A stretch of 64,000 bases of DNA from NCBI GenBank assembly GCA_965205865.1, contig CBDBHR010000030.1, positions 1,024,001 to 1,088,000 of the forward strand. Reading direction: 5' to 3'. Position 1 is the stretch's first letter; the number at the start of each line of letters is the position of its first letter. The notes beneath the pieces were generated by a model. It saw only the letters and a list, made by a program, of their open reading frames with translations, had not been told where the DNA came from and ran no database searches. Made by a program: the position numbers and the translations under genes. This DNA is from a bacterium. Its GTDB lineage: Bacteria; SAR324; NAC60-12. This document shows positions 1-64,000 of the stretch, in pieces.

Positions 1-645
1 GAGGGGCGCGATAATATTGGGCAGGACATGGCGAATGAGGATTAGGCTTGTGGGGGTACCCACGGCCTGAGCTGCCAGAAAATAGTCATTCTCTTTGATA
101 GCGATCACGGCGCTTCTGATCACTCGGGAGCCGCTGATGCCTCCGGCGATCCCCAGCACCAGTATCATCTGTGGCAAACCCCGCCCCGCTATGGACATTA
201 TCGTCAACAAGACGAGCAGTCCCGGGAACGCCATCCAGGCATCGACAAATCGTTGCGCAGTCAGGTCCAATTTACCCCCAACGAATCCGGAAATGCCGCC
301 TATCAGGAGAGCGACGACCACATTAACCGTGGTCGCGGCCAGACCGACCAGTATGGAAAGACGAGCCCCGACGATCAGGCGGCTCAAGAAGTCTCGCCCC
401 AACTGGTCGGTCCCCAGCAGATACTGGGTTGATGGGCCCTGCAGCCGGTCTTCCAGGTGCATTTTATCATAACGATAAGGAGCCAGAACATCGGCGAAGA
501 TCGCTACAAAAATCAAGATCAAGATGATAATCCCGCCGAAGGTGCCCAGGGGTTTTTCCTTGAGAAGCCTGATGAAGAGATCCACAAACCAACCCCGTCG
601 TTTGGGCTCACTTACTGCCGAGGGTATCTCTTGCGTGTTGTTCAT
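1..645 (-). CDS. Peptide/nickel ABC transporter permease (DppC/OppC-like), runs off the left edge
   Basis: Manual translation from ATG at 645: MNNTQEIPSAVSEPKRRGWFVDLFIRLLKEKPLGTFGG...LLGTDQLGRDFLSRLIVGARLS, a typical OppC motif; lies downstream of the DppB-like gene. Confidence 0.9.
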   Translation of the reverse strand, partial: MNNTQEIPSAVSEPKRRGWFVDLFIRLLKEKPLGTFGGIIILILIFVAIFADVLAPYRYDKMHLEDRLQGPSTQYLLGTDQLGRDFLSRLIVGARLSILVGLAATTVNVVVALLIGGISGFVGGKLDLTAQRFVDAWMAFPGLLVLLTIMSIAGRGLPQMILVLGIAGGISGSRVIRSAVIAIKENDYFLAAQAVGTPTSLILIRHVLPNIIAPL

Positions 646-667
646 ATCCTTGATTTTTCTATAATTC

Positions 668-930
668 AGTCCTGGAGGGACGAAAGGAAGTAGCCCAGCG
701 ATTCATCGCTGGGAAAGGTAACCCCCCCCCCTCCTCAGCTAGTCCCAGAGGGACGACACTTCTTCGATCTAGCGAGTTACTGCCAAATATAACGCTCATC
801 AAATTCAAGATTATGCTTGCATGGGACATGAAACCTCATTGTTGTGTCGTCCCTCCGGGACTTTGAAGGAGACTGTCTTTTGTTCCCAGCGATGAATCGC
901 TGGGCTACTTCCTTTCGTCCCTCCGGGACT
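668..930. mobile_element. Non-autonomous REP/RAYT (IS200-like) element remnant with nested inverted repeats
   Basis: 48-bp inverted repeats at 668-715 and 883-930 (1 mismatch), inner IR pair 741-759/844-862, enclosing the minus-strand peptide KHNLEFDERYIWQ*, which resembles the C-terminus of REP-associated tyrosine transposases. Confidence 0.7.
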
Positions 931-1090
931 TCTTCTGACAGACGAATCTCAAACCTACATTTACCAGAAACGCACGATCCGTCTTGGCTGGGGCGTAACC
1001 GGAATGCCGATGGTGCCCATGCGTCGGACCGGGCATCCCGACCACCGGCCCTACCTAACAGGGCGGCGTTCCGCTTCAATCTAATCCCCT

Positions 1091-2056
1091 TTATTTATAC
1101 CGGATCCTGGGGTCCAAATAGGGATAAATCAGGTCGATCATCAGATTGACCGCGATCACCACGGTGGCGAAAAACAGGTTGACTCCGGAGACCACCGGGT
1201 AATCTCTGTTGGTGAGCGCAGTCAGCAGAAGACGACCGAGCCCCGGCAGGTTAAAGATGTACTCCATGATCACGGAGCCCCCGACCAGGAGAGGCAACTG
1301 CAGGCCGACCAGGGTCACGATCGGGATGAGGGCATTTTTGATGGTGTGCCGGATCACTACGACCCGCTCCCGGAGCCCCTTGGACCAGGCCGTTCGGATG
1401 TAATCCTGCCGCAACACCTCCAGCATCATCGTGCGCGTCATGCGCATGGTGGCCGCCGACATGGCCGTCCCCAGAATCAGGCTGGGAATGAAGAACACCG
1501 CGAGATTGCCCAGCGGGTCTTCGGAGAAAGGAATCAGCTCCGTCGGGGGCGACCAGCCCCACCAGATGGCCGGGAAGATAATGACCATCAGGGCCAGCCA
1601 GAAGTTGGGCGTGGCCAGGCCGATGATGGCGATGGTGCGCCCCGCGTAGTCGGCGGCCGTATCCTGGCGTATCGCCGAGTAGATGCCGACGGGCAGGGCT
1701 ATCAAGAGCGAGATTACGATTGCCAGGAGGCCCAGCTCAATGGTGACTGGCAATCTATCTAATATCTTCTTCTCGATCGCATAACCGCCCAGCAGTGATT
1801 CGCCAAGGCTGCCGTGCAGGAGAATATCTCTGATCCAGCGTCCATACTGGACGTAGACAGGCACGTCCAATCCCAGCATACGCTCAACCGCTTCACGGTC
1901 AATGTCCTCGCCGCCAGTGCCATACCATTCCATCCTACCCACTATTAAATCCACGACGTCGCCCGGGATGAAGCGCACCGAGAGAAAGACCAGGATAGTC
2001 AGGATGAACAGGGTGGGGATGAGGAGCAATACTCTTCTGATGATATAGGCTCTCAT
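1091..2056 (-). CDS. Peptide/nickel ABC transporter permease (DppB/OppB-like)
   Basis: Multi-TM; FIPGD, YIRTAWSKGL (EAA loop), NRDYPVV, LDPRI motifs. Confidence 0.93.
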   Translation of the reverse strand: MRAYIIRRVLLLIPTLFILTILVFLSVRFIPGDVVDLIVGRMEWYGTGGEDIDREAVERMLGLDVPVYVQYGRWIRDILLHGSLGESLLGGYAIEKKILDRLPVTIELGLLAIVISLLIALPVGIYSAIRQDTAADYAGRTIAIIGLATPNFWLALMVIIFPAIWWGWSPPTELIPFSEDPLGNLAVFFIPSLILGTAMSAATMRMTRTMMLEVLRQDYIRTAWSKGLRERVVVIRHTIKNALIPIVTLVGLQLPLLVGGSVIMEYIFNLPGLGRLLLTALTNRDYPVVSGVNLFFATVVIAVNLMIDLIYPYLDPRIRYK

Positions 2057-2062
2057 GGGAAA

Positions 2063-2096
2063 CCCCCTCCCCTAACCCCTCCCGCCAGGGGAGGGG
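2063..2096. repeat. REP-like GC hairpin (cccctcccctaacccctccc...ggggagggg); second copy at 16267-16300
   Basis: Palindromic intergenic sequence between the SBP and permease genes; same class as the hairpins inside 46673-47075. Confidence 0.65.
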
Positions 2097-2119
2097 AAAC
2101 AAGGTTTTAACATGGCTTT

Positions 2120-4015
2120 CTAATGCCCCATTTCTTTCTTCAGGTCCTGGTCAATCCAGAGACGGGTGAAGGGGGTATTATGTTGACCGACTCCCAACCA
2201 GAGTTCACCGTTATAACCTTTGACCCACGGCTGGTGCGCGTTAAACTGTGGGGTTTCGGGACCCCATATTGTCCAGTGCCTCTCTATCCCGTACATATTC
2301 AACTCCCTGACCATCCTCTGCTGCTCCTCAACGTCGGCAGTAGCCAGGGCGGCTTCAAACAAGGCGTCATATTCCGGTTCAGCTATTCCCCGCCAATTGC
2401 CTGGAGATTTCGAGTAATACTGGCGCATTGTCTCGACAGGTATCCACCTGCCGCCCGTTGCCCAAGCCCATAAACCTTCATAAGTCCCATCGTTTCTCAT
2501 CGGGATGGCCGCTTGTGAATCCATGAGATTAATCTCTGCCTCGATGCCAATCTCACGCCAGTATGCGACGGCTAATTCCAGGTAGTTCAGGTCGAACCGA
2601 TACGTGCCGTTCAGGACGGTCTTGAATCGAATGCCGTCCGAACCGAGCGGAAACCCAGCCTCATCAAGCAGCTTCCCGGCCCCTTCCGGGTCATAGGTAT
2701 AGCCTTTCCTGACCTCTTCGGGCCACTCTGCAAATGGGGTGGTATACCCTTTGATGTCTGCCGCCAGCAGCCCGGCAGGTTCCCAGTTTCCATAACCCTT
2801 AAAGAAGGTACGGTTAATAGTCTCGAGGTCCAGTGCCATCTGCATGGCCTTGCGCACCCTGATGTCGTCAAGGGGCGGCTTATCCACCACGTTAAAAGTG
2901 AAAGCATTATCCGAGCGATACCAATACGAGTGAAACACGAGTTCGGGATTGGTCTTCTTGAGGCTCTCTACCTGGTCGATAGACCTGAGTTGAGAGTCGC
3001 CGGGGGTCCCTGCGTAATCAACCTTAGCCGAGCGTAGTGCCGCTACGAATACGGCTGGTTCCGGCATAACCGCGCCCCTCAACTGGTCAATATAGGGCAG
3101 GCGATTCTCCGGGTATTTTTCGTCAAAGCCCCAGTAGTTGGGATTCTTGTCCCAGGTGATAGAGCTGTCCTCGACGAAGTCCGTCAGCATAAAAGGCCCG
3201 GTGCCGACCAGGTTCCTCCAATCCTTAACGTCGCCGTATTGCTCGAATACCTCGGGAGGGTACATAAAAGCATTGTAGTGGTCGACAATAAAGAACAGCG
3301 CAAGGGGCTGTGGCTCTTTCAGCTTCATCACAACCGTCGAATCATCGGTGGCCGTTATCGATTCCCACTGATAAGTGTGCAGTGGTCCAAACATGGTGCT
3401 ATGTTCGGTGAAGCCGCTGCCCAGACCCATCATGCGGTGAAAGTTATATTCGACGTCCTTGGCCGTAAATGCTCTGCCATTCATGGGGGCCTTGTCATGC
3501 CAGTGAACGCCCTGGCGGATTTTGAAGACATAGGTCAGCGGGTCGGGTTGCGACCAGCTTTCCGCCAGCGCCCCTTTTAAACCACTGAGAGGGACGTAGG
3601 TGGTTTTCCAGTCAACCACGTCCCGATCTATTCCCCAGTCCGCGATGCTGAGCTTCTCCAGCACGCCACTGATGAAGTGGCTCGCCCAGCCACTAATCAA
3701 ATAGACGTCCGTATGCTCACCAACCTGCTTGCGCACATAGGTCAATGTCCCGCCATACTCCGGCGCAGTCACCATATCACCGGTGGTGGGGTCTTTGACC
3801 ATTTTCTTCTCAGCCGCGACGGCTGAACTGACCCCGAGGACGGCCACCATCAGGGTCAGGATTAAAATAATCAATAATGATTGGATTGTTCTGATTTTTC
3901 TTTTTTCCATGATTCCTCCGCTTTCGTTTTGATTTGGGTTATGATTTTTTGGACGTTCCATTACTCCTCCTTTATTAGATGCGAATTGATTTTTATTGAT
4001 TTTATCTTTCATCAT
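2120..4015 (-). CDS. ABC transporter substrate-binding protein, family 5 (copy 1); probable start 3910
   Basis: Signal peptide, PEYGGTL, LAESW, IRQGVHWHD, GTGPF, D.RVRKAM motifs. Confidence 0.93.
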   Translation of the reverse strand: MMKDKINKNQFASNKGGVMERPKNHNPNQNESGGIMEKRKIRTIQSLLIILILTLMVAVLGVSSAVAAEKKMVKDPTTGDMVTAPEYGGTLTYVRKQVGEHTDVYLISGWASHFISGVLEKLSIADWGIDRDVVDWKTTYVPLSGLKGALAESWSQPDPLTYVFKIRQGVHWHDKAPMNGRAFTAKDVEYNFHRMMGLGSGFTEHSTMFGPLHTYQWESITATDDSTVVMKLKEPQPLALFFIVDHYNAFMYPPEVFEQYGDVKDWRNLVGTGPFMLTDFVEDSSITWDKNPNYWGFDEKYPENRLPYIDQLRGAVMPEPAVFVAALRSAKVDYAGTPGDSQLRSIDQVESLKKTNPELVFHSYWYRSDNAFTFNVVDKPPLDDIRVRKAMQMALDLETINRTFFKGYGNWEPAGLLAADIKGYTTPFAEWPEEVRKGYTYDPEGAGKLLDEAGFPLGSDGIRFKTVLNGTYRFDLNYLELAVAYWREIGIEAEINLMDSQAAIPMRNDGTYEGLWAWATGGRWIPVETMRQYYSKSPGNWRGIAEPEYDALFEAALATADVEEQQRMVRELNMYGIERHWTIWGPETPQFNAHQPWVKGYNGELWLGVGQHNTPFTRLWIDQDLKKEMGH

Positions 4016-4016
4016 T

Positions 4017-4722
4017 TCTCCTTTTTCAGAAGTGATTTTTTTTTGATTTTACGTCTCATCCTGTCTCCTTTCATAAGAAATGACCGGTAAACCGGTGCGG
4101 TTAAAAAAATATTTTGGAGAGGATCCATCGTTTTCACATCTCCTTCCCTAAAACAACAAAGCATGATCTTAGCGCAAATATTATGAAGCCTCAAGCCCCA
4201 AATGAAAAAAAATGCGGAATTCGCAAAAAAAATTAAAAATCAATAAATCTCCTTTTTCAGAAGTGATTTTTTTTTGATTTTACGTCTCATCCTGTCTCCT
4301 TTCATAATAAATGACCGGTAAACCGGTGCGGTTAAAAAAATATTTTGGAGAGGATCCATCGTTTTCACATCATCTCCTTCCCTAAAATAACAAAGCATGA
4401 TCTTAGCACTACTATATTATTATGAAGCCTCAAGCTCCAAATGAAAAAAAATGCGGGATTCGCAAAAAAAATAAAAAATCAATAAATCTGCTCAAATCCG
4501 GGGACAGTCAGAAGCCGTTCAGTTCAATAACGTTGAAAAAGATTCCCAAGGAGGATCAATCGCTTTAACGTCCTCCCACGCCTATTTTGAATCGATCGAG
4601 CGGGAACCTTCTCCTTCCTTTAAACAACAAGGCATAATTTTATCAATTCAACTACGCAACCTCAAGTCCCAAATGAAAAAAAATGCGGGATTCGCAAAAA
4701 AATTTAAAAACAACCAAATCTC
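4017..4722. repeat. Tandem ~230-bp imperfect repeats upstream of the SBP gene (two near-identical units plus a diverged third)
   Basis: 4017-4247 repeated at 4248-~4490; motif aaatgaaaaaaaatgcgg(a/g)attcgcaaaaaaa recurs near 4201, 4439 and 4671. Confidence 0.85.
4166..4194 (-). promoter_or_regulatory. Putative sigma70 promoter facing the SBP gene (TTGAGG-N17-TAAGAT)
   Basis: 17-nt spacing; equivalents at 4637-4665 (TTGAGG-N17-TAAAAT), 18372-18400 and 18643-18672 (TTGACA-N18-TACAAC). Confidence 0.55.
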
Positions 4723-5142
4723 AATGAAGGAGAGGATTGATTTTTTTTGAAAATGTAGGATGGTAAATGGCTGGGTTGGGGGGGATTCTCGTAAAATAGA
4801 GGCATTTTCCGGAAAATACGTCTGGAATCCTTATACTTCAACCCGAGTTGAAGCGATTCTGGAAAAGCAGCAGCTTTTTAAGATGATTTTCGCGCCCGGG
4901 GAATCCAATCATTTGAATTTGAGTGGTATTTTGATATCGGATCTCATAAAAGTCTTGTCTCCTTGACAGATGCGTCCAAGATCAAACTTGATGTTTCGGG
5001 CCAAAATCGGCATTTTGTAATCTTTGTTCAAAAGAAAATCCATTGTCATGAGGAGAAGGCAATGGCATATGCATGCGGAAAATACCGCATGGGATGCGGG
5101 TTGCATATTTCGTTCTTGTCTCTTTTCAAAATCATATCTGAA

Positions 5143-7026
5143 ATGTCGACTATTAATAAATTTCTCAGCTTCTCCAGACGTCCCACACGGGTTGTTTCGC
5201 TGGGGTCACTGAAAATTGGAGGCGCAGAGTCCATTTGCATTCAATCCATGCTCACTTCCAACACCAGCGATCTCCCTCGGGTTCTCGAGGAGATTACGAC
5301 TCTTGCTGCTGCCCGTTGCAGGTTGATTCGTATCACGGTACCCAATCAGCGCGCCGTGGAGAGTTTACCAGCCATCCGCCAGGGTATGGAAGAACGAGGA
5401 ATTGAGATTCCGTTGGTAGCCGACATTCACTTCAACCCCAAACTGGCAATCGACAGCTGTGAATTTGTCGAGAAAGTTCGCATCAATCCGGGCAATTATG
5501 CGGACCGCAAGCGCTTTGAAATCCGCGAATACAGCGAGGCTCAGTATCAAGAGGAGCTGGAGCGGATTGAAGCAAGTCTGCTACCCTTGATCGCCAATCT
5601 GAAAAAATATAGCCGCGCCGTACGGATCGGCACCAATCATGGTTCCTTGTCCGACCGGTTACTCAATCGCTATGGAGACACGCCACAGGGGATGGCTGAA
5701 TCCGCTTTGGAATTTGTCCGCATCTTCCGCAAACACCATTTCAACGACATCATCCTCTCCATGAAATCCTCCATCCCCTCGGTGATGATACAGGCATACC
5801 GACTTCTGGTGGTTCGGATGGAACAAGAAGGGATGGACTATCCCCTGCACCTTGGCGTGACCGAAGCGGGCAATGGATTGGATGCCCGCATCAAAAGTGC
5901 CATCGGTATTGGCAGCCTGCTGATGGATGGGATAGGGGACACGATCCGGGTATCCTTGACGGAACCTGCAGAAAATGAAATTCCTGCTGCTCAATCAATT
6001 TTGCAAGGGCTGACTTGTTTCCGCAAGGAATCACCGGCCTGGCAAAATATAGTTTATGAGACCCCAATTTCGATTTCAAAACGCGCCACGCAGCCTGTCG
6101 TATTTAAACAAAAAAATGATGAATGTTTCACATCCTTACAATCCTTTCAAGCAGTCACGGTGGGGGGAGAAGCGCCTTTTGCATTCCTGGGAATCAGCAG
6201 CGGCGCGATCAAGAATCAAGAGTCCGCTTTTTTTGACAAGGTTTTAAGCATGCCACCCGGCGGAAGGACCGCAACATCCGATATTCTGCTATTTGAAGCA
6301 TTGCCCTCATCTTGGCGGGAGAAAAACAGCATCGTCGAGAGGGAGATCCCGCCGGTCATTCTTATGGAAGATCAGCAAATCGGAGAAAATGATTTTTCCG
6401 GAAAACTGGGCCTGTTGAGACGACAAAACGAAGCCAAACTTCTGCTGGTGCAAGGTTTCCAGCCACTTTTAGCGGTAAGATTTTTAGTGCAGTTGTTGCA
6501 AAATTGGAGATTGGACTGGCCTGTGGGGATCATTGCGTCGGATGGGGATGATTCCCGGCGTTGGTCTGGTTTGGCGGCGCAAGTGGGAAGTTTGATCGTA
6601 GACGGGCTGGTCGATTGTCTGGTTTGTCCCACGATCAAAACCGGAAAACCCATTTTCCGGTTTTGCCAGACGTTGCTACAAGCAACCCGTGCCCGGCTTT
6701 TCAAAGCGGATTTTATTTCCTGTCCTTCTTGTGGCCGCACTTTTTTTGATTTACAAACCACGACGGATGCTATCAGAGCATGCACGCAACATCTCAAAGG
6801 GATTAAAATAGGCGTCATGGGATGCGTCGTCAATGGTCCGGGAGAAATGGCGGATGCGGATTTCGGCTACATCGGTGCGGGAGAAGGAAAAATCAACCTC
6901 TATCGGAAACAGGAATGTGTGGCGCGTAACATTCCGCAAAACCAAGCTGTTGAGCATCTGATTGAATTGATCAAAGCAGATGGGAGATGGGTCGCGCCTC
7001 CCGGGGAATTATTGAATGAGCAATGA
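5143..7026 (+). CDS. ispG: (E)-4-hydroxy-3-methylbut-2-enyl diphosphate synthase, long form with central insertion
   Basis: PLVADIHF, KVRINPGN, RIGTNHGSLS, LHLGVTEAG, GDTIRVSLT, ISCPSCGR, MGCVVNGPGE; the ATG at 5143 is preferred over the TTG at 4963. Confidence 0.97.
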   Translation: MSTINKFLSFSRRPTRVVSLGSLKIGGAESICIQSMLTSNTSDLPRVLEEITTLAAARCRLIRITVPNQRAVESLPAIRQGMEERGIEIPLVADIHFNPKLAIDSCEFVEKVRINPGNYADRKRFEIREYSEAQYQEELERIEASLLPLIANLKKYSRAVRIGTNHGSLSDRLLNRYGDTPQGMAESALEFVRIFRKHHFNDIILSMKSSIPSVMIQAYRLLVVRMEQEGMDYPLHLGVTEAGNGLDARIKSAIGIGSLLMDGIGDTIRVSLTEPAENEIPAAQSILQGLTCFRKESPAWQNIVYETPISISKRATQPVVFKQKNDECFTSLQSFQAVTVGGEAPFAFLGISSGAIKNQESAFFDKVLSMPPGGRTATSDILLFEALPSSWREKNSIVEREIPPVILMEDQQIGENDFSGKLGLLRRQNEAKLLLVQGFQPLLAVRFLVQLLQNWRLDWPVGIIASDGDDSRRWSGLAAQVGSLIVDGLVDCLVCPTIKTGKPIFRFCQTLLQATRARLFKADFISCPSCGRTFFDLQTTTDAIRACTQHLKGIKIGVMGCVVNGPGEMADADFGYIGAGEGKINLYRKQECVARNIPQNQAVEHLIELIKADGRWVAPPGELLNEQ

Positions 7027-7077
7027 TCAGGTGTCGAGTATGAAAATCCTGTTTAAAACCTGCGCCCAAAAGGAAAA

Positions 7078-8265
7078 ATGTCTATTGCCGAGAATGTGAA
7101 AGCCATGATGGAGACGGCATCATGGGTTCGTGAAATGTTTGAAAAAGGCCGACGCTTGAAAGAAATTCATGGTGAAGAGCAGGTCTTTGATTTTTCCCTG
7201 GGTAATCCTGTCATCGAACCCCCTGAACGGGTTTATCAGGTCTTGAAACAATTATTGCAAGCACGCCAACCCGGAGGCCACCGTTACATGCCCAATGCGG
7301 GACTCCCGGAGACCCGCGCCTTCATCGCGCAAACCCTTTCGCAGGAGACGGGATTCCCCTTTGAAACCGGAGATATCGTCATGTGCGTCGGTGCGGGAGG
7401 GGGTTTGAACTCATTGCTGAAAGCTCTGCTCGATCCGGGAGAAGAAGTGCTGACCTTGGCACCCTATTTCGTGGAATATGGCGTCTACGCTCAAAATCAT
7501 GGCGGAGTTCTGCGGGTTGCTGAAACCAATGAAATCTTTCAGATCGATTTTCAGCAAGTCCGTGAAACCCTCACTCCGCAAACCAAAATCATGCTGGTCA
7601 ATTCCCCCAACAACCCCACTGGAGCTGTTTATTCTCAGGAGCATATGAATCAGTTGGGAAAATTGCTGGCAGAAAAGGAGCAGGAATATGGTCACGCCAT
7701 TTATCTGGTTTCTGACGACCCCTACCGGCATCTCCTTTTCGACGGTTTGAAACCCTGCGACATTTTTCAAAGTCATACCAATGCAGTACTGGTCACCTCC
7801 CATTCCAAAGATCTGGGCCTGCCGGGAGAACGCATTGGATTCGTAGCGTTACATCCGGAAATCGAGGAACGCGCCAACCTGCAAAACGCCCTGACCCTCA
7901 CCACTCGTATTCTCGGATTTGTCAACGCCCCCGCCCTCATGCAGAGAATCCTGCCCCACCTCCAAGGCGCAAAAGTTTCCGCGGATGCCTATCAGCGTTT
8001 GAGGGATGTCTTCTGTGATGGTTTGTTGAAGATGGGATTTGACCTGACCGTTCCACAGGGTACGTTCTACGTCTTTCCCAAATCTCCGATTCCCGATGAC
8101 GTTGTATTTGTCAAAGAAGCCTTGACTGAAAATATTCTACTGGTACCTGGTTCCGGCTTTGGCAGAGCGGGTTATTTCCGCATTGCTTATTGCTGCGCTG
8201 AAGAAACCATCCACCGCGCCCTCCCCCATTTTGAAAGACTGGCACGGAAATTCGGGCTTTGCTGA
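7078..8265 (+). CDS. PLP-dependent class I/II aminotransferase (aspartate aminotransferase-like)
   Basis: NSPNNPTG, DDPY, SHSKDLGLPGERIG motifs. Confidence 0.93.
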   Translation: MSIAENVKAMMETASWVREMFEKGRRLKEIHGEEQVFDFSLGNPVIEPPERVYQVLKQLLQARQPGGHRYMPNAGLPETRAFIAQTLSQETGFPFETGDIVMCVGAGGGLNSLLKALLDPGEEVLTLAPYFVEYGVYAQNHGGVLRVAETNEIFQIDFQQVRETLTPQTKIMLVNSPNNPTGAVYSQEHMNQLGKLLAEKEQEYGHAIYLVSDDPYRHLLFDGLKPCDIFQSHTNAVLVTSHSKDLGLPGERIGFVALHPEIEERANLQNALTLTTRILGFVNAPALMQRILPHLQGAKVSADAYQRLRDVFCDGLLKMGFDLTVPQGTFYVFPKSPIPDDVVFVKEALTENILLVPGSGFGRAGYFRIAYCCAEETIHRALPHFERLARKFGLC

Positions 8266-8564
8266 CATCACCCGCGATTGCTTTGCTTCTTAATTTAATT
8301 GTTCCACTTTCCCCGCTTCGTCTCAAGAGCATGGTCAAAGTTCAAGCGATTCTAAAGCACCGCTTTTCCATTGACCCAATGTCACCGGAGACACTAACGG
8401 CGTCGCCTCGTCCCTTGCCGTAGCGGTGTCGCGGCGCGGGTCGGATATGACTGGCGCCCTTGCAACGAACCGGTGGAGTGTCGGACGGCGGCAGCCGTCA
8501 CCTCAAATGAGGTACGGACGGTACTGAAAGAGGACGGTCTGCACCGTTTTGTTGGGCATTTTGA

Positions 8565-8800
8565 TTAATATGGAGGCTCAGCCGGGCCTTGATAACCACA
8601 CATACCAAGTCTGGGAGAATTGACCAGTGGTAACGGTTCACCATATTCCTGGTGTGGATGTCCATCAGCATGATTGTCACATAAGAAACCAGCCTCGTCA
8701 TGTTCTTAGAGACATTCCATACACAGCCATGAAGCAGGTTGGTCACATTCGATACAACCAGCATCTGGTAATTCATTACGAGTCATTAAAAATACGGGTA
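8565..8800 (-). pseudogene. C-terminal remnant of a Cys-rich conserved hypothetical protein
   Basis: Manual translation: RNELPDAGCIECDQPASWLCMECL*EHDEAGFLCDNH...PLVNSPRLGMCGYQGPAEPPY*; internal stop, no N-terminus. Confidence 0.6.
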
Positions 8801-8849
8801 GTCACCCTCTTAAGTGTTGTTTCGGTACAACAGCGAAGAGGAGCGACCT

Positions 8850-9194
8850 GATCGTGTGTGCCTGCCGTGCCAAGTTGGCGGCCATCGCCGGAGTTTGTTG
8901 AATCCACTGGGTTTTTCCAGCTTGCCGGCTGGGTTTTCTCAGGGACTTGTGCAAGCGCACAAAGTTGTAGTAGAGGTCTTCTCATGCGGTTGAAACTGCC
9001 AGCATCCGGACTTTTTTTGAGAAAGCGAGCGATTTTCTCACAAGCCGTCCGTTAAAATGCCTCATGGTGAGGTGCTTTCTCTCGCCATAAGCGGTGTTTT
9101 CTCCGAGCAACTGCCGGACGGCCTGCTCGGCGCCAAAGACGACTTTGGCCTCAATCTCCATCAAGCGGCCCCGCTTGTCACGATGCTTGATCAT
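8850..9194 (-). mobile_element. IS1-family-like transposase C-terminal remnant
   Basis: TAYGERKHLTMRHFNGRLVRKSLAFSK...*EDLYYNFVRLHKSL...TPAMAANL with an internal stop. Confidence 0.7.
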
Positions 9195-9385
9195 TCTACA
9201 ATCGCGATTTCTTCCGGGCTCAGCCTATATAGATCGTTGGCTGTCTGCTTCTCTTTGGGAAACCCCTGCTCGTTGACCAGGCATTCAGGGCTGATAAAAC
9301 TGAAGCGACAGCGATCCTTACCATTATCATGGTAATAAACAGCGAGTGCGCCATCAAGCCCGTTTTGCCAGCAATGCGTTGACAA
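9191..9385 (-). pseudogene. Internally deleted remnant of a type IIG R-M gene
   Basis: DGALAVYY...RFSFIS matches the N-terminal part of 39589-40425; LYRLSPEEIAIVE matches the C-terminal LYELTPEEI of 36897-37508. Confidence 0.7.
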
Positions 9386-9555
9386 CCAGACACCTGACGA
9401 TGCGTGTTTTCCCCGTCAAATCTTTCCGCAATCAGCTTAAGCTTGATTAGCCCGTGATGTTAGAGCATAATTTATTACTAAAGTTGCCAATTGCGTGAAC
9501 CACCTCGCAAACTCTGTTATTTTACGGACTGAAATCGAACCAATTGGAATTTGAA

Positions 9556-10413
9556 ATGGAAATAACCACGGATATATATCTTGGCGACAGCAAAGAGCAA
9601 TTAAAACTGCTCAAAGATAATTCAGTTGATCTGATAGTCACTTCCCCACCCTATGCCGATCAACGTAGAGGTACATACGGTGGTATTCATGCTGATGATT
9701 ACGTTGAATGGTTTTTACCCATCTCCGAGCAACTATTACGCGTTTTGAAGTCTTCAGGAACCTTCATACTGAATATCAAAGAAAAAGCGATGAAAGGAGA
9801 ACGTTGTACTTATGTGATCGAACTGATTTTGGAAATGCGAAAACAAGGCTGGTTTTGGACGGAAGAATTTATATGGCATAAGAAAAATTGTTACCCTGGA
9901 AAGTGGCCTAATCGCTTTCGTGACGCATGGGAAAGACTGCTTCAATTCAACAAAAATCGCAAATTTTACATGTACCAGGAAGAAGTTATGGTTCCGGTAG
10001 GTGAATGGGCAACCACACGATTAAGGAACCTTTCCGAAACCGATAAAACCCGTGATGATTCAAAAGTTGGAAGTGGATTTGGTAAAAATGTTTCAAACTG
10101 GCTGCACCGGGATAAAACTTATCCAACGAATGTTTTGCACCTGGCCACTGAATGCAATAACAAAAATCACAGCGCCGCCTTTCCTGAAGCCTTACCGGAG
10201 TGGTTTATCAAATTATTTACGAAAGAAAGAGATCTGGTACTCGATCCCTTTATGGGGTCTGGAACTACTTTGTTTGTGGCAAACCGAATGAAACGGAACT
10301 CCGTCGGTATCGACGTGGTTCCTGAGTACTGTGAGATGGTTAGAAAAAGATTAAGACCCGTAGAATTATATCTATTGGAACCAACAGCAGAATATGAAAA
10401 AGCTCAACCTTGA
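9556..10413 (+). CDS. Site-specific DNA methyltransferase, beta class (probably N4-cytosine)
   Basis: TSPPY motif IV precedes HSAAFP and DPFMGSGTT motif I. Confidence 0.93.
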   Translation: MEITTDIYLGDSKEQLKLLKDNSVDLIVTSPPYADQRRGTYGGIHADDYVEWFLPISEQLLRVLKSSGTFILNIKEKAMKGERCTYVIELILEMRKQGWFWTEEFIWHKKNCYPGKWPNRFRDAWERLLQFNKNRKFYMYQEEVMVPVGEWATTRLRNLSETDKTRDDSKVGSGFGKNVSNWLHRDKTYPTNVLHLATECNNKNHSAAFPEALPEWFIKLFTKERDLVLDPFMGSGTTLFVANRMKRNSVGIDVVPEYCEMVRKRLRPVELYLLEPTAEYEKAQP

Positions 10414-11218
10414 AGATGTATTAAAATACGTTGAGGAAAATATTGTTTTTTTTCATACAAAACGAATTCAAAACCTTGACAAATTAAAGCTGTCAAAAGT
10501 TCTCAATCGAAAGAATCCTTATCTTTTCAAAGCGAAAAATGTGTTGACTGCCGAACAGATTGTAAGAGGATTGACGGACGCGCATATCTCATCGAATGAA
10601 GAAACTATTTTTGGTGATTGGCTGGAAGGGCTCGCCATTTTCATCAATAGAAAGGTTTACAATGGGTATAAGTCGGGTATCAGAGGTATTGATCTTGAAT
10701 TCGACAGCAACAATACCAGATATATCGTTACCATTAAATCAGGACCAAATTGGGGTAACAGCTCGCAACTGGCCAAAATGGTCTCGGATTTCAGAACTGC
10801 GAAAAAAGTCCTGAGAACCAGTAATTCAAACTTGAATATAATTGCTATAAACGGTTGTTGCTATGGGAGGGACAACAAACCGGATAAAGGAGATTATTTC
10901 AAATATTGTGGTCAACGATTCTGGGAGTTTATCTCCGGAGATAGTGAACTGTTCAAGGGAATCATTCAATCACTTGGACACAAAGCCAAGGAAAAAAATG
11001 ATGTTTTTATAGAAGCATATTCAAATATGCTCAATAAATTCACAAGAGAATTTGCAGAGACGTTTTGTAAAGATGATGGAAAGATTGATTGGGATAAATT
11101 AGTCCGCTACAACTCCGCAAAGCACTATTTTGACACTCTTATCTCCCTCCGACGACCTGATTTCTTAGGCGTATTGTCCAAGTATTCCGTACAGACGTAT
11201 CCGGTTTTCCTTTCATAA
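10394..11218 (+). CDS. Type II restriction endonuclease (PmeII-family-like); tail probably read through into foreign DNA
   Basis: RKNPYLFKAK, EETIFGDWLE, GIDLEF...IKSGPNWGNSSQ; overlaps the MTase stop. Confidence 0.8.
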   Translation: MKKLNLEDVLKYVEENIVFFHTKRIQNLDKLKLSKVLNRKNPYLFKAKNVLTAEQIVRGLTDAHISSNEETIFGDWLEGLAIFINRKVYNGYKSGIRGIDLEFDSNNTRYIVTIKSGPNWGNSSQLAKMVSDFRTAKKVLRTSNSNLNIIAINGCCYGRDNKPDKGDYFKYCGQRFWEFISGDSELFKGIIQSLGHKAKEKNDVFIEAYSNMLNKFTREFAETFCKDDGKIDWDKLVRYNSAKHYFDTLISLRRPDFLGVLSKYSVQTYPVFLS

Positions 11219-11505
11219 GATAATTCTGCCGTTCTTGTCGTGGTAGCCGTCGCAGGCGAAGGAAGAGGGCTACGAAGTAGTCGGTCGTAAAGTCGATCAG
11301 GTTGGTTTAACCGCCAAAGTGCTGGAGTTGGGTCAGGATTTCAAATTCGTCGGTTTCGTGAGTATACTTTTTAGCCTCGTTTAAAATTTCTTCTTGGACA
11401 ACCTCTATATCAAAATACTCCGACTCAACGCCATATTCACGGTAGAGGCTCGAGGATACTTTCTCATAGCATTCAGGTTCGCCACGGTAGATGTAATCGA
11501 TGTCG
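11120..11505 (-). pseudogene. FRG-domain gene remnant, paralogous to the 5' part of 27020-29705
   Basis: Nucleotide similarity to ~29270-29610 (YIYRGEPECYEKVSSSLYREY...LQHFGG*TNLIDFTTDY) with a stop and frameshift. Confidence 0.8.
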
Positions 11506-11558
11506 TTGAATAAATAAATGTCGATATAACCTGATACAATCCAAGAATACGGGAAAAG

Positions 11559-11858
11559 TCACTCCAGGGTTCTCAAAACCAAAGTAGATTCTGCGGCCAG
11601 TTCTTGAGCAATCAGTTTTTGCGCGTCTTTTTCCTTGGGCCAGCCGAGAATATCAGCATGTCGGGGAGGGGATTCGTTATTTCTTGTTTGCCAGTCCTGC
11701 AATCCGAAAAACAGAGAGGTCGCAGGAGGAGGAATGAATGCATTGAACTTCACGCATTTGTTTTCCAGGCTGAATGGATTGCTTTGCAGGAGATAGCGGG
11801 CCAATGTTTCAAGCGGTGGTTTATCCGGGGGGTGGCATGCTGAAAATTCCGGGAACAA
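11559..11858 (-). CDS. Hypothetical protein (LARYL...AFIPP...HADILGWP), possibly internally deleted
   Basis: Protein-like ORF directly downstream of a WDGYGA-protein C-terminal remnant. Confidence 0.5.
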   Translation of the reverse strand: MFPEFSACHPPDKPPLETLARYLLQSNPFSLENKCVKFNAFIPPPATSLFFGLQDWQTRNNESPPRHADILGWPKEKDAQKLIAQELAAESTLVLRTLE

Positions 11859-11972
11859 ACTCTACGAATATTCTTTAAAATGGTTTGGGGCAGTGCTTTG
11901 CCAAAATGTTTCGTACCGTGTATTTTATTGCTTCCAAACAGCCCGGCATAAACCATGGTTTTGTTTCTCGAG
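11800..11972 (-). pseudogene. C-terminal remnant of a WDGYGA-type protein (copy 1)
   Basis: MVYAGLFGSNKIHGTKHFGKALPQTILKNIRRV, paralogous to the 3' parts of 12450-12845 and 20960-21390. Confidence 0.6.
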
Positions 11973-11979
11973 ATGGATA

Positions 11980-12180
11980 TCATCCCATCAGTTTTTGTGC
12001 GGTAAAACTGATCGCAATGGCAATACCAATATTGCTGGTGACCAGTCCGACTCCCCATTTCAACATACCATTTTCTAAGCGTCCCATTTCACGCATTATT
12101 TCCGTTCTGAGATTAGCAATATCTTCCTTGGTTGCCATCTGTTCTATAATTGTTTCCAACCGGATTAAGCGATTTTCCAT
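11980..12180 (-). CDS. Small coiled-coil plus C-terminal TM protein (DUF1640-like)
   Basis: MATKEDIANLRTEI...MLKWGVGL; GGAGG-type RBS before ATG 12180. Confidence 0.6.
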   Translation of the reverse strand: MENRLIRLETIIEQMATKEDIANLRTEIMREMGRLENGMLKWGVGLVTSNIGIAIAISFTAQKLMG

Positions 12181-12449
12181 GTATCCACCTCCATAATCTC
12201 TCTTAATATCAGTCATCACATTCTTTTTTGCTACCTCTGTAATGCTCTTTTAATTTTATTTATTAGATCACATTCTTTACTTGACAAATTTTCTGAAACA
12301 GAAATTCCACCTGATGATGTAATGAGTCACCAAATTATACACCAACATGAAGCATAATTGGAATAGTTTTTATTAAAGATATCAAAAGGAATTTTTCTAT
12401 TCAGTCCCTGACGAGTTCGTATGAATCAATCCAAATCACTTTCCAAAAC

Positions 12450-12845
12450 TCATGGAATAACTATCCAAAGGGTGACATGCTGAGAATTGTGGGAATAAAC
12501 TCTGTGAATATTTTCTAAAATGATTTGGGGCAGTTCTTCGCCAAAGCATTCGGTACCATGTGTTTTTTGGTTTCCAAAAAGACCGGCATAGACCATTGTT
12601 CCGTCTGTCTCAAAACTCACGGAAAATACCCGGCGAGGTTGTTAGTACCATTCAAATGCGACCATGCCATCAGGTTCCACGGCAACTTCCGGTGCCGGAA
12701 CCGTACTGGGTAGCATATCAAGAAATCTCAGCGATTCGTCACAAGATTTCCTATCTATTCTTGTAGCGCCATAACCATCCCAATCGTCCTCACCGCATTC
12801 TGCGATGGCATTCCTTAAAGCCCTGAGTGTTTCCCTGTTCATCAC
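12450..12845 (-). pseudogene. WDGYGA-motif hypothetical protein (copy 2), internal stop
   Basis: EDDWDGYGATRID...PEVAVEPDGMVAFEWY*QPRRVFSV...MVYAGLFG. Confidence 0.7.
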
Positions 12846-12847
12846 TT

Positions 12848-13075
12848 CTATCCCCCCAATATGGTTGCGAGGTCTGGTGGCAGTTTGATCCCGTTTTTCT
12901 GCTCGAAGTCTTTCACGCTTTCGTAGTCGTTATGAAAGGCGGTGATGATGTCCAACCCTCTCTCGCTGGCAGCAGTCAGATCGGACCTTGCTTTTTCCCA
13001 TTCTTTCAGATGTAAGCAGGCCTTGCCACGATTGTTATAAACCATGGTATAGTTTGGGTTCAGTGCTATAGCCTT
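12848..13075 (-). pseudogene. Orphan last TPR plus conserved C-terminal cap
   Basis: YNNRG...HLKEWEKARSDLTAA...FHNDYESVKDFEQKNGIKLPPDL, shared with 27020 and 32950. Confidence 0.75.
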
Positions 13076-13239
13076 TCAAGATGGCATGGTCATACTCTCC
13101 CTAATGGAGGTAAGCATACAAGACACCATTGAACTTACTTACAGCATGAGATACCACAATGCTATGCATTTCATTTTGAAAAAAATCCCGTTTGTGGAGT
13201 GGACATTCGCTTTTTGAGGAAACGGTCAATTCCGACTTG

Positions 13240-14247
13240 TCACAAATTTGCTACTTGCGCGATTTTTTCAGCCAGAACCTTGAAATCCTTATACGAGTCG
13301 CGGGCAGCTGCAGCGTGGGCGCCTATGGCTCCGTCGGCAGTAGTGAGTTGAAAAACGGGCTTGTGCGCTTCCTGGGCCATTGGCACCAGACTCCGGTAGC
13401 GCTTGACGGTGGCGAGGGCAAAATTTTCATCTTCCGCCGGTGTCTGGGGATAGGGTCCTTCGTTGTTGCCCATCAGGTTCCGGGAATATTCTTCCGGCAT
13501 TCGATTCACCCACTTGTCATAAGCCCTGACAGGGCGGTCCAGGCGCAAGCCATGTTGTTGTACTACGTAACCGACGGGTCGCATGCCTCCGTTTGGCAGT
13601 GAAAACCCGGGTTGTGCCCAATTGTCCTTCCGTTGATTCCACTCCTTTCTCCATCGAACCAGAGTCGGGCCAAGATTGCGCAGCCCCTGCAGTGAAAACA
13701 GGTCTGCCCCCAGCGGAACGATAATGTAATCGGTCGCAATCAACGCTGAACGGTTGATAGCCCCCAAATTCGGGCCCACGTCGACCAGGATGACGGAGGC
13801 ATTCATGCGACGCGCTCCTTCTTGCATGATGGTCGAAAACGCTGTCAAAATACGGAAAGGACGGTACAGGTGACTGGAACCCAATGCGTTGGGCCATTCC
13901 GACGACAAGGCATCTTCAAATCCGGCCAGCGTCAGGTCTCCCGGTATCAGGTTCAGTGTGGGCGTGATTTTCACCAGCGTTGGGTCTTTGATGTCACCAA
14001 CTGCCAGCAACGGTTGAATACACTGCATGATGGTTTTAGTAGACGTTCGCGCAGCCCTGCCTTCATCCCACAACTGTTCCAACTGCCCTTCGTCAAGAAA
14101 TGCGGCGGTGAGATTCGCCTGCGGGTCAAGGTCACAGGCAAGCACCCGATAATCGATTTCCGAAAACATCCACGCCAGATGGTAGACCAGCGACGTTTTG
14201 CCAACACCGCTTTTGTTGTTGAAAAAAGTTAAAACGGGGATCGTCAT
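13240..14247 (-). CDS. ParA/Soj-family ATPase
   Basis: FFNNKSGVGKT deviant Walker A, DLDPQANLT, DVGPNLGAINR. Confidence 0.9.
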   Translation of the reverse strand: MTIPVLTFFNNKSGVGKTSLVYHLAWMFSEIDYRVLACDLDPQANLTAAFLDEGQLEQLWDEGRAARTSTKTIMQCIQPLLAVGDIKDPTLVKITPTLNLIPGDLTLAGFEDALSSEWPNALGSSHLYRPFRILTAFSTIMQEGARRMNASVILVDVGPNLGAINRSALIATDYIIVPLGADLFSLQGLRNLGPTLVRWRKEWNQRKDNWAQPGFSLPNGGMRPVGYVVQQHGLRLDRPVRAYDKWVNRMPEEYSRNLMGNNEGPYPQTPAEDENFALATVKRYRSLVPMAQEAHKPVFQLTTADGAIGAHAAAARDSYKDFKVLAEKIAQVANL

Positions 14248-14266
14248 GGTCTTCCTCTTCCGGTTT

Positions 14267-15472
14267 TCACGCCGATTTTATCGTTACCTGTACGTGATTG
14301 TCGTGAACTTTAAATTCCGGTTCCGGATGACCTGCCGCATTCAACTGCTTTCTGGCTATTGGTATCCCCATGCCATAATGCTGTACATAACCGAGGGTTC
14401 TCATCGCTTCAGCCAGATTAGGGTTGCGATAATCGGTAAATCCGGGCTGGCCGAAATTCTCAGCCGTTACCGTCCCGAAGGCGCTGCCGGGACTTAAAAC
14501 TTCGATGCGGTCGTTGAACCAGGACAGATGAACCGGCGCATTGGTTGCTTCGTAGGTTCTATGCATAATAGCATTCCGGATGATCTGTTGCAACGCCGGG
14601 ATGGGATAGAGTACTGTTCGCTGTTCGACTGCGCTGGCAGTAAAATTGACTGCGATTCGATTGTGGGCCCTCAGTTTATCGTCCGGACGGCGAAGCAGGT
14701 CCGGAATGGCACCGCCAATATCCTCGCTGTCCGGAATATCATCCGTTAGCTCGCTGCCATCAATTCTGAGGAATTGCAGATAGGCGCCGGGTACAAAATC
14801 CTGTGGGTTCTTTCCAATAGTGAGGATGCCCAGGATGGTGGCAACAGGCTGGTCGGCGGCAACGATCATTTTCGTTGTGGCCAACTGCTCCTCCCGGTTG
14901 CGGTCGTTTGCGATCCGTACCTCTTCAGAAAATGCCTGCGCCAGGTATTCGTTCTCAAACTGAGTCAGGTTCAGGTCTGGCACGCCAGCAGTAGGGACCG
15001 GCTGGACATCGAAGGGGCGGTCGCCGTGCCGACGTTTTTCGTTGAGAATCCTTTCATCCTGTGCCGTAGCGATGGAGCGGCGCGGGCCGGTACGGATATG
15101 AATAGCGCCTTTGCAGCGAACCGGCGGAGAGTTGGATGGCTGCACGGTAACCACCGCCACCTCCTTACCGCTCAGTGTGTATTTTTCTACCGTCAGCGAT
15201 GGCGGCGGCACGATATTGCCGTCAGTTTTCATATCGGCCAACTGCTGGAGCAATTGGTTCGTGACCAAAAGGTTGCCGATCGTTCTATCATCCTTCACCC
15301 CCACAAAAACCAGACCGGGCTTTTCATGGTTGGGCAAATCGTTGGCAAAGGCGCAGATGGCCTCCCTGATTCTTGTGGGAGCGTCACCGGACAATGACTC
15401 CTTGAACTCGACGCAGTCGGATTCACCGTCTCTGATTATTTGTAACAGTTCCTTATTCGTAAAATCTGGCAT
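14267..15472 (-). CDS. Schlafen AlbA_2 domain plus HATPase_c_4 protein (true start MPDFTNKELL at 15472)
   Basis: GESDCVEFKE, ICAFAN, VGVKDD; NAIMHRTY, RNPNLAE, GMGI; the first 98 aa of the track ORF are a shadow frame of the permease. Confidence 0.88.
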   Translation of the reverse strand: MPDFTNKELLQIIRDGESDCVEFKESLSGDAPTRIREAICAFANDLPNHEKPGLVFVGVKDDRTIGNLLVTNQLLQQLADMKTDGNIVPPPSLTVEKYTLSGKEVAVVTVQPSNSPPVRCKGAIHIRTGPRRSIATAQDERILNEKRRHGDRPFDVQPVPTAGVPDLNLTQFENEYLAQAFSEEVRIANDRNREEQLATTKMIVAADQPVATILGILTIGKNPQDFVPGAYLQFLRIDGSELTDDIPDSEDIGGAIPDLLRRPDDKLRAHNRIAVNFTASAVEQRTVLYPIPALQQIIRNAIMHRTYEATNAPVHLSWFNDRIEVLSPGSAFGTVTAENFGQPGFTDYRNPNLAEAMRTLGYVQHYGMGIPIARKQLNAAGHPEPEFKVHDNHVQVTIKSA

Positions 15473-15477
15473 GGCGA

Positions 15478-16260
15478 TTATCCGTCGACCAGGAGAGGCA
15501 ACTGCAGGCCGACCAGGGTCACGATCGGGATGAGGGCATTTTTGATGGTGTGCCGGATCACTACGACCCGCTCCCGGAGCCCCTTGGACCAGGCCGTTCG
15601 GATGTAATCCTGCCGCAACACCTCCAGCATCATCGTGCGCGTCATGCGCATGGTGGCCGCCGACATGGCCGTCCCCAGAATCAGGCTGGGAATGAAGAAC
15701 ACCGCGAGATTGCCCAGCGGGTCTTCGGAGAAAGGAATCAGCTCCGTCGGGGGCGACCAGCCCCACCAGATGGCCGGGAAGATAATGACCATCAGGGCCA
15801 GCCAGAAGTTAGGCGTGGCCAAGCCGATGATGGCCAGGGTGCGCCCCGCGTAGTCGGCGGCCGTATCCTGGCGTATCGCCGAGTAGATGCCGACGGGCAG
15901 GGCTATCAAGAGCGAGATTACGATTGCCAGGACGCCCAGCTCAATGGTGACCGGCAATCTATCTAATATCTTCTCCTCGATCGCATAACTGCCCAGCAGT
16001 GATTCGCCAAGGGTGCCGTGCAGGAGAATATCTCTGATCCAGCGTCCATACTGGACGTAGACAGGCACGTCCAATCCCAGCATACGCTCAACCGCTTCAC
16101 GGTCAATCTCCTCGCCGCCAGTGCCATACCATTCCATCCTACCCACTATTAAATCCACGACGTCGCCCGGGATGAAGCGCACCGAGAGAAAGACCAGGAT
16201 AGTCAGGATGAACAGGGTGGGGATAAGGAGCAATACCCTTCTGATGATATAGGCTCTCAT
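15478..16260 (-). pseudogene. Second DppB-like permease, C-terminally truncated (260 aa)
   Basis: Near-identical to 1091-2056 until LQLPLLV, then DG*; breakpoint at 15486 corresponds to 1282. Confidence 0.9.
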
Positions 16261-18600
16261 GGGAAACCCCCTCCCCTAACCCCTCCCGCCAGGGGAGGGG
16301 AAACAAGGTTTTAACATGGCTTTCTAATGCCCCATTTCTTTCTTCAGGTCCTTGTCAATCCAGAGGCGGGTGAAGATGGTGTTAAATTGACCGATTCCCA
16401 AGAAGAGTTCACCGTTATAACCTTTGACCCACGGCTGGTGCACGTTAAACTGTGGGGTTTCGGGACCCCATATTACCCAGTGCCTCTCTATCCCGTACAT
16501 ATCCAACTCCCTGACCATCCTCTGCTGCTCCTCAACGTCGGCAGTGGCCAGGGCGGTTTCAAACAAGGCGTCATATTCCGGGGCAACGATGCCCCGCCAG
16601 TTGCGTGGAGCTTTCGAGTAATACATGCGCATTCTCTCGACAGGTATATACCTGACGCCCGTTGACCAAGCCCAGAAACCTTTATAAGTCCCATCGTTTC
16701 TCATCGGGTTGGCCGCTTGTGAATCCATGAGATTAATCTCTGCCTCGATGCCAATCTCACGCCAGTATGCGGCGGCTAATTCCAGATAGTTCAGGTCGTA
16801 CCGATACGTACTGTTGAGGACGGTTTTGAATCGAATGCCGTCCGAGCCGAGCGGAAACCCAGCCTCATCAAGCAGCTTCCCGGCCCCTTCCGGGTCATAG
16901 GTATAGCCTTTCCTGACCTCCTCGGGCCACTCTGCAAATGGGGTGGTATACCCTTTGATGTCTGCCGCTACCAGCCCGGCAGGTTCCCAGTTTCCATAAC
17001 CCTTAAAGAAGGTACGGTTAATGGTCTCGAGGTCCAGTGCCATCTGCATGGCCTTGCGCACCCTGACGTCGTCAAAGGGCGGCTTATCCACCACGTTAAA
17101 AGTGAAAGCATTATCCGAGCGATACCAATACGGGTGAATCACGAGTTCGGGGTTGGTCTTCTTGAGGCTCTCTATCTGGTCGATAGTCCTGAGTTGAGAG
17201 TCGCCGGGAGTCCCTGCGTAATCAACCTTAGCCGAGCGTAGGGCCGCCACGAATACGGCTGGTTCCGGCATAACCGCGCCCCGCAACTGGTCAATATAGG
17301 GCAGGCGGTTCTCCGGGTATTTTTCGTCAAAGCCCCAGTAGTTGGGATTCTTGTCCCAGGTGATAGAGCTGTCCTCGACGAAGTCAGTCAGCATAAAGGG
17401 CCCGGTGCCGACCAGGTTCCTCCAATCCTTAACGTCGCCGTATTGCTCGAATACCTCGGGGGGGTACATAAAAACATTGAAGTGGTCGACAATAAAGTAC
17501 AGCGCCAGGGGCTGCGGCTCCTTCAGCTTCATCACAACCGTCGAATCGTCGGTAGCCGTGACCGAATCCCACTGATACGTGTGCAGTGGTCCAAACATGG
17601 TGCTATGTTCAGTGTAGCCGCTGCCCAGACCCATCGCGCGGTGAAAGTTATATTCGACGTCCTTAGCCGTAAATGCTCTGCCATTCATGGGGGCCTTATC
17701 ATGCCAGTGAACGCCCTGGCGGATTTTGAAGACATAGGTCAGCGGGTCGGGTTGCGACCAGCTTTCCGCCAGCGCCCCTTTTAAGCCATGGAGAGGAATG
17801 TACGTTGTTTTCCAGTCCACCACGTCCCGATCTATTCCCCAGTCCGCGATGCTGAGCTTCTCCAGCACGCCACTGATGAAGTGGGACGCCCAGCCACCAA
17901 TGAAATAGACGTCCGTATGCTCACCCACCTGCTTGCGCACATAGGTCAATGTCCCGCCATACTCCGGAGCGGTTACCATCTCCCCGGTGGTGGGATCTGT
18001 GACCATCTTTTTCTCAGCCGCCATGGCTGGACTGACCCCGAGGACGGCCACCATCAGGGTCAGGATTAAAATAATCAATAATGATTGGATTGTTCTGATT
18101 TTTCTTTTTTCCATGATTCCTCCGCTTTCGTTTTGATTTGGGTTATGATTCTTTGGACGTTCCATTACTCCTCCTTTATTAGATGCGAATTGATTTTTAT
18201 TGATTTTATCTTTCATCATTTCTCCTTTTTCAGAAGTGAATTTTTTATTGATTCTACGTCTCGTCTGTCTCCTTTCATAAGAAATGACCGGTAAACCGGT
18301 GCGGTTAAAAAATATTTTGGAGAGAATCCATCGTTTTCACATCATCTCCTTCCCTAAAACAACTAGGCATGATCTTAGCGCAAATATTATGAAGCCTCAA
18401 GCCTCAAATGAAAAAAATGTGGAATTCGCAAAAAAATTTAAAAAATCAATAAATCTGCTCAAATCCGGGGACAGTCAGAAGCCGCTCAGTTCAATAACGT
18501 TGAAAAAAGATTCCCGGGGAGGATCCATCGTTTTAACGTCCTTCCACGATATTGTTTAATCGATCGAGAACCCTCCCACGGTATTGTTTAATCGATCGAG
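15486..18600. repeat. ~3-kb direct repeat of ~1282-4620 (offset 14204 through the coding region)
   Basis: Gene ends 2056/16260 and 4015/18219 differ by 14204; upstream DNA is also homologous. Confidence 0.92.
16324..18219 (-). CDS. ABC transporter substrate-binding protein, family 5 (copy 2)
   Basis: Same length (631 aa) and motifs as copy 1, with clustered substitutions. Confidence 0.93.
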   Translation of the reverse strand: MMKDKINKNQFASNKGGVMERPKNHNPNQNESGGIMEKRKIRTIQSLLIILILTLMVAVLGVSPAMAAEKKMVTDPTTGEMVTAPEYGGTLTYVRKQVGEHTDVYFIGGWASHFISGVLEKLSIADWGIDRDVVDWKTTYIPLHGLKGALAESWSQPDPLTYVFKIRQGVHWHDKAPMNGRAFTAKDVEYNFHRAMGLGSGYTEHSTMFGPLHTYQWDSVTATDDSTVVMKLKEPQPLALYFIVDHFNVFMYPPEVFEQYGDVKDWRNLVGTGPFMLTDFVEDSSITWDKNPNYWGFDEKYPENRLPYIDQLRGAVMPEPAVFVAALRSAKVDYAGTPGDSQLRTIDQIESLKKTNPELVIHPYWYRSDNAFTFNVVDKPPFDDVRVRKAMQMALDLETINRTFFKGYGNWEPAGLVAADIKGYTTPFAEWPEEVRKGYTYDPEGAGKLLDEAGFPLGSDGIRFKTVLNSTYRYDLNYLELAAAYWREIGIEAEINLMDSQAANPMRNDGTYKGFWAWSTGVRYIPVERMRMYYSKAPRNWRGIVAPEYDALFETALATADVEEQQRMVRELDMYGIERHWVIWGPETPQFNVHQPWVKGYNGELFLGIGQFNTIFTRLWIDKDLKKEMGH

Positions 18601-19417
18601 CGGCAAACCTTTCTTTCACTAAAATAACTTAATGATGGCATGGTTGTAGCAAACTGTACGACGCAATGTCAACCCCCTGATGAAAAATGAATGCGGAATT
18701 CGTAAAAAAAAATAAAAAATCAATAAATCCGCTCAATTCGGGAAATCCGTTCCTTGATGATATGGATAAAGCAAAAGGAGCTATTGGGGAACAAATACGG
18801 AAGATTAAAAAAATTCTTTTAGGAACAAACCTTAAATAACCTGTAATTCTTCCAATGGTGTGAGCAAAATTTGGGGACATGTACACCGCTGCGCATCCCA
18901 ACTCTACTGTTATATGCCTGCTGTTACGTGTCCCCTGATTTTGCGTATCCATACTTCTAACTTATTTAAATTTCATTCCTTAGCGGTCCATTTTCGGCAT
19001 GAACGAAAAGAGGAGTTCTAAGCTTTTTCCTGGGTTCTGTCATGATGGGGCATGAATGCATTGGACTTTCTACGATCGTTTTCCCTGGCGAATTGATCGT
19101 TTTGAAAAAACTCCGGATTGTTTTTGGGGTCAAGCTTGAAAGTTTGGAAAAGAGGGATTCATTTCTCAACAACTCTTATTTTTCCCTTCAAAATCGGAAA
19201 ATTCACTGGAATCGGCAAGACAAGAGTTCAGTCAGTAGTTGGTCCGTCAAATGATTTCCACCTTAATGAGAAGCAACGGGTTTTAACCAATTTTCGGTTT
19301 TTAGCTCAGGATTGAATTTCTGGAATGTGGGATAGAGTTGGTCGGCACTCACTAAAATACACGATTTTGTGATAGCCGTACTGGCCAGCATGAGGTCGAT
19401 ATTGTGCTTTTTAAGGA

Positions 19418-19550
19418 AATTCAAAATCTTGACAAATTAAAGCTGTCAAAAGTCCTCGAACGAAAGAATCCTTATCTTTTCAAAGCGAAATATGTGTCGA
19501 CTGCCGAACAGATTGTAAGAGGATTGACGGACGCGCATATTTCATCGAAT
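19418..19550 (+). pseudogene. 133-bp fragment of the PmeII-like endonuclease gene
   Basis: Aligns without gaps to 10465-10597 with a few substitutions. Confidence 0.85.
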
Positions 19551-19584
19551 TTAGTCTAATTTGCAGAGATGGGCTTAGGAGTGC

Positions 19585-20007
19585 ATGATTGAAAAAGATA
19601 AATATGGAGTTTTTATCTCCCATGGGAGTGCAGACACATGGATTGCAAGACAGATGGCACGTTGTATTTAAGATTGTGATGCCGCTACATTTTTAGATGA
19701 AGCGGATATCTCCAAAGGGGATAACTTCAAGGAAGTCATTCATAAAGAATTTTGTAAAAGTAAGGAATTAGTCGCCCTGTTTACTCCTTGGTCAGTGAAA
19801 AGATTCTGGGTATGGGTTGAAATTGGCGCAGCATGGGGACAAGGAAAACGTATTATAGTGGTACTTCATGGACTGACCCAATCCGAATTGGAAGAATTGG
19901 GAGGAAGTAAAGCAATCTTAGAAGATATTAATATCCTCGAACTCAATAATTTTGACAGGTACATTGATGAATTGAAGGAAAGAGTGAAAAAGGAGCAAAA
20001 TGCATAA
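19585..20007 (+). pseudogene. TIR-domain protein with premature TAA at 19669-19671
   Basis: MIEKDKYGVFISHGSADTWIARQMARCI*DCDAATFLDEADISKGD...WVWVEIGAAWG; RBS aggag upstream. Confidence 0.8.
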
Positions 20008-20395
20008 AGTATTTCTATCCTACAGTTATAATGATGCCGGTTTTGCCGTTCAACTTCAGAAAGCCTTAGGAGAAAGGATGGTAAAGGGATTTTTAGACAA
20101 GAATGATCTCGCCATCGGATCAGAACTGAGCAATACGATACGTGAAGAGATTAAAAAAGCGAGTGCGGTTGTTGTACTTTTATCAGAGGCTTCGAGCAAT
20201 AATGCTCATGTTCTTTTTGAGGTTGGAGCAGCGGAAGGACTAGGGAAAAAGATCATTTCTATCATTCTGCCCGAGATGGAAATGCAGGCATTGCCTGAGG
20301 TATTGCATGATATCCAGGTACTGGATGCGCGAGAAAAATCGATTCAGGAGATTGTTCGAGAACTTGGAACTACTTTGTCGCACCCCATCAATTAA
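20000..20395 (+). CDS. Stand-alone TIR-domain protein
   Basis: KVFLSYS, FLDKNDLAIG, VVLLSEAS, VLFEVGAA (putative catalytic Glu). Confidence 0.88.
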   Translation: MHKVFLSYSYNDAGFAVQLQKALGERMVKGFLDKNDLAIGSELSNTIREEIKKASAVVVLLSEASSNNAHVLFEVGAAEGLGKKIISIILPEMEMQALPEVLHDIQVLDAREKSIQEIVRELGTTLSHPIN

Positions 20396-20514
20396 TCTGC
20401 TTAATTTTAAAACCACATCTCGATGCTCATTCTCACTCAAATATCCATGGATTCGATGATCAAAATCTGATTTCAGAATGATTGGATGCCATGGGTACAA
20501 AAATCATCTTACAA

Positions 20515-20886
20515 TAACCTGAGTTCGAGATAAGAATTTTGCAGTACCTTCGCGGGACTCGTCGCTCGGGGCAAGACGAGCATGGTGTGATTTTACGGGT
20601 TCAAACTGCATCTGGTGGCCAATGATTCCGGGGAGCTTTTAGCTTTTTTCCTCAACACGGGCATGAGAAAACGCTTCATTATTGAAACCATCAACGACCA
20701 ACTGAAAAATATTTCACAAATTGAGCATTCCAGACATCGTAGTGTCAAAAACTTTATGGCTGATTTACTCGCCGGCTTAATTGCTTATACTTGGCAACCG
20801 AAAACCTGCCAACCGACGCTCAATATAGGATTGAAAGAGGCGACGCAGCTTCAAATCATTTAGCTCGTTATCTCGAACTCGGGTTA
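20515..20886 (+). mobile_element. Internally deleted IS982-family element
   Basis: 19-bp terminal IRs taacctgagttcgagataa / ttatctcgaactcgggtta; transposase pieces [14 protein letters not shown] and [25 protein letters not shown]. Confidence 0.85.
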
Positions 20887-20959
20887 AAAACGTCAAAAAG
20901 TATTTTTCCATTCAGTCCCTGACGAGATCGTATGAATCCATCCAAAACACCTTGCAAAA

Positions 20960-21390
20960 TTCATGGAAAAACTATCCAAAGAGAGGCAAGCTAAGAATTG
21001 CGGGAATCGATTCTATGAATATTTTCTAAAATGATTTGGGGCAGTTGCTCGCCAAAGTACTCCGTACCATGTGTTTTACTGTTTCCAAACAGACCGGCAT
21101 AGACAATTGTTCCGTCTGTGAAAGAGGCGACGCAGCTTCAAAACTCGAACGGAAAACACATTCCGTCGAGGTTGTTTGTACCATTCAAATGCGACCATGC
21201 CATCAGGTTCCACGGCAACTTCCGGTGCCGGAATTGTGCAACTTCCGGTGCCGGGTAACATATCAAGAAATCTCAGCGATTCTTCACAAGATTTCCTATC
21301 TATTCTTTTAGCGCCATAACCATCCCAATCGTCCTCACTGCATTCCGCGATGGCGTTCCACAAAGCCCTGAGTGTTTCCCTGTTCATCAC
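20960..21390 (-). pseudogene. WDGYGA-motif hypothetical protein (copy 3), frameshifted
   Basis: Paralogous to 12450-12845 with short insertions and a duplication. Confidence 0.7.
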
Positions 21391-21392
21391 TT

Positions 21393-21530
21393 CTATCCCC
21401 CCAACATGGCTGCGATGTCTGGTGGCAGTTTGACCCCGTTTTTCTGCTCGAAGTCTGCCACGCTTTTGTAGTCGTTATGAAATGCGGCGACGATATCCAC
21501 CCCCTTGCCTTTACAGTAGTTAGATCTGAA
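21393..21530 (-). pseudogene. Orphan conserved C-terminal cap of the TPR proteins
   Basis: GVDIVAAFHNDYKSVADFEQKNGVKLPPDIAAMLGG*. Confidence 0.7.
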
Positions 21531-21558
21531 TGGTTTGTGACGGACCACTTGAGAAATA

Positions 21559-23058
21559 TTACAAAGTTTCAAAGAAATGCTGAATGTATTGTATGATAAC
21601 AGGATTGCGTAACCAAGGATTTTGTAACTCAAAAATTCTCCGGTTCGTCCAACTTTCCCACGATGTTTCCATTTGTCCGCGTGTGACATTTAAGCTGGTC
21701 CATAGTTCTTCGATCTCTGTCTGATCTCGAAGCATTGAGATTGCACGCATGCTTATGTCTTCTCCTTCGTAAATAAAAACTAATGGGACATTAGGAAACC
21801 AATGGGCGTTTGTACTCAACATTTCTTGCTTACCAGAAGCAATTATCGCCGCTAATTCGTGAATGTGAAGCGCTACATAATATGCAACCAGTGAAGATCG
21901 GTATTCCAAGTCATCCGTAAATATTTCAGATAACCATTCCCATCTTTCATAAGCGGAAATTATATATTTCCAACTTTCACCAGAATTTTCACCGAGTGAT
22001 TTACATACGCCCATCAGTCTATACTCTTCCCATATATCACAGAATACAGCATCGTTATAGGGTGAAGGAACTTTCACTTTCGCAAGTGCCAGGGCCAGGT
22101 TTATTTGCTTCGTACTGAGACTCAAAGCACCGTGCAGACTATGGTACACGTATCCAAGAGCGTTGGGAATATCAATCCAGACAATGTAACCACTGCGATT
22201 CCATTCAGCAATGTTGAGCAGGTCATCAAGCAAAGACTTTTGATCTTTGAATTGGTCTCTGCCGGATTCGACCCCCGCTAGTGCCACGGCAATCAGGGGC
22301 GAGACAATATCAACCGCTTTATCCACTACCTGAACCAAATCTTTTTTTTCTGGGAGTTGTTCCTCTAATTCATTTTGCCGCCATTGTACAAAAGATTTGA
22401 AGATACCTGGCCGAATGCGTTTGAGGAGTTGTCGCCACCCAAGTACATCTGCGGCACGGGCTAAATCAATTGCTGTTGAGTATGCTTGCGTCACGGATTC
22501 GACCCGATCCGGGATTTCAGGGGGTTGAGTTTCTGATCTCGTAAAAGGCGGTGCTTCTTCCCCGGAAGGAAGTCTGGCAAATGGACTTTTGCCCAGATTC
22601 GGTTTCTGTACCATTGGCACTTGGTGGAGTTCATGGAGCAATACTTTGAATTTTTCATCGAATTGACTCTCATCTGTAAAGTCGATATAAATTCGTGTTC
22701 CGAAAAATACTGGCACTTTTTCTTTTCCTGAAGCCTGACGAACTATAGGAATAAACTTGTTGGTTCCCAAGTCCTGAACAAGCTGCGCCGTCACAATGAG
22801 CCTTTCATATCCGACTCCACCTTCGCCGGCGCTCGCCTTTCTCACGTAACTGTCCGTACAGATGACCAAAACCCTGCCGGAATCCTTGACGCCAGCGTCG
22901 ATGAATCGAGTCATATCATCTCCCGGGTGGAGGTCCCACTGGTCAAGTATAACGTCAATGCCGTTGTTACGCAGTTTTGCGCCAAGTTCTGATACCCATT
23001 GTTTATGCGTTGGTGAGTCGTGAGAATATGAAATAAACACTTTGGGATATTCTGTCAC
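21559..23058 (-). CDS. SEFIR/TIR-domain protein with unrecognised helical C-terminal domain
   Basis: PKVFISYSHDS, GIDVILDQWDL, GGVGYE; first ~160 aa highly similar to 31419-32708. Confidence 0.88.
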   Translation of the reverse strand: MTEYPKVFISYSHDSPTHKQWVSELGAKLRNNGIDVILDQWDLHPGDDMTRFIDAGVKDSGRVLVICTDSYVRKASAGEGGVGYERLIVTAQLVQDLGTNKFIPIVRQASGKEKVPVFFGTRIYIDFTDESQFDEKFKVLLHELHQVPMVQKPNLGKSPFARLPSGEEAPPFTRSETQPPEIPDRVESVTQAYSTAIDLARAADVLGWRQLLKRIRPGIFKSFVQWRQNELEEQLPEKKDLVQVVDKAVDIVSPLIAVALAGVESGRDQFKDQKSLLDDLLNIAEWNRSGYIVWIDIPNALGYVYHSLHGALSLSTKQINLALALAKVKVPSPYNDAVFCDIWEEYRLMGVCKSLGENSGESWKYIISAYERWEWLSEIFTDDLEYRSSLVAYYVALHIHELAAIIASGKQEMLSTNAHWFPNVPLVFIYEGEDISMRAISMLRDQTEIEELWTSLNVTRGQMETSWESWTNRRIFELQNPWLRNPVIIQYIQHFFETL

Positions 23059-23315
23059 TTTTTATCTCCGGTTTCGAAAGGAACGAGTCATAACACCAGT
23101 CTCTTCATGGTATGTTGCAGATAGATATTTCTCTCTTGGATTTTAACCGATCGAGGGTAGATCCTCAAGGGAATGTCCCAATCGATATAAAGAGAACAAC
23201 AGTCGGCTATCTATGAGATTGACACTCTGAATGTTGATTGCTATATTTTGGATTGTTACTCACTATAGTGGTCGGGCGATAATTTTTGGAACAGTTTGAC
23301 ATCAGGAGACCTAAA

Positions 23316-23573
23316 ATGGCTGAAAAGGAAAAAAACAAAGAGAGTCGTTCTTTTAAGCTCAAAGTGAATGGCATTGAAATCGACGTTTCGTGTCAGAAAC
23401 TCATTGCGAAAGACATTTTGAAACTCGCAGAAGAAAAAGGAGCTATCCCCGGTAAAGCGGAAGATTATATCTTGCAGGGAGACAAAGGACAGTATAAAGA
23501 CGATGACTTGGTCGATCTGGAGGAAGACAACCTATTCATTACGATTCCCGACAAACCCACCCCGATAGCGTAG
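23316..23573 (+). CDS. Ubiquitin-like (multi-ubiquitin-type beta-grasp) protein
   Basis: FKLKVNG...L.AKDILKLA...DYIL...DDLVDL...FIT pattern; RBS aggag at 23304; first gene of an E2/E1 operon. Confidence 0.75.
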   Translation: MAEKEKNKESRSFKLKVNGIEIDVSCQKLIAKDILKLAEEKGAIPGKAEDYILQGDKGQYKDDDLVDLEEDNLFITIPDKPTPIA

Positions 23574-23585
23574 CCTTTTCTTAAG

Positions 23586-23960
23586 ATGTCCAACAGTATC
23601 GAACAGGTAATAGCCGAATTGGAAGCCTTGGGGCATGAGACCTCGCTGTTTGATAGCCCACAAGGAAAAGCGGTTTCCTTCGACTACACCGTCGAGACAG
23701 GTCCCTACAAAGGTAAACAAGTCAGGCTGGGCATCAGCTTCCAGGGAAGCGAACGTTATCCCGAATATCCCCCCCACTGGATTCATGTATCTCCGCCAAT
23801 TGACGATGGCAGAGGCGGCGTGGTCGAAAAATACGACGTAAACGGGCGCGAATGGCTCGCAATGAGCAGACCTCCTGGGGAAATATGGGACCGGCTACCG
23901 ACAAAGCACATGGCTGCTTACCTGAACGAACATTTACGACGAATCTGGAAAAACGTATGA
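23586..23960 (+). CDS. Prokaryotic E2-like protein without cysteine
   Basis: Y.VETGPYKG..VRLG...YPEYPPHWIHV...WLAMSR...W; stop overlaps the next ATG (ATGA). Confidence 0.7.
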   Translation: MSNSIEQVIAELEALGHETSLFDSPQGKAVSFDYTVETGPYKGKQVRLGISFQGSERYPEYPPHWIHVSPPIDDGRGGVVEKYDVNGREWLAMSRPPGEIWDRLPTKHMAAYLNEHLRRIWKNV

Positions 23961-25390
23961 GGTTCGAGACGGTTCTCACCGCCGAGGCGGATTCAACCTC
24001 CAGCGAGCACTTGTTGCAGCATTACCGGGGCAACAAAATTCAGGAAGATCTTTGCTTCGCCCTATGGCGTCCTTCTACAGGACGGTTGCGCCGCACCGCG
24101 TTGATTGACGAAATCATACTTCCCCAAGAAAGTGAGCGTATCCTGCATGGTAATGCCAGCTTCGAACCACACTACCTCGCGCGGGCGATGAAAATAGCGC
24201 GTAAAAAAAAAGTGGGTCTGGCTTTTATGCATAGCCACCCGAATCCTGGATGGCAGGGGATGAGTTGTGCTGATATCGAAGCAGAGCGGGATGTTCTGGC
24301 GTACCCGGCGGGGGCGACGGGCTTACCGTTGGTGGGATTGACAATCGGTACCGATGGTTATTGGAGCGCGCGCTTCTGGGAGAGAGACGCCAGCAAGTCG
24401 GGTGAGCAGGTTGGACAAATGCGCCGTCATTGGTGCGAGAAAGTTCGCGTCGTCGGACCCCAGTTCTACAAGAATTACTTCAATGACAATATCGCGCCTT
24501 CCCCGCTGCGGAGAAATATTCTCAGGCGTACTTTCGACACATGGGGACGCGAATCGCAAAACACGATTGCACGTTTGAAAGTTGGTATTGTCGGACTTGG
24601 CAGCGTCGGTTGCATCGTCGCGGAAGCCATCGCTCGAATCGGAATCGCGCATATTACGCTGATCGATCCTGATAAAGTCGAAGAGCACAACCTCGACCGT
24701 CTGCTTTACGGAACTATAAAGGATATCGGTAAATTAAAGGTTGATTTAGCGGCGCAAGCGATGCGGCGAAATACTACCGCAGAAAGCATCCAAATAACTA
24801 CTTTGCCGGTTTCAGTTCACAACGAATCGGCTTATAAAGCCGCCCTGGATTGCGACGTACTTTTCAGTTGCGTCGACCGGCCGGTTGCCCGAGACGTTTT
24901 GAATTATATCGCGATTGCTCATTTGATTCCGGTCATTGATGGCGGAATTGCCGTAGAAACCGACAGACGACAAGACCGCTTGTTTTCGGCGCATTGGCGT
25001 GCGCACGTCGTCACGCCGTATCATCAATGCCTGCGTTGCAACGGGCAATACAATTCCAGCATGGTGGTAATGGAATTGGACGGGTCGCTCGACGATCCGT
25101 CTTATATCAGCAATTTGCCTCCTGAAGAGCGGGGCGGTAACCAGAATGTTTTTCCATTCAGCTTGGGCGTTGCCGGGATGGAAGTGAATTTGATGCTACG
25201 CTACCTGCTCGCCTGCGAGTGGTGGCCATTGGTGGGACAACAGGACTACCAATTCGTGGCCGCTGGAACACGCATCATCAATGGTGAATGTCACCCCAAC
25301 TGCTCAATCCATCAACGTCGTGCGCAAGGGGATGCGGAAAACCCACACTACTTAATCGCAGAACGCACGGAATCGCCAAAATCCGGATAG
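23957..25390 (+). CDS. JAB-domain plus ThiF/E1 adenylyltransferase fusion
   Basis: N-terminal E...HSHP-x7-SCAD; C-terminal VGLGSVG, DPDKVEEHNLDR, KVD, SCVD, CLRC and CHPNC; coupled start at 23957. Confidence 0.88.
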   Translation: MRFETVLTAEADSTSSEHLLQHYRGNKIQEDLCFALWRPSTGRLRRTALIDEIILPQESERILHGNASFEPHYLARAMKIARKKKVGLAFMHSHPNPGWQGMSCADIEAERDVLAYPAGATGLPLVGLTIGTDGYWSARFWERDASKSGEQVGQMRRHWCEKVRVVGPQFYKNYFNDNIAPSPLRRNILRRTFDTWGRESQNTIARLKVGIVGLGSVGCIVAEAIARIGIAHITLIDPDKVEEHNLDRLLYGTIKDIGKLKVDLAAQAMRRNTTAESIQITTLPVSVHNESAYKAALDCDVLFSCVDRPVARDVLNYIAIAHLIPVIDGGIAVETDRRQDRLFSAHWRAHVVTPYHQCLRCNGQYNSSMVVMELDGSLDDPSYISNLPPEERGGNQNVFPFSLGVAGMEVNLMLRYLLACEWWPLVGQQDYQFVAAGTRIINGECHPNCSIHQRRAQGDAENPHYLIAERTESPKSG

Positions 25391-25412
25391 CGTACAATTT
25401 GGCGACACTTCG

Positions 25413-26868
25413 TCAAGATTTTCTATAAGGTATCGAGGACATCTTGATTTCTGGACCAAGCAATCCTGCCTTTTGAAGCAAGATTTTGAGGCAATTGCGA
25501 ACATTATTGGGATCAGGCACACGTGGACCTAGTGTGATCAAGCTATCTGAGTCTAATATCTCTTTAACTCGGAGAGCCTCGTCCTCGTAGTAGTGTCTTA
25601 TGCGAGTAGGTATATTGCTTTGGCCCTTGTAGTCAATAAAGATCCTGTCTTTATCAGTATCTGATTCTGGAATAACAAAACGGCATTCGTTTTCATACTG
25701 GTACGCTTTATCCTTAAACAAATATCGGATCTTTTCCAAGTATCCTACAATTCTCCCTACCAATTTTTCTTGAACATCTATAATTGGTTGTCCGCTAATG
25801 CTTACCAACGGATTCAAAGTTTCATATAAAGTATCCAAGACAGACTTCGATGGCTAAAAAAGTAGTGTCTTATGCGAGTAGGTATATTGCTTTGGCCCTT
25901 GTAGTCAATAAAGATCCTGTCTTTATCAGTATCTGATTCTGGAATAACAAAACGGCATTCGTTTTCATACTGGTACGCTTTATAGCCTTAAACAAATATC
26001 GGATCTTTTCCAAGTATCCTACAATTCTCCCTACCAATTTTTCTTGAACATCTATAATTGGTTGTCCGCTAATGCTTACCAACGGATTCAAAGTTTCATA
26101 TAAAGTATCCAAGACAGACTTAAGAAGCTGATCAGTACGCTTCACCTCATCAGTGCCATATAGGACTCTCAGCAATCGATTACCCGGGACGCTTAGCTTT
26201 AAAGAGCAACCTTCGCCATCTTTTCCGTAGGCACACCAATACACGAGGTCGTCGCTCACATCCCTTTCAATATCGGGACATGGAGCAATGAATGAGGTGA
26301 TATAAGCATGAGGCGCGTTTCTTGCTTTCAACAATTCATGTTCTTTCACGAGGTTCAGATTCCGGTTAAAATATATACCTTCATCCGGGTCGTTGAAATG
26401 GACGGAATCATACAATCTTAAAGAAGCGCTTCGTCCTTCCACAGAATCTACCAAGTTCATTAAGAGAGAGTTCAACTCGTCATAGAATCCCAATTTAGCA
26501 GTCCGTCTTTCCATCAAAGCGTTTCTATGTACTGGTTCATCATAGTACTCTTCGAATAATTTTCGCAACGATTCGATCCGTCTTTCCACTGAAGCATTCT
26601 GAAGCATGGATATGAGTGTATCGAGACTCGTATAGTGAATGACAGAAACCTTTTTCCTGCTTTCATGTTCCTCGAACCTGTGACGATTTTCGATTTTGTA
26701 GAGCAAGTTTTTCAACACCTCATCCAGCGCTGGAAAAACAATTTCGGTTACATACAACATACCTTGTTCAGGATTTCTTTCTAAGTATTCAGGATTTTTC
26801 TTAAAGTGTTGCAGACCTGCTGTTACTTGCGCTTTTAACTTTTCCATTTTCTCATCTGTATTGCTCAC
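25413..26868 (-). pseudogene. DUF2971-family gene split by a ~260-bp tandem duplication and a frameshift
   Basis: HYTS, FNDPDEG, ITSF, DDLVYWCAYG, FKDKAYQYENECR; 25589-25847 repeated at 25861-26120. Confidence 0.8.
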
Positions 26869-27019
26869 TCAGTTACTCCTTATGGCTGGGCGAAGTTGCT
26901 GTCTTGGTATAAAACCAATTCGCCAGTGTAAACATAATTATGTGTCAATGCTGTCCTTTAAGTATACGAAACTACAAGGGATCTTAACGGATATAATCTT
27001 CCAGGTGATTCGTAGAAAT

Positions 27020-29705
27020 TCATACCTGCTGTCTCGTCAACATGGCCGCAAGGTCTGGCGGCAGTGTGATCCCATTTTTCTGTTCGAAGTCTTTCACGCT
27101 TTCGTAGTCGTTTTGAAATGAAGCGATGATGTCCACCCCCCTTTCTCTGGCAGCAGTCAGATCGGATCTGGCTTTTTCCCATTCTTGCAGATGTAACCAG
27201 GCCTCGCCACGATTGTGATAAGCCTTGCCATCATCCGGTTTCAGTTCTATGGCATTGTCAAAGTCCAAGATGGCATGCTCATAATCACCTTTTCGGTAGT
27301 AAGTAACTCCGCGATTGTAATAAGCTTCAGTATCATCTGGATTTAGTTCTATGGCCTTGTCACAGTCTGCGATGGCACGGTCAAACTCTCCTTTATGGCC
27401 GTAAGCAGTGCCACGATATTTATAAGCTTCAGCATCACCCGGATTTAGTTCTATGGCCTTGTCACAGTCTGCGATGGCACGGTCATGCTTTCCTTTACAA
27501 ATATAAGCAGTGCCACGATATTTATAAGCTTCAGCATAGTCTGGTTTCAGTTCTATGGCCTTGTCAAAGTCCAAAATGGCACAGTAATGCTCGCCTTTAT
27601 GGCCGTAAGCAAGGCCACGCTAATATCCTTAACTCTCTGTTGTAATAAGCTATAGCATCATCGGGGTTCAGTTCTGTGACCTTGTTATAGTCTGCAATGG
27701 CACGGGCAGATTCACCTGTTTTGCTGTAAGCATTTCCACGATTCTTATAAGCATTGTCAAAGTTTGGATTTAGTGCTATGGCCTTGTCAAAATCCACAAT
27801 GGCACAGTCATGCTCGCCATTACGATTGTAAGTGATACCGCGGCTGTAATAAGCTTCAGAATCATCTGGTTTCAGTTCTATGGCTTTGTTAAAGTTTGCG
27901 ATTGCATGGGTATACTCTCCTTTATAGTCGTAAGCATATCCACGATTCTTATAAGCTTCAGAATCATCTGGTTTCAGTGTTATGGCCTTGTCAAAGTCAA
28001 CAATGGCACAGCCATGCTCTCTTTTATGGCCGAAAGCAAGGCCACGGTTGTAGTAAGCCTTGGCAAAGTTTGGTCTCCGCGCAACTGCCTTATAATAATC
28101 CTGAATTGCATTGTCATACTCGCCTATATTGCTATAAGCATTGCCACGATTGTTATAAGCCTCGGCAAAGTCTGGTTTTAGTTCTATGGCCTTGTTAAAG
28201 TCTGCAATAGCAGGGGCAGACTTCCCTGTCTTGTTGTAAGCACTGCCTCGGTTGTTATAAGCTTCGGCATAGTCTGGTTTCAGTTCTATCGTCTTGTTAA
28301 AGTCTAGAATTGCACGGTCATGCTCGCCTTTACGGTCGTAAACAAGACCACGATTGAAATAAGCCACGGTATATTCTGGGTTCAGTGCTATGGCCTTGTT
28401 ATAGTCTACGATGGCACGGTCGTGCTCGCCTTTACGGCCGTAAGCAAGACCACGGCTGTAGTAGCCGGCTGCATCATTCGGGTTTAGTGCTATAGCCTTG
28501 TTATAGTCTGCGATTGCACGGTCATACTCGCCTTTATCGAAGTAAGTAGCACCACGATTTATATAGGCTTCGGCAAAATTCGGGTTCAATTCTATGGTCT
28601 TGCTATAGTCTGCGATAGCACGGGCAGACTCGTCTGTATTCTTGTAAGCAAGACCACGGTTGTAGTAGCCGGCCGCATCATTTGGGTTTAGTGCTATAGC
28701 CTTGTTATAGTCTGCGATAGCACGGTCATACTCCCATTTATCAAAGTAAGCATTGCCACGGCTATAGTAACAGGCTGCATCATTTGAGTCCAGTTCTATA
28801 GCTTTGTTCAAGTCCTTGATGGCACGGGCAGACTCACCAGTATTGTTGTAAGCAACACCACGATTCATATAAGGTAAGGCAAAGTCTGGTCGCATTGCTA
28901 TGGCCTTGGTACAGTCTTGAATGCTATGGTCATACTCGCCTGTTTTGCCATAAACACCACCACGATTCGTATAAGCCTCGACAAAATCTGGTTTCAGAGT
29001 TATGGCCTCAGTGTAATGACATATAGCTTTGTCGTGATCTCCTTTGTCTTGGCAGGTCAACCCTTTATAAAACTCCATATTGGCACTCCGGTGTATGTCG
29101 CGATGTTTGATGAATCCCTGAAGGTCGTTGTAGATGGTTGCGGTAGACAAACCATGGTACTTTTGCAGGTGCTCCAAGATAGGTTGTTTGAGGTCTTTCG
29201 GGATAGAGATTACATCGTCTGGTTCAAGAAAACCCTGCGGTGGTCGCACGAAGAGGCTCTTTTGGGCGATTACGCGATTTCTGGGATTCAGAGGATGATT
29301 GATGTGTTTTTCTACCGGTTCCCTTTTTTGCAAGATAATCCTTCCGTCTCTGTCCTGGGAGCCGTCGCAGGCGAAGAAAAGGGCTATGAGGTAGTCGGTC
29401 GTAAAGTCGATCAGGTTGGTTTTTCCGCCAAAGTGTTGCAGTTCGGTCAGGATTTCAAATTCGTCGTTTTCGTGAGTATACTTTTTAGCCTCTTTCAGAA
29501 TTTCCCTTTGGACAGCCTCTATATCAAAATGCTCTGACTCAACGCCATATTCACGGTAGAGGCTCGAGGAGACTTTCTCGTAGCATTCTGGTTCGCCGCG
29601 GTAAATGCAGTCACCGTCGGCTGATTTTTCCGCAATCTCGTGGATTATTTCCAAAACCTCGCTGAGTGAGTCGCTTTGAGTATTGGATGTGTCTGGTGCG
29701 TTCAT
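27020..29705 (-). CDS. FRG domain + long TPR array + C-terminal cap, interrupted by a 19-bp insertion at 27620-27638
   Basis: YRGE, LQHFGGKTNLIDFT...ALFFAC, RVIAQKSLFV; many 34-aa TPRs; removing ctaatatccttaactctct joins both ORFs into 888 aa. Confidence 0.88.
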
Positions 29706-29783
29706 GATTTGTCCTCCATCTTGGTAAGTCCTTGACTGTCTGAGTTGTGGGTTGTCACAGACAAATTATACAGAAATCAAACA

Positions 29784-31328
29784 TCATTGAACATCATTCC
29801 TTGTCGGTTCTTTTGACATAGCTTTTTTGTATTCGACAATCCATTTTTCGGCTTCCTCCCTGGTATATGCCCCGGTATTATCGTGGTTATTTTCTGGTAG
29901 ATTATTGCTTATCGGCTTGCCAATATGTGGTTCCAACTTCTTTCGCAATTCCCTCGCTTTTTCATCGGACAATTCTTCGACGATGGAGTCGAGTTCTTTA
30001 TTCGTTAATCCACCCGCGAAAATTACTGTGGATAGGTCACTCTGCTGGTCGATTGATTGTCTCATAATTTTTTCAAACTCAACGTATTGATACAATTGAC
30101 ATCTAACCCCTTGCAATTGGGTCCCAATTAGATTAGCTTCTTGTAACTGTGCCACGCTAAGAATAGCCCCTTGTAACTTTGCCAGAGTGAGATCAACCCC
30201 TTGTAATTGTGTCCCCATCATTTCTGCCCCGTACAATATTGCACCGTAAAGGGAAGCCCCGTGCAACTTTGCACTGTTAAGTGTAGCCCCATGCAATTGT
30301 GCCTTGTAAAGAATAGCCCCTTGCAGGTGAGTGTTAGTCAAATTAACCTCATGAAGGTGCGCACCGAACAAAATAACCTCTTGTAACTGCGCTTCTATAA
30401 GAACAGTCTTTTGTAAGCTCGCTCGGGTCAGATTGGCCTTTCTCAATCGAGCTCCTCTGAGATTGGCTCCGTTGAGCCAGCTTTCCTGCAAGTTGATAGG
30501 AAGACCTTCGAAAACGTCATGATCCTGCACGAAAAGGAGGGTCAACAGGCTTTGCATTTCTTGGGAGGGTTTCGACTGGTGGGTATTGCGATACTTGTCA
30601 TCGCCCGTCGTGCGGCGAATATGGGCGCATAAAATGTCCAAGACGGTTTGACGCAAATCCGGGGTGTCCTGTGCCAGATGAAAGCGCTCGTCGGCGCCGT
30701 CCGAACTGCGCATCCTTTGGAGAGCTTCCTTCTTAGTGTCTTGCGCCAGATGAAAGAGTTCATAGGCACCCCCCAGGCGCACGGAATCCGAGTCGTTTCC
30801 CAGGTGCTCGATGGCATTTTTAAGGCGTTCCTGTCGCAGCCCCTTTTCGGTGTTCTGAACTGTGCCTTCCATCGCATTGGCTCGTCTGTAGGACATCAAG
30901 GCTTGCAGAGCGACCAACACGCCACCCATACCGATTCCGAGAAATGTGAGGATTTCGTTTTTTTGCTTTCGCTCGGTTAAGCCTAAAAGCGTACCAATAT
31001 ACTCTTCAACAGTCTTGGAAAACATGACGGACACGAAACCCACCAGCAGCAAAACAAGGAGACCGATAATACTGACCATCAAGGTTGAAGAAGAAAAAAA
31101 GCGCCGAAAGATCAAAGAGAGATTCCTCGAAAATTTCCGGACAGTGTGACGAAACCAATGGTAACTACGACGAATCCGAGATTGGGTTTCAAAGACACCG
31201 ATAAGAAAAATTTTAGAAAATTTCATCACATATTTCCGGATAGTGTGATGAAATCGATGGTAAACACGGTGCATCCAAGATCGGATTTTAAGGTATGAAG
31301 GTATCTTGCTTTTGGAATTCTCTGTCAT
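29784..31328 (-). CDS. 2TM pentapeptide-repeat protein (copy A)
   Basis: Two hydrophobic helices, ERLKNAIEHLG...RLGGAYEL, A(N/Q)LxG pentapeptide repeats. Confidence 0.87.
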   Translation of the reverse strand: MTENSKSKIPSYLKIRSWMHRVYHRFHHTIRKYVMKFSKIFLIGVFETQSRIRRSYHWFRHTVRKFSRNLSLIFRRFFSSSTLMVSIIGLLVLLLVGFVSVMFSKTVEEYIGTLLGLTERKQKNEILTFLGIGMGGVLVALQALMSYRRANAMEGTVQNTEKGLRQERLKNAIEHLGNDSDSVRLGGAYELFHLAQDTKKEALQRMRSSDGADERFHLAQDTPDLRQTVLDILCAHIRRTTGDDKYRNTHQSKPSQEMQSLLTLLFVQDHDVFEGLPINLQESWLNGANLRGARLRKANLTRASLQKTVLIEAQLQEVILFGAHLHEVNLTNTHLQGAILYKAQLHGATLNSAKLHGASLYGAILYGAEMMGTQLQGVDLTLAKLQGAILSVAQLQEANLIGTQLQGVRCQLYQYVEFEKIMRQSIDQQSDLSTVIFAGGLTNKELDSIVEELSDEKARELRKKLEPHIGKPISNNLPENNHDNTGAYTREEAEKWIVEYKKAMSKEPTRNDVQ

Positions 31329-31418
31329 CTTTTATTTTCCGTTTTGATAGGATGGTGCGCCTCGTTTACTTTGAAATATTCTTCGACAATTTATCTTAGA
31401 TCCTACAGTAACGAGCAA

Positions 31419-32708
31419 TCACTCAGTGAGGTGACAGATTCCATCGAATTGGATGATATAGGGCTCAACATTTGAATATTGCTTACGACGCTGTCCTTTG
31501 AATTTGACCCGCAACTTCTTTGATTTCAGAAGTATCAAATCTAATTTGAGTATATCTTCACACGTATTTGAAAGTTGCAAATAGAGCACGGATACCAATC
31601 GGACGAATTTTTGGAATCTTTCCGTCTCTCTTCCATAGGATCGATAGAGATCCGGGATTGGAGATTCGGAAAATTGGAGGATATTTTCATATTGTGATGA
31701 AGTACGACCAAGAATTTGATTCTCTAGCAGTTGATTGTATACATTGATTGTATAAGGATTAGTGGTTTCCGGCTTTTCATTAAGAAGAATCCTTTTTGCA
31801 CGTATTTCAGCAATCTCATCTGGTGAAATGCCGGCTAACCCTATCTCCTTGGATAGACCGAAGTTTTGCCTTCCACTATCTTCCTTCAGAACGACTTCCC
31901 AAACGGTTTGAGAACCGGACATGGTTTGAGTCACCTCCTGTGGACTGACCCACGCTGCATCTTCCTCTAATGCAAAAGCAAAATTAGGACGAGCAAACCT
32001 GTTAATATTATCAATCCTCAATGAACGAAGAAAGGCAGTCTGTTCGCCCGATTCAGGAAGAAGTTCCAAAAAAATTTCCTTTGGACCCCAATTTGCACTT
32101 TGCATGGGGACAAAATACTGCGCCCCATCTTTTGGCCATAGCAACACAAATTCGCCGGGGTCTTTCTCAACTTTGGCAGAAGTCAATGTATCAGTTGTTT
32201 TTATCTGCGATGTCGGCTCTGGTTTGGAAAATGGATTTTTGCCCAACGGAGGTTTCTGTACCTTGGGTACCCGGTGGAGTTCATGGAGCAGATCTGTAAA
32301 TTTTTCATCGAATTGAGTATCATCCGTAAAGTCGATATGCACTCGTGTTCCTAGAAATGTGGGCACTTTTTCTTTTCCTGAAGCCTGACGAATTATGGGA
32401 ATGAACTTGTTGGTTCCCAAGTTCTGAACAAGCTGCGCCGTCACAATGAGCCTTTCGTAACCGACTCCACCTTCGCCGGCGTTTGCCTTTCTCACGTAAC
32501 TGTCCGTACAGATGACCAATACCCTGTCGGAACTCTTGACGCCAGCTTCCATGAATCGTGTCATATCATCACCCAGGCTGAGGTCCCACTGGTCGAGTAT
32601 AACGTCAATGCCTTTGTGACGCAGTTTTGTGCCAAGTTCCGATACCCATTGTTTATGCTCTGGAGAATCGTGAGAATATGAAATAAATACCTTGGGATGT
32701 TCCGTCAT
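31419..32708 (-). CDS. SEFIR/TIR-domain protein with a second, different C-terminal domain
   Basis: N-terminus paralogous to 21559-23058; no visible similarity after GKNPF. Confidence 0.88.
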   Translation of the reverse strand: MTEHPKVFISYSHDSPEHKQWVSELGTKLRHKGIDVILDQWDLSLGDDMTRFMEAGVKSSDRVLVICTDSYVRKANAGEGGVGYERLIVTAQLVQNLGTNKFIPIIRQASGKEKVPTFLGTRVHIDFTDDTQFDEKFTDLLHELHRVPKVQKPPLGKNPFSKPEPTSQIKTTDTLTSAKVEKDPGEFVLLWPKDGAQYFVPMQSANWGPKEIFLELLPESGEQTAFLRSLRIDNINRFARPNFAFALEEDAAWVSPQEVTQTMSGSQTVWEVVLKEDSGRQNFGLSKEIGLAGISPDEIAEIRAKRILLNEKPETTNPYTINVYNQLLENQILGRTSSQYENILQFSESPIPDLYRSYGRETERFQKFVRLVSVLYLQLSNTCEDILKLDLILLKSKKLRVKFKGQRRKQYSNVEPYIIQFDGICHLTE

Positions 32709-32949
32709 AATTCATCACCTGTTTTGATAGGAACGAGCCAGAATATCAATATCTTCATAACGTGTTGCAGACAAGATTTTTCTCCTGGATATTAACCGAT
32801 TGAGGATAGACCCTCAAGGGGATGAACTAATATTGAATCATCAAATCATAGAGGAATTACGCTGCAACGGGGATTCAATCGATTAGCAGGTTATCACTCG
32901 GGTTGCTCTTTGGATGACGGTTCAGTGCTGCCTGGAGATTCGTAGCAAT

Positions 32950-33975
32950 TCATGCCTGCTGTGGGGTTAGCATGCCTGCGAGGTCTTGCGGCAGAGTGAT
33001 GCCATTTTTCTGCTCGAAGTCCGCCACGCTTTCGTAGTCGTTATGAAATGAAGCGATAATGTCCACCCCCCTTTCTTTGGCAGCAGTCAAATCGGACCGG
33101 GCTTTTTCCCATTCTTTCAAATGTAACCAAGCCTCGCCACGCCCGCAGTATGCCGGTGTATCATATTGGCTAAGAACTATGGCCTTATTATAGTCTTGAA
33201 TAGCGTTATCAAAATCGCCTTTACGGAGGTATGCAGTGCCACGATTGTTATAGCAGACTGCAACATTCGGGTTCAGTTCTATGGACTGTGAGTAATGGCA
33301 TATAGCTTTATCGTGAATTCCTTTGTTTTGATGGGTCAACCCTTTGTAAAACTCCATAGAGGCACTCTGGTGGATACATTGTATGACTTTGGAGTAAGCT
33401 TCAATCGCCTTATCTATTTGCCCTATCATTACCAGGAAGTCACCCTGTTGTTGCATCAAATCAGCCTGTGGTCCTGGTTGGTATGGAGGCGGAGGAGAAA
33501 GTTGTTGCGGTGTATCCGGCAAGGTCGAGGGGAGAGTTTGAGATTGCATCATGTCAACCTCTCTTCGGATACCTAAAACCACGTTTTGCCATCCTCTGCT
33601 CCGGGGTTGCCACTCGTTGATGGGCTTGCCTTTTTCCGGCAAAACCTCGAAGTCCTTGAGTTTATGAATTTTCCAATCGCAATCTTCAAGGATGATGGGA
33701 ATGATTCTTTTATGGAAATCCAGTGCGTCAGCCAGTTCCTTATTGCAGTTCTTAGAAGCAAGACTCTGAGCGGAGACGAGGTAAAGAAGAATATCCGAAT
33801 CGGCAAGGTTTGTGGAAATTGCTTCACGCCATTCATCGCTGGGCAGGATTTCGTTATCGTGCCAAATCTTTATCATTTTATTGCGCTCCATTACAACAAG
33901 GCACTCTCGCAATTTGTCCTTTGCCTTTTTATTCTCATGTGAATAGGTAATGAATATTTTTAATGGTTTGCTCAT
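32950..33975 (-). CDS. TIR domain + short TPR array + C-terminal cap
   Basis: KIFITYSHE, IWHD.EI, LVSAQSLASKNCNKEL, IIPIIL; TPRs; cap shared with 27020. Confidence 0.88.
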   Translation of the reverse strand: MSKPLKIFITYSHENKKAKDKLRECLVVMERNKMIKIWHDNEILPSDEWREAISTNLADSDILLYLVSAQSLASKNCNKELADALDFHKRIIPIILEDCDWKIHKLKDFEVLPEKGKPINEWQPRSRGWQNVVLGIRREVDMMQSQTLPSTLPDTPQQLSPPPPYQPGPQADLMQQQGDFLVMIGQIDKAIEAYSKVIQCIHQSASMEFYKGLTHQNKGIHDKAICHYSQSIELNPNVAVCYNNRGTAYLRKGDFDNAIQDYNKAIVLSQYDTPAYCGRGEAWLHLKEWEKARSDLTAAKERGVDIIASFHNDYESVADFEQKNGITLPQDLAGMLTPQQA

Positions 33976-34103
33976 TCTTTTTCCTCAACAATAATAATTT
34001 CTTCTTCAAGCAAGGACTCTTACCCCCCAACGCTTACGGCTCATCCCAGGAGATGCAATGGTCTTCGTTTCGTGTCAGGTGGTGCGGGGTCGACATGGCT
34101 TCA

Positions 34104-35447
34104 TTATCCGTAAGAGGTTGGGACCTCTGACATGACTTCTTCGTATTCGGCAATCCATTCTTCAGCTTCTTTCTTGGTGTAGGCTCCGGTAATAGCGCCG
34201 CTGTTTGCTGGCAGTCCACGGCAGAACGGCTTGTCTATATGCGGTCTCAGACTCTCTCGCAGTATCTTTGCTTTTTCATCGGACAAACCTTCTTCGAGGG
34301 CATCTGCAGCTCGCTGGCATATACCTCTAGACGATACTGTCGATAGATCACTTTTTTTATCGATTGAATTTTCGATACGCTCTGCGAAAGGGGTTGAAGA
34401 TGACCAATCTTGATTTCCTGCCCCTTTCAGGTTCGCTTTACTAAGAACAGCACCTTGCATTTGCGTATAAGAAAGTTTTGCTCCCTGCAATCGTGCCTCC
34501 GAAAGAAACACCGCTTGCATACGAACACTATCGAGAACGGTACCTTGCAGATGTGCGTCGTGAAGATACGCTGCTTGCAAATGCGCTCCCCTGAGATTCG
34601 CTCCTTGTAGTCGTGCGTGAGGAAGATACGCCTCTTGCATGTGCGCCGAGATGAGTTTAGCACCTTGCAGGTTTGCCTGTTCAAGAACAGTTTCTTCCAA
34701 GTGTGCCTCGACAAGATTTGCTTCTTGCAGGTGCGCCCTGTCAAGTCTAGCCCCTCGCAAGTTTGCTTGTTTCAAAATGGCCTTCTGCAAACGCGCATTC
34801 TGGAGATCAGCTCCGTTCAGCCAGCTATTCTGCAAGTTGATAGGGAGACCTTTGAAAACGTCATGATCCTGCACGAAAAGCAGGGTCAGCAGGCTTTGCA
34901 CTTCTTCGGAGGGATTCCACTGGTGGGTTTTGCGATATTCGTCTTCGCCCGTCGTGCGGCGAATATGGGCGCATAAAATGTCCAATACGGTTTGGCGCAA
35001 ATCCGGGGTGTCCTGCGCAAGATGAAAGCGCTCGTCGGCGCCACCCGAACTGCGCATCCATTGGAGAGCTTCCTTCTTGGTGTCATGTGCCAGATGAAAG
35101 AGTTCATAGGCACCCCCCAGGCGCACGGAATCCGAGTCGTTTCCCAGGTGCTCGATGGCATTTTTCAGGCGTTCCTGTCGCAGCCCCTTTTCGGTGTTCT
35201 GGTTCGCTATTACCTGCTGCTTTGCTGTGTCTTCCATCGCCTTGGCGCGAATGTAGGACATCAAGGCTTGCAGCGTAACCAGCACGCCACCCATACCGAT
35301 TCCGAGAAATGTCAGGATTTCGTTTTTTTCGGACAAGCCTAAAAACGTACCAACCCACTTTTCAACGGTCTCTGATGGCATGACTGACACGAAACATAAC
35401 AACAACAAACCAAGGACGCAGATAAGAAATATTGTAAAAAATTTCAT
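34104..35447 (-). CDS. 2TM pentapeptide-repeat protein (copy B); probable start 35447
   Basis: Core nearly identical to 29784-31328; pentapeptide region diverged. Confidence 0.85.
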   Translation of the reverse strand: MKFFTIFLICVLGLLLLCFVSVMPSETVEKWVGTFLGLSEKNEILTFLGIGMGGVLVTLQALMSYIRAKAMEDTAKQQVIANQNTEKGLRQERLKNAIEHLGNDSDSVRLGGAYELFHLAHDTKKEALQWMRSSGGADERFHLAQDTPDLRQTVLDILCAHIRRTTGEDEYRKTHQWNPSEEVQSLLTLLFVQDHDVFKGLPINLQNSWLNGADLQNARLQKAILKQANLRGARLDRAHLQEANLVEAHLEETVLEQANLQGAKLISAHMQEAYLPHARLQGANLRGAHLQAAYLHDAHLQGTVLDSVRMQAVFLSEARLQGAKLSYTQMQGAVLSKANLKGAGNQDWSSSTPFAERIENSIDKKSDLSTVSSRGICQRAADALEEGLSDEKAKILRESLRPHIDKPFCRGLPANSGAITGAYTKKEAEEWIAEYEEVMSEVPTSYG

Positions 35448-35602
35448 CGCAGATTTCCGTTTGTGTGACGAAACCGTTGGCGGGCAGAAAGATTTCCAGC
35501 ACTTCCTGCCTGTCGTTGCGCTGTTAAGAGTGAGAGAACATTTCTTGCAGTAAAGATTGACGGATCTCTGACCGTTTCTCCGATCCCTCGCCAAAAATCG
35601 GG

Positions 35603-36769
35603 TCAATTGGATAACAGCATTATTGTCAGGACATCGGTATTTGCTTTGTATTTTCTTCCATGCTTCACCAAAAGATCCAAGGAAACTAATTCTCTTAAAT
35701 CTCGTAATAGAGTCACCTTTCTCAAAGTTGCGTAATTTCTGGCAATTACTGGAGTGAGTAAAGGTATTTCATCAACAGAAAATTCCCTGTTTAAAGGAAA
35801 TTCCAAGATCAGGTCTCGTTTTCTTGTAAAAGCCGATCGTTTTGTAAATTGGATGCCCGCAAATTTTTCGTAGATGAAGTTACTCCAGAAAACCTGAATC
35901 TGTTTTTCTTGGATCGATTTCAGATTTTCCATCAGTCCATCGTAAAAGCCATCAACCGCATAATTGATAAAATCACTCAAATCGTTTTTCTTGCGAGCAT
36001 TTTCCAACTGCCGGTAGTATTCAGATCTGGTATTGTTATAAAAATTAGAGAGAACGTGCGAAGCAATACCGGGAACTCCTGCACGCAACAAAATATAAAA
36101 CTCCAGCAAACGACCCGTTCTGCCATTGCCATCATCAAAGGGATGAATCCACTCTATATAGACGTGAGTGACGATGGCTTGAATGAATGCGTCACTGAAT
36201 GTCTGCCCTTTCTCATGATGAAATTCTATTCTGATCCAATCACAAAGCTTTTCAACCAACTCGGCAACATGTTGATGCTGCGGAGGTAAATAGCCCCCCA
36301 CAACACGTAAATCTTCTCTGAATCTTCGAGGAATGGCATCAAAATGTTTTCCCAAATTTCTGCCAACCATTTCATGAAAATCCATAATCAGGCGGGGAGT
36401 AATGAGCGGCGATTTCTTTTGCGTAACAACTTCATAAAGCAACCTGTTGAATGCATCGAGGATATTTTTGACTTCAACAGCCAAATACTTTCTACTTTCA
36501 GGGACTTCCCATCCCTCGTTCAATTGCGCAATCTCTTGCTCACTCAAAGTGTTGCCTTCAATCGCTGTCGTTGCCTGCGCCCCCTTGATGAGCGAAACAG
36601 TCAGTAGTTGTCTACGATCTTCCGGCAGAAGTGGAAGCTTCGTAAATACTGTGGAAAGTGCTGAACACTGTCCCAACTTATGAGCGCATGCGACTGTAAT
36701 TTCCCATCTTTTTTGAAATGATATATGTTTGTAATCATCCATAATTGTCTCCTTTTTATTGTCCTTCAT
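35603..36769 (-). CDS. Fic-family protein
   Basis: HPFDDGNGRTGR, TTAIEGNTL, probable C-terminal wHTH. Confidence 0.93.
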   Translation of the reverse strand: MKDNKKETIMDDYKHISFQKRWEITVACAHKLGQCSALSTVFTKLPLLPEDRRQLLTVSLIKGAQATTAIEGNTLSEQEIAQLNEGWEVPESRKYLAVEVKNILDAFNRLLYEVVTQKKSPLITPRLIMDFHEMVGRNLGKHFDAIPRRFREDLRVVGGYLPPQHQHVAELVEKLCDWIRIEFHHEKGQTFSDAFIQAIVTHVYIEWIHPFDDGNGRTGRLLEFYILLRAGVPGIASHVLSNFYNNTRSEYYRQLENARKKNDLSDFINYAVDGFYDGLMENLKSIQEKQIQVFWSNFIYEKFAGIQFTKRSAFTRKRDLILEFPLNREFSVDEIPLLTPVIARNYATLRKVTLLRDLRELVSLDLLVKHGRKYKANTDVLTIMLLSN

Positions 36770-36896
36770 TACAAATGAATGTACTTAATTGTACACTAAA
36801 TGTAAAAAAAAATGACAAAATATTTGACAAATGGAGGAGTAATTAGTGAAAGAAACTTCGTTGTGGGTGCAATTGCTGGTGGCGTTCTCCTCAATT

Positions 36897-39800
36897 TCAG
36901 GAACGAGCCACCATGCAGATCTCCTCCGGGGTGAGCTCGTACAATTGATAGACGAGTTGGTCAATCTCTGCTTCAAGGGCGGATATATTGGCCTTCGGGT
37001 TCGCAGTTTTGACGACACTGATTTGATCGACCCTTTGCTCTATCTGAGTGGTAAGATATTGGTTAGCTGTCGTTACCGGTGGAATTGGAATGTGCTCAAA
37101 GTATACTTTGCTCAATTCTCTCGTTCCGCCTTGCAATTCCGGACAGTTTTCACGAATCCATTTAGCTGAGATCGCAGAGTTAAAATATCCTACAAGATAT
37201 TTTATATGAGTTTCACCTGTGATAATAAAGCATTTCTGATTTGTATAAAATCCCTCCTGATCATAAACAAATGGCAAAAATTTAGTCATATTGGGATAGA
37301 TGATCTTTTCTTTTTCAAACTCAGGATAATAAGCAATTTGATCCTGAGTCTCGAACCATGTGTTGCCTGTCTTCTTACGAGATTTAGAGCCATCCGCGAG
37401 TGTTTTGCCAGCTTGTTCCAATCTTTCCCTGTCGAATGAAAGCAGGTGTCGTTTTATTGCTGGGTAGTCGTCTATATCGATTCCCAATGCCGGGAAAGTT
37501 GCAATCAACCATAGTCCCGCCCAGTTGACTTGATAGCGTCCAATATCCCGCCCGCGTAAAACGGGTTTGATCAGTTCCGCCGACTTGGGATCTTCAAGAA
37601 TTAGTCGTTCCTTCGTCTGATTGTCAATAATGAAAGCGTCAGAGAGAGTTATAACCGGTTACTATCCCCCGATTGATTGATATATCCCATTCTTTCAGTG
37701 GCTTACCGACACATTCAATTTTTTGCTTGAGGGCCAGTTCGGCAGGTGAGAGTATCGTCCATGGTTCGCCTTTACCGGGCAGGGTCATGGTTACGCCGTG
37801 TTTGCTCAGATAACGGGCCATATCGCCGTTCGTCTTGTTCAAGTCACCGCGTACCGTAACGCCTCTGAAAGGCGCACCGGCGGGTTTGACGTTACGCAAA
37901 AGCAGGATGCTGGTGTCCACGGTGGCTTCAAACACGTCCGGTCCCATGTCGAGCAATTGCACGGGTTGAGTGCGCACAGTAAAATAATCTCTCAAATTCT
38001 TGCCATAGGCGGCACGCATCCATTTGTTGGAGGTGATAAAACAAACGTGTCCGCCTTCTTTCAACAGTTTCAACGCTCTTTCGTAGAACAAACAATATAT
38101 GTCCCCCGTCCTGGTGAAGCTGTCAAATTGGCAGGCTTGATACAATCGTCCCAACCTCCCGCCGTCTTTTTGCAATTGCACGTACGGCGGATTGCCGACT
38201 ACCCCGTCAAAACCGTCCGAGATGCCAAACATATACCCGGCTTCAAACCAGTCGGCTTTCTCGTTTGGATCGTAAGGGTCCCATTGCGCGATTGCGCCGG
38301 CATCGTCGTCGGAAAGGACGACGGTTCTCAATTTTTCCGCTAATGTTTTACGAATCTTTTTATCCTGGTCCCGGCATGCCAGCTTTTTCTGGCGAGTGGT
38401 CGCGTGAAAATGCCGTTCGCGGTTCTCCGCCAATTTCGCTTTCAGCATCTCAATTTCTTTACTGAAATAGTAGGGTGATTCCGTCGCCTTGAGACTGATC
38501 AGCGTGTCCGCCGCCACAAAACGCGTCTCCAGATTGGGTAGGGGTTTGATACCAAAATTGCTGGAGACGTCCCCGGTCGGCGTCTGCTCAATGGCCAGCG
38601 AGATGAAAAAGCGCAGTTTGGCGATCTGGCAGGCGATGGGTTGGATGTCCACGCCGAAGATGCTGTTTTGAATGAGGTACAACTTGCGGCCGAAGTCCCC
38701 CGAATAATTTTCAAAGGTTTCGCTGATTCCCAGCAGTTCCGCATCGCGTTCCTGCTGGTCTTTCGTACCGAATGCCGTTTCCGTCTTCTGCATGGCCTTT
38801 TCTTTTTGCAATTTTTTCCAGCGTTCGTTGTTTCCGTCGAGCCTCTGCAAGGCAAGGGTCAGTTTGTGCAGCACGCCCATGGGGAAGGCGCCGGAACCGA
38901 CTGCCGGGTCCAACACCTTCAGTCTGGCAATGGCGCGGACAATGTTTTCGGTTTCGTTTTCGTCGAACCATTCTCCTGCATCATCGAAATCCCTGGCATA
39001 ATCCAGCAGGTAACGCAATCTTTCCTTCCAGAATTCATGATCGCCGTCCGTTGGATAGAATTGTTTCACAAGCGCCGCCACCAGAGTCTCCTCCACCATG
39101 TAATTGACGATTTCGCGGGGCGTATAGAAGGACCCGGTCTGCTTGCGGGCCGTTTCACCGGTTTCGGGGTTGTAGGAGGCAAGCAGATTCTCGAATACCT
39201 GTCCCAGCAATTCGGGGTCCAGCGCCACTTCCTGGTCCACAGGGCGTGCTTTCCTCAACGCAGTAAACTGGTACTGTTGAAACAGGTCGATCAACCCCGT
39301 TTCGTCTTCACTCTTTGCGGAAGAACATGTCGTTGGGCACGCGCAACATGTTGTCCGCCCGGTCGGAAAAGCCGTCGATGCGGATGGCTTTGTTTTCATT
39401 ACGTTGGTGAGCTTGTTCCTGTTCTTCCGAGGTAGCCTCCCGGTCCAGGCATTCAAACAAGCCACCGTTCAGAAAGGGAATCCTCGCAAACAAGTCAATG
39501 ATTGACTGCTCTTCACTCGCCTTGAAATGATCTCGATAGCGATACCTGTTGGTGACCAGGTAGTTGTTGCTGTAGGGGCTGCTCCTGCTTACGGTACGGA
39601 AACCGCGGTCTTCGATTTCCTGGTTGAGGGTGGCGAGAAGAGGTTTTGCAGAATGGCCTTGTAGTAGCTGCCGTCCTTATCCCAGTGAATCAACGTCCTT
39701 ACTTTTTCTTCATCAAACAGGTCGGCATTGACCAGCTGTTTTTCCTTGATGAACCAGACGAAGAGCAGGCGGGTGAGCATGCGGATCAGGCTGGTGGATT

Positions 39801-40425
39801 TGTGATCGTCTTCCTCGACTTGTAAATCGTTGGGGAAGACCACCCTTGTTTTTGCGTCTTCGTACCATTCAAACAGTTTTTGATAAAATTCCTTGTTGAG
39901 TTGGGCAACGGCGAAAGCATCGATGAGGTCTTGCAGTTTTGCCGACCGGCCGAGTTTGCTGAATCGCTCCACGGCGGTACGGATCTGGGCGTTTTCTCCG
40001 AGGAGATAGGTGTAACGTTTGGGAGCGCTTTCACTTCTATCCAATTGTCCCTGCTCGTCGAGCTTGTATTCCATGCTGATGAAACTGAAGCGCCAACGTT
40101 TCCTGTCGTCGTAATAAACGGCAAGTGCGCCATCATAGATGCGGCTGCTACATTCTTTCGCCACCAGTTGACGCATCTGTACGCGGTTGCGCTGCAATTG
40201 CGTTTCAGGTTGGGTTTTTATTTCGTAGACTCCCAACTCTTTTCCGTCGGCGAGGTCGATACTGCCCAGTTGGTAGAAATGCGCCACGGTGGAATTTTCA
40301 CGAAAAAACGGTGTGGCAAATTGCTTGGTGGGCAAAAGGGTTCCCAGCATCTCCAGCCAGGCGCTGCGCTGGTAGGGAGAACCGAACAGGGTTTGTAGCG
40401 TGGTTGTTGTGATACTCATATTCAC
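36897..40425 (-). pseudogene. Type IIG (Eco57I-like) restriction-modification enzyme, frameshifted in this sequence
   Basis: RLLFVWF, IPFLNGGLF, GSFYTPREIV, LDPAVGSGAF, GNPPY, TaqI_C-like tail; frames break near 39635, 39320 and 37641. Confidence 0.88.
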
Positions 40426-40434
40426 TTTTCTGCT

Positions 40435-43400
40435 TTAGACGTACGATTGTGAAATGATGATTTTCGGGGCGGTATATTCTCGATTGGTTCCCCCCCACCG
40501 GTAATGCTGCGAGCTCCGCTCTTGCCTTACCGACTCCCCCTCGAGGGGGGAGTGATTGGCGCTGGTATGCTGCGAGCTCCGCTCTTGCCTTACCGACTCC
40601 CCCTCGAGGGGGGAGTGATTGGCGCTGGTATGCTGCGAGCTCCGCTCTTGCCTTACCGACTCCCCCTCGAGGGGGGAGTGATTGGCGCTGGTATGCTGCG
40701 AGCTCCGCTCTTGCCTTACCGACTCCCCCTCGAGGGGGGAGTGATTGGCGCTGGTATGCTGCGAGCTCCGCTCTTGCCTTACCGACTCCCCCTCGAGGGG
40801 GGAGTGATTGGCGCTGGTATGCTGCGAGCTCCGCTCTTGCCTTACCGACTCCCCCTCGAGGGGGGAGTGATTGGCGCTGGTATGCTGCGAGCTCCGCTCT
40901 TGCCTTACCGACTCCCCCTCGAGGGGGGAGTGATTGGCGCTGGTATGCTGCGAGCTTCGCTCTTGACTTGCCGACTCCCCCTCGAGGGGAGGAGTGATTG
41001 GCGCTGAGTATGCTTGCGAGTAGTCCGAGTCGGTGCCTTACCGACTCCCCCTCGAGGGGGGAGTGATTGGCGCTGGTAATGCTGCGAGCTCCGCTCTCGC
41101 CTTACCGACTCCCCCTCGAGGGGAGGAGTGATTTTTTTGGCGCTGGTATGCTGCGAGCTTCGCTCTCTTGCCTTACCGACTCCCCCTCGAGGGGGGAGTG
41201 AGATTCGTTACTTTGCTGCGACGTTGATTTGTCCCGGTTGAAATCGTTTTTGCTATCCGAGAGGGGGGAGTGATGCGCACTGGTATGCTGCGGACTTTGC
41301 GTTTGACTTGCCGACTCCCCCTCGAGGGGGGAGTGAGATTCGTCGATTGGCTGAGACGTTGACTTGCCCCGGGAGAAATCGCTATTGCTAGTTGCGAGGG
41401 GGGAGTGGGTTTCGTGGGTTAGTTGGGTGTATTCCGGGGACAGGTATTTATTGATGATCTGCAACAGCGTGTCCAATTGTTGGGCGGGCACTATGGGGGT
41501 TTTCCTGATCTTGCGATGCAATTTGTTGATGTCTTTGGGCAGACTTTGGAAGCGTCCCCGTCTGACCAGTTCGATAGCTTGGTCGAACGCGTCTCGTTCG
41601 GCAGCAAGGGTCATCCCGGTGTTGCGGAAAGCCTTGAGATAGGCAATGGCCCGCGTCTGTTGCGGGTTCAGCTGTGGACTTTGTTGCTCCCTGATGATTT
41701 CTTGTTGCACCTGCGTACGGAAATGACGGAGCGCGCGCCGAACCTGTTCATGGTGCGTGCCAGGCAAAGGTCGGGCTGCAAGGTGGCGGTCGCATTTGAA
41801 GATGGGAGCGGCTTCCAAAAAGGCGTATTCTCTGGGAGTATCGTCTGCGCCCACGTAGTAAAAGGCGTTGTGGCTGTCGCTGCGTAAAAAGGTGAGGGTG
41901 CCATTTCGCAAGGTGGCATTGGCCACCGCATTGCGCATATTCAGGGGCATGTTTGCGATTTGCCTGAATTCTTCGGGCGATTCTTCGCGGAATCTGCGGA
42001 TCTCCATCAGGTATTGCAGGCGTTCGTTGGCCTCGCTCTTTTCCCGGACGCGCCCGTCGAACAGTCCGAACGTACCGACTTCTTCATCCGGGCTATAGAT
42101 CTGCGAGTCTTCTCCCAGGGCGGTGTGGAAGGCATGCAGTTTGGTGGAGGCTCGTTGGCGTAATCCGATATCATCTTCCACCTGTTCGGTGGGAAAGAAA
42201 TTGTAAACGTGAATTTTTTGCGCCGTTGCGCCGATACGGTTCAGGCGCCCGATGCGTTGCATCAAGCGGGTGGCGTTCCAGGGGATGTCGTAGTTGAGGA
42301 TGGTATTGGCGCGGTGCAGGTTCACGCCTTCGCTCAACACTTCGGTGGTGACCAGGACATCGTAATCCGAGCGCTGCCGGTCGAGCGTGACACTGGCATC
42401 GAAATTGTCCCGGATGGCGTCTTGCAGACGTTTGCGGTTGTGGGCGTTCACTGCCAGCGTTTTGTCATAGCCACTGTTGTGAAATCGTGCGGTTAGGTAA
42501 TCCGTGGTCTCCAATGATTCGGAAAAGACGACCAGTTTTCGTTCCGGGTTGCGCCTCTTGTCGAAAAGGTCGCTTTCCAGCACGGAGAGGAGCTTGTCCC
42601 ATTTGGGGTCTTGCCCGTTCTCGATGACGCGCTGCCATTTCTCTTGCATGTCAGTGAGAAGGGCATGATCCTTCTCCAAGTCTGCGACAAAACCTGCTTC
42701 AAAGTCGTTTCTGCTTACGATTTTGATGCCCGGGTCGGTACTTTGTTCGTACTGCAGCATTTCCAGCAGTTCGTCTTCCCTGTCTTCCAGAACGTACTCG
42801 CTGACCTGGCGTTCAGGGGCAATGATGATACGATCGTCGGCAATCATTTTCAGCATGGCTCCGGCGGCGGCGGTGAAGCGAGTGAGTGAACGATGGAAGG
42901 CGTGAAAGCTACTGTCCAGGCGCTTGATCAAAAGTGTTTTCATGATCGCCGCCAGCTGTTGGGTAAAAAATTCGGGACGCATGTAATCCCGCTTGTGTTC
43001 CGGTTTGAGATATTCGATGGCCCGGTAGCGCGCGTAGCTCAAACCACGCTTACCGGTATTGGCGAGCAGAGAAACCGTTTCATCGTAGAGTTGGTTGATC
43101 TTCGCTTGCAGCGGGTAGAGCAAGATCTCAGGTTTGCTCACCTCGGGGAAAACGATGCCCTGCTTTCCGAGATCCCCGGCGTACATGGGATGTTCGAGCA
43201 GGTCGCTGCGGGTGCGGCGCACCGTGAGCGGCTCGATGATTTTATCCCTCACCTCAGCGTAAAGTCTGGCAATATCATCTTTGGACTCATCCAATTCCTC
43301 ACGTATCGGCTTTTCGTTTTCCTTGCTCACGTCTGGCCGTCTCCGGACCATGGCCGTAGTCCTCTTGTCCTTACGTATCAGCTTTTCGTATTCTTTATTG

Positions 43401-44704
43401 ACACGCGCGAAGAAGCGGCCGACGTTCACCTCCAGCGTGCTGTCGTTGGCGTCCTGAAAGAGCAACAACTGGTTTTTTATATCATCGGGTCGATTGTTCA
43501 AAGGGGTGGCGGAGACCAGGATGACTTTTTTCTCCTTCCCGTTGCGACATGGCGTTTTGCAGATACGCTGCAGATTGACGTAGGCTTCGGAGCTGTCGTT
43601 TCTGAATTGGTGCGCTTCATCGACGATCACCAGGTCAATTTCGACCGGGTTTTCGATCTTATGCAAACTGCCGTTGGTGAAAAAGGACACGTTGTCCAGT
43701 TGGAATTTGCCCGTCGTTTCCTGCCAGTTGCTCTTCAACGCCGGTGGCATGACGATGAGGGTGCGGGAAAGGTAGTCGGGAAAACCGTTGTGATGGAAAT
43801 ACTGCCTGGCAATGAGGGTGGCGACCACGGTTTTGCCCAACCCCACTACGTCGGCGAGAAAGAAACCGTTGTGTTTTTTGAGGATCTCATAGCCCTGGTT
43901 GACGGCGTCCAATTGGTAGGTCAGCCGTTTGAACCCCTGGGGCAAGTCTTTGATGTCGTTGGGGTCGAATTCGATCTCCTTGCCGAAGTATTCGATCAGT
44001 AACTTGACATAGAGCTCGAAGGGAGTGAAATCATCTTGCAGGTAGGATTTTTTGATGACTGCCTCCATCTCCGCCGGCAGGATTTCTACCGCTTCCTCCC
44101 ACAGTTTTTCGAATTCAGCGGTTGCGAACTCGACGTCATCGTAGTCTCTCAGCGAGACGTTGAATTCGTAGTTGGCAGCGTGCTCCCCGGAGTCGTCATC
44201 AACGCCCAGTCCGGCTTCAGTGAGGTTTGACGATCCGCTGATGACTTCGCAGGCGCTGTGCGGGTTGAAGTCGCGCGGACGAAAGATATAGAGCTTGGCG
44301 TGCAGTTTTCGCCTGGGATGGGCCTTGATCTTTATTTTTCCACAAGCAATGTCCGCTACGAACTGGAGAATACTTTTTTCCAATTCTGCGGAATAGTCGA
44401 CCCTTTCGACTTCATGCTTCAGTTGCCCGCAATAGTCTTCTTTCGTCGCCTCCCTGTCGCCGATGGTTTGCAGTAGAAGTCCCTGACCATGGTATTTTTC
44501 GACGATGGTATCGACGTCGATACCGACAAGCACGCGGATTTGCGGGACGTTCTCCAGACTGGGACGGATGCGGAAATATCCACTGGAGCGAAAATAGCCC
44601 ACCAGCGCGTCGAAGTGCGCGATATGCGGGTTGTGCTCGAATATGCCTTTGAATTTTTCGAGTAGCGTGTTTTGCCTGGCGTTGGTAAAGAATTTAGTGG
44701 CCAT
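40435..44704 (-). CDS. PLD-like nuclease + SNF2-type helicase; true C-terminus (PKIIISQSYV*) lies beyond the repeat array
   Basis: LHAKLYIF/GSSNLT, LADVVGLGKT, DEAH, SATP, EGVNL, QRIGRLNR; the track ORF stops at 41102 because of indels in the repeats. Confidence 0.85.
40504..41340. repeat. 63-bp tandem repeat array with palindrome actccccctcgaggggggagt (about 7 perfect units, then degenerate)
   Basis: Head-to-tail units with no spacers; the minus-strand frame reads HSPLEGESVRQERSSQHTSAN. Confidence 0.95.
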
Positions 44705-44730
44705 GATTGTTTTTTAACTCCTTGCAAACC

Positions 44731-47700
44731 TCATCTTCGGGACAATTCACGAAAAAGCGCCTGCGCGGGATGCAGGGGTTTGAAATCGTCGAAGCGTTTC
44801 ACTTGAGTTCGGCAGGAATAACCCGTTGCCAGCAAAGAACGCCTGGTTTCTTCATCAGCAGGGATATACTCTCCCCAACTCATCAGGTAAATTCCTTTCG
44901 ATTCGGCATAGTGTTCAATCTCGTGGCCATAGGTTCCGCACATGCCGCAACAGCCCAGCGCGGGGAGGTCCAATTCCAAACCGAATGCCTGGTAAATACG
45001 CTGCCATTGTTTCTGAGAATCGAATACCGCCGTTTTCTCATGGCAATGACCCAAAAGCCGGTAGTTGAGGCGAGTCGATGGCCCTTGGGGATGAAGCTTC
45101 CGAAGACGGGGCAATTGGGAAGTCAACCACTCTTGCAGCAGTTGCACCCGGAACGCGAGGTTTTCCTGATCGAGGATTTTGGGATATTCATCGCGATAAG
45201 TGAGCACCATGCTCGGTTCGATTCCAATAATCGCAATCTCCAGTTGCGCCAGTTTTTCCAGATAGGCAGTATTTTTTTCAGCCAGCGTCCGGAAGGCTGA
45301 CAGAAAGCCCTTGACGTGCAAGGGTTTGCCGTTGGCACGGAAAGGCGGTACGTACACCACGTAGCCCAGCATGCGCAACAAATCGTAAATCTCCAGCACC
45401 AGAGATGCTTCATAGTACGTGGTGAACAGATCCTGCAGTAAAATCACGGAGCGCTCCTTCTCCCCGGCAGTCAAACCGGCCAGCTTCGTATGATCAAAGG
45501 CGGGCGCATGCCGCTGGCGCAGCCCTTCTTTCAGCGGAGCGGGACTGATTCGTGGGACGTCGCACAACCCGATAATCTTCTCGAGAACGATCCGTACCGG
45601 ATAAAATTGCATGAGTTCGTTGTTCAAGCGGATTGCACGCGCCTGGAGTGGGGTTATCCATTCAATGCCTGCCACCAGGTAATCCCGCAATGGTCTCAGG
45701 TAACGCGTATGATACAACTCCAGAAATCGGGAGCGGAACTGCGGAACGTCGACATGAATCGGGCATTGAACCGCGCAGGCTTTGCAAGCCAGACAGCCGG
45801 CCATCGCCTCGTAAACTTCATGAGAAAAATCATACTCCCCCCGCCTGCGCGCACGGGTATTGCGAAATTTCCGCAGAAAATGAGTCGCCTCATCGAGCTT
45901 GTTTCCGCTATCCCCGCTTTTCGAGGGCTCGCGGGAGGGCTCGGCATTTTGCCGCATAAGACCCAACTGGCGCAGCCACTCCCGCATCATACCCGCTCTT
46001 CCTTTGGGAGAATGAATGCGGTCTCTGGTGACTTTCGAAGAAGGGCACATCACGTGGTGCGGATCATAGTTGAAACAAATGCCATTGCCATTGCAGTTGA
46101 GGGCGGCATCATACCCGGTACGGAGGGAAGGCGGAATCTGCCGGTCGAAATGCCCTCTGAGGGGAGATTCCAGAGGAAGAACCTCGTCCTCGAGGGAATA
46201 AGGGGTCACGATTTTTCCGGGATTCAATTTATTGTCGGGATCAAAAGCTTCCTTGATTTTTCGGAGATCCTGGTACAGTTCTCTTCCGAAGAAAAGCGGC
46301 GAGTATTCACTGCGGAATCCCTGGCCATGCTCGGCCCACATGGTACCCCCGTATTTACGTACCAGTTCGACCACCTGGTCGGACAAGCGGCGGATCAATG
46401 CTTCATCTTCCGGTTCTTTCATATCCAATGCGGGCCGCACGTGGAGACATCCCACGTCCACGTGGCCGTACATCCCGTATTCCAGCCCCTGCGCATCCAG
46501 AAGTGCCGTGAATTCGGCAATATAGGCAGCCAGATTTTCCGGTGGCACGGCCGTATCTTCCACAAAAGGCAGGGGCTTGCGATTGCCTTGCGTGTTTCCT
46601 AAAAGACCCGCTCCTTTTTTTCTCAGATCCCAAAGATGGTTCATTTCCTCCGCATCTTGCGTGGCATAAAAACCGCTGGCCTGCCCGCAAGAAGTCCCGC
46701 GCCGAGGAACCCCCGACCCCTTGAGGGAGGGGTCAGTGGAGGGGGGAGTGGCGTTATTACCAGCAGCCCGCTCGGAAGGAATCCCGCGCCAAGGAACCCC
46801 CGACCCCTCGAGGGCTGGATCAGGGGAGCGCGTGTCATAATAGCCGCTGGCCTGCCCCGAAGGAATCCCGCGCCGAGGAATCCCCCTCCCCTTGAGGGAG
46901 GGGTCAGGGGAGGGGGGAGTGGCGTTATTACCAGCAGCCCGCTCGGAAGGAATCCCGCGCCGAGGAACCCCTGACCCCTCGAGGGCAGGATCAGGGGAGC
47001 GCGTGTCATAATAGCCGCTGGCCTGCCCCGAAGGAATCCCCCTCCCCTCGAGGGAGGGGTCAGGGGAGGGGGAGATCGCCCGGCACAAGTCGCGAACGTG
47101 TTGCTCGAGCTTGCCGGCATCGTTTCCGCTGAATTCGACCAGATTGATCGCACGTGTTGGCGCCCATTCTTCATCGGCAATGAAATCCCGCACATGGTGA
47201 TAAATTGCGTCGCCCCTGGCCAATTCCAGTATTTTTTCGTCAATCGTTTCAATGGCTGCCGGTTCGTAATCCAGCAGCAAGCGAGCCTGCTGCAGAGCGT
47301 CATTGAAGGATTGATACTTGATCACCAGCAAGTGTTTGTATTTCGGAATCGGGGTGAGCCTGAGCTTCGCTTCGCAGAGAGTGACCAGGGTTCCTTCCGA
47401 ACCGGCCAGTAAATTATTCAAATTGAAACGGTCTCTTTTTGCGGAATAAACTCTGGCCAGATTATAGCCGGTCAGAAATCGGCTCATTTTCGGAAACTGT
47501 TTCTCGATCAGCTTTGCTTTACCGGTCACAATGGCATCCACCACCCGGTGGACTCGTCCCACGATATTATCCTGCTTCTTCAGCTCCAAGAGTTGCTCGA
47601 GACTGATTTCCCTCGATTGCCAGATGGTTCCTTCCTGAAAGACAAAAGAGAGTTCCAGAATATGATTGCTGGTTCTGCCATAAATGCGGGATCCCTTGCC

Positions 47701-48240
47701 ACAGGCGTCGGTGCTGATCATTCCTCCCAGGGTGGCCCGGCTGCTGGGAGAAAGATTCGGCGCGAAAAAGACGCCGAATGGCTTCAGATGATCGTTCAAC
47801 TGGTCCAGAACGACTCCTGGCTGCACGCGAACCCATTTCTCCTGCAGATCGACTTGCAGAATACGATTCATGTGCTTGGAACAATCGATGATGATTCCCG
47901 GTGAAAGCGATTGTCCGTTGGTGCCGGTTCCTCCTCCCCGGGCAGTGAAGTCCAGACCCTGAAAACGCTCTTCCCGCGCCAATTTGAACAATTCCGAGAT
48001 ATCTTCTGCAGAACACGGAAAGAGCACCGCCCGGGGAAGAATTTGATAAATGCTGTTGTCGGTCGCCGTGACCAGGCGCGCGCCATAATCGGTACGGATT
48101 TCACCGGAAAACGAGGTTTTTCTCAGTTCCCGCAAATAATCCGCACAGACTCTGCTCTGCGCATCGTCTTGCGGAGTTTCATGAGGGCTCCCGCCCGGTC
48201 TGCCGGACGACAACGTGGAAAGATGCAATCGTGGGATCAT
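44731..48240 (-). CDS. FAD-binding and Fe-S-binding oxidoreductase (YdiJ / D-2-hydroxyglutarate dehydrogenase-like) with repeat insertion
   Basis: RGGGTGTNGQ, GSEGTL, GHVDVGCLHVRP, AEHG, CLACKAC..CP, CCGMCG. Confidence 0.9.
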   Translation of the reverse strand: MIPRLHLSTLSSGRPGGSPHETPQDDAQSRVCADYLRELRKTSFSGEIRTDYGARLVTATDNSIYQILPRAVLFPCSAEDISELFKLAREERFQGLDFTARGGGTGTNGQSLSPGIIIDCSKHMNRILQVDLQEKWVRVQPGVVLDQLNDHLKPFGVFFAPNLSPSSRATLGGMISTDACGKGSRIYGRTSNHILELSFVFQEGTIWQSREISLEQLLELKKQDNIVGRVHRVVDAIVTGKAKLIEKQFPKMSRFLTGYNLARVYSAKRDRFNLNNLLAGSEGTLVTLCEAKLRLTPIPKYKHLLVIKYQSFNDALQQARLLLDYEPAAIETIDEKILELARGDAIYHHVRDFIADEEWAPTRAINLVEFSGNDAGKLEQHVRDLCRAISPSPDPSLEGRGIPSGQASGYYDTRSPDPALEGSGVPRRGIPSERAAGNNATPPSPDPSLKGRGIPRRGIPSGQASGYYDTRSPDPALEGSGVPWRGIPSERAAGNNATPPSTDPSLKGSGVPRRGTSCGQASGFYATQDAEEMNHLWDLRKKGAGLLGNTQGNRKPLPFVEDTAVPPENLAAYIAEFTALLDAQGLEYGMYGHVDVGCLHVRPALDMKEPEDEALIRRLSDQVVELVRKYGGTMWAEHGQGFRSEYSPLFFGRELYQDLRKIKEAFDPDNKLNPGKIVTPYSLEDEVLPLESPLRGHFDRQIPPSLRTGYDAALNCNGNGICFNYDPHHVMCPSSKVTRDRIHSPKGRAGMMREWLRQLGLMRQNAEPSREPSKSGDSGNKLDEATHFLRKFRNTRARRRGEYDFSHEVYEAMAGCLACKACAVQCPIHVDVPQFRSRFLELYHTRYLRPLRDYLVAGIEWITPLQARAIRLNNELMQFYPVRIVLEKIIGLCDVPRISPAPLKEGLRQRHAPAFDHTKLAGLTAGEKERSVILLQDLFTTYYEASLVLEIYDLLRMLGYVVYVPPFRANGKPLHVKGFLSAFRTLAEKNTAYLEKLAQLEIAIIGIEPSMVLTYRDEYPKILDQENLAFRVQLLQEWLTSQLPRLRKLHPQGPSTRLNYRLLGHCHEKTAVFDSQKQWQRIYQAFGLELDLPALGCCGMCGTYGHEIEHYAESKGIYLMSWGEYIPADEETRRSLLATGYSCRTQVKRFDDFKPLHPAQALFRELSRR
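46673..47075. repeat. In-frame 171-bp tandem repeat with REP-like hairpins
   Basis: ccgctggcctgccc at 46673, 46844 and 47015; encodes a 57-aa unit containing SPDPSLEGRG-like peptides. Confidence 0.9.
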
Positions 48241-48314
48241 GAGCGCCCTTTCTCCAAATGCGATTCAAAGTCTCGCCATCTATATTTTTTTGAATTTTTT
48301 ATCACAACCCGACC

Positions 48315-49787
48315 TCAACGTCGCAGATCGTGATATTTTTTCACCCACTTGAGCAGGGAGGTGGGAACGTGGGCTTTTTTCCATTCACTAGCCGCGTATT
48401 TCGCCGCCTCGGAGAAGGTGGGATAAGGATGGATTGTTGCCAGAATCTTATTCAACCCCAATCCATGTTTCATGGCCAGGATGAATTCCACCAGCAAATC
48501 ACCCGCGTGCGCACCACAGATCGTGGCCCCCAGAATACGATCTTTTCCGGGAGGAGTGATCACCTTGACCATTCCGCGGTCTGCCCGGTCCGTGATGGCC
48601 CTGTCCAGATCGTCCAGACCGTAGCGAGTCACTTCATGCGGGATGTTCCGTTGCCGCGCTTCGCATTCACTCAATCCGACCCGCGCCACTTCCGGATCCG
48701 TGTACGTACACCAGGGCACAACCGAATAATCCACCTTGAATTTCTTGAATGGATGAAGCAGGGCGTTGATCGCGCAATACCATGCTTGATGACCTGCCAT
48801 GTGGGTGAACTGGTAAGGCCCCGCCACGTCGCCACAGGCATAAATATTGGGAATGTTGCTACGCAAGTACGAATCCACGTGAATGGTCCCATTCGGGTTC
48901 AGCTTCACGCCCAACTCTTGCAGACCAAAACCCGCCGTATTGGCCTTACGCCCCGTGGCTATAATCACTCGATCGAAGGGCAAGATGGCTTCCTTGCCAT
49001 CTCTCTCATAGACCGCCCGGCAGTCCTCCCCCCCTTTCTCGAAGCGGATCAATTTCACTTTCGTCAAGACCTCGACTCCATCTTGTTTGAAAGCATCCTG
49101 CACGAAACGGACAACGTCGGGATCCTCTCTGGGCAAGATGGTGGGCTGCGTCTGCATGACCGTAACCCGCGATCCCAAGCGGCTGAAAGCCTGGGCCAAT
49201 TCGCAGCCGATGGGCCCTCCTCCCACCACCAGCAGGCGTTTGGGCTGTTCTCGGATTTCCCACAGATTATCGGAGTGCAAATAATCCAGATTTTCGATAC
49301 CGGGAATCGGAGGAACAAAAGGCCGGGCGCCGGTGGCCACCACGATATTCCGGGTTGTCAATCTCCGATCGGGAAGCTGCACTTCACAGGGAGAAAGTAT
49401 TTTCGCCTCCCCCTGAAAACAATCCACTCCCAGTGAGGCGTAGCGCTCCACGCTGTCATGGGGTTCGATTTTGCGGATAATGGCCTGGATCCGTTCCATC
49501 ACCTGCGCAAAATCGACCTTGTATTGTACGCCTTCCAGACCATATTCCGCGTGCTGCTTCAAGGTTTTGGCGACCCGGGCGCTGCTGATCAACGACTTGC
49601 TGGGAACGCATCCGGTGTTCAGGCAATCTCCTCCCATCTTGCGCTTCTCGATCAAAGCCACTTTCGCTTTGGTCACCGCGCCGATCAATGAAGTGACCAG
49701 TCCTGCCGATCCTGCTCCAATGACAATCATGTTGTAATCATATTTTCCCACTTTGACCTTTCTGACGTTAAAATTGGGACCCTTCAA
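48315..49787 (-). CDS. Pyridine nucleotide-disulfide oxidoreductase (MerA/Lpd-like)
   Basis: GAGSAG, GGDCLNTGCVPSK, GGGPIG, HPYPT; start codon uncertain. Confidence 0.9.
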   Translation of the reverse strand: MKGPNFNVRKVKVGKYDYNMIVIGAGSAGLVTSLIGAVTKAKVALIEKRKMGGDCLNTGCVPSKSLISSARVAKTLKQHAEYGLEGVQYKVDFAQVMERIQAIIRKIEPHDSVERYASLGVDCFQGEAKILSPCEVQLPDRRLTTRNIVVATGARPFVPPIPGIENLDYLHSDNLWEIREQPKRLLVVGGGPIGCELAQAFSRLGSRVTVMQTQPTILPREDPDVVRFVQDAFKQDGVEVLTKVKLIRFEKGGEDCRAVYERDGKEAILPFDRVIIATGRKANTAGFGLQELGVKLNPNGTIHVDSYLRSNIPNIYACGDVAGPYQFTHMAGHQAWYCAINALLHPFKKFKVDYSVVPWCTYTDPEVARVGLSECEARQRNIPHEVTRYGLDDLDRAITDRADRGMVKVITPPGKDRILGATICGAHAGDLLVEFILAMKHGLGLNKILATIHPYPTFSEAAKYAASEWKKAHVPTSLLKWVKKYHDLRR

Positions 49788-49801
49788 TAATAGAAAAAAG
49801 T

Positions 49802-49909
49802 AGTTTACAGTTTGCCGCCTTTTTTGTCATTCCTGCGCAGGCAGGAATCCAGTGGTAGTCACTAAGATGGATCCCCACATTCGCGAGGATGACAGAAGAA
49901 CTGTAAACT
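49802..49909. repeat. REP-like palindrome (gtcattcctgcg...gcaggaatcc...ggatgac) bounded by 11-bp inverted repeats
   Basis: agtttacagtt at 49802-49812 and aactgtaaact at 49899-49909; same core as ~54005-54124. Confidence 0.7.
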
Positions 49910-50009
49910 GGAAAATGAAAGATGCTTTAAAATTGGATTGAAACTATCAATCAATGTGTTATAAAGTCGGGTTTTCAAACTCAATGATAACCTGTTTTCT
50001 AGAAAACTT

Positions 50010-50228
50010 ATGGCCATTGTCGTCCATGTCAGAGATGGAAATATCGGAAAGTCGCTGATGCAGCTCAAGCGAACCCTGATCAAGGAAGGATTGTTCAGAG
50101 AACTCAAAAAACGCAAGTTCTATGCCAAGCCATCCTTAGCCAGAAAATTGAAGCGTGACGCAGCAGAAAAGCAACGTAACAAGGATTTGAAACGAGAAAT
50201 ACGTGCTGCGTTGAAGGCGGACTTTTAA
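50010..50228 (+). CDS. rpsU: 30S ribosomal protein S21
   Basis: V.VRDGNI...LKR...ELKKRKFYAKPS. Confidence 0.9.
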   Translation: MAIVVHVRDGNIGKSLMQLKRTLIKEGLFRELKKRKFYAKPSLARKLKRDAAEKQRNKDLKREIRAALKADF

Positions 50229-50408
50229 TAAAAACACCCTGTTTTTCGTTGAAAGGGACTATCCTTTGGGGAATCGCAAAGCGCCGGCTTCCCGAAGGAA
50301 GTCATGCGTGAAAAATAAGAGCGTGGGTGAATTGGAACAATGCCCCTTTTCTCTACTCGGCCATTTCTCTTCGGTGGTCCGGAAGATCAGGAATCCCGTT
50401 GCGTCGAT

Positions 50409-50630
50409 CTAGAGGGCGTTGATTTTATCCGGCACTTCATGGTCTTCGGGAAAGCGTCCCGATTGTTTTTTGGAAAAAACCAGATTTTCGTCCACTTTTA
50501 CTTCAAAAACGCCTCCATCGGAACTCACGAGGATTGCTTCCACTCCGTATTTTTCTTTCAATTCTGCAGCCAAACTGGTTGCGCGGGGTAAATAGTTTCA
50601 AGTGTTGCAATATTCAATTTCAATCTGCAT
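50409..50630 (-). CDS. Rdx-family (SelW/SelT/SelH-like) selenoprotein, 73 aa, Sec at codon 11
   Basis: MQIEIEYCNT[TGA 50598-50600]NYLPRATSLAAEL...GGVFEVKVDENLVFSKKQSGRFP; RBS ggagaagg. Confidence 0.88.
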
Positions 50631-50759
50631 ACCTTCTCCGTAGTACAAGGTTGTTTTCGCATAAGGGATGGGGTTTTCCCTGAAAAGCCCGATTCACGAA
50701 TCTCGTAAGCCAGGATTTCCGTCAGTCATCAGGTTCTTTACTATATTGAATTCAAAAAA

Positions 50760-52127
50760 ATGTCGAATTCTTTTCCCATCTATGAATCCCACTGTCCCAT
50801 ACATGGGATTATCGGTTTCAACGAAAAAGAACGGCGGGTCATCGATCATCCCTTTTTCCAGCGTCTGCGTCACATTTCGCAATTGGGTTTTGCCAATTAT
50901 GTTTATACGGGAGCCACGCATTCCCGCTTCGCGCATTCTCTGGGAGTGATGCATCTGGCAGGGAGAATTTTTGATCAGATCGTGGCTGCGGAGCGTGGCT
51001 GGCTTACCGGATTATTCAGCAAGCGGGATTGGTCCTATTTACGCCAGATGGTCCGGCTGGCGGCATTGTTACATGACGTAGGACACGCCCCTTTTTCCCA
51101 TTCTTGCGAAGCGGCGCTGCCTCTTAAAAGCAACCTCGATTTACCGGTTGATTGGTATAAATCGAATTTCAGGGAAAACCAGGCTACCCACGAGGATTTT
51201 TCGGTTGCCATCATTTGTGCCATGGCCCGGGAGACAAGGCCTCTCTTGTCTCCCGAGGAAGCTCAGGATATCTGCTCCTTGATCGACAGTAATATTTTGG
51301 TTTCCACTGCGTTTGAGGGACGCGGCAAAATCACTGAGGACTCCTCGCAAGATCGACAAGCCAGCAACATTCACCCGCTGCTCAAGCAGATCATCAGCGG
51401 GGAAGTCGATGCGGACCGCATGGATTACCTGCTACGTGATTCGTATTATACGGGTGTCAGCTATGGCAAGTTCGATCTGGACCATCTGGTGCGTTCATTG
51501 TCCTGCGCGCGATCCGAAGAAGGTATCGTCTTGGTTTTGAATTACAATGCCCTGCATACCTTCGAAGATTTCCTCATGGCCCGCCTGCACATGTTCATGC
51601 AGGTCTATCTTCACAAAACCCTCCTGCCTTTTGATTATTACCTGGCACAAGCACTGCTGGAAGAGGAAATCGATTTCAAGATCACCGGCGCCTTGGACAA
51701 TTTCCTGGTGGCGCGCGATGACCGTATTCTTTCTGCTCTGCACCAGGCGCAACACAAGAAATGGTCTTCCCGCATCGTGTTTCGAAAACCGGCAAAACGA
51801 TTGTTTCAATTCGAACATTACCATCCACCCGAATTGAAGCGGCAAGTCCTGGAACGCTTGCGGCAGGAAAGAATCGAACCCTTGTTTCTCCAATCCTCGC
51901 CTTATCTTTCCATGCTCTCCCCTCGAGAGCAGTCGACACGGCATTCCTTGTTGTTGAAAAGCAATGTGCTGGGAAAACCCCAGTATCTCCCTGTTCAAAA
52001 GGCTTCGCTCCTGCTGGAGCAATACCATCGCACGGCCGATCTCCAATATCTCTATTGCGAAGCGGAAGACTATCCGAGAGCTTGTGAAGCGCTGGTGCCC
52101 CTGCTGCTGGAAAAAGAATTCATTTGA
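50760..52127 (+). CDS. HD-superfamily phosphohydrolase
   Basis: FQRLRHISQLG, HSRFAHSLG, LLHDVGHAPFSH, DADRMDY. Confidence 0.92.
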   Translation: MSNSFPIYESHCPIHGIIGFNEKERRVIDHPFFQRLRHISQLGFANYVYTGATHSRFAHSLGVMHLAGRIFDQIVAAERGWLTGLFSKRDWSYLRQMVRLAALLHDVGHAPFSHSCEAALPLKSNLDLPVDWYKSNFRENQATHEDFSVAIICAMARETRPLLSPEEAQDICSLIDSNILVSTAFEGRGKITEDSSQDRQASNIHPLLKQIISGEVDADRMDYLLRDSYYTGVSYGKFDLDHLVRSLSCARSEEGIVLVLNYNALHTFEDFLMARLHMFMQVYLHKTLLPFDYYLAQALLEEEIDFKITGALDNFLVARDDRILSALHQAQHKKWSSRIVFRKPAKRLFQFEHYHPPELKRQVLERLRQERIEPLFLQSSPYLSMLSPREQSTRHSLLLKSNVLGKPQYLPVQKASLLLEQYHRTADLQYLYCEAEDYPRACEALVPLLLEKEFI

Positions 52128-52999
52128 CGCCTATGATGGAGATTCAAACTCCTGCAAAAATCAACACGCAACTCTACATTTTAAGAAAACGTGAGGACGG
52201 CTACCACGAATTGCTCAGCCACCTGGTGCCGATCGCCTTGTTCGACGCCATCACCCTGATTGGAAACATGGATCGTGGCATCCGGCTCCAACTCGACGGG
52301 CTGCCCTGTGGGGATGAAAAAGACAACCTGATCATCAAGGCGGCCCGCGCATTCGAGCAGCAAACCGGCATTGAAATTCATGCGGATTTTCATCTTTTCA
52401 AACGAATTCCCGTAAGCGCGGGATTGGGAGGAGGCAGCGGAAACGCGGCGGGTGTCTTGCAGGCATTGAACACCACCTGCAGTCATCCTCTGAAAACGCC
52501 GGAATTGAAAAAGATCGCGGCTACTCTGGGCTCGGATGTTCCTTTTTTCATCGACCCCCGCCCCTCTGAAGCAAAAGGGAGAGGTGAGCAATTGCGTCCT
52601 TTACCGGGATATCCTTCTTTTTTTCTGCTTCTCATCAAACCACCCTTTGCCATTTCAAGCGCGGAGGCTTACCGTCGCTGCCACCCTTCTCCGCTGCCGG
52701 ATACGATGCGGTCAAACCGGAGCAATACCATTGAAACTCTGGAACAGCTGACGAGCTCTTTGTACAACCACTTCGAAAAAACGTTGCTTGTCGATTTTCC
52801 CGAGTTGACAGTCATCAAACAGAAGCTTTTGCAGTATGGCGCAGTTGCTGCATTGGTGAGTGGAAGTGGTTCTTCCGTTTTTGGGGTTTTTGCAGGAGAA
52901 GCCCACCAGAAACGTGCTTGTCGGCAGATTTCCAGGGAAGGATTGGGTGAAGTGTTTTGTTCTCACGCCCTGAAGAGCCACCAATATTTTTCAGTTTGA
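52124..52999 (+). CDS. ispE: 4-diphosphocytidyl-2-C-methyl-D-erythritol kinase
   Basis: PAKIN, DGYHEL, KRIPVSAGLGGGSGNAA, LGSDVPFF, SGSGS. Confidence 0.96.
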   Translation: MTPMMEIQTPAKINTQLYILRKREDGYHELLSHLVPIALFDAITLIGNMDRGIRLQLDGLPCGDEKDNLIIKAARAFEQQTGIEIHADFHLFKRIPVSAGLGGGSGNAAGVLQALNTTCSHPLKTPELKKIAATLGSDVPFFIDPRPSEAKGRGEQLRPLPGYPSFFLLLIKPPFAISSAEAYRRCHPSPLPDTMRSNRSNTIETLEQLTSSLYNHFEKTLLVDFPELTVIKQKLLQYGAVAALVSGSGSSVFGVFAGEAHQKRACRQISREGLGEVFCSHALKSHQYFSV

Positions 53000-53036
53000 A
53001 TCCATTATTTCTCTTCACGCAACAGCAAAAAAAATT

Positions 53037-53843
53037 ATGTATCAGCAGCAGAAACGATCAATCGGCGTTCCGCTTTCGAAAGTCCTTTGGATTGCATTTT
53101 TTGTTATTGCTTCTCTGGGACTGGAAGCATGTCGCTCCGCAAGCTCCCGGACTAGCTATCGTCCCCAGGAGACCCCACAAAACGTTTGGACTCAAAAAAA
53201 TTCGCGAATTAATAAATTTTTGAAAATCTATACTGATAAATCAAACAAGACGGTCATGATGTCTCTGAAACGTGCTCAGCCTTACTTGCCCTACATTCGC
53301 AAGGAATTGAAAAAACGGAATCTCCCGCCCGAGTTGGCATTTTTGCCCATGTTGGAATCCTCTTTCAATCCAAAAGCGAAATCGCGGACGGGAGCCTTGG
53401 GGATGTGGCAATTCACAAAGGGCACGGCCAGGGATTATGGATTGCGTGTGGGCTGGGTCCGGGATGAGCGATTGAATTGGCAAAAATCAACCATGGCAGC
53501 CCTCGATTATCTGGACAGATTGGGTAAGAAATTCAAAAACAACTGGGAATTGGCGCTGGCCGCCTACAATGGAGGACCAGGCTATATCGAACGTTCCATG
53601 AAAAAACAGCGGACTGGAAATTTCTGGAAACTCAAACTGCGCAAGGAATCCCACGAGTACGTCCCCAAATTCATCGCCATGCTTCAAGTAGCCCGCAAGA
53701 AATACCCCCACCTTTATCAACTTGTGCTTGGCCGAAAATTAGATAACCACATGATATTTAATGGTATTCACCTATTTTCAAGAAACAAAGATTTTGGGAA
53801 AACTCATCAAAAATCCTATTTTTTGCTGATTTTGGCCATCTGA
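53037..53843 (+). CDS. Lytic transglycosylase (MltD-like SLT domain), probable lipoprotein
   Basis: LEAC lipobox, LPMLESS, GALGMWQF, LAAYNGG, ESHEYVPK. Confidence 0.9.
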   Translation: MYQQQKRSIGVPLSKVLWIAFFVIASLGLEACRSASSRTSYRPQETPQNVWTQKNSRINKFLKIYTDKSNKTVMMSLKRAQPYLPYIRKELKKRNLPPELAFLPMLESSFNPKAKSRTGALGMWQFTKGTARDYGLRVGWVRDERLNWQKSTMAALDYLDRLGKKFKNNWELALAAYNGGPGYIERSMKKQRTGNFWKLKLRKESHEYVPKFIAMLQVARKKYPHLYQLVLGRKLDNHMIFNGIHLFSRNKDFGKTHQKSYFLLILAI

Positions 53844-53933
53844 ACACTGTATCAAACAAATCTTCATCCTGTGAAATTGAAGAAATGTCATTTAATATCA
53901 GCAATTTGAGTATTTTTCTGCCAAGCACTAAAC

Positions 53934-54175
53934 TAACCTGAGTTCGAGATAAGAATTTAATAAATTCAATATGTTATGGAATCTTCATATCTCAGAGAAA
54001 CCTTGTCATTCCTGCGAAAGCAGGAATCCAGGGGTATGCAGCCAGACTGAAATCCGGATCCCCGCTCCCCGCTCCCCGCTTTCGCGAGGACAGGTTTCGC
54101 GGGGACAAGTTTCGCGAGGATGACATATAGACTAGGATATTCATATTATTGAAGATTTATGTCGAATTCAGGTTA
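53934..54175. mobile_element. MITE with IS982-type ends carrying a REP-like palindrome
   Basis: Left end taacctgagttcgagataagaattt is identical to 20515; right end ttatgtcgaattcaggtta; no transposase. Confidence 0.75.
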
Positions 54176-54718
54176 AATACCAATACGCAAGCCTGACCCC
54201 ATTTGTTTGTTCGTCCGTTTTTTCGCATAGGACTCGAGTTTACATTGATATTCGCTGATTCGGTGGTCCATTCCCGCAATAGATGGCTCATTGGCAATCA
54301 CCCTCCTGGCCAACCGAAAGACGCGAAATGGCATGCCGGGGTTTGGAATGACCTTGAGCTTGAAGACATTCCTCTCACAAGCCGTCAGGTAGCGCATATC
54401 ACCTTGATGCATGTAACCGCAGAAATTTCTTTCCAAACAGTCCGCTAGTTCGCGATTTATAAAGGAGACAAAGAAGACAATACAATGAGACCCCCAAGAG
54501 GGCGGTACACGGGGAACACCATCTGCCGCGTTGACGATACGGTATATTGGCGCGCGAATCTCTTCACCGAATTCCTTGCGTCGATTTGTTTGTCCTGAAT
54601 GGGGAGATTTCTGATAAAAAAAGTTCTCACCAGTGTTACCTCTTGTTATCAGTCCTGGAATACTTTCTTGGCGCAGAAGTAGCCTTTGGTACCGGATTTG
54701 AGTGTGGCGCTTCGCCAA
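54173..54718 (-). pseudogene. C-terminal half of a class 3 lipase-like protein
   Basis: YRIVNAADGVPRVPP, YMHQG, DHRISEY; no GHSLG motif. Confidence 0.55.
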
Positions 54719-55719
54719 CTGCCGGCGAAACCATTGACGGAGATTTCATGTACATCCAGCACCGTGTAGGCCCCATCGTATCGTCTTAGGTCGCGCTGAT
54801 TTGTGGTCGAACCAAGTCTTAGCAGGATGTTACGTTCACCGGTGTAGTTCCCCTCGAGCACGAGTACGCCAGGAGACTGAGGGTCTTCACTGAGGAGACT
54901 GCCGACGCGGTGCGCTCCGACCGCTTTGATATTCACGTCCGTGAATCCGTACAAAGGCGTCGATGCGCTGCCCAACGAGTCGAGTCCTTCCGGCGATTCG
55001 CGCAGGGTGAGCGTACCCCGTACGGACCGTCCATCGCTGCCAAAGGCAGGCTCTACGAGCGTTAACCGGTAATTGCCGGTCCTGTTCGCCATGGTCGCCT
55101 CCATGCTCAGACGACCGGAAACAGGTTCGCAACTGTCTTTCCGTACAATCCCGCTCTTGGAATCGTCTCCCACCATGTTTTTCCCGGACGTCTTGCAACC
55201 TGCCAGTACGGTGAGGGCAATCATTGCCAGGAATGCGTTCTTGCGCGCCACGGAGCCCGGGGGTGGCAAGCCCCGTTTTCGAATAGGCGTTGCTCCCAAA
55301 CCACGAGCCCGCCGGTCCCAGTAAAAACCGGGACTGAGATCGCTGTGTTCGGGAATCCGCGTTGTCATCTCGTGATAGGCCATCACGGAAACACGCACCC
55401 TGTTTTTCGCCATCGCCCGTAGTACCTCCGGGCGATGTCCGATCATGCGCCGGATCAGCCAGGCGGTTTCTTTTAAGGCGTAAGGATTCACCTTCTCCGA
55501 TGCCACAACGGGCAATCCTTCCACATCAACCCACTGCCGGTAAAACGGAGCCAACCGGAAGTGCTTTCGGACAGTCAGTGAAGGCGGCTCGACCGTTTGT
55601 GCTGTTGCGGGTAGCAAAATCGAGATAAGCGACGCGCATACCGTGAGCATGGCGAAAATAACCGGTGGCAGCCTTATCGGGGGTCCAAGCAATGCCGTTC
55701 TTTTGAAAAATTGCATCAT
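54649..55719 (-). CDS. Chimeric secreted hypothetical protein (truncated peptidase-like N-part fused to a lipoprotein)
   Basis: Signal peptide and WDRRARGLGAT segment, then a second internal signal ending in LAGC. Confidence 0.5.
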   Translation of the reverse strand: MMQFFKRTALLGPPIRLPPVIFAMLTVCASLISILLPATAQTVEPPSLTVRKHFRLAPFYRQWVDVEGLPVVASEKVNPYALKETAWLIRRMIGHRPEVLRAMAKNRVRVSVMAYHEMTTRIPEHSDLSPGFYWDRRARGLGATPIRKRGLPPPGSVARKNAFLAMIALTVLAGCKTSGKNMVGDDSKSGIVRKDSCEPVSGRLSMEATMANRTGNYRLTLVEPAFGSDGRSVRGTLTLRESPEGLDSLGSASTPLYGFTDVNIKAVGAHRVGSLLSEDPQSPGVLVLEGNYTGERNILLRLGSTTNQRDLRRYDGAYTVLDVHEISVNGFAGSWRSATLKSGTKGYFCAKKVFQD

Positions 55720-55959
55720 GTTCTCCGGAGAATGAATTTACATGGGAAAATCAAAAAATCACAAATGGGGTCAGTTTTGCTTATTTGTATTTAATTTGTG
55801 AAAAGCCACTCAGACAAAGGATTGAGGTATGGTTCCTTTCTGAGACCTTCCTTGCTGAACAGACAACGCATTGCCTTTTAAACCCCAGATGAGAGTCAAT
55901 CCTCTGATGGGTGAAAAACTCCTGCGCATAAGACAATTTCTTAATACCCTGACCCCTTT

Positions 55960-56469
55960 TCAATACCAATATGCAAGCCTGACACCCATTCGCGTTCTTG
56001 CGCAGTGGCTAGCTGAGCCGGCGTCATCTTCCCGGTAATCGCCTCTCTCGGCAAAGGCCTCCTCCACGCCTCTGCTTGCGGCCAAGTTGAACCACTTGTG
56101 CGCTTCTATGTAATCCTGCTGCGGTCCCGGACCTTGGACAAACAACCGTCCGAGGGCCATCATGGAGCAGGCGTCACCCTCCATTGCGGTTTCCTGCCAT
56201 TCGACCAGCGCTTCGCCGTGACTTCCGGCTTCCCAATGCCGCAACCCGTCATAATAATCCGCCAGCACCGGCCATGCAAAGACCAACGCCACAAGCAATA
56301 GCAACGTCCGTCTGACATGGGGCATCCTCGGAATCATTGGCTCACCCAAGCGAAAAGGTAGCTTACGGCCGCTGTGCCCAACTGCCGGACAGCGATCAGT
56401 CTTGCCGCTATTCGTCAGCCTGATGGGTGTTTTTTCATTCATTTTATCCTTACTCGCGTAGTGTTTCAT
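55960..56469 (-). CDS. Sel1-repeat protein fragment
   Basis: ALGRLFVQG...QDYIEAHKWFNLAASRG after a signal peptide; appears truncated. Confidence 0.6.
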   Translation of the reverse strand: MKHYASKDKMNEKTPIRLTNSGKTDRCPAVGHSGRKLPFRLGEPMIPRMPHVRRTLLLLVALVFAWPVLADYYDGLRHWEAGSHGEALVEWQETAMEGDACSMMALGRLFVQGPGPQQDYIEAHKWFNLAASRGVEEAFAERGDYREDDAGSASHCARTRMGVRLAYWY

Positions 56470-56729
56470 TGTTTCGCAATAATGGCTGTACTATGGAACG
56501 CTTCTAATGGAAAGCGTTACTTGTTTCAAACAGGTTCTCAGAAAAAGTGGTTGTCTGCTTGGACACAGTGATATTGGCTTTATATTGGGATCAAATTTTT
56601 CCTCAAATTGAGAAAAAAAGTCAAAAGCTCGAGAATGTAGCCAGCCAGATCAAAATACAGTGGACAAAAGATATAACGAGCGCGCTGAAGACTGTAAGAG
56701 AGGGCGCTGAAACGACCCATCCCCGTCTC

Positions 56730-57962
56730 TCATGCGGTTCTCAGGAAGGACAAGTATTGCTCAACCGCAGGAAGAACCATTTGGGCGGAGATGGTTGGCA
56801 ATGCGTCAAAGCCATGTCCCACCCACGGCAATTTCAATAAAACGAGGTGAGGCGTTTCTGCTTTTTGAAGAGCATTGTGAAATCGAATGGTTTCTGCAGG
56901 GGGAATCATGGAGTCCGTCTCGCCTTGAATGAGCATGAAGGGTGGAGGGTTTTTTATTCTATGGATGGGAGATGCTTGCCGGAATTTTGCAGGATTTATT
57001 TGAGGCGTACTGCGCATGACCTGTTCTAAAACACTTTGCAGCGTGAGATTTGAATTGTTTTCAAATTGCGCTTCAAAATCATAAATTCCGTAAAAAGCAA
57101 CACACCCTTGAACTCCGGTATCCACTTCTGAAAATCCGGATTGAAATTCCGGGTCACCGGGAGTCAACGCCGTCAGAGCAGCAAGATGCGCTCCTGCCGA
57201 CCCTCCCGTAACAACAATAAAATCGGGATCGGCTCCATAAGACGCTCCATTTACCTTGATCCAATGGATTGCGCGCTTACAGTCAATCAGATGATCCGGA
57301 AATACTGCTTGCGGACTCAAGCGATAAGATATTGAAAAACAAATCCATCCCTCTGCCGCCATTCTCACCATCAGGGGGATTCCATGATTTTTTAAACCCA
57401 TGGTCCAGGCGCCTCCATGGATTTGAAGAAGCACCGGACAATTCCCGGCATGATGGCGTGGACGGTAAATATCCAAGGTGAGGGAAAAGCCCTGATCTCG
57501 ATAAAATGGAATATCTGAAATGATTTCAACCCGCGAGTCCTTCAGTAAAAGGAAGGGGTTCCAATAAATATTCCAATCGACAAAAGAAGGGGAAGTGGTT
57601 TGCTGATAATGCGCAAATCGATGCTGTTCATATTCGCTGCCGAGCGCAGCGCTCATTTGCTGCTCTACCAATGGCTTCAGGCGAAAGAGGAATCGTGTCC
57701 GCCATCCCAGAGCAATCAAACTGAAGAGGAGGAGAATGAAAGCAAATTGTCCAAGATTGCTTTCAAGCGCGCCCGCAAAAAAGAAAAAAATCGTAATTCC
57801 CAGATTGAGGACGATCCAATGCAGGGCCAAGTCCCCAATCAACCAACTACTAACAAAAATCGACAAAACGATCAGCCTGTTTTCACTCTGGCGAAAAGGC
57901 TGAAAGACGTTCACGGTGAGCAGTGCGCAGAGCAGACTCCAAAGCAAAAACAAAAACGCCAT
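56730..57962 (-). CDS. Membrane-anchored alpha/beta hydrolase (HSL-like esterase)
   Basis: HGGAW, YRLSP, GGSAG, D...HGFD; N-terminal TM helices. Confidence 0.9.
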   Translation of the reverse strand: MAFLFLLWSLLCALLTVNVFQPFRQSENRLIVLSIFVSSWLIGDLALHWIVLNLGITIFFFFAGALESNLGQFAFILLLFSLIALGWRTRFLFRLKPLVEQQMSAALGSEYEQHRFAHYQQTTSPSFVDWNIYWNPFLLLKDSRVEIISDIPFYRDQGFSLTLDIYRPRHHAGNCPVLLQIHGGAWTMGLKNHGIPLMVRMAAEGWICFSISYRLSPQAVFPDHLIDCKRAIHWIKVNGASYGADPDFIVVTGGSAGAHLAALTALTPGDPEFQSGFSEVDTGVQGCVAFYGIYDFEAQFENNSNLTLQSVLEQVMRSTPQINPAKFRQASPIHRIKNPPPFMLIQGETDSMIPPAETIRFHNALQKAETPHLVLLKLPWVGHGFDALPTISAQMVLPAVEQYLSFLRTA

Positions 57963-58000
57963 GCGGCTCTCTTCAGAGACTCATGAGAGGAACAAACAAA

Positions 58001-58393
58001 CTATCGTTTCGAGAATTGATACTGTTTGCGCGCACCGGGTTGACCATACTTTTTCCGTTCAACCTGCCTGGCGTCACGCGTCAACATCTTTGCTTTTTTC
58101 AAAATCGGACGCAGCTCCTCGTCCATTTCCTGCAATGCCTTGGCAATCCCATGCCGTATGGCACCAGCCTGACCGGATAATCCACCTCCATGGACATTGA
58201 CCAGAATATCAAAGCGTCCGACGGTTTCCGTCACTTCCAGTGGTTGATAAATGATCATTTTCAAGGTCGTCCTTCTAAAATAGTCATCGACACTTTTCTT
58301 GTTGACCGTCATTTGTCCCTCACCCGGGCGTAAATAGACACGTGCTACCGAACTCTTGCGACGTCCTGTTCCATAATACTGTTCCACTGCCAT
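58001..58393 (-). CDS. rpsI: 30S ribosomal protein S9
   Basis: [27 protein letters not shown]. Confidence 0.99.
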
Positions 58394-58399
58394 CTTCGC

Positions 58400-58849
58400 T
58401 TATCCCTTCAACTGCAGAGGTTGCGGTTTCTGCGCTTCATGCGGATGATGCGAGCCTGCATAAATCTTCAATTTATGCAGGGCCGTTCGATTGAGCGCAT
58501 TCTTGGCCATCATCCCTTTGACTGCATTATAAACTAAATTTGTTGGCTTTTTTTGCAGAATCTCTTGTGCTCTGGCTTGTTTCAAACCACCGGGGTACCC
58601 TGTATGGTGGTAATATATCTTGTCTTTCATCTTCTTTCCGGTCAATACCACTTTTTCCGCATTGATAACCACCACGTAATCTCCCGTATCGACGTGCGGA
58701 GTATAAATAGGCTTATGCTTTCCTCGTAAAAGAACAGCAATCCGAGTGGCCAAACGCCCCAGAGTCATTCCCTCTCCATCCACTAACCACCATTGACGAG
58801 GATGGGTGCCATTTTGCAGATCCTCTTTCCTGATCGATCTTGTTTTCAT
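58400..58849 (-). CDS. rplM: 50S ribosomal protein L13
   Basis: [29 protein letters not shown]. Confidence 0.99.
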
Positions 58850-58968
58850 CTTTCTTGCTTGTTGATATGCAAAATTCGCTTTTTTAAAAAATAAACTTAC
58901 AGTATTACAGAAGATCGAAAGGGATTACAAGTTTTTTCTTGCCGGAAGCGAGTGTCCGATAACGGTAT

Positions 58969-60153
58969 TCACCTGATGGGTCCATGCTCATCCACATAAA
59001 CGCGAGGGACCCGGTTGTTGAAGCGGGTGAGGATTTCATAAGGAATCGTATCTGCCTTTTCCGCCATCTCCTCGACACTGAGTCGCTCCCCGCCCTGGGA
59101 ACCGATCAAGATCACTTCGTCACCATTGTAGGCGGTGCCATCTTCGATATTGACCATAAACTGGTCCATGCACACCCTTCCCACAATAGGATAGCGTTTT
59201 CCTCGAACGAGAACTTCTCCCCGATTGGAAAGGGAACGGCAATAGCCATCTCCATATCCTATGGGAATTGTTACGACGCGAACGTTATGATCGGAGCGCC
59301 AGGTGGCTCCATAGCCGATGGCATTGTTTGCCAGGACTACCTTGAAATAGACAACCGTGGAACTCAAGGAAAGCACTGGTTCAATAGCAAGCACTCTTCG
59401 ACAAGCGGGAGCGGGGTAAATGCCATAAAGGATGATGCCGGGCCGCACCATGTCCAAATGGGTTTGGGGAAAATGCAAGATTCCTGCGGAATTGGCCAGA
59501 TGTCTTGTGGGGAGGGGAACCTGCAATTGCTCAAACTTGTGAAGGGCTTCCTCAAAGCGGTTCAATTGTTCCCGGGTCATTGGGGAATCGGGATCATCCG
59601 CGCAGGCCAAATGGGAATAGACACCTTTGAGGCGACAATGTTTGGTGCGCACGGCGGCTTCAATAAAAGCTCCTGCCGAATAACTATGAACTCCGATTCT
59701 CTCCATGCCCGTATCGATTTTCAGGTGGATGACAGCCTTTTTTCGCTTGCGGACGGCCACTTCTTCCACCTGTCGCAGTTTGTCCGCAGAGGAAACTGTC
59801 AGCTCTAAATCAAAATCCAGAAAATGCTCAATTTGAGTATTCAAAGTGCCGCCCATAACCAGAATGGGAAGCTGGATTCCTCCTTGACGCAGAGCAATTC
59901 CCTCCTCTAAGAAAGCTACGCCAATTTGCTCCACTCCCCCTTGAGCAAGATGTTTGGTGACAGGAAGCAAGCCGTGACCATAGGCATTTGCTTTGACAAT
60001 TGCCATGATTTTGCTACCGTTGATATGCTTTCGGATTGTCTGTAAATTATGAGTGAGGCGATGGAGGTGAATAGTGGCTACGGTAGGGCGCATTGCCACT
60101 CCATCGTGATCAACAGGCGACTCGATTCCGGCAGCGTGTTTTTCTACGTTCAT
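58969..60153 (-). CDS. alr: Alanine racemase
   Basis: IVKANAYGHG, KIDTGMERIG, GYGDG, GRVCMDQ. Confidence 0.97.
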   Translation of the reverse strand: MNVEKHAAGIESPVDHDGVAMRPTVATIHLHRLTHNLQTIRKHINGSKIMAIVKANAYGHGLLPVTKHLAQGGVEQIGVAFLEEGIALRQGGIQLPILVMGGTLNTQIEHFLDFDLELTVSSADKLRQVEEVAVRKRKKAVIHLKIDTGMERIGVHSYSAGAFIEAAVRTKHCRLKGVYSHLACADDPDSPMTREQLNRFEEALHKFEQLQVPLPTRHLANSAGILHFPQTHLDMVRPGIILYGIYPAPACRRVLAIEPVLSLSSTVVYFKVVLANNAIGYGATWRSDHNVRVVTIPIGYGDGYCRSLSNRGEVLVRGKRYPIVGRVCMDQFMVNIEDGTAYNGDEVILIGSQGGERLSVEEMAEKADTIPYEILTRFNNRVPRVYVDEHGPIR

Positions 60154-60186
60154 TCTCTCTTCCTTGCAAGGCTGCGCGAATATCTG

Positions 60187-62427
60187 ATGGCACTCTTAAA
60201 ATCTTCCGGCAAAAGCGTCGAAATCACTCATAGTCTTTTGATGGGCGCTTTTCTGATTGGGATGGCGGTTTTTCTGTTTTCAGGAATGTTTCCGTTGCAA
60301 GCCCAAGAACAGAAGGCTTCTGCTGTCAAACCTCCCTGGAAACGGATCATAAGCCTCTACAAACAGCGCGCCTTCAAACACGTGGTCCTTGAATTGACAC
60401 CTGTTGTGACGGCTTCTGTCGTCGATACGGATTATTTGAGACGAGCCTGGTTTCTTTTGGGACAATGCTATATCGAACTGGAAGAACATGACCTGGCCCT
60501 GCAAAGTTTTCAAACAGGACAAAAACTGGATGACGAATATCCGGATTTGTGGACATACCACAAGATGCGCGCGTATTTGCGGAGCAATCAACAAGCAGAA
60601 GCCATTCCCTTGATCAAAAAATTGCTCCAGCCTCCAGTCAATCCGTTCTACCTGAAAAAAATAAAAGCCAACATCAAAAATTACTATCAAACCCCTGAAA
60701 CCGCGCCTTTGATACATCCTATCCTGTCCGACGTCGCCAGGCAAGAATCTCCTTTACTGCACGATCATCATATCATTGATATTTATGCCAGAAGCGCATC
60801 TATCCTGAAAGAGCCTTTTCCACCACGATTTTATGTGACCCAATGGCTTTATCCGGAAGACCTGGCAACGGCAAAGCAATCCGATGCCATCATTGCAAGG
60901 CTCAAAATAAAGAAACAGGCGCAGCTCACCGCAAGGGATTATTTGAAACGTATTCAAAGATTGAGAGAATTGAAACTCTTTGATTATATGATAAAAATTA
61001 TTCCCCAACAGATCGATGACGTTCACGATCCCAAAATCCGCACTCGACTGGCAAACATATACTTGCGGGCCCTGTTCCAGGAAAAACAATACCATACCAT
61101 CCTCAATCTGAGAAAAGAGAGCGTTTTAACGAAAAAATACAATGCCTATCAAACTTCCCAGCTTTTTTGGAGCATGCGCTCCTTTCAGAGGTTGAAGCAT
61201 TTGGAATCCGCCAAACAGACACTCACTCAATTGGAAGAAGTAAACCCCGTATCCACGTGGCTGCCCGAGGCTTATCAAAAAATGGCAGAAACTCATGAAG
61301 TACTCGACGATGAAAAAAGCGCGGATTTTTGGTGGCAAAAACTGGCCGGAAAGTTCCCAAGATCAAAAGAGGCTGAGATCGCTTTTTGGAAACTCGCATG
61401 GTATCGCTACCGGAATCAACACTATCGGGATGCCCTGCATTATATTCATCAGGAATTCGAATATCAGAATCCTTCCCCGGAAGTCTCTGCCAAGTTTCTC
61501 TATTGGCAGGGGAAATTGCAGTACTTTGCGGGGCAAAGTGATCAAGCGGATCAAACGTTTAAAAAATTGCGGCAAGAGTGGCCGAATACGTATTACAATC
61601 TTCGTTTTTTAAACCAGCCTGGTGAATGGACCAGCCAAATCAGGAGCTTGGGGATTTCAGCGCCTCAGCGAAAATTCTGGCACCAGACTCCGGTTCCGCT
61701 AACAGGAAAAATTAAAAAGCTCGTCAAATGGTATGAATTCTTATTCGCAATAGGCCAAAATGAACAGGCCGTCTTCGAAATCCTCCATGATGTTCCCCGG
61801 TACAACAAACGTTCCATTATCTGGAAAGGAAGTGAGCTGCTGTATCGACATGAAAAATTCTATCCTTTGCAAAATTTCGTTACCAACTACTTTCTCTATG
61901 ATTTAAAAAAACTCTCATTGAGAGAACCTTCGTCCGAGGATCAAACGCTGTGGCAATTTGCCTACCCCAGGCCTTATTGGTCTTTTATAGAGGAGCGAAG
62001 TCAAAAGGCAGGGATCGATCCTTACTGGGTGCTGGCCACTATTCGGGAAGAAAGCCTGTATGATCCCCATGCGCTTTCCGTTGCAGACGCCCATGGTCTC
62101 ATGCAACTGATCCATCGAACGGCTTACAAAATGGCCAGGCAGCAAAAGGTGAACCTGACCAACATCAACAATCTCTACGATCCCTATATCAATATCCGAT
62201 TGGGCACTCATTATTTAGGAAATCTGGCACGGGAATTTCACGATCGACTCGTCTATGTCTCAGGAGGATACAATGCGGGAGAACACCGGGTGAGAGAATG
62301 GTTGAAAAAGTATGGGGAACTGCCAATGGATGAGTATGTCGAATCGATTCCTTTTCGGGAAACCCGAAACTATGTCAAACGAGTTTTCAGGTCCTATTAC
62401 CTCTACAAGAAAATCTATCAGGATTAG
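60187..62427 (+). CDS. Soluble lytic murein transglycosylase, Slt70-like (helical repeats + SLT domain)
   Basis: IREES, GLMQL, YNAG, IPFRETRNYVKRV; ATG 60187 avoids overlap with alr. Confidence 0.9.
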   Translation: MALLKSSGKSVEITHSLLMGAFLIGMAVFLFSGMFPLQAQEQKASAVKPPWKRIISLYKQRAFKHVVLELTPVVTASVVDTDYLRRAWFLLGQCYIELEEHDLALQSFQTGQKLDDEYPDLWTYHKMRAYLRSNQQAEAIPLIKKLLQPPVNPFYLKKIKANIKNYYQTPETAPLIHPILSDVARQESPLLHDHHIIDIYARSASILKEPFPPRFYVTQWLYPEDLATAKQSDAIIARLKIKKQAQLTARDYLKRIQRLRELKLFDYMIKIIPQQIDDVHDPKIRTRLANIYLRALFQEKQYHTILNLRKESVLTKKYNAYQTSQLFWSMRSFQRLKHLESAKQTLTQLEEVNPVSTWLPEAYQKMAETHEVLDDEKSADFWWQKLAGKFPRSKEAEIAFWKLAWYRYRNQHYRDALHYIHQEFEYQNPSPEVSAKFLYWQGKLQYFAGQSDQADQTFKKLRQEWPNTYYNLRFLNQPGEWTSQIRSLGISAPQRKFWHQTPVPLTGKIKKLVKWYEFLFAIGQNEQAVFEILHDVPRYNKRSIIWKGSELLYRHEKFYPLQNFVTNYFLYDLKKLSLREPSSEDQTLWQFAYPRPYWSFIEERSQKAGIDPYWVLATIREESLYDPHALSVADAHGLMQLIHRTAYKMARQQKVNLTNINNLYDPYINIRLGTHYLGNLAREFHDRLVYVSGGYNAGEHRVREWLKKYGELPMDEYVESIPFRETRNYVKRVFRSYYLYKKIYQD

Positions 62428-62516
62428 AATCAGTCTCTTCGTTCCACCTGTTTGCTTCTCCCGGAAGGCCGAATCCCCGGGTGAGGTCGCTCAGCTGTCT
62501 CGAGTTTTTTCGATTC

Positions 62517-62789
62517 TCAATATTTTATTTCAAATCCACGATACCCTTGCCAATCACTCTCATTAGTCAAGACTTTGGTAACTCTGGCATGAGGAGGACC
62601 TTGGTGACACCAGGCGACAAAACTCCGCAGGTTTATTTCTTCTCCCTCCGCTTCGATACGGACAGTGCCATCCGCTTGGTTTCTGACGAAGCCTTTGATA
62701 TCTGAATGCCGTGCTTTTTCGATGGCGTGATATCGAAAGGCCACTCCCTGCACCAAGCCATGGACCGTTATATCCACATGCTTCATCAT
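62517..62789 (-). CDS. acyP: Acylphosphatase
   Basis: VHGLVQGVAFR, GFVRN, GPPHARV. Confidence 0.93.
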   Translation of the reverse strand: MMKHVDITVHGLVQGVAFRYHAIEKARHSDIKGFVRNQADGTVRIEAEGEEINLRSFVAWCHQGPPHARVTKVLTNESDWQGYRGFEIKY

Positions 62790-63166
62790 TCCTGATTGTG
62801 CTCTGAACCTTCGGGCGGCTCCAGCGCTTCCGGCCAATCGGTAAAGGGGAAAGGACGTTGATGTTCGTTCATTGTTAAATAGCGGAGCACTTTATAGGCA
62901 TAAGTCGACAGTTTGTTGGTGGCAACGCGGACTGCGCCATTTTCCCGGCGTATGAAAAAGAGGTGGATGAATTGGAACAACACCGTGATCTGTACGATGG
63001 TTTCAACAATCGCAAATATGATTAGAAATAAGAGCGAATAGAGCAAACGAATACCAATCTCTCGCAGAGAAAGTTTTTCAGATGTTCCCGACTCATTGGA
63101 TGGGTGGTCTTGAACAGTTTCTTTTTGATTTTCTTCTTGCCCGTTATTTTCCGTACTTTGCGCCAT
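62786..63166 (-). CDS. DUF4389-like membrane protein
   Basis: RLLYSLLF...FQF...YLTMNEHQRPFPF. Confidence 0.75.
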   Translation of the reverse strand: MAQSTENNGQEENQKETVQDHPSNESGTSEKLSLREIGIRLLYSLLFLIIFAIVETIVQITVLFQFIHLFFIRRENGAVRVATNKLSTYAYKVLRYLTMNEHQRPFPFTDWPEALEPPEGSEHNQE

Positions 63167-63312
63167 AAGATCTCTCCTTGAATTAATGAATGATTACTTT
63201 TGCTACTTTTGTATGCAAATGCAAAACCAACTTGGAATGGTTGGTTTAATTTTTAAGGATACCAGTATTTGCCGATGAAATCATTTTTTCCAGCTCGGGA
63301 AAGGTCTGGAAA

Positions 63313-64000
63313 TCACCATGATAACGATTTTTCGTGCAGCTGCCGGAAGATGTCCACGGCCTTTCGGATATTATTTTCATTTTTTATGGAAAGACGGATA
63401 AAAGATTGGTCCAGACCCGTAAAATTGCTGCAATCCCGAATCAGTATTTTATGGAGGCCGAAATAATCAAAAAGCATTGCGGAAGAATAACGATGAGATT
63501 TGATCAGAACAAAGTTGGCGTGACTGGGATAGGGATGCAGCCAGGAAAACGGAGCAATCTGTTCAATCAATCTTTTTTTTGTATTTTGTATTTGGTCAAT
63601 AAAAGATGGATCTTCAAACCCGATTAATTTTTCTGCCACGATTTGGGCTAGCGAGTTCAAAGACCAGGGAGACAAAAAGCCCCGCAATCTGCTGATCAAC
63701 TCCTCATTCGGCGTATATAACCATCCCATTCTCAAACCGGGCACGGCAAAAATTTTAGAGAAAGAACGCAGGACTACCAGATTGCCTTGCTCCACGCCCA
63801 GCAACGATTGGGTCGTTTCAAAGGAAGTGAAGGGCATGTAGGACTCATCCAACACGAATATCACTTTGGGAAAGCGCTGCAGAAGTGAAAGAATCGCCTG
63901 CCGGTCGATCAAAGTTCCTGTCGGGTTGTTGGGATTGCAAATGAAGACGATTTGAACGTTGGCAACCAGTTCCTCGAATTTTTCGATGTTGAAGTAAAAA
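63313..64000 (-). CDS. Threonine-phosphate decarboxylase (CobD) / HisC-like PLP enzyme, 5' end outside the window
   Basis: ICNPNNPTG, DESY, LRSFSKIFAVPGLRMG, ILIRDCSNFTGL. Confidence 0.85.
   Translation of the reverse strand, partial: FYFNIEKFEELVANVQIVFICNPNNPTGTLIDRQAILSLLQRFPKVIFVLDESYMPFTSFETTQSLLGVEQGNLVVLRSFSKIFAVPGLRMGWLYTPNEELISRLRGFLSPWSLNSLAQIVAEKLIGFEDPSFIDQIQNTKKRLIEQIAPFSWLHPYPSHANFVLIKSHRYSSAMLFDYFGLHKILIRDCSNFTGLDQSFIRLSIKNENNIRKAVDIFRQLHEKSLSW

Follow-up and report, generated by a model that had tools for sequence, protein, structure and literature searches.

A cysteine-free, alanine-ended relative of Type I Bub modules and the DUF2971-like gene that accompanies it in a SAR324 bacterium

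Can a ubiquitin-like protein (Ubl) that ends in alanine be activated and passed on by an E2-like protein that does not contain a single cysteine, and what would such a module be used for? The question is raised by three neighbouring genes of a SAR324 bacterium (assembly GCA_965205865.1), located in a stretch of 64,000 nucleotides of contig CBDBHR010000030.1 that was analysed as a whole and is called the window here. According to the list of open reading frames of the window, the Ubl gene (23316-23573, + strand) encodes 85 residues ending in ...PDKPTPIA and has an AGGAG 6 nt upstream of its ATG. It is followed, after a gap of 12 bp, by the gene of the E2-like protein (23586-23960, +, 124 residues), which is joined by an ATGA overlap to a gene encoding a JAB-E1 fusion of 477 residues (23957-25390, +). 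All three genes are on the + strand while the flanking genes are on the - strand. A promoter-like site (TTGACA-17 nt-TATATT with TG, 11/12 matches, 23219-23247, +) is found about 70 nt upstream of the Ubl start, and as sites of this kind are no more frequent here than in shuffled sequences it is supported by its position only. A hairpin resembling a terminator by consensus match only (25398-25417, +) directly follows the E1 stop codon. An earlier note on this DNA had described the locus as an intact and minimal conjugation operon, and its account of the three genes stands up to inspection. The tight packing and the inversion relative to the neighbours agree with coordinates and strands, the Ubl has no glycine among its 25 C-terminal residues, and the E2-like protein has no cysteine and carries the motif W90-x3-S94-R95. 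A JAB domain with the motif H92-S-H94...S103..D106 is fused to an E1 in which the loop after C358-L-R-C361 is devoid of cysteines and contains DDPSY383. The same trio was found again in 29 genome loci and 11 metagenome loci, and these features are therefore far beyond chance.

By sequence comparison, the Ubl is a β-grasp protein of the Multi_ubiq type. Neither the Ubl nor the E2-like protein of the window matches a Pfam family at threshold, and the Ubl reaches Multi_ubiq with an E-value of 0.13 only. Nine of 35 family members do match Multi_ubiq (best E 7.4e-6), and all 30 nearest clusters in the ESM Atlas are Multi_ubiq (score 0.92). The end of the protein is strongly conserved. Thr82 and Ala85 are invariant in the 35 copies from genome loci, and the final alanine is present in each of the 45 copies from 40 related loci, none of which ends its conserved part in glycine. 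Twenty-nine of the genome copies stop at the alanine and six run on, including an in-frame Ubl-TIPE-E2 fusion (L003, the only Ubl-E2 fusion among the 29 genome loci). All ten metagenome copies keep PT[PQ][VI]A, five of them stopping there and five having two to six extra residues. Thus, 11 of the 45 copies continue beyond the alanine, either with variable extensions or with the E2. In distant relatives with a Ubl-E2 fusion the junction reads TPVA, and PVA and GVA are the Ubl ends of relatives on actinobacterial plasmids. Because the alanine is invariant and everything behind it varies or is an E2, Ala85 would be the mature end that is exposed by the JAB peptidase, and the extensions are presumably removed. 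This agrees with the earlier proposal that the alanine is the working end of the protein. Trimming of the tail to an internal glycine was considered as well and discarded, because no glycine is conserved near the end of the Ubl. The separation of the Ubl and E2 genes was also considered as a possible novelty and was rejected, since a DUF6527-linked operon has separate genes too.

In the JAB-E1 fusion, the JAB/JAMM peptidase domain comprises approximately residues 1-170 (23957-24470, +). Its residues E30, H92, H94, S103, and D106 are invariant in a 24-row alignment (A5), and the H-x-H and the aspartate align with the zinc ligands of BubCD. The ThiF/E1 adenylation domain (24500-25390, +; Pfam ThiF, E 4.5e-32) contains the crossover loop with C358xxC361, Y365, S368, and Y383, and a second CxxC at C445/C449. 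The best solved relative of the whole protein is BubCD from Citrobacter (E 5.5e-24; profile E 5.6e-28), with the JAB and E1 parts being colinear. With PADLOC only the generic E1 part of Cap2 models was matched, and none of the ThiF, MoeB, and 6A-MBL models of NCBIfam came near its cut-off (e.g. 74 versus 275). All 150 sequences compared have Tyr383, and the only cysteines of their crossover loop are those of the CxxC. The profile alignment to BubCD ends at residue 329/317 and thus short of the crossover loop, and a phmmer search with the C-terminal 151 residues of the E1 against the solved BubCD did not find anything. Therefore, the equivalence of the tyrosine rests not on Tyr370 of the Citrobacter protein but on the JAB-E1 of a DUF6527-linked operon on a Celeribacter plasmid, to which the family E1 aligns with a probability of 99.7 over 394 columns in hhalign and in which Tyr383 corresponds to the tyrosine of DPAEY.

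The AlphaFold2 model of the E2-like protein has a pLDDT of 88.9, and its top structural match in VIA is BubB from Citrobacter (9eav_D; Z 8.8, rmsd 4.0, 115 aligned residues), followed by many E2 and UEV proteins. With Foldseek no PDB entry reached E <= 0.001, and E2-type rows had at best probabilities of 0.87-0.90 and a TM-score of 0.48. The protein of the window does not match the Pfam family Prok-E2_E (PF14462) at E-values up to 1, 12 of 46 distant relatives do (four of these above the 25-bit cut-off), and 26% of the members of its nearest Atlas cluster are annotated with this family. It seems best described as a divergent offshoot of Prok-E2_E that is not a member by the curated threshold. 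Among the family E2s no cysteine is conserved, Ser94 is invariant (32 of 32), and so are Arg95, Trp90, His64, His67, Asp74, Asp102, and His116; like those for Ala85 and Tyr383, these counts come from a narrow family of redundant members with mostly 60-90% identity and weigh less than their face value. Ser94-Arg95 aligns with the S-R of WSRH in the canonical, DUF6527-linked E2, in a weak profile alignment (E 0.038, probability 1.4%). The position two residues past Ser94 in the motif comparison is the nearly invariant Pro96, and no histidine is found there. According to model and alignments, the protein would adopt a UBC fold that lacks the catalytic cysteine and has an invariant serine at the putative active site.

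The missing cysteine and the missing histidine after the serine could also be explained if the E2-like protein were a non-catalytic adaptor of the UEV/RWD type. The E1 alone would then activate the alanine end and transfer it directly to an amine, or it would generate a non-protein product as in MccB/PaaA-type or sulfur-carrier ThiF pathways. MccB, MoeB, and ThiF indeed appear among the more distant sequence relatives of the E1, and UEV domains among the fold matches of the E2. However, BubCD is by far the closest relative of the E1, and Ser94-Arg95 belongs to an invariant W-x3-S-R common to the canonical Bub E2s, in which the serine is needed for conjugation. In addition, the Ubl is an 85-residue Multi_ubiq domain and not a short peptide, and there is no rhodanese, sulfurtransferase, or biosynthetic gene among the conserved neighbours. 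An adaptor role is therefore regarded as quite improbable.

By sequence and predicted fold, the module belongs to Type I Bub (6E) as a divergent branch, as the E1 is closest to BubCD, the model of the E2 is closest to BubB, and distant E2 relatives match Prok-E2_E. The suggestion of a Bub-like variant in the earlier note is thus supported; the family nevertheless differs from the characterised Bub subtypes by its alanine end, by Pro96, by its DUF2971 partner, and by a BubE gene that was not found. The Pfam model of BubE (DUF6527, PF20137) had no match in the genome of the window, which is 91.9% complete, while the control genome was matched. It had no match in any of 88 genomes of the phylum either, and no DUF6527 gene is a conserved neighbour in the 29 genome loci. 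That the defining BubE gene is absent in the searches had been overlooked in the earlier comparison with Bub. Among ubiquitin-type pathways, the use of oxyesters has been reported for Bub only. The same chemistry may apply here, given the conservation of Ser94 and Tyr383, both of which came out as invariant when their conservation was checked as the earlier note had proposed, and their pairing with the serine and tyrosine of a canonical Bub homologue. According to the preprint by Ye, Gong, Chambers, and Corbett (2024, bioRxiv 10.1101/2024.11.21.623953), BubE is encoded in all described Bub operons, and oxyester transfer via a tyrosine and a serine has been shown for Citrobacter Bub. The same text reports that the serine of the Type I Bub E2 is needed for conjugation and that joint mutation of this serine and the histidine two residues on abolished activity.

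The description of the operon as minimal, with no target gene evident, does not hold. A DUF2971-like gene is located convergently at the 3' side of the E1 in 27 of the 29 genome loci and in all ten metagenome loci that reach far enough, although the identity of the encoded proteins decreases to 30%. In the window it covers 25413-26868 on the - strand. In relatives the 3' ends of the E1 and DUF2971 coding regions even overlap (e.g. in locus L001, in which they end at 7482 and 7457, respectively). Two of three intact relatives score 20.0 and 18.3 bits with PF11185 (DUF2971), below the cut-off of 22, and the fragments of the window do not match this model; the protein matches PDC-S31 of PADLOC with an E-value of 1.6e-7. 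In VIA the core of its model was aligned to Tpt1 (Z 7.7, 114 residues) and DarT (Z 6.6 and 6.5, 150 and 145 residues), all at Z < 8 and among helical-bundle rows, and Foldseek against the PDB listed meaningless Hsp90 rows only and no ADP-ribosyltransferase (ART). The family has an invariant ExE in addition to H-Y-T and Y-x-x-S-F motifs, and the candidate H-Y-ExE residues H78, Y147, E260, and E262 (L001 numbering) show no or almost no variation. We assign them to motifs I-III according to our reading of PMC12522546, which predicts a DarT-like ART in DUF2971. Long helical additions are present in the model at residues 1-63 and 198-251, and the C-terminus ends in a conserved S-x-I-x-Y-R tail. A DarG-type macrodomain partner was not found among the conserved neighbours.

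The term intact applies to the open frames of the three genes and not to the cassette as a whole. The E1 has a TAG (25388-25390, +) where its relatives have TGG, and reading through it reveals a homologous tail of about 19 residues. A tandem duplication (25589-26134) of 272 nt followed by 274 nt with two extra bases interrupts the DUF2971-like gene. As a result a 5' fragment of 332 residues (25870-26868, -), whose frame is lost past the duplicated stretch, and a 3' fragment of 141 residues ending in ...IPYRKS (25413-25838, -) remain in the assembly. Thus, with the E1 tail lost and the effector gene duplicated and frameshifted, the cassette may be decaying in this genome. Going further, it could be a dead or dying remnant that is without function in this genome, regardless of what its relatives do in others. 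This is possible, if doubtful. A contig of the public run X1 spans the TAG without any difference, and gene remnants are found close by. However, the tail is naturally missing in three of 23 other family E1s of alignment A5, and apart from this the ORFs of the module are uninterrupted and share 86-94% identity with those of close relatives. A contig of run X1 moreover joins 25711 to 25986, lacking one of the duplicate copies, and in this single-copy form the DUF2971 frame is open for 393 residues. The break in the gene may therefore have arisen in the assembly or represent a minority variant, keeping in mind that k-mer contigs can collapse true tandem repeats as well. In runs X4 and X8, contigs cover the stretch only in part. 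One of the nearby remnants is a short ORF (21393-21689), which corresponds to just the C-terminal module of a TPR protein encoded at 27020-27574.

The surroundings are those of a mobile or defence island. The window encodes TIR/SEFIR, FRG-TPR, Schlafen, and Fic genes, type I restriction-modification genes flank the cassette of L003 (hsdM upstream and hsdS downstream), and hsdS is located downstream of it in L005. The distribution of the cassette is patchy, with two of 41 related genomes encoding it, and its proteins are 61-89% identical in metagenome-assembled genomes labelled as several different phyla, which is indicative of a recent horizontal spread and of selection. With respect to a phage origin, a tblastn search with the E1 did not retrieve any phage record, the E2 profile did not retrieve any viral contig, and PHROGs gave generic ThiF-type matches only. 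The module is probably a defence module, and we think it rather likely that the locus as a whole represents a four-gene cassette of the conflict or defence type, consisting of a diverged Type I Bub-like module and a DUF2971 effector with an ART-type core. For canonical Bub, the preprint (bioRxiv 10.1101/2024.11.21.623953) states that the authors did not find protection against phages.

If so, the JAB domain would cut after the invariant alanine where the Ubl is extended or fused to the E2, and the ThiF domain would, by homology, adenylate the carboxylate of Ala85. From there the Ubl could be passed in the form of oxyesters, first to Tyr383 of the cysteine-free crossover loop and then to Ser94 of the E2 with its UBC fold, as the alignments suggest, and the E2 would hand it to a lysine of a target. 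The convergent DUF2971 protein, whose gene occupies the place of the BubE peptidase in the described Bub operons, would be the effector of the cassette or a protein that is controlled by the module.

Alternatively, module and DUF2971 gene might just travel together, the first tagging phage proteins as in Bil and the second acting as a stand-alone, Aristaios-type abortive infection gene. DUF2971 acts alone in Lactococcus, where, according to PMC11381338, it constitutes the single-gene antiphage system Aristaios. The actinobacterial plasmid relatives of the module are not accompanied by DUF2971 but by a sigma factor and ImmA/IrrE, and the opposite strands imply that the DUF2971 gene is not co-transcribed with the module. 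On the other hand, it is hard to reconcile independence with a tail-to-tail order that is kept in almost every locus despite the low identity of the ART and the differing phylum labels, or with the 3' overlap of the coding regions. In addition, no further conserved partner was found in the 29 genome loci, nor was BubE. Independent functions are thus considered unlikely, and the four-gene cassette remains our preferred reading.

Within this cassette, the module could tentatively be seen as a switch for a DarT-like ART toxin. Reversible attachment of the Ubl might restrain or release the ART with the JAB peptidase as eraser, or the ART might ADP-ribosylate the Ubl or its conjugates. ADP-ribosylation of ubiquitin itself is known from SidE-type enzymes. 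In the two genome loci without ART, the downstream gene instead encodes a protein of the TIR/SEFIR or STAND NTPase type, and if the module were a switch this exchange would make it a sensor or regulator of general use, whose effectors can be replaced. Such a switch would be the first bacterial coupling of ubiquitin-type tagging with ADP-ribosylation, and it would provide a concrete effector and read-out for the Bub family. Predictions of a complex of Ubl, E2, and DUF2971 protein scored 0.63, 0.60, and 0.00, with partner-swapped controls at 0.00 and 0.00 and an E2-swapped control at 0.70, and speak neither for nor against binding.

How does the cassette compare with known systems? With ThiS/MoaD-ThiF/MoeB the differences prevail, as those carriers end in Gly-Gly and have a sulfurtransferase partner, whereas here the end is alanine and no sulfurtransferase is found among the conserved neighbours. 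Type II CBASS with Cap2/Cap3 shares an E1-type enzyme that activates a C-terminus, which can be glycine or alanine according to a commentary (PMC10449767), a JAB peptidase, and the tie of a conjugation module to an effector-bearing defence operon. There, however, the CD-NTase itself is activated, E2 and E1 are fused and cysteine-based, and a separate Ubl does not exist. Bil (BilABCD) has the same set of Ubl, E2, E1, and JAB peptidase in an antiphage context, and its Ubl precursors also carry variable residues past the conserved end, as described in the preprint by Chambers et al. (2023). In contrast to the family described here, Bil has catalytic cysteines in the E2 and in the mobile Cys domain of a tandem-domain E1, a separate JAB gene, and a conserved glycine end from which a terminal alanine has to be removed, while here the E2 has no cysteine and the E1 loop only those of the CxxC.

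The closest likeness is to Type I Bub (6E.1). Shared are the Multi_ubiq-type Ubl, the cysteine-free UBC-fold E2 with the invariant serine in W-x3-S-R, the JAB-E1 fusion with an invariant tyrosine in a cysteine-free crossover loop, the processing of the Ubl precursor by JAB, which is inferred here, and the mobile or defence location. However, the Bub Ubl ends in a conserved glycine, Bub operons consist of BubAB with fused Ubl and E2, BubCD, and BubE, and their E2 has a histidine two residues past the serine and a conserved aspartate. In the family described here the end is alanine, Ubl and E2 are fused in only one of 29 genome loci, Pro96 replaces the histidine, and a convergent DUF2971 gene is present instead of BubE/DUF6527. 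In the Bub operon on plasmid pP73C of Celeribacter indicus (L036, RefSeq), as here, multiubiquitin, E2/UBC, and JAB-ThiF are encoded separately and in this order, and the E1 loop starts with CxxC and has a DP-x-x-Y motif. The operon differs in its two-domain Ubl ending in ...TEGGAE, in the WSRH of its E2, and in a DUF6527 gene that is located behind the E1 in the same orientation. To Aristaios and the DarT-like ARTs, finally, the fourth gene is tied by weak DUF2971 and PDC-S31 matches, by a model core that was aligned to DarT and Tpt1 at Z < 8, and by its ExE, H-Y-T, and Y-x-x-S-F motifs, and it is set apart by its tail-to-tail position to the Ubl module, the helical additions, and the S-x-I-x-Y-R tail. 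We found neither an alanine-ended Bub-like system nor a Ubl-E2-E1 module tied to DUF2971 in the literature searched, which was that outside subscription journals, and Table S1 of the Bub paper may list such operons. Three features thought to be general for Bub are thus altered, namely the glycine end, the histidine beside the E2 serine, and BubE, which was not found. An alanine-ended Ubl probes how strictly E1 and JAB enzymes require glycine, and a fixed partner with a predicted toxin-like activity would offer a simple assay for the function of the module. The Bub family itself is already known; what appears to be new, judged from sequences and models, is an alanine-ended, cysteine-free branch of it that travels with a gene for a predicted DarT-like ART.

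Three genes on the forward strand, with minus-strand genes on both sides, form the operon, and ORF calls and translations place them at the same coordinates as the earlier note had. The Ubl gene (23316-23573; 85 residues, C-terminus ...PDKPTPIA) has AGGAG immediately 5' of its ATG and is followed, after 12 bases, by the E2-like gene (23586-23960; 124 residues, no cysteine, W90-LAM-S94-R95), whose TGA stop shares bases with the ATG start of the JAB-E1 gene (23957-25390; 477 residues). The E1 comprises a JAB site (H92-S-H94...S103..D106), a ThiF core of the GxGxxG type (Pfam ThiF, E 4.5e-32), a crossover loop in which C358-L-R-C361 is followed by DDPSY383 and no further cysteine, and a second CxxC at C445/C449. 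A motif scan found a promoter-like TTGACA-17-TATATT (23219-23247, +) and a hairpin 3' of the E1 stop. Both are sensibly placed, but the evidence is weak because the number of sites in the scan was not above that in shuffles.

Among solved structures, the E1 has its best relative in Citrobacter BubCD (E 5.5e-24; profile E 5.6e-28). Both proteins have colinear JAB and E1 parts, and the zinc ligands of BubCD align with the H-x-H and Asp in the JAB site of the E1. In a profile comparison the E1 family also matches, with 99.7% probability over 394 columns, the JAB-E1 of a Celeribacter indicus plasmid operon annotated multiubiquitin / E2-UBC / ThiF / DUF6527. The window E2 has no family match in Pfam, and its AlphaFold model (pLDDT 88.9) gave weak matches by Foldseek alone. 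Against structural representatives, Citrobacter BubB came out on top (Z 8.8, rmsd 4.0, 115 residues), followed by many E2, UEV, Atg3/Atg10, and Cap2 proteins. The earlier note had taken the operon for a Bub-like variant, and for both enzymes the best match among solved structures is a Bub component. Only 98 E2 relatives came out of a profile search across 1.8 billion representatives; 12 of the 46 scanned match Prok-E2_E of Pfam (four above cut-off), and the ESM Atlas agrees with this type of placement. Pfam Multi_ubiq is matched by 9 of 35 Ubl family members (best E 7.4e-6) and all 30 ESM Atlas neighbours of the Ubl are Multi_ubiq, so that judged by its sequence the Ubl is of the Multi_ubiq type.

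The Ubl tail without glycine, which the earlier note had pointed out, is conserved across homologs as an alanine end (35 genome-set and 10 metagenome copies). Thr82 and Ala85 do not vary among the 35 Ubl copies of the window and 29 genome loci. Directly after the alanine 29 copies stop, and six extend past it with unrelated residues: five by two, three, six, eight, and eight residues, and one, at the related locus L003, through a four-residue linker directly into the E2 without a stop. PT[PQ][VI]A is kept in all ten metagenome copies (some loci being duplicates of one another), half of which end at the alanine and half of which carry two to six extra residues. Ubl-E2 fusions of distant relatives have TPVA, in a few cases TPVS, at the junction. 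The DUF6527-linked Ubl of Celeribacter, unlike the Ala-ended family, terminates with ...TEGGAE. Because the alanine is invariant and the extensions are variable, it is the last constrained residue, and anything after it is disposable. The same pattern is described for Bub (Ye, Gong, Chambers, Corbett 2024, bioRxiv 10.1101/2024.11.21.623953) and Bil (Chambers et al. 2023 preprint), the constrained residue there being glycine instead of alanine. The JAB-trimmed tail proposed earlier holds only in so far as the JAB domain probably trims Ubl precursors to the alanine. Type II CBASS offers a precedent for an E1-type enzyme acting on alanine: its CD-NTases terminate with either Gly or Ala (PMC10449767).

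The E2 family does not contain any conserved cysteine column, single proteins having zero to three cysteines at varying positions. Within what is a narrow and partly redundant family, the E2 serine proposed in the earlier note is invariant as S94-R95 in 32 of 32 sequences, together with W90, H64, H67, D74, D102, and H116, and the E1 tyrosine proposed there, Y383, is invariant in 150 sequences, as are Y365 and S368. The E1 loop of these 150 sequences lacks cysteines other than CxxC. The canonical E2 of Celeribacter has the motif W-Q-R-W-S-R-H, which contains the Ser-x-His described for Bub by Ye et al. (2024). A weak profile alignment (E 0.038) places W90...S94-R95 over the W...S-R of Celeribacter; the residue after them differs, being Pro96 in the window family and His in Type I Bub. 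In a profile comparison, the partner of Y383 in the Celeribacter JAB-E1 is the tyrosine of its DPAEY motif; sequence and profile searches did not give an alignment with Citrobacter BubCD across the crossover loop. By analogy to the experiments of Ye et al., we infer that oxyester chemistry could proceed via the E2 serine and the E1 tyrosine.

Clustering all ORFs of the loci revealed a fourth conserved gene, which is convergent with the E1 gene on the other strand and encodes a protein of about 340 residues. Besides the window, 27 of 29 genome loci of the family have it, and so do all ten metagenome loci reaching past the E1 (identity down to 30%); its 3' end and that of the E1 overlap by about 25-35 nt in most loci. 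The protein scores just below the cut-off for DUF2971 and matches the PADLOC candidate PDC-S31 (E 1.6e-7). Long helical additions dominate the structural search with its model (pLDDT 84.8); the alpha/beta core (about residues 61-350) matches, with modest Z-scores, tRNA 2'-phosphotransferase Tpt1 (Z 7.7 over 114 residues) and two structures of DarT (Z 6.6 over 150 and Z 6.5 over 145 residues). DUF2971 has been predicted to be a DarT-like ADP-ribosyltransferase (ART; PMC12522546), with which the invariant motifs H78-Y-T, N-D-P-x-E-G, Y147-x-x-S-F, and E260-x-E262 (L001 numbering) seem compatible. Aristaios, a single-gene abortive-infection system, is a DUF2971 protein (PMC11381338). The two genome loci without the gene encode, after the E1 and on its strand, a TIR/SEFIR protein (L005:7548-8468) and a STAND-type NTPase (L020:7517-8737), which looks like effector exchange at this position.

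The operon had been called intact, which needs to be qualified. The E1 ends with TAG (25388-25390), also present in a contig of the public run X1, in place of the TGG of close relatives. The frame beyond it still encodes a homologous tail of about 19 residues, whose coding sequence in relatives runs into the 3' end of the convergent gene; 3 of 23 other family E1s lack this tail. A tandem duplication (25589-26134; copies of 272 and 274 nt differing by two bases) interrupts the DUF2971-like gene, leaving two minus-strand pieces (25870-26868 and 25413-25838). However, a 2-kb contig of run X1 joins 25711 to 25986, thus missing one copy; with a single copy, the minus strand has an open frame of 393 residues. 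A contig of run X5 lacks the two extra bases at 25984. X1 is the public run with the best coverage of the window and possibly the source sample, and k-mer contigs can collapse true tandem repeats. The break may therefore be a genuine feature, a minority variant, or an artefact of assembly.

A search with the E1 gave matches to thousands of ThiF proteins, and all 120 matches listed are 73-94% identical over the full length. Scanning one genome per species gave 30 loci, 29 with the same gene order of Ubl, E2, and JAB-E1 (E1 identity 61-89%) and one with a weak ThiF fragment only; metagenome contigs added 11 loci. By record title, the hosts are MAGs of Latescibacterota, Binatia, Chloroflexota (Caldilineaceae, Dehalococcoidia), Nitrospirales, Acidobacteriota classes, Thermodesulfobacteriota, and Gamma- and Alphaproteobacteria. 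Among 41 genomes of its own family and order, the window genome and its one congener are the sole carriers. This patchy presence, combined with the high identity across host labels, points to a recent horizontal spread of the cassette under strong constraint. Searches with the E1 and E2 did not find the three-gene module on phage or viral contigs. Tandem pairs of Ubl genes occur in L002, L006, and L017, a duplicated Ubl-E2 pair in L007 and L008, and two back-to-back Ubl-like matches spaced by 3 nt in L041-L043, every copy retaining the T-x-V-A end. At 24964-25215, the crossover-loop part of the E1 gene, many short metagenome contigs are stacked with 90-99% likeness, and their summed depth in run X8 reaches about 124, whereas the long contig of the window organism itself has about 3; near-identical versions of this segment are therefore present in several other organisms of these samples.

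More distant modules (E1 identity 35-41%) are found on the Nocardioides plasmid pCHL (L034) and a Mycobacteroides abscessus plasmid (L035). Their Ubls end with PVA or GVA (...CAPVA and ...GGVA) and their E2s have an H-S-R motif. Upstream are genes for an ImmA/IrrE peptidase and a sigma factor on the same strand in L034, and for an ImmA/IrrE peptidase on the opposite strand in L035. Neither DUF2971 nor DUF6527 genes are annotated near these two modules, and the Ala-ended clade is therefore wider than the ART-linked cassette.

The window operon is part of a dense conflict-type island (13000-37000). A bSEFIR-type TIR protein is encoded directly upstream (PADLOC E 4e-72), and further members are a Schlafen/AlbA_2 ATPase (AlbA_2/HATPase_c_4), an FRG-TPR protein (PDC-S15), a second TIR-SEFIR protein, a TIR-TPR protein, two pentapeptide-repeat proteins, and a Fic protein. 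The low-GC stretch at 18-21 kb does not contain any ORF of at least 150 residues. The ORFs at 21393-21689 (-) and 27020-27574 (-) have a C-terminal module of about 35 residues in common (F-x-N-D-Y-x-S-V-x-D-F-E-Q-K-N-G-x-x-L-P-P-D-x-A-A-M-L), and the former looks like the leftover C-terminal piece of a TPR protein. In L003 the cassette is flanked by hsdM (2737-4860) and hsdS (8670-10067) of a type I restriction-modification system; L005 has an hsdS gene (8684-10039) 3' of the cassette, and ORF clusters suggest the same neighbourhood in L006 and L012.

In general, the three enzymes are related to, and work like, Type I Bub. However, four of its features fail in the window family. The Ubl ends with alanine instead of glycine, and the E2 lacks the histidine beside the serine. 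The AB fusion is absent, although it is optional in nature, the Celeribacter operon having separate genes. All Bub operons are stated to encode the DUF6527 protein BubE (Ye et al. 2024), which was found neither in the window genome (91.9% complete) and 88 genomes of the phylum nor among the conserved neighbours of the module loci. In addition, the window family has a fixed ART-like partner. The cassette is therefore a new variant related to Type I Bub without being a member of it.

What the first reader, a model, noticed from the sequence alone, without database searches (positions are those of the whole stretch)
27020..35447. Repeated module: 2TM-pentapeptide protein followed by effector-TPR-cap, with the effector swapped (TIR vs FRG)
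Seen: in transcription order, pentapeptide B precedes TIR-TPR-cap and pentapeptide A precedes FRG-TPR-cap. The two TPR proteins become homologous at a sharp junction (IHQSASMEFYKGLTHQNKG vs IHRSANMEFYKGLTCQDKG), differ greatly in TPR number, and share a ~55-aa cap plus similar 3' flanking DNA. A SEFIR gene lies downstream of each. Known: bacterial TIRs are often NADases, and FRG has been proposed to be ADP-ribosyltransferase-like. Inference: a possibly undescribed defence or host-interaction module in which a TPR sensor scaffold carries interchangeable NAD-consuming heads, paired with a membrane partner.
Basis: partly seen in the sequence, partly recalled or inferred. Interest (0 to 1): 0.75.

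Follow-up and report, generated by a model that had tools for sequence, protein, structure and literature searches.

The report
Swappable NADase heads on a TPR-cap scaffold
A defence-gene island holds two diverged copies of a gene block in which a membrane pentapeptide-repeat gene precedes a TPR protein whose enzyme head differs (TIR or FRG); the TPR protein with its conserved tail belongs to an undescribed family found mostly in Poribacteria, and usually has no pentapeptide neighbour.

Summary
Two diverged copies of a block [2TM-pentapeptide gene, then head-TPR-cap gene] lie on the minus strand. One TPR protein has a TIR head and the other an FRG head. They become alike at a sharp junction and share an 87%-identical 60-aa cap.

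Additions:
- The FRG gene is split in this assembly by a 19-nt insertion. That insertion is missing from the spanning contigs of three other public runs.
- Two orphan caps and an FRG remnant lie nearby.
- The TIR gene is a chimera: a TIR head grafted onto an FRG-type linker and body.

The cap matches no Pfam or NCBIfam model. It marks at least 582 protein clusters. Heads were FRG in 102 and TIR in 18 of 141 N-terminal segments. Of 44 genome loci, 38 are labelled Poribacteria; they sit in defence islands, often as tandem arrays.

The pentapeptide partner is not general. It was found in 1 of 44 cap loci (the sister genome) and in 0 of 5 complete Poribacteria genomes. Elsewhere it sits upstream of type III restriction-modification genes.

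Verdict: interchangeable NAD-processing heads on a TPR-cap scaffold are supported. An obligate membrane partner is not. This is a new variant of a known kind, of moderate interest.

The parts
34104..35447 (-). PentaB: 2TM protein with a helical N-domain, a pentapeptide beta-helix and a C-terminal helical part (447 aa; the open frame runs up to 35606)
   Evidence: Pfam Pentapeptide, 118 bits against a cut-off of 20.2. Two hydrophobic segments. AF2 model with pLDDT 86. P0226 is the 447-aa form.
32950..33975 (-). TIR-TPR-cap gene (341 aa), intact. TIR head at residues 1-150, head/body junction at residue 201, cap in the last 60 aa (32953-33132)
   Evidence: TIR_2, 60 bits against a cut-off of 28. 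ThsB-like PADLOC hit at 2.3e-24. Glu80 kept in 12 of 12 TIR heads that hold that column. AF2 pLDDT of 94-98 over residues 221-340. Chimeric junction shown.
31419..32708 (-). bSEFIR-type gene no. 1 (429 aa)
   Evidence: PADLOC bSEFIR at 7.4e-81, profile positions 35-366 of 412. Pfam SEFIR and TIR_2.
29784..31226 (-). PentaA: paralogue of PentaB (480-aa form; the open frame runs up to 31328)
   Evidence: 61% identical to PentaB. Pfam Pentapeptide, 110 bits. P0238 is the 480-aa form. Two hydrophobic segments.
27020..29705 (-). FRG-TPR-cap gene, read as two ORFs in this assembly (702 aa and 184 aa). Cap at 27023-27202
   Evidence: FRG, 53 bits against a cut-off of 25. PDC-S15 hits on the head. 14 whole 34-aa units listed before the break. 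One open frame of 888 aa if the 19 nt are left out.
27620..27638 (-). 19-nt insertion that shifts the FRG-TPR-cap frame
   Evidence: It lies between the AAC and CGT codons of a TPR unit. It is left out in the one spanning contig of each of runs X1, X2 and X4, from three studies. Depth over 27621-27637 is 0 in all four runs.
21396..21515 (-). Orphan cap remnant (last ~40 aa) just downstream of SEFIR no. 2, followed by a small ORF at 21076-21390
   Evidence: 68% identical to the TIR gene's cap. DNA 84% identical over 100 nt.
12848..13045 (-). Orphan last-TPR-plus-cap ORF (65 aa), followed at once by a truncated copy of the same small ORF (12642-12845)
   Evidence: 79% identical cap.
11253..11495 (-). 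FRG-domain remnant with an internal stop
   Evidence: Search of the window's own genome with PF08867: 46 bits, one TAA inside. Alike to the 5' part of the FRG gene in G001.
21559..23058 (-). bSEFIR-type gene no. 2 (499 aa). Its N-domain and about 116 nt upstream are alike to no. 1; its C-half is unrelated
35603..36769 (-). Fic-family gene upstream of PentaB (island context)
   Evidence: Pfam Fic. PADLOC SoFic at 4.6e-57.

Best explanation
The region is part of a recombining anti-phage defence island. A block [2TM-pentapeptide gene | head-TPR-cap gene | SEFIR gene] was duplicated. The conserved pieces are now about 85% identical in DNA, and parts have since been exchanged.

The unit conserved across genomes is the single protein head-TPR-cap. 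It has three parts:
- an N-terminal NAD-processing head (FRG of the ART superfamily, or TIR);
- a TPR array of very variable length, which I infer to be the sensor or assembly part;
- a strongly conserved last TPR plus three short helices, the cap, which closes the array.

I infer that the cap is a protein-contact or self-association surface.

The likely action is inferred, not shown. Binding of a phage-derived ligand to the TPR array brings heads together and switches on NAD+ cleavage, which aborts the infection. Heads are swapped by recombination at the linker and in the cap, and this leaves orphan caps behind.

The pentapeptide membrane gene is a separately mobile defence-island gene. It travels with head-TPR-cap genes in this lineage, but most of the family does not need it.
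For: Shown here:
- Duplicated blocks with unrelated heads.
- The cap family is large: 79 hits and 582 clusters at E<=1e-3. It matches no Pfam or NCBIfam model.
- Heads were FRG in 102 and TIR in 18 of 141 N-terminal segments. Headless members and other heads also occur.
- 20 of 42 loci hold two or more cap genes in tandem on one strand. FRG and TIR types sit together in 6 of them.
- Neighbours in those loci are GmrSD (7 loci), a BsaWI-type endonuclease, DNA methylases, a PLD-SNF2 helicase, and PIN and other addiction-module genes, set between housekeeping genes.
- The window's own neighbours include SoFic, bSEFIR twice, a type IIG restriction-modification gene, an HKD-Snf2 protein and E1-like hits.
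- The TIR gene is a chimera with an FRG-type linker. Its body matches the FRG-type protein P0005.
- TIR Glu80 is conserved in 12 of 12 heads. The YRGE motif is present in the FRG head.
- Some members carry a tail after the cap: TaqI_C or MmeI-type DNA-recognition domain, or DUF4268.
- The cap region is modelled with pLDDT of 94-98.
- The pentapeptide N-domain was found in 1 of 44 cap loci and in 0 of 5 Poribacteria genomes. The same query matched G000 and G001.

From the literature: Frg is described as an ART-superfamily domain, a potential antiviral effector and a possible NADase (passages of PMC9503650).
Against: - No activity, ligand or phage phenotype is known for any member.
- 38 of the 44 loci are labelled Poribacteria. 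By established knowledge these are sponge symbionts, so a niche-specific rather than phage-specific role is possible.
- The scan pattern was narrow (Y[ES]SVxDFEQ), so the taxon spread is a lower bound.
- The pentapeptide gene keeps its place next to both diverged copies and in G001.
- Five contig lengths are shared between close cap relatives and pentapeptide relatives: 2636, 19876, 30031, 312158 and 557885.
- P0082 fuses cap, SEFIR and pentapeptide parts.
- L047 has a pentapeptide-TIR gene 65 nt after a TPR-cap gene.
Taken together, the last four points suggest that the pairing may be functional in one sub-clade.
- Several genes of the island are broken in the assemblies: the FRG gene here and in G001, and the 352-aa gene here.
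Confidence: 0.55

Rival explanations
1. This is a true two- or three-gene system. The 2TM-pentapeptide protein would be the membrane partner (sensor, anchor or effector) of the head-TPR-cap protein, at least in the sub-clade to which this window belongs, perhaps together with the SEFIR gene.
For: - Same order, same strand and short gaps (128 and 78 nt) in both diverged copies and in G001.
- Both families occur only in genus g1 among the relatives searched: cap in 2 of 61 genomes, pentapeptide N-domain in 2 of 61 and 2 of 88.
One is a 2636-nt contig that two genes of 372 and 379 aa would nearly fill.
- P0082 fuses TPR-cap, a SEFIR N-domain and pentapeptide residues 127-496.
- L047 has a pentapeptide-TIR fusion right after a TPR-cap gene.
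Against: - 43 of 44 cap loci lack the pentapeptide N-domain within 10 kb.
- 0 of 5 complete Poribacteria genomes hold it at all.
- The pentapeptide family is much larger (2026 hits). In L051 and L052 it is coupled to type III Mod and Res genes instead.
- G000 and G001 share the arrangement by descent, so they are not independent.
- The contig-length matches are circumstantial, because no DNA could be fetched.
Confidence: 0.3
2. The proteins are host-interaction factors of sponge symbionts. They would be eukaryote-like TPR proteins whose TIR or FRG heads act on the animal host's signalling or NAD pool rather than on phages.
For: - 38 of 44 genome loci are labelled Poribacteria and 2 Dehalococcoidia.
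- Three phyla share a cap that is 45-81% identical.
- TIR and SEFIR are also animal immune-signalling domains (established knowledge).
Against: - No signal peptide or secretion-linked neighbour was seen for the FRG and TIR types. Only 3 of the 19 segments without a known head start with a signal-like hydrophobic stretch.
- The neighbours are restriction, toxin-antitoxin and helicase genes.
- The tails fused after the cap are a DNA-recognition domain and DUF4268.
Confidence: 0.1
3. The copies are decaying debris of a duplicated island and have no present function.
For: - The FRG gene is frameshifted here and split into two frames in G001.
- The 352-aa gene is broken by a 274-nt tandem duplication.
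- Orphan caps, an FRG remnant and truncated SEFIR genes are present.
Against: - TIR-TPR-cap and both pentapeptide genes are intact.
- The 19-nt insertion is missing from the spanning contigs of three other runs.
- The cap is strongly conserved across hundreds of clusters.
Confidence: 0.05

Closest known systems
Thoeris ThsB-type TIR proteins (PADLOC PDLC00420)
   Same: The TIR head matches the ThsB profile (2.3e-24, residues 7-147). It keeps the conserved Glu in the SLAS..C..EL motif; that this Glu is the catalytic residue is recalled, not tested.
   Different: No ThsA-like partner was found. No PADLOC ThsA hit appeared among the 24 proteins scanned, and none of the 5 SIR2_2 matches in the genome lies in the window. 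Here the TIR is fused to a TPR array and the cap.
FRG-domain defence candidates (PADLOC PDC-S15; Frg clade of the ART superfamily)
   Same: The FRG head matches Pfam FRG (53 bits) and 13 PDC-S15 profiles, the best at 3.1e-22. Frg is proposed to be an antiviral effector and a possible NADase (PMC9503650 passages).
   Different: The PDC-S15 matches cover only the head, reaching at most residue 201. The TPR array and cap are not part of those models. No activity has been tested for either.
TPR sensor arrays of bacterial conflict systems (Pfam TPR-S, PF20308; STAND/Avs-type sensors)
   Same: A variable TPR array is attached to an effector. PF20308 is listed for several family members and for P0114.
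   Different: There is no NTPase domain. A family-specific cap follows the last TPR. NCBIfam TPR_END_plus matched only ordinary TPR units (profile positions 1-32 of 56), not the cap.
bSEFIR single-gene defence (PADLOC PDLC03957)
   Same: The two SEFIR genes in the window match it at 7.4e-81 and 4e-72.
   Different: They are neighbours, not parts of the TPR-cap proteins. Gene no. 2 matches only the N-part of the profile (35-250 of 412) and has an unrelated C-half.
Pentapeptide-repeat proteins (Qnr, MfpA, HetL)
   Same: The repeat region matches Pfam Pentapeptide and is modelled as a long beta-helix.
   Different: All NCBIfam equivalog scores are far below their cut-offs, for example HetL at 97.5 against 260. 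This family adds two membrane helices and a conserved helical N-domain. It is found next to restriction-modification genes.

Membership tests
TIR domain (Pfam PF13676 TIR_2) | Profile match above the curated cut-off | tested here: met
   60 bits against 28, residues 7-107.
TIR domain (NADase type) | Conserved glutamate in the helix after the central strand | tested here: met
   Glu80 is present in 12 of 12 TIR heads that hold that column. Its catalytic role is recalled, not tested. phmmer of the head against PDB sequences found nothing.
Thoeris system | A ThsA-type partner (SIR2 or Macro with a sensor domain) next to the TIR gene | tested here: not met
   No ThsA hit among 24 window proteins. 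The 5 SIR2_2 matches in G000 all lie outside the window.
FRG domain (Pfam PF08867) | Profile match above the cut-off, and the [FY]RG motif | tested here: met
   53.1 bits against 25. YRGE is in the sequence.
FRG as an ART-superfamily NADase | NAD+ cleavage or ADP-ribosyl transfer | not testable with these tools
   Only a proposal in PMC9503650 (passages).
PADLOC PDC-S15 | Full-length match to a PDC-S15 profile | tested here: inconclusive
   The best hits cover the head only, for example residues 8-127 on profile positions 6-124 of 286.
Pentapeptide repeat family (PF00805) | Profile match above the cut-off | tested here: met
   118 and 110 bits against 20.2.
Qnr / MfpA / HetL equivalogs | NCBIfam score above the equivalog cut-off | tested here: not met
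   HetL 97.5 against 260, MfpA 43 against 360, Qnr 32 against 240.
bSEFIR (PADLOC PDLC03957) | Near full-length profile match | tested here: met
   Gene no. 1: 7.4e-81, profile positions 35-366 of 412. Gene no. 2 matches only positions 35-250.
   Seen in 1 of 44 cap loci, which is the sister genome, and in 0 of 5 Poribacteria genomes. 0 of 3 pentapeptide metagenome loci hold a cap.
NCBIfam TPR_END_plus (NF047558) | Match of the end-of-group part of the profile to the cap | tested here: not met
   Only profile positions 1-32 of 56 matched, and on internal TPR units.

The most novel reading that the evidence does not exclude
The cap may be a dedicated docking module, a small adaptor comparable in role to the homotypic adaptor domains of other immune systems. 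Through it, NADase-headed TPR proteins would assemble with variable partners: headless TPR-cap paralogues in the Poribacteria-labelled loci, the 2TM-pentapeptide protein in this lineage, and fused DNA-recognition or DUF4268 tails elsewhere. This would make a modular immune family that has spread among phyla, with heads exchanged by recombination at the linker and at the cap.
Probability: 0.2. Interest if true: 0.7.

Novelty: new variant of a known kind. Interest (0 to 1): 0.5.

Why it matters
Effector heads that consume NAD+ and are joined to repeat-array sensors are a known theme in bacterial immunity. This family adds three things. First, it has a strongly conserved C-terminal module that no curated profile covers. 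Second, it offers a clear natural head swap between TIR and FRG on one scaffold, which supports the proposal that FRG and TIR do equivalent jobs. Third, the family is expanded in uncultured lineages, mostly Poribacteria. If a member protects against phage, it would give a compact single-protein model for testing FRG activity and TPR-based sensing.

Tried and rejected
- Complex prediction of PentaB residues 70-447 with TPR-cap residues 165-341 gave no verdict: score 0.00 against a mark of 0.32, and the controls were not run. It says nothing for or against binding.
- Foldseek of the TIR-TPR-cap model against PDB returned only generic TPR proteins such as consensus TPRs and OGT. Nothing was specific to the cap.
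- phmmer of the TIR head against PDB sequences gave 0 hits.
- The first cap alignment (A2, 26 rows) was too diverse for the locus scan. A closer one (A3) was used instead.
- The metagenome scan with the pentapeptide N-domain gave only 3 loci.
- The protein Atlas could not be reached, and then did not hold the sequence.
- The search of earlier findings returned nothing in three look-ups.
- No RNA holder was listed among the public runs.
- Run X6 had no contig across the 19-nt site.
- The promoter and terminator scan gave no more promoter-like sites than shuffled sequence (5 against a mean of 14.8) and nothing clear after the cap.
- No tRNA gene lies in the window.
- I first read the G001 FRG gene as 5'-truncated. 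One search shows that the head is present but split between two frames.
- Paper searches: 'FRG domain' gave 10 papers, of which only PMC9503650 is relevant. 'Poribacteria' with 'FRG' gave 1 irrelevant paper. 'PDC-S15' gave 2 listings, which I did not read. 'Poribacteria, TPR, TIR' gave 4 listings, not read. The four-term search gave only PMC9503650. 'pentapeptide repeat, anti-phage, defense system' gave 11 papers, of which I read one passage of PMC10853773. None describes this architecture. Subscription journals are not covered.


Full report
**What is there.** On the minus strand of the window lie, in transcription order:
- a Fic-family gene (35603-36769; PADLOC SoFic);
- PentaB (34104-35447);
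- a TIR-TPR-cap gene (32950-33975);
- a bSEFIR-type gene (31419-32708);
- PentaA (29784-31226);
- an FRG-TPR-cap gene (27020-29705).

Both pentapeptide proteins have two hydrophobic segments near the N-terminus. The AlphaFold2 model of PentaB has mean pLDDT 86 and pTM 0.70. It shows two membrane-type helices, a helical domain, a long pentapeptide beta-helix and a helical C-terminal part.

- PentaB and PentaA are 61% identical over 430 aa.
- Between the two copies only certain blocks are alike in DNA, each at about 83-86%. These are the pentapeptide N-domain (656 nt), the head/TPR junction (93 nt), the cap with about 22 nt of 3' flank (214 nt), and the SEFIR N-domain with about 116 nt upstream (606 nt).
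- The two TPR proteins have unrelated heads and start to align at residue 201 against residue 204.
- The last 60 residues are 87% identical.
- SEFIR no. 2 does lie downstream of the FRG gene, but 4 kb away. A broken gene and a plus-strand operon of a small ORF, a 124-aa ORF and an E1-like (ThiF) protein lie between them.

**Corrections to the picture.**

The FRG gene is read as two ORFs because 19 nt (27620-27638) sit between the AAC and CGT codons of one TPR unit. Without them the gene is one open frame of 888 aa. I laid the contigs of four public runs on 27400-27900. In the single spanning contig of each of X1, X2 and X4, which come from three studies, the 19 nt are left out. No run has any depth over 27621-27637. 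X6 has no spanning contig. One of these runs may be the source sample, and contigs drop rare variants. So the insertion is either a rare variant or particular to this assembly, and the gene is probably intact in nature.

The genome holds four cap copies, all in this window. Besides the two genes there is a 65-aa orphan (12848-13045) and a 40-aa remnant (21396-21515). Each is followed directly by a copy of a small ORF, which is 166 aa long in the sister genome. An FRG remnant with a stop lies at 11253-11495.

**The sister genome.** G001, of the same genus, has one block in the same order: pentapeptide gene, then FRG-TPR-cap with few TPRs, then an intact 352-aa gene.
- Its FRG head is split between two frames.
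- Its pentapeptide gene is a mosaic: 91% identical to PentaA in the N-domain and 80% identical to PentaB over the full length.
- The 352-aa gene is broken in the window by a 274-nt tandem duplication whose copies are 99% alike.

**The head swap.** In FRG-headed family members the stretch TIYNDLxGFI..IHxSAYTEFY[KR]G is the native end of the head. TIR-headed members from other genomes pass straight from ..QQGNFLxMLGQIDKAIEAYSxAI.LNP into the TPR array. The window's TIR protein, and its 82%-identical relative P0004, carry the TIR-type stretch and then the FRG-type linker (IHQSASMEFYKGL). Their body continues like that of the FRG-headed protein P0005 (KAICHYSQSIELNPNVAVC). The gene is therefore a graft of a TIR head onto an FRG-type body.

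**The cap family.** The cap matches no Pfam or NCBIfam model. NCBIfam TPR_END_plus matched only ordinary TPR units.
- A word-indexed search scoring only the cap found 79 proteins of 187-597 aa among 91 candidates.
- A full HMMER pass over 1.84 billion cluster representatives found 582 at E<=1e-3 and 352 at E<=1e-10.
- I examined 225 of these proteins. Of 141 with an N-terminal segment of at least 60 aa before the first TPR, 102 matched the FRG head, 18 the TIR head and 2 a SEFIR N-domain; 19 matched none of these.
- Those 19 include other TIR types, a 158-aa repeated head, membrane-anchored coiled coils and a DUF1828 protein.
- 33 proteins continue for at least 40 aa after the cap. Eight of these tails match the C-terminal piece of the window's type IIG restriction-modification gene. 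Of the three scanned against Pfam, all (P0114, P0162, P0189) hit TaqI_C and P0114 also MmeI_TRD. P0139's tail is DUF4268. One tail resembles the small ORF that follows the orphan caps.
- In the model of the TIR protein (mean pLDDT 85.7), the cap is the last TPR helix plus three short helices (306-311, 317-324, 330-336). pLDDT is 94-98 over residues 221-340.

**Where the family lives.** A scan of one genome per species gave 44 loci. Of these, 38 are labelled Poribacteria, 2 Dehalococcoidia and 3 'uncultured bacterium', and one is G001. The pattern used was narrow, so this is a lower bound. Among 61 relatives of the window's genome, only G000 and G001 have the cap.

In 20 of 42 loci, two or more cap genes lie in tandem on one strand. 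FRG and TIR types are together in 6 of them, and headless TPR-cap genes often follow an FRG type. Recurrent neighbours fall into two groups:
- housekeeping genes that frame the site (oxidoreductase, sugar-isomerase-like barrel, ABC transporter, aldehyde dehydrogenase, S41 peptidase);
- defence-type genes within it (GmrSD in 7 loci, a BsaWI-type endonuclease, DNA methylases, a PLD-SNF2 helicase, PIN and other addiction-module genes, PD-(D/E)XK nucleases).

**The pentapeptide partner.** Its N-domain family is very large and well conserved: 2026 proteins at E<=0.001 among 3259 candidates, with many nearly invariant residues.

Evidence against a general pairing:
- By tblastn it was found in 1 of the 44 cap loci, and that locus is G001.
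- It was found in 0 of 5 complete Poribacteria genomes that carry cap genes. The same query matched G000 and G001.
- Within the window's phylum it was found in 2 of 88 genomes, which are G000 and G001.
- Of 3 metagenome loci with a relative, none has a cap.
- In the two of those loci that have downstream sequence, the pentapeptide gene abuts a type III Mod gene followed by Res. The two Mod proteins are 81% identical.

Evidence for a narrower pairing:
- Five contig lengths are shared between the lists of close cap relatives and of pentapeptide relatives: 2636, 19876, 30031, 312158 and 557885. The 19876 contig would hold both a PentaA-like and a PentaB-like protein together with the FRG-headed protein P0005.
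- P0082 is an 880-aa protein that joins TPR-cap, a SEFIR N-domain and pentapeptide residues 127-496.
- In the Dehalococcoidia locus L047, a DUF6575-TPR-cap gene is followed after 65 nt by a pentapeptide-TIR fusion.

I could not fetch the contigs behind these pairs.

**How it most likely works.**

Shown: the modular architecture, the head exchange, the defence-island setting, and conservation of the TIR glutamate (12 of 12) and of the FRG motif.

From the literature: Frg belongs to the ART superfamily and was proposed as an antiviral effector and possible NADase (passages of PMC9503650). Pentapeptide repeats occur fused to defence-linked proteins (one passage of PMC10853773).

Inferred: the TPR array senses a phage product or drives assembly. 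The cap is a conserved contact surface. Activation clusters the heads and cleaves NAD+, which aborts the infection. The pentapeptide protein is an accessory, or an independent defence-island gene, in this lineage.

**Verdict.** The family-level idea of interchangeable NAD-processing heads on a TPR-cap scaffold is supported and appears undescribed in the open literature that I could search. The obligate membrane partner is not supported.

Noticed in passing
window 25413-26868 (-), tandem repeat 25589-26121: This homologue of G001's intact 352-aa gene has no Pfam match. Here it is broken by a 274-nt tandem duplication whose copies are 99% alike. It lies directly downstream of the FRG-TPR-cap gene in both genomes.
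   Followed up: partly
window 23286-25390 (+): A plus-strand gene set of a 95-aa ORF, a 124-aa ORF and a 512-aa protein with a ThiF (E1-like) domain. The last matches PADLOC E1-E2 profiles. The set lies between the FRG block and SEFIR no. 2 and is conserved in G001.
   Followed up: partly
window 36897-40425 (-) and 40504-41201: A type IIG restriction-modification gene is present as three ORFs (278, 608 and 203 aa). A 63-nt tandem repeat of 10.8 copies follows it, next to a 1200-aa HKD-Snf2 gene (41102-44704).
   Followed up: partly
proteins P0114, P0156, P0162, P0173, P0186, P0189: In these proteins head-TPR-cap is fused in frame to a tail of about 350 aa. The tails match the C-terminal piece of the window's type IIG gene. 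The three scanned (P0114, P0162, P0189) hit Pfam TaqI_C, with TPR-only, FRG and TIR heads respectively. P0003 joins a type IIG N-terminal piece to TPR-cap.
   Followed up: partly
L051:187-3297 and L052:9962-15410: In two metagenome contigs a 2TM-pentapeptide homologue directly abuts a type III Mod gene (513 aa; the two Mod proteins are 81% identical) followed by Res. L052 also holds a Schlafen AlbA_2 / HATPase_c_4 gene like the one at window 14267-15766.
   Followed up: partly
L047:8870-11505: In this Dehalococcoidia locus a DUF6575-TPR-cap gene is followed after 65 nt by a protein of pentapeptide repeats fused to a TIR domain.
   Followed up: partly
window 12642-12845 and 21076-21390 (-); L006:5951-6451: A small ORF with no Pfam match (166 aa in G001) directly follows both orphan caps. 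A distant relative of it is fused after a cap in P0110.
   Followed up: partly
window 27400-27900, table 5: Contigs of other runs show 'goes back' and 'skips' joints inside the TPR array. This may mean differences in repeat number between populations, or mis-joins by the short-read assembler.
   Followed up: no
window 9544-11218 (+), 13240-15766 (-), 20000-20395 (+): Further defence-type genes in the island: an N6_N4 methylase with an EcoO109I endonuclease, a ParA-like ATPase with a Schlafen AlbA_2 / HATPase_c_4 protein, and a stand-alone TIR protein.
   Followed up: partly
window 2120-4015 and 16324-18219 (-): Two ORFs of the same length (631 aa) lie 14 kb apart and may be another duplication. 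I did not compare them.
   Followed up: no
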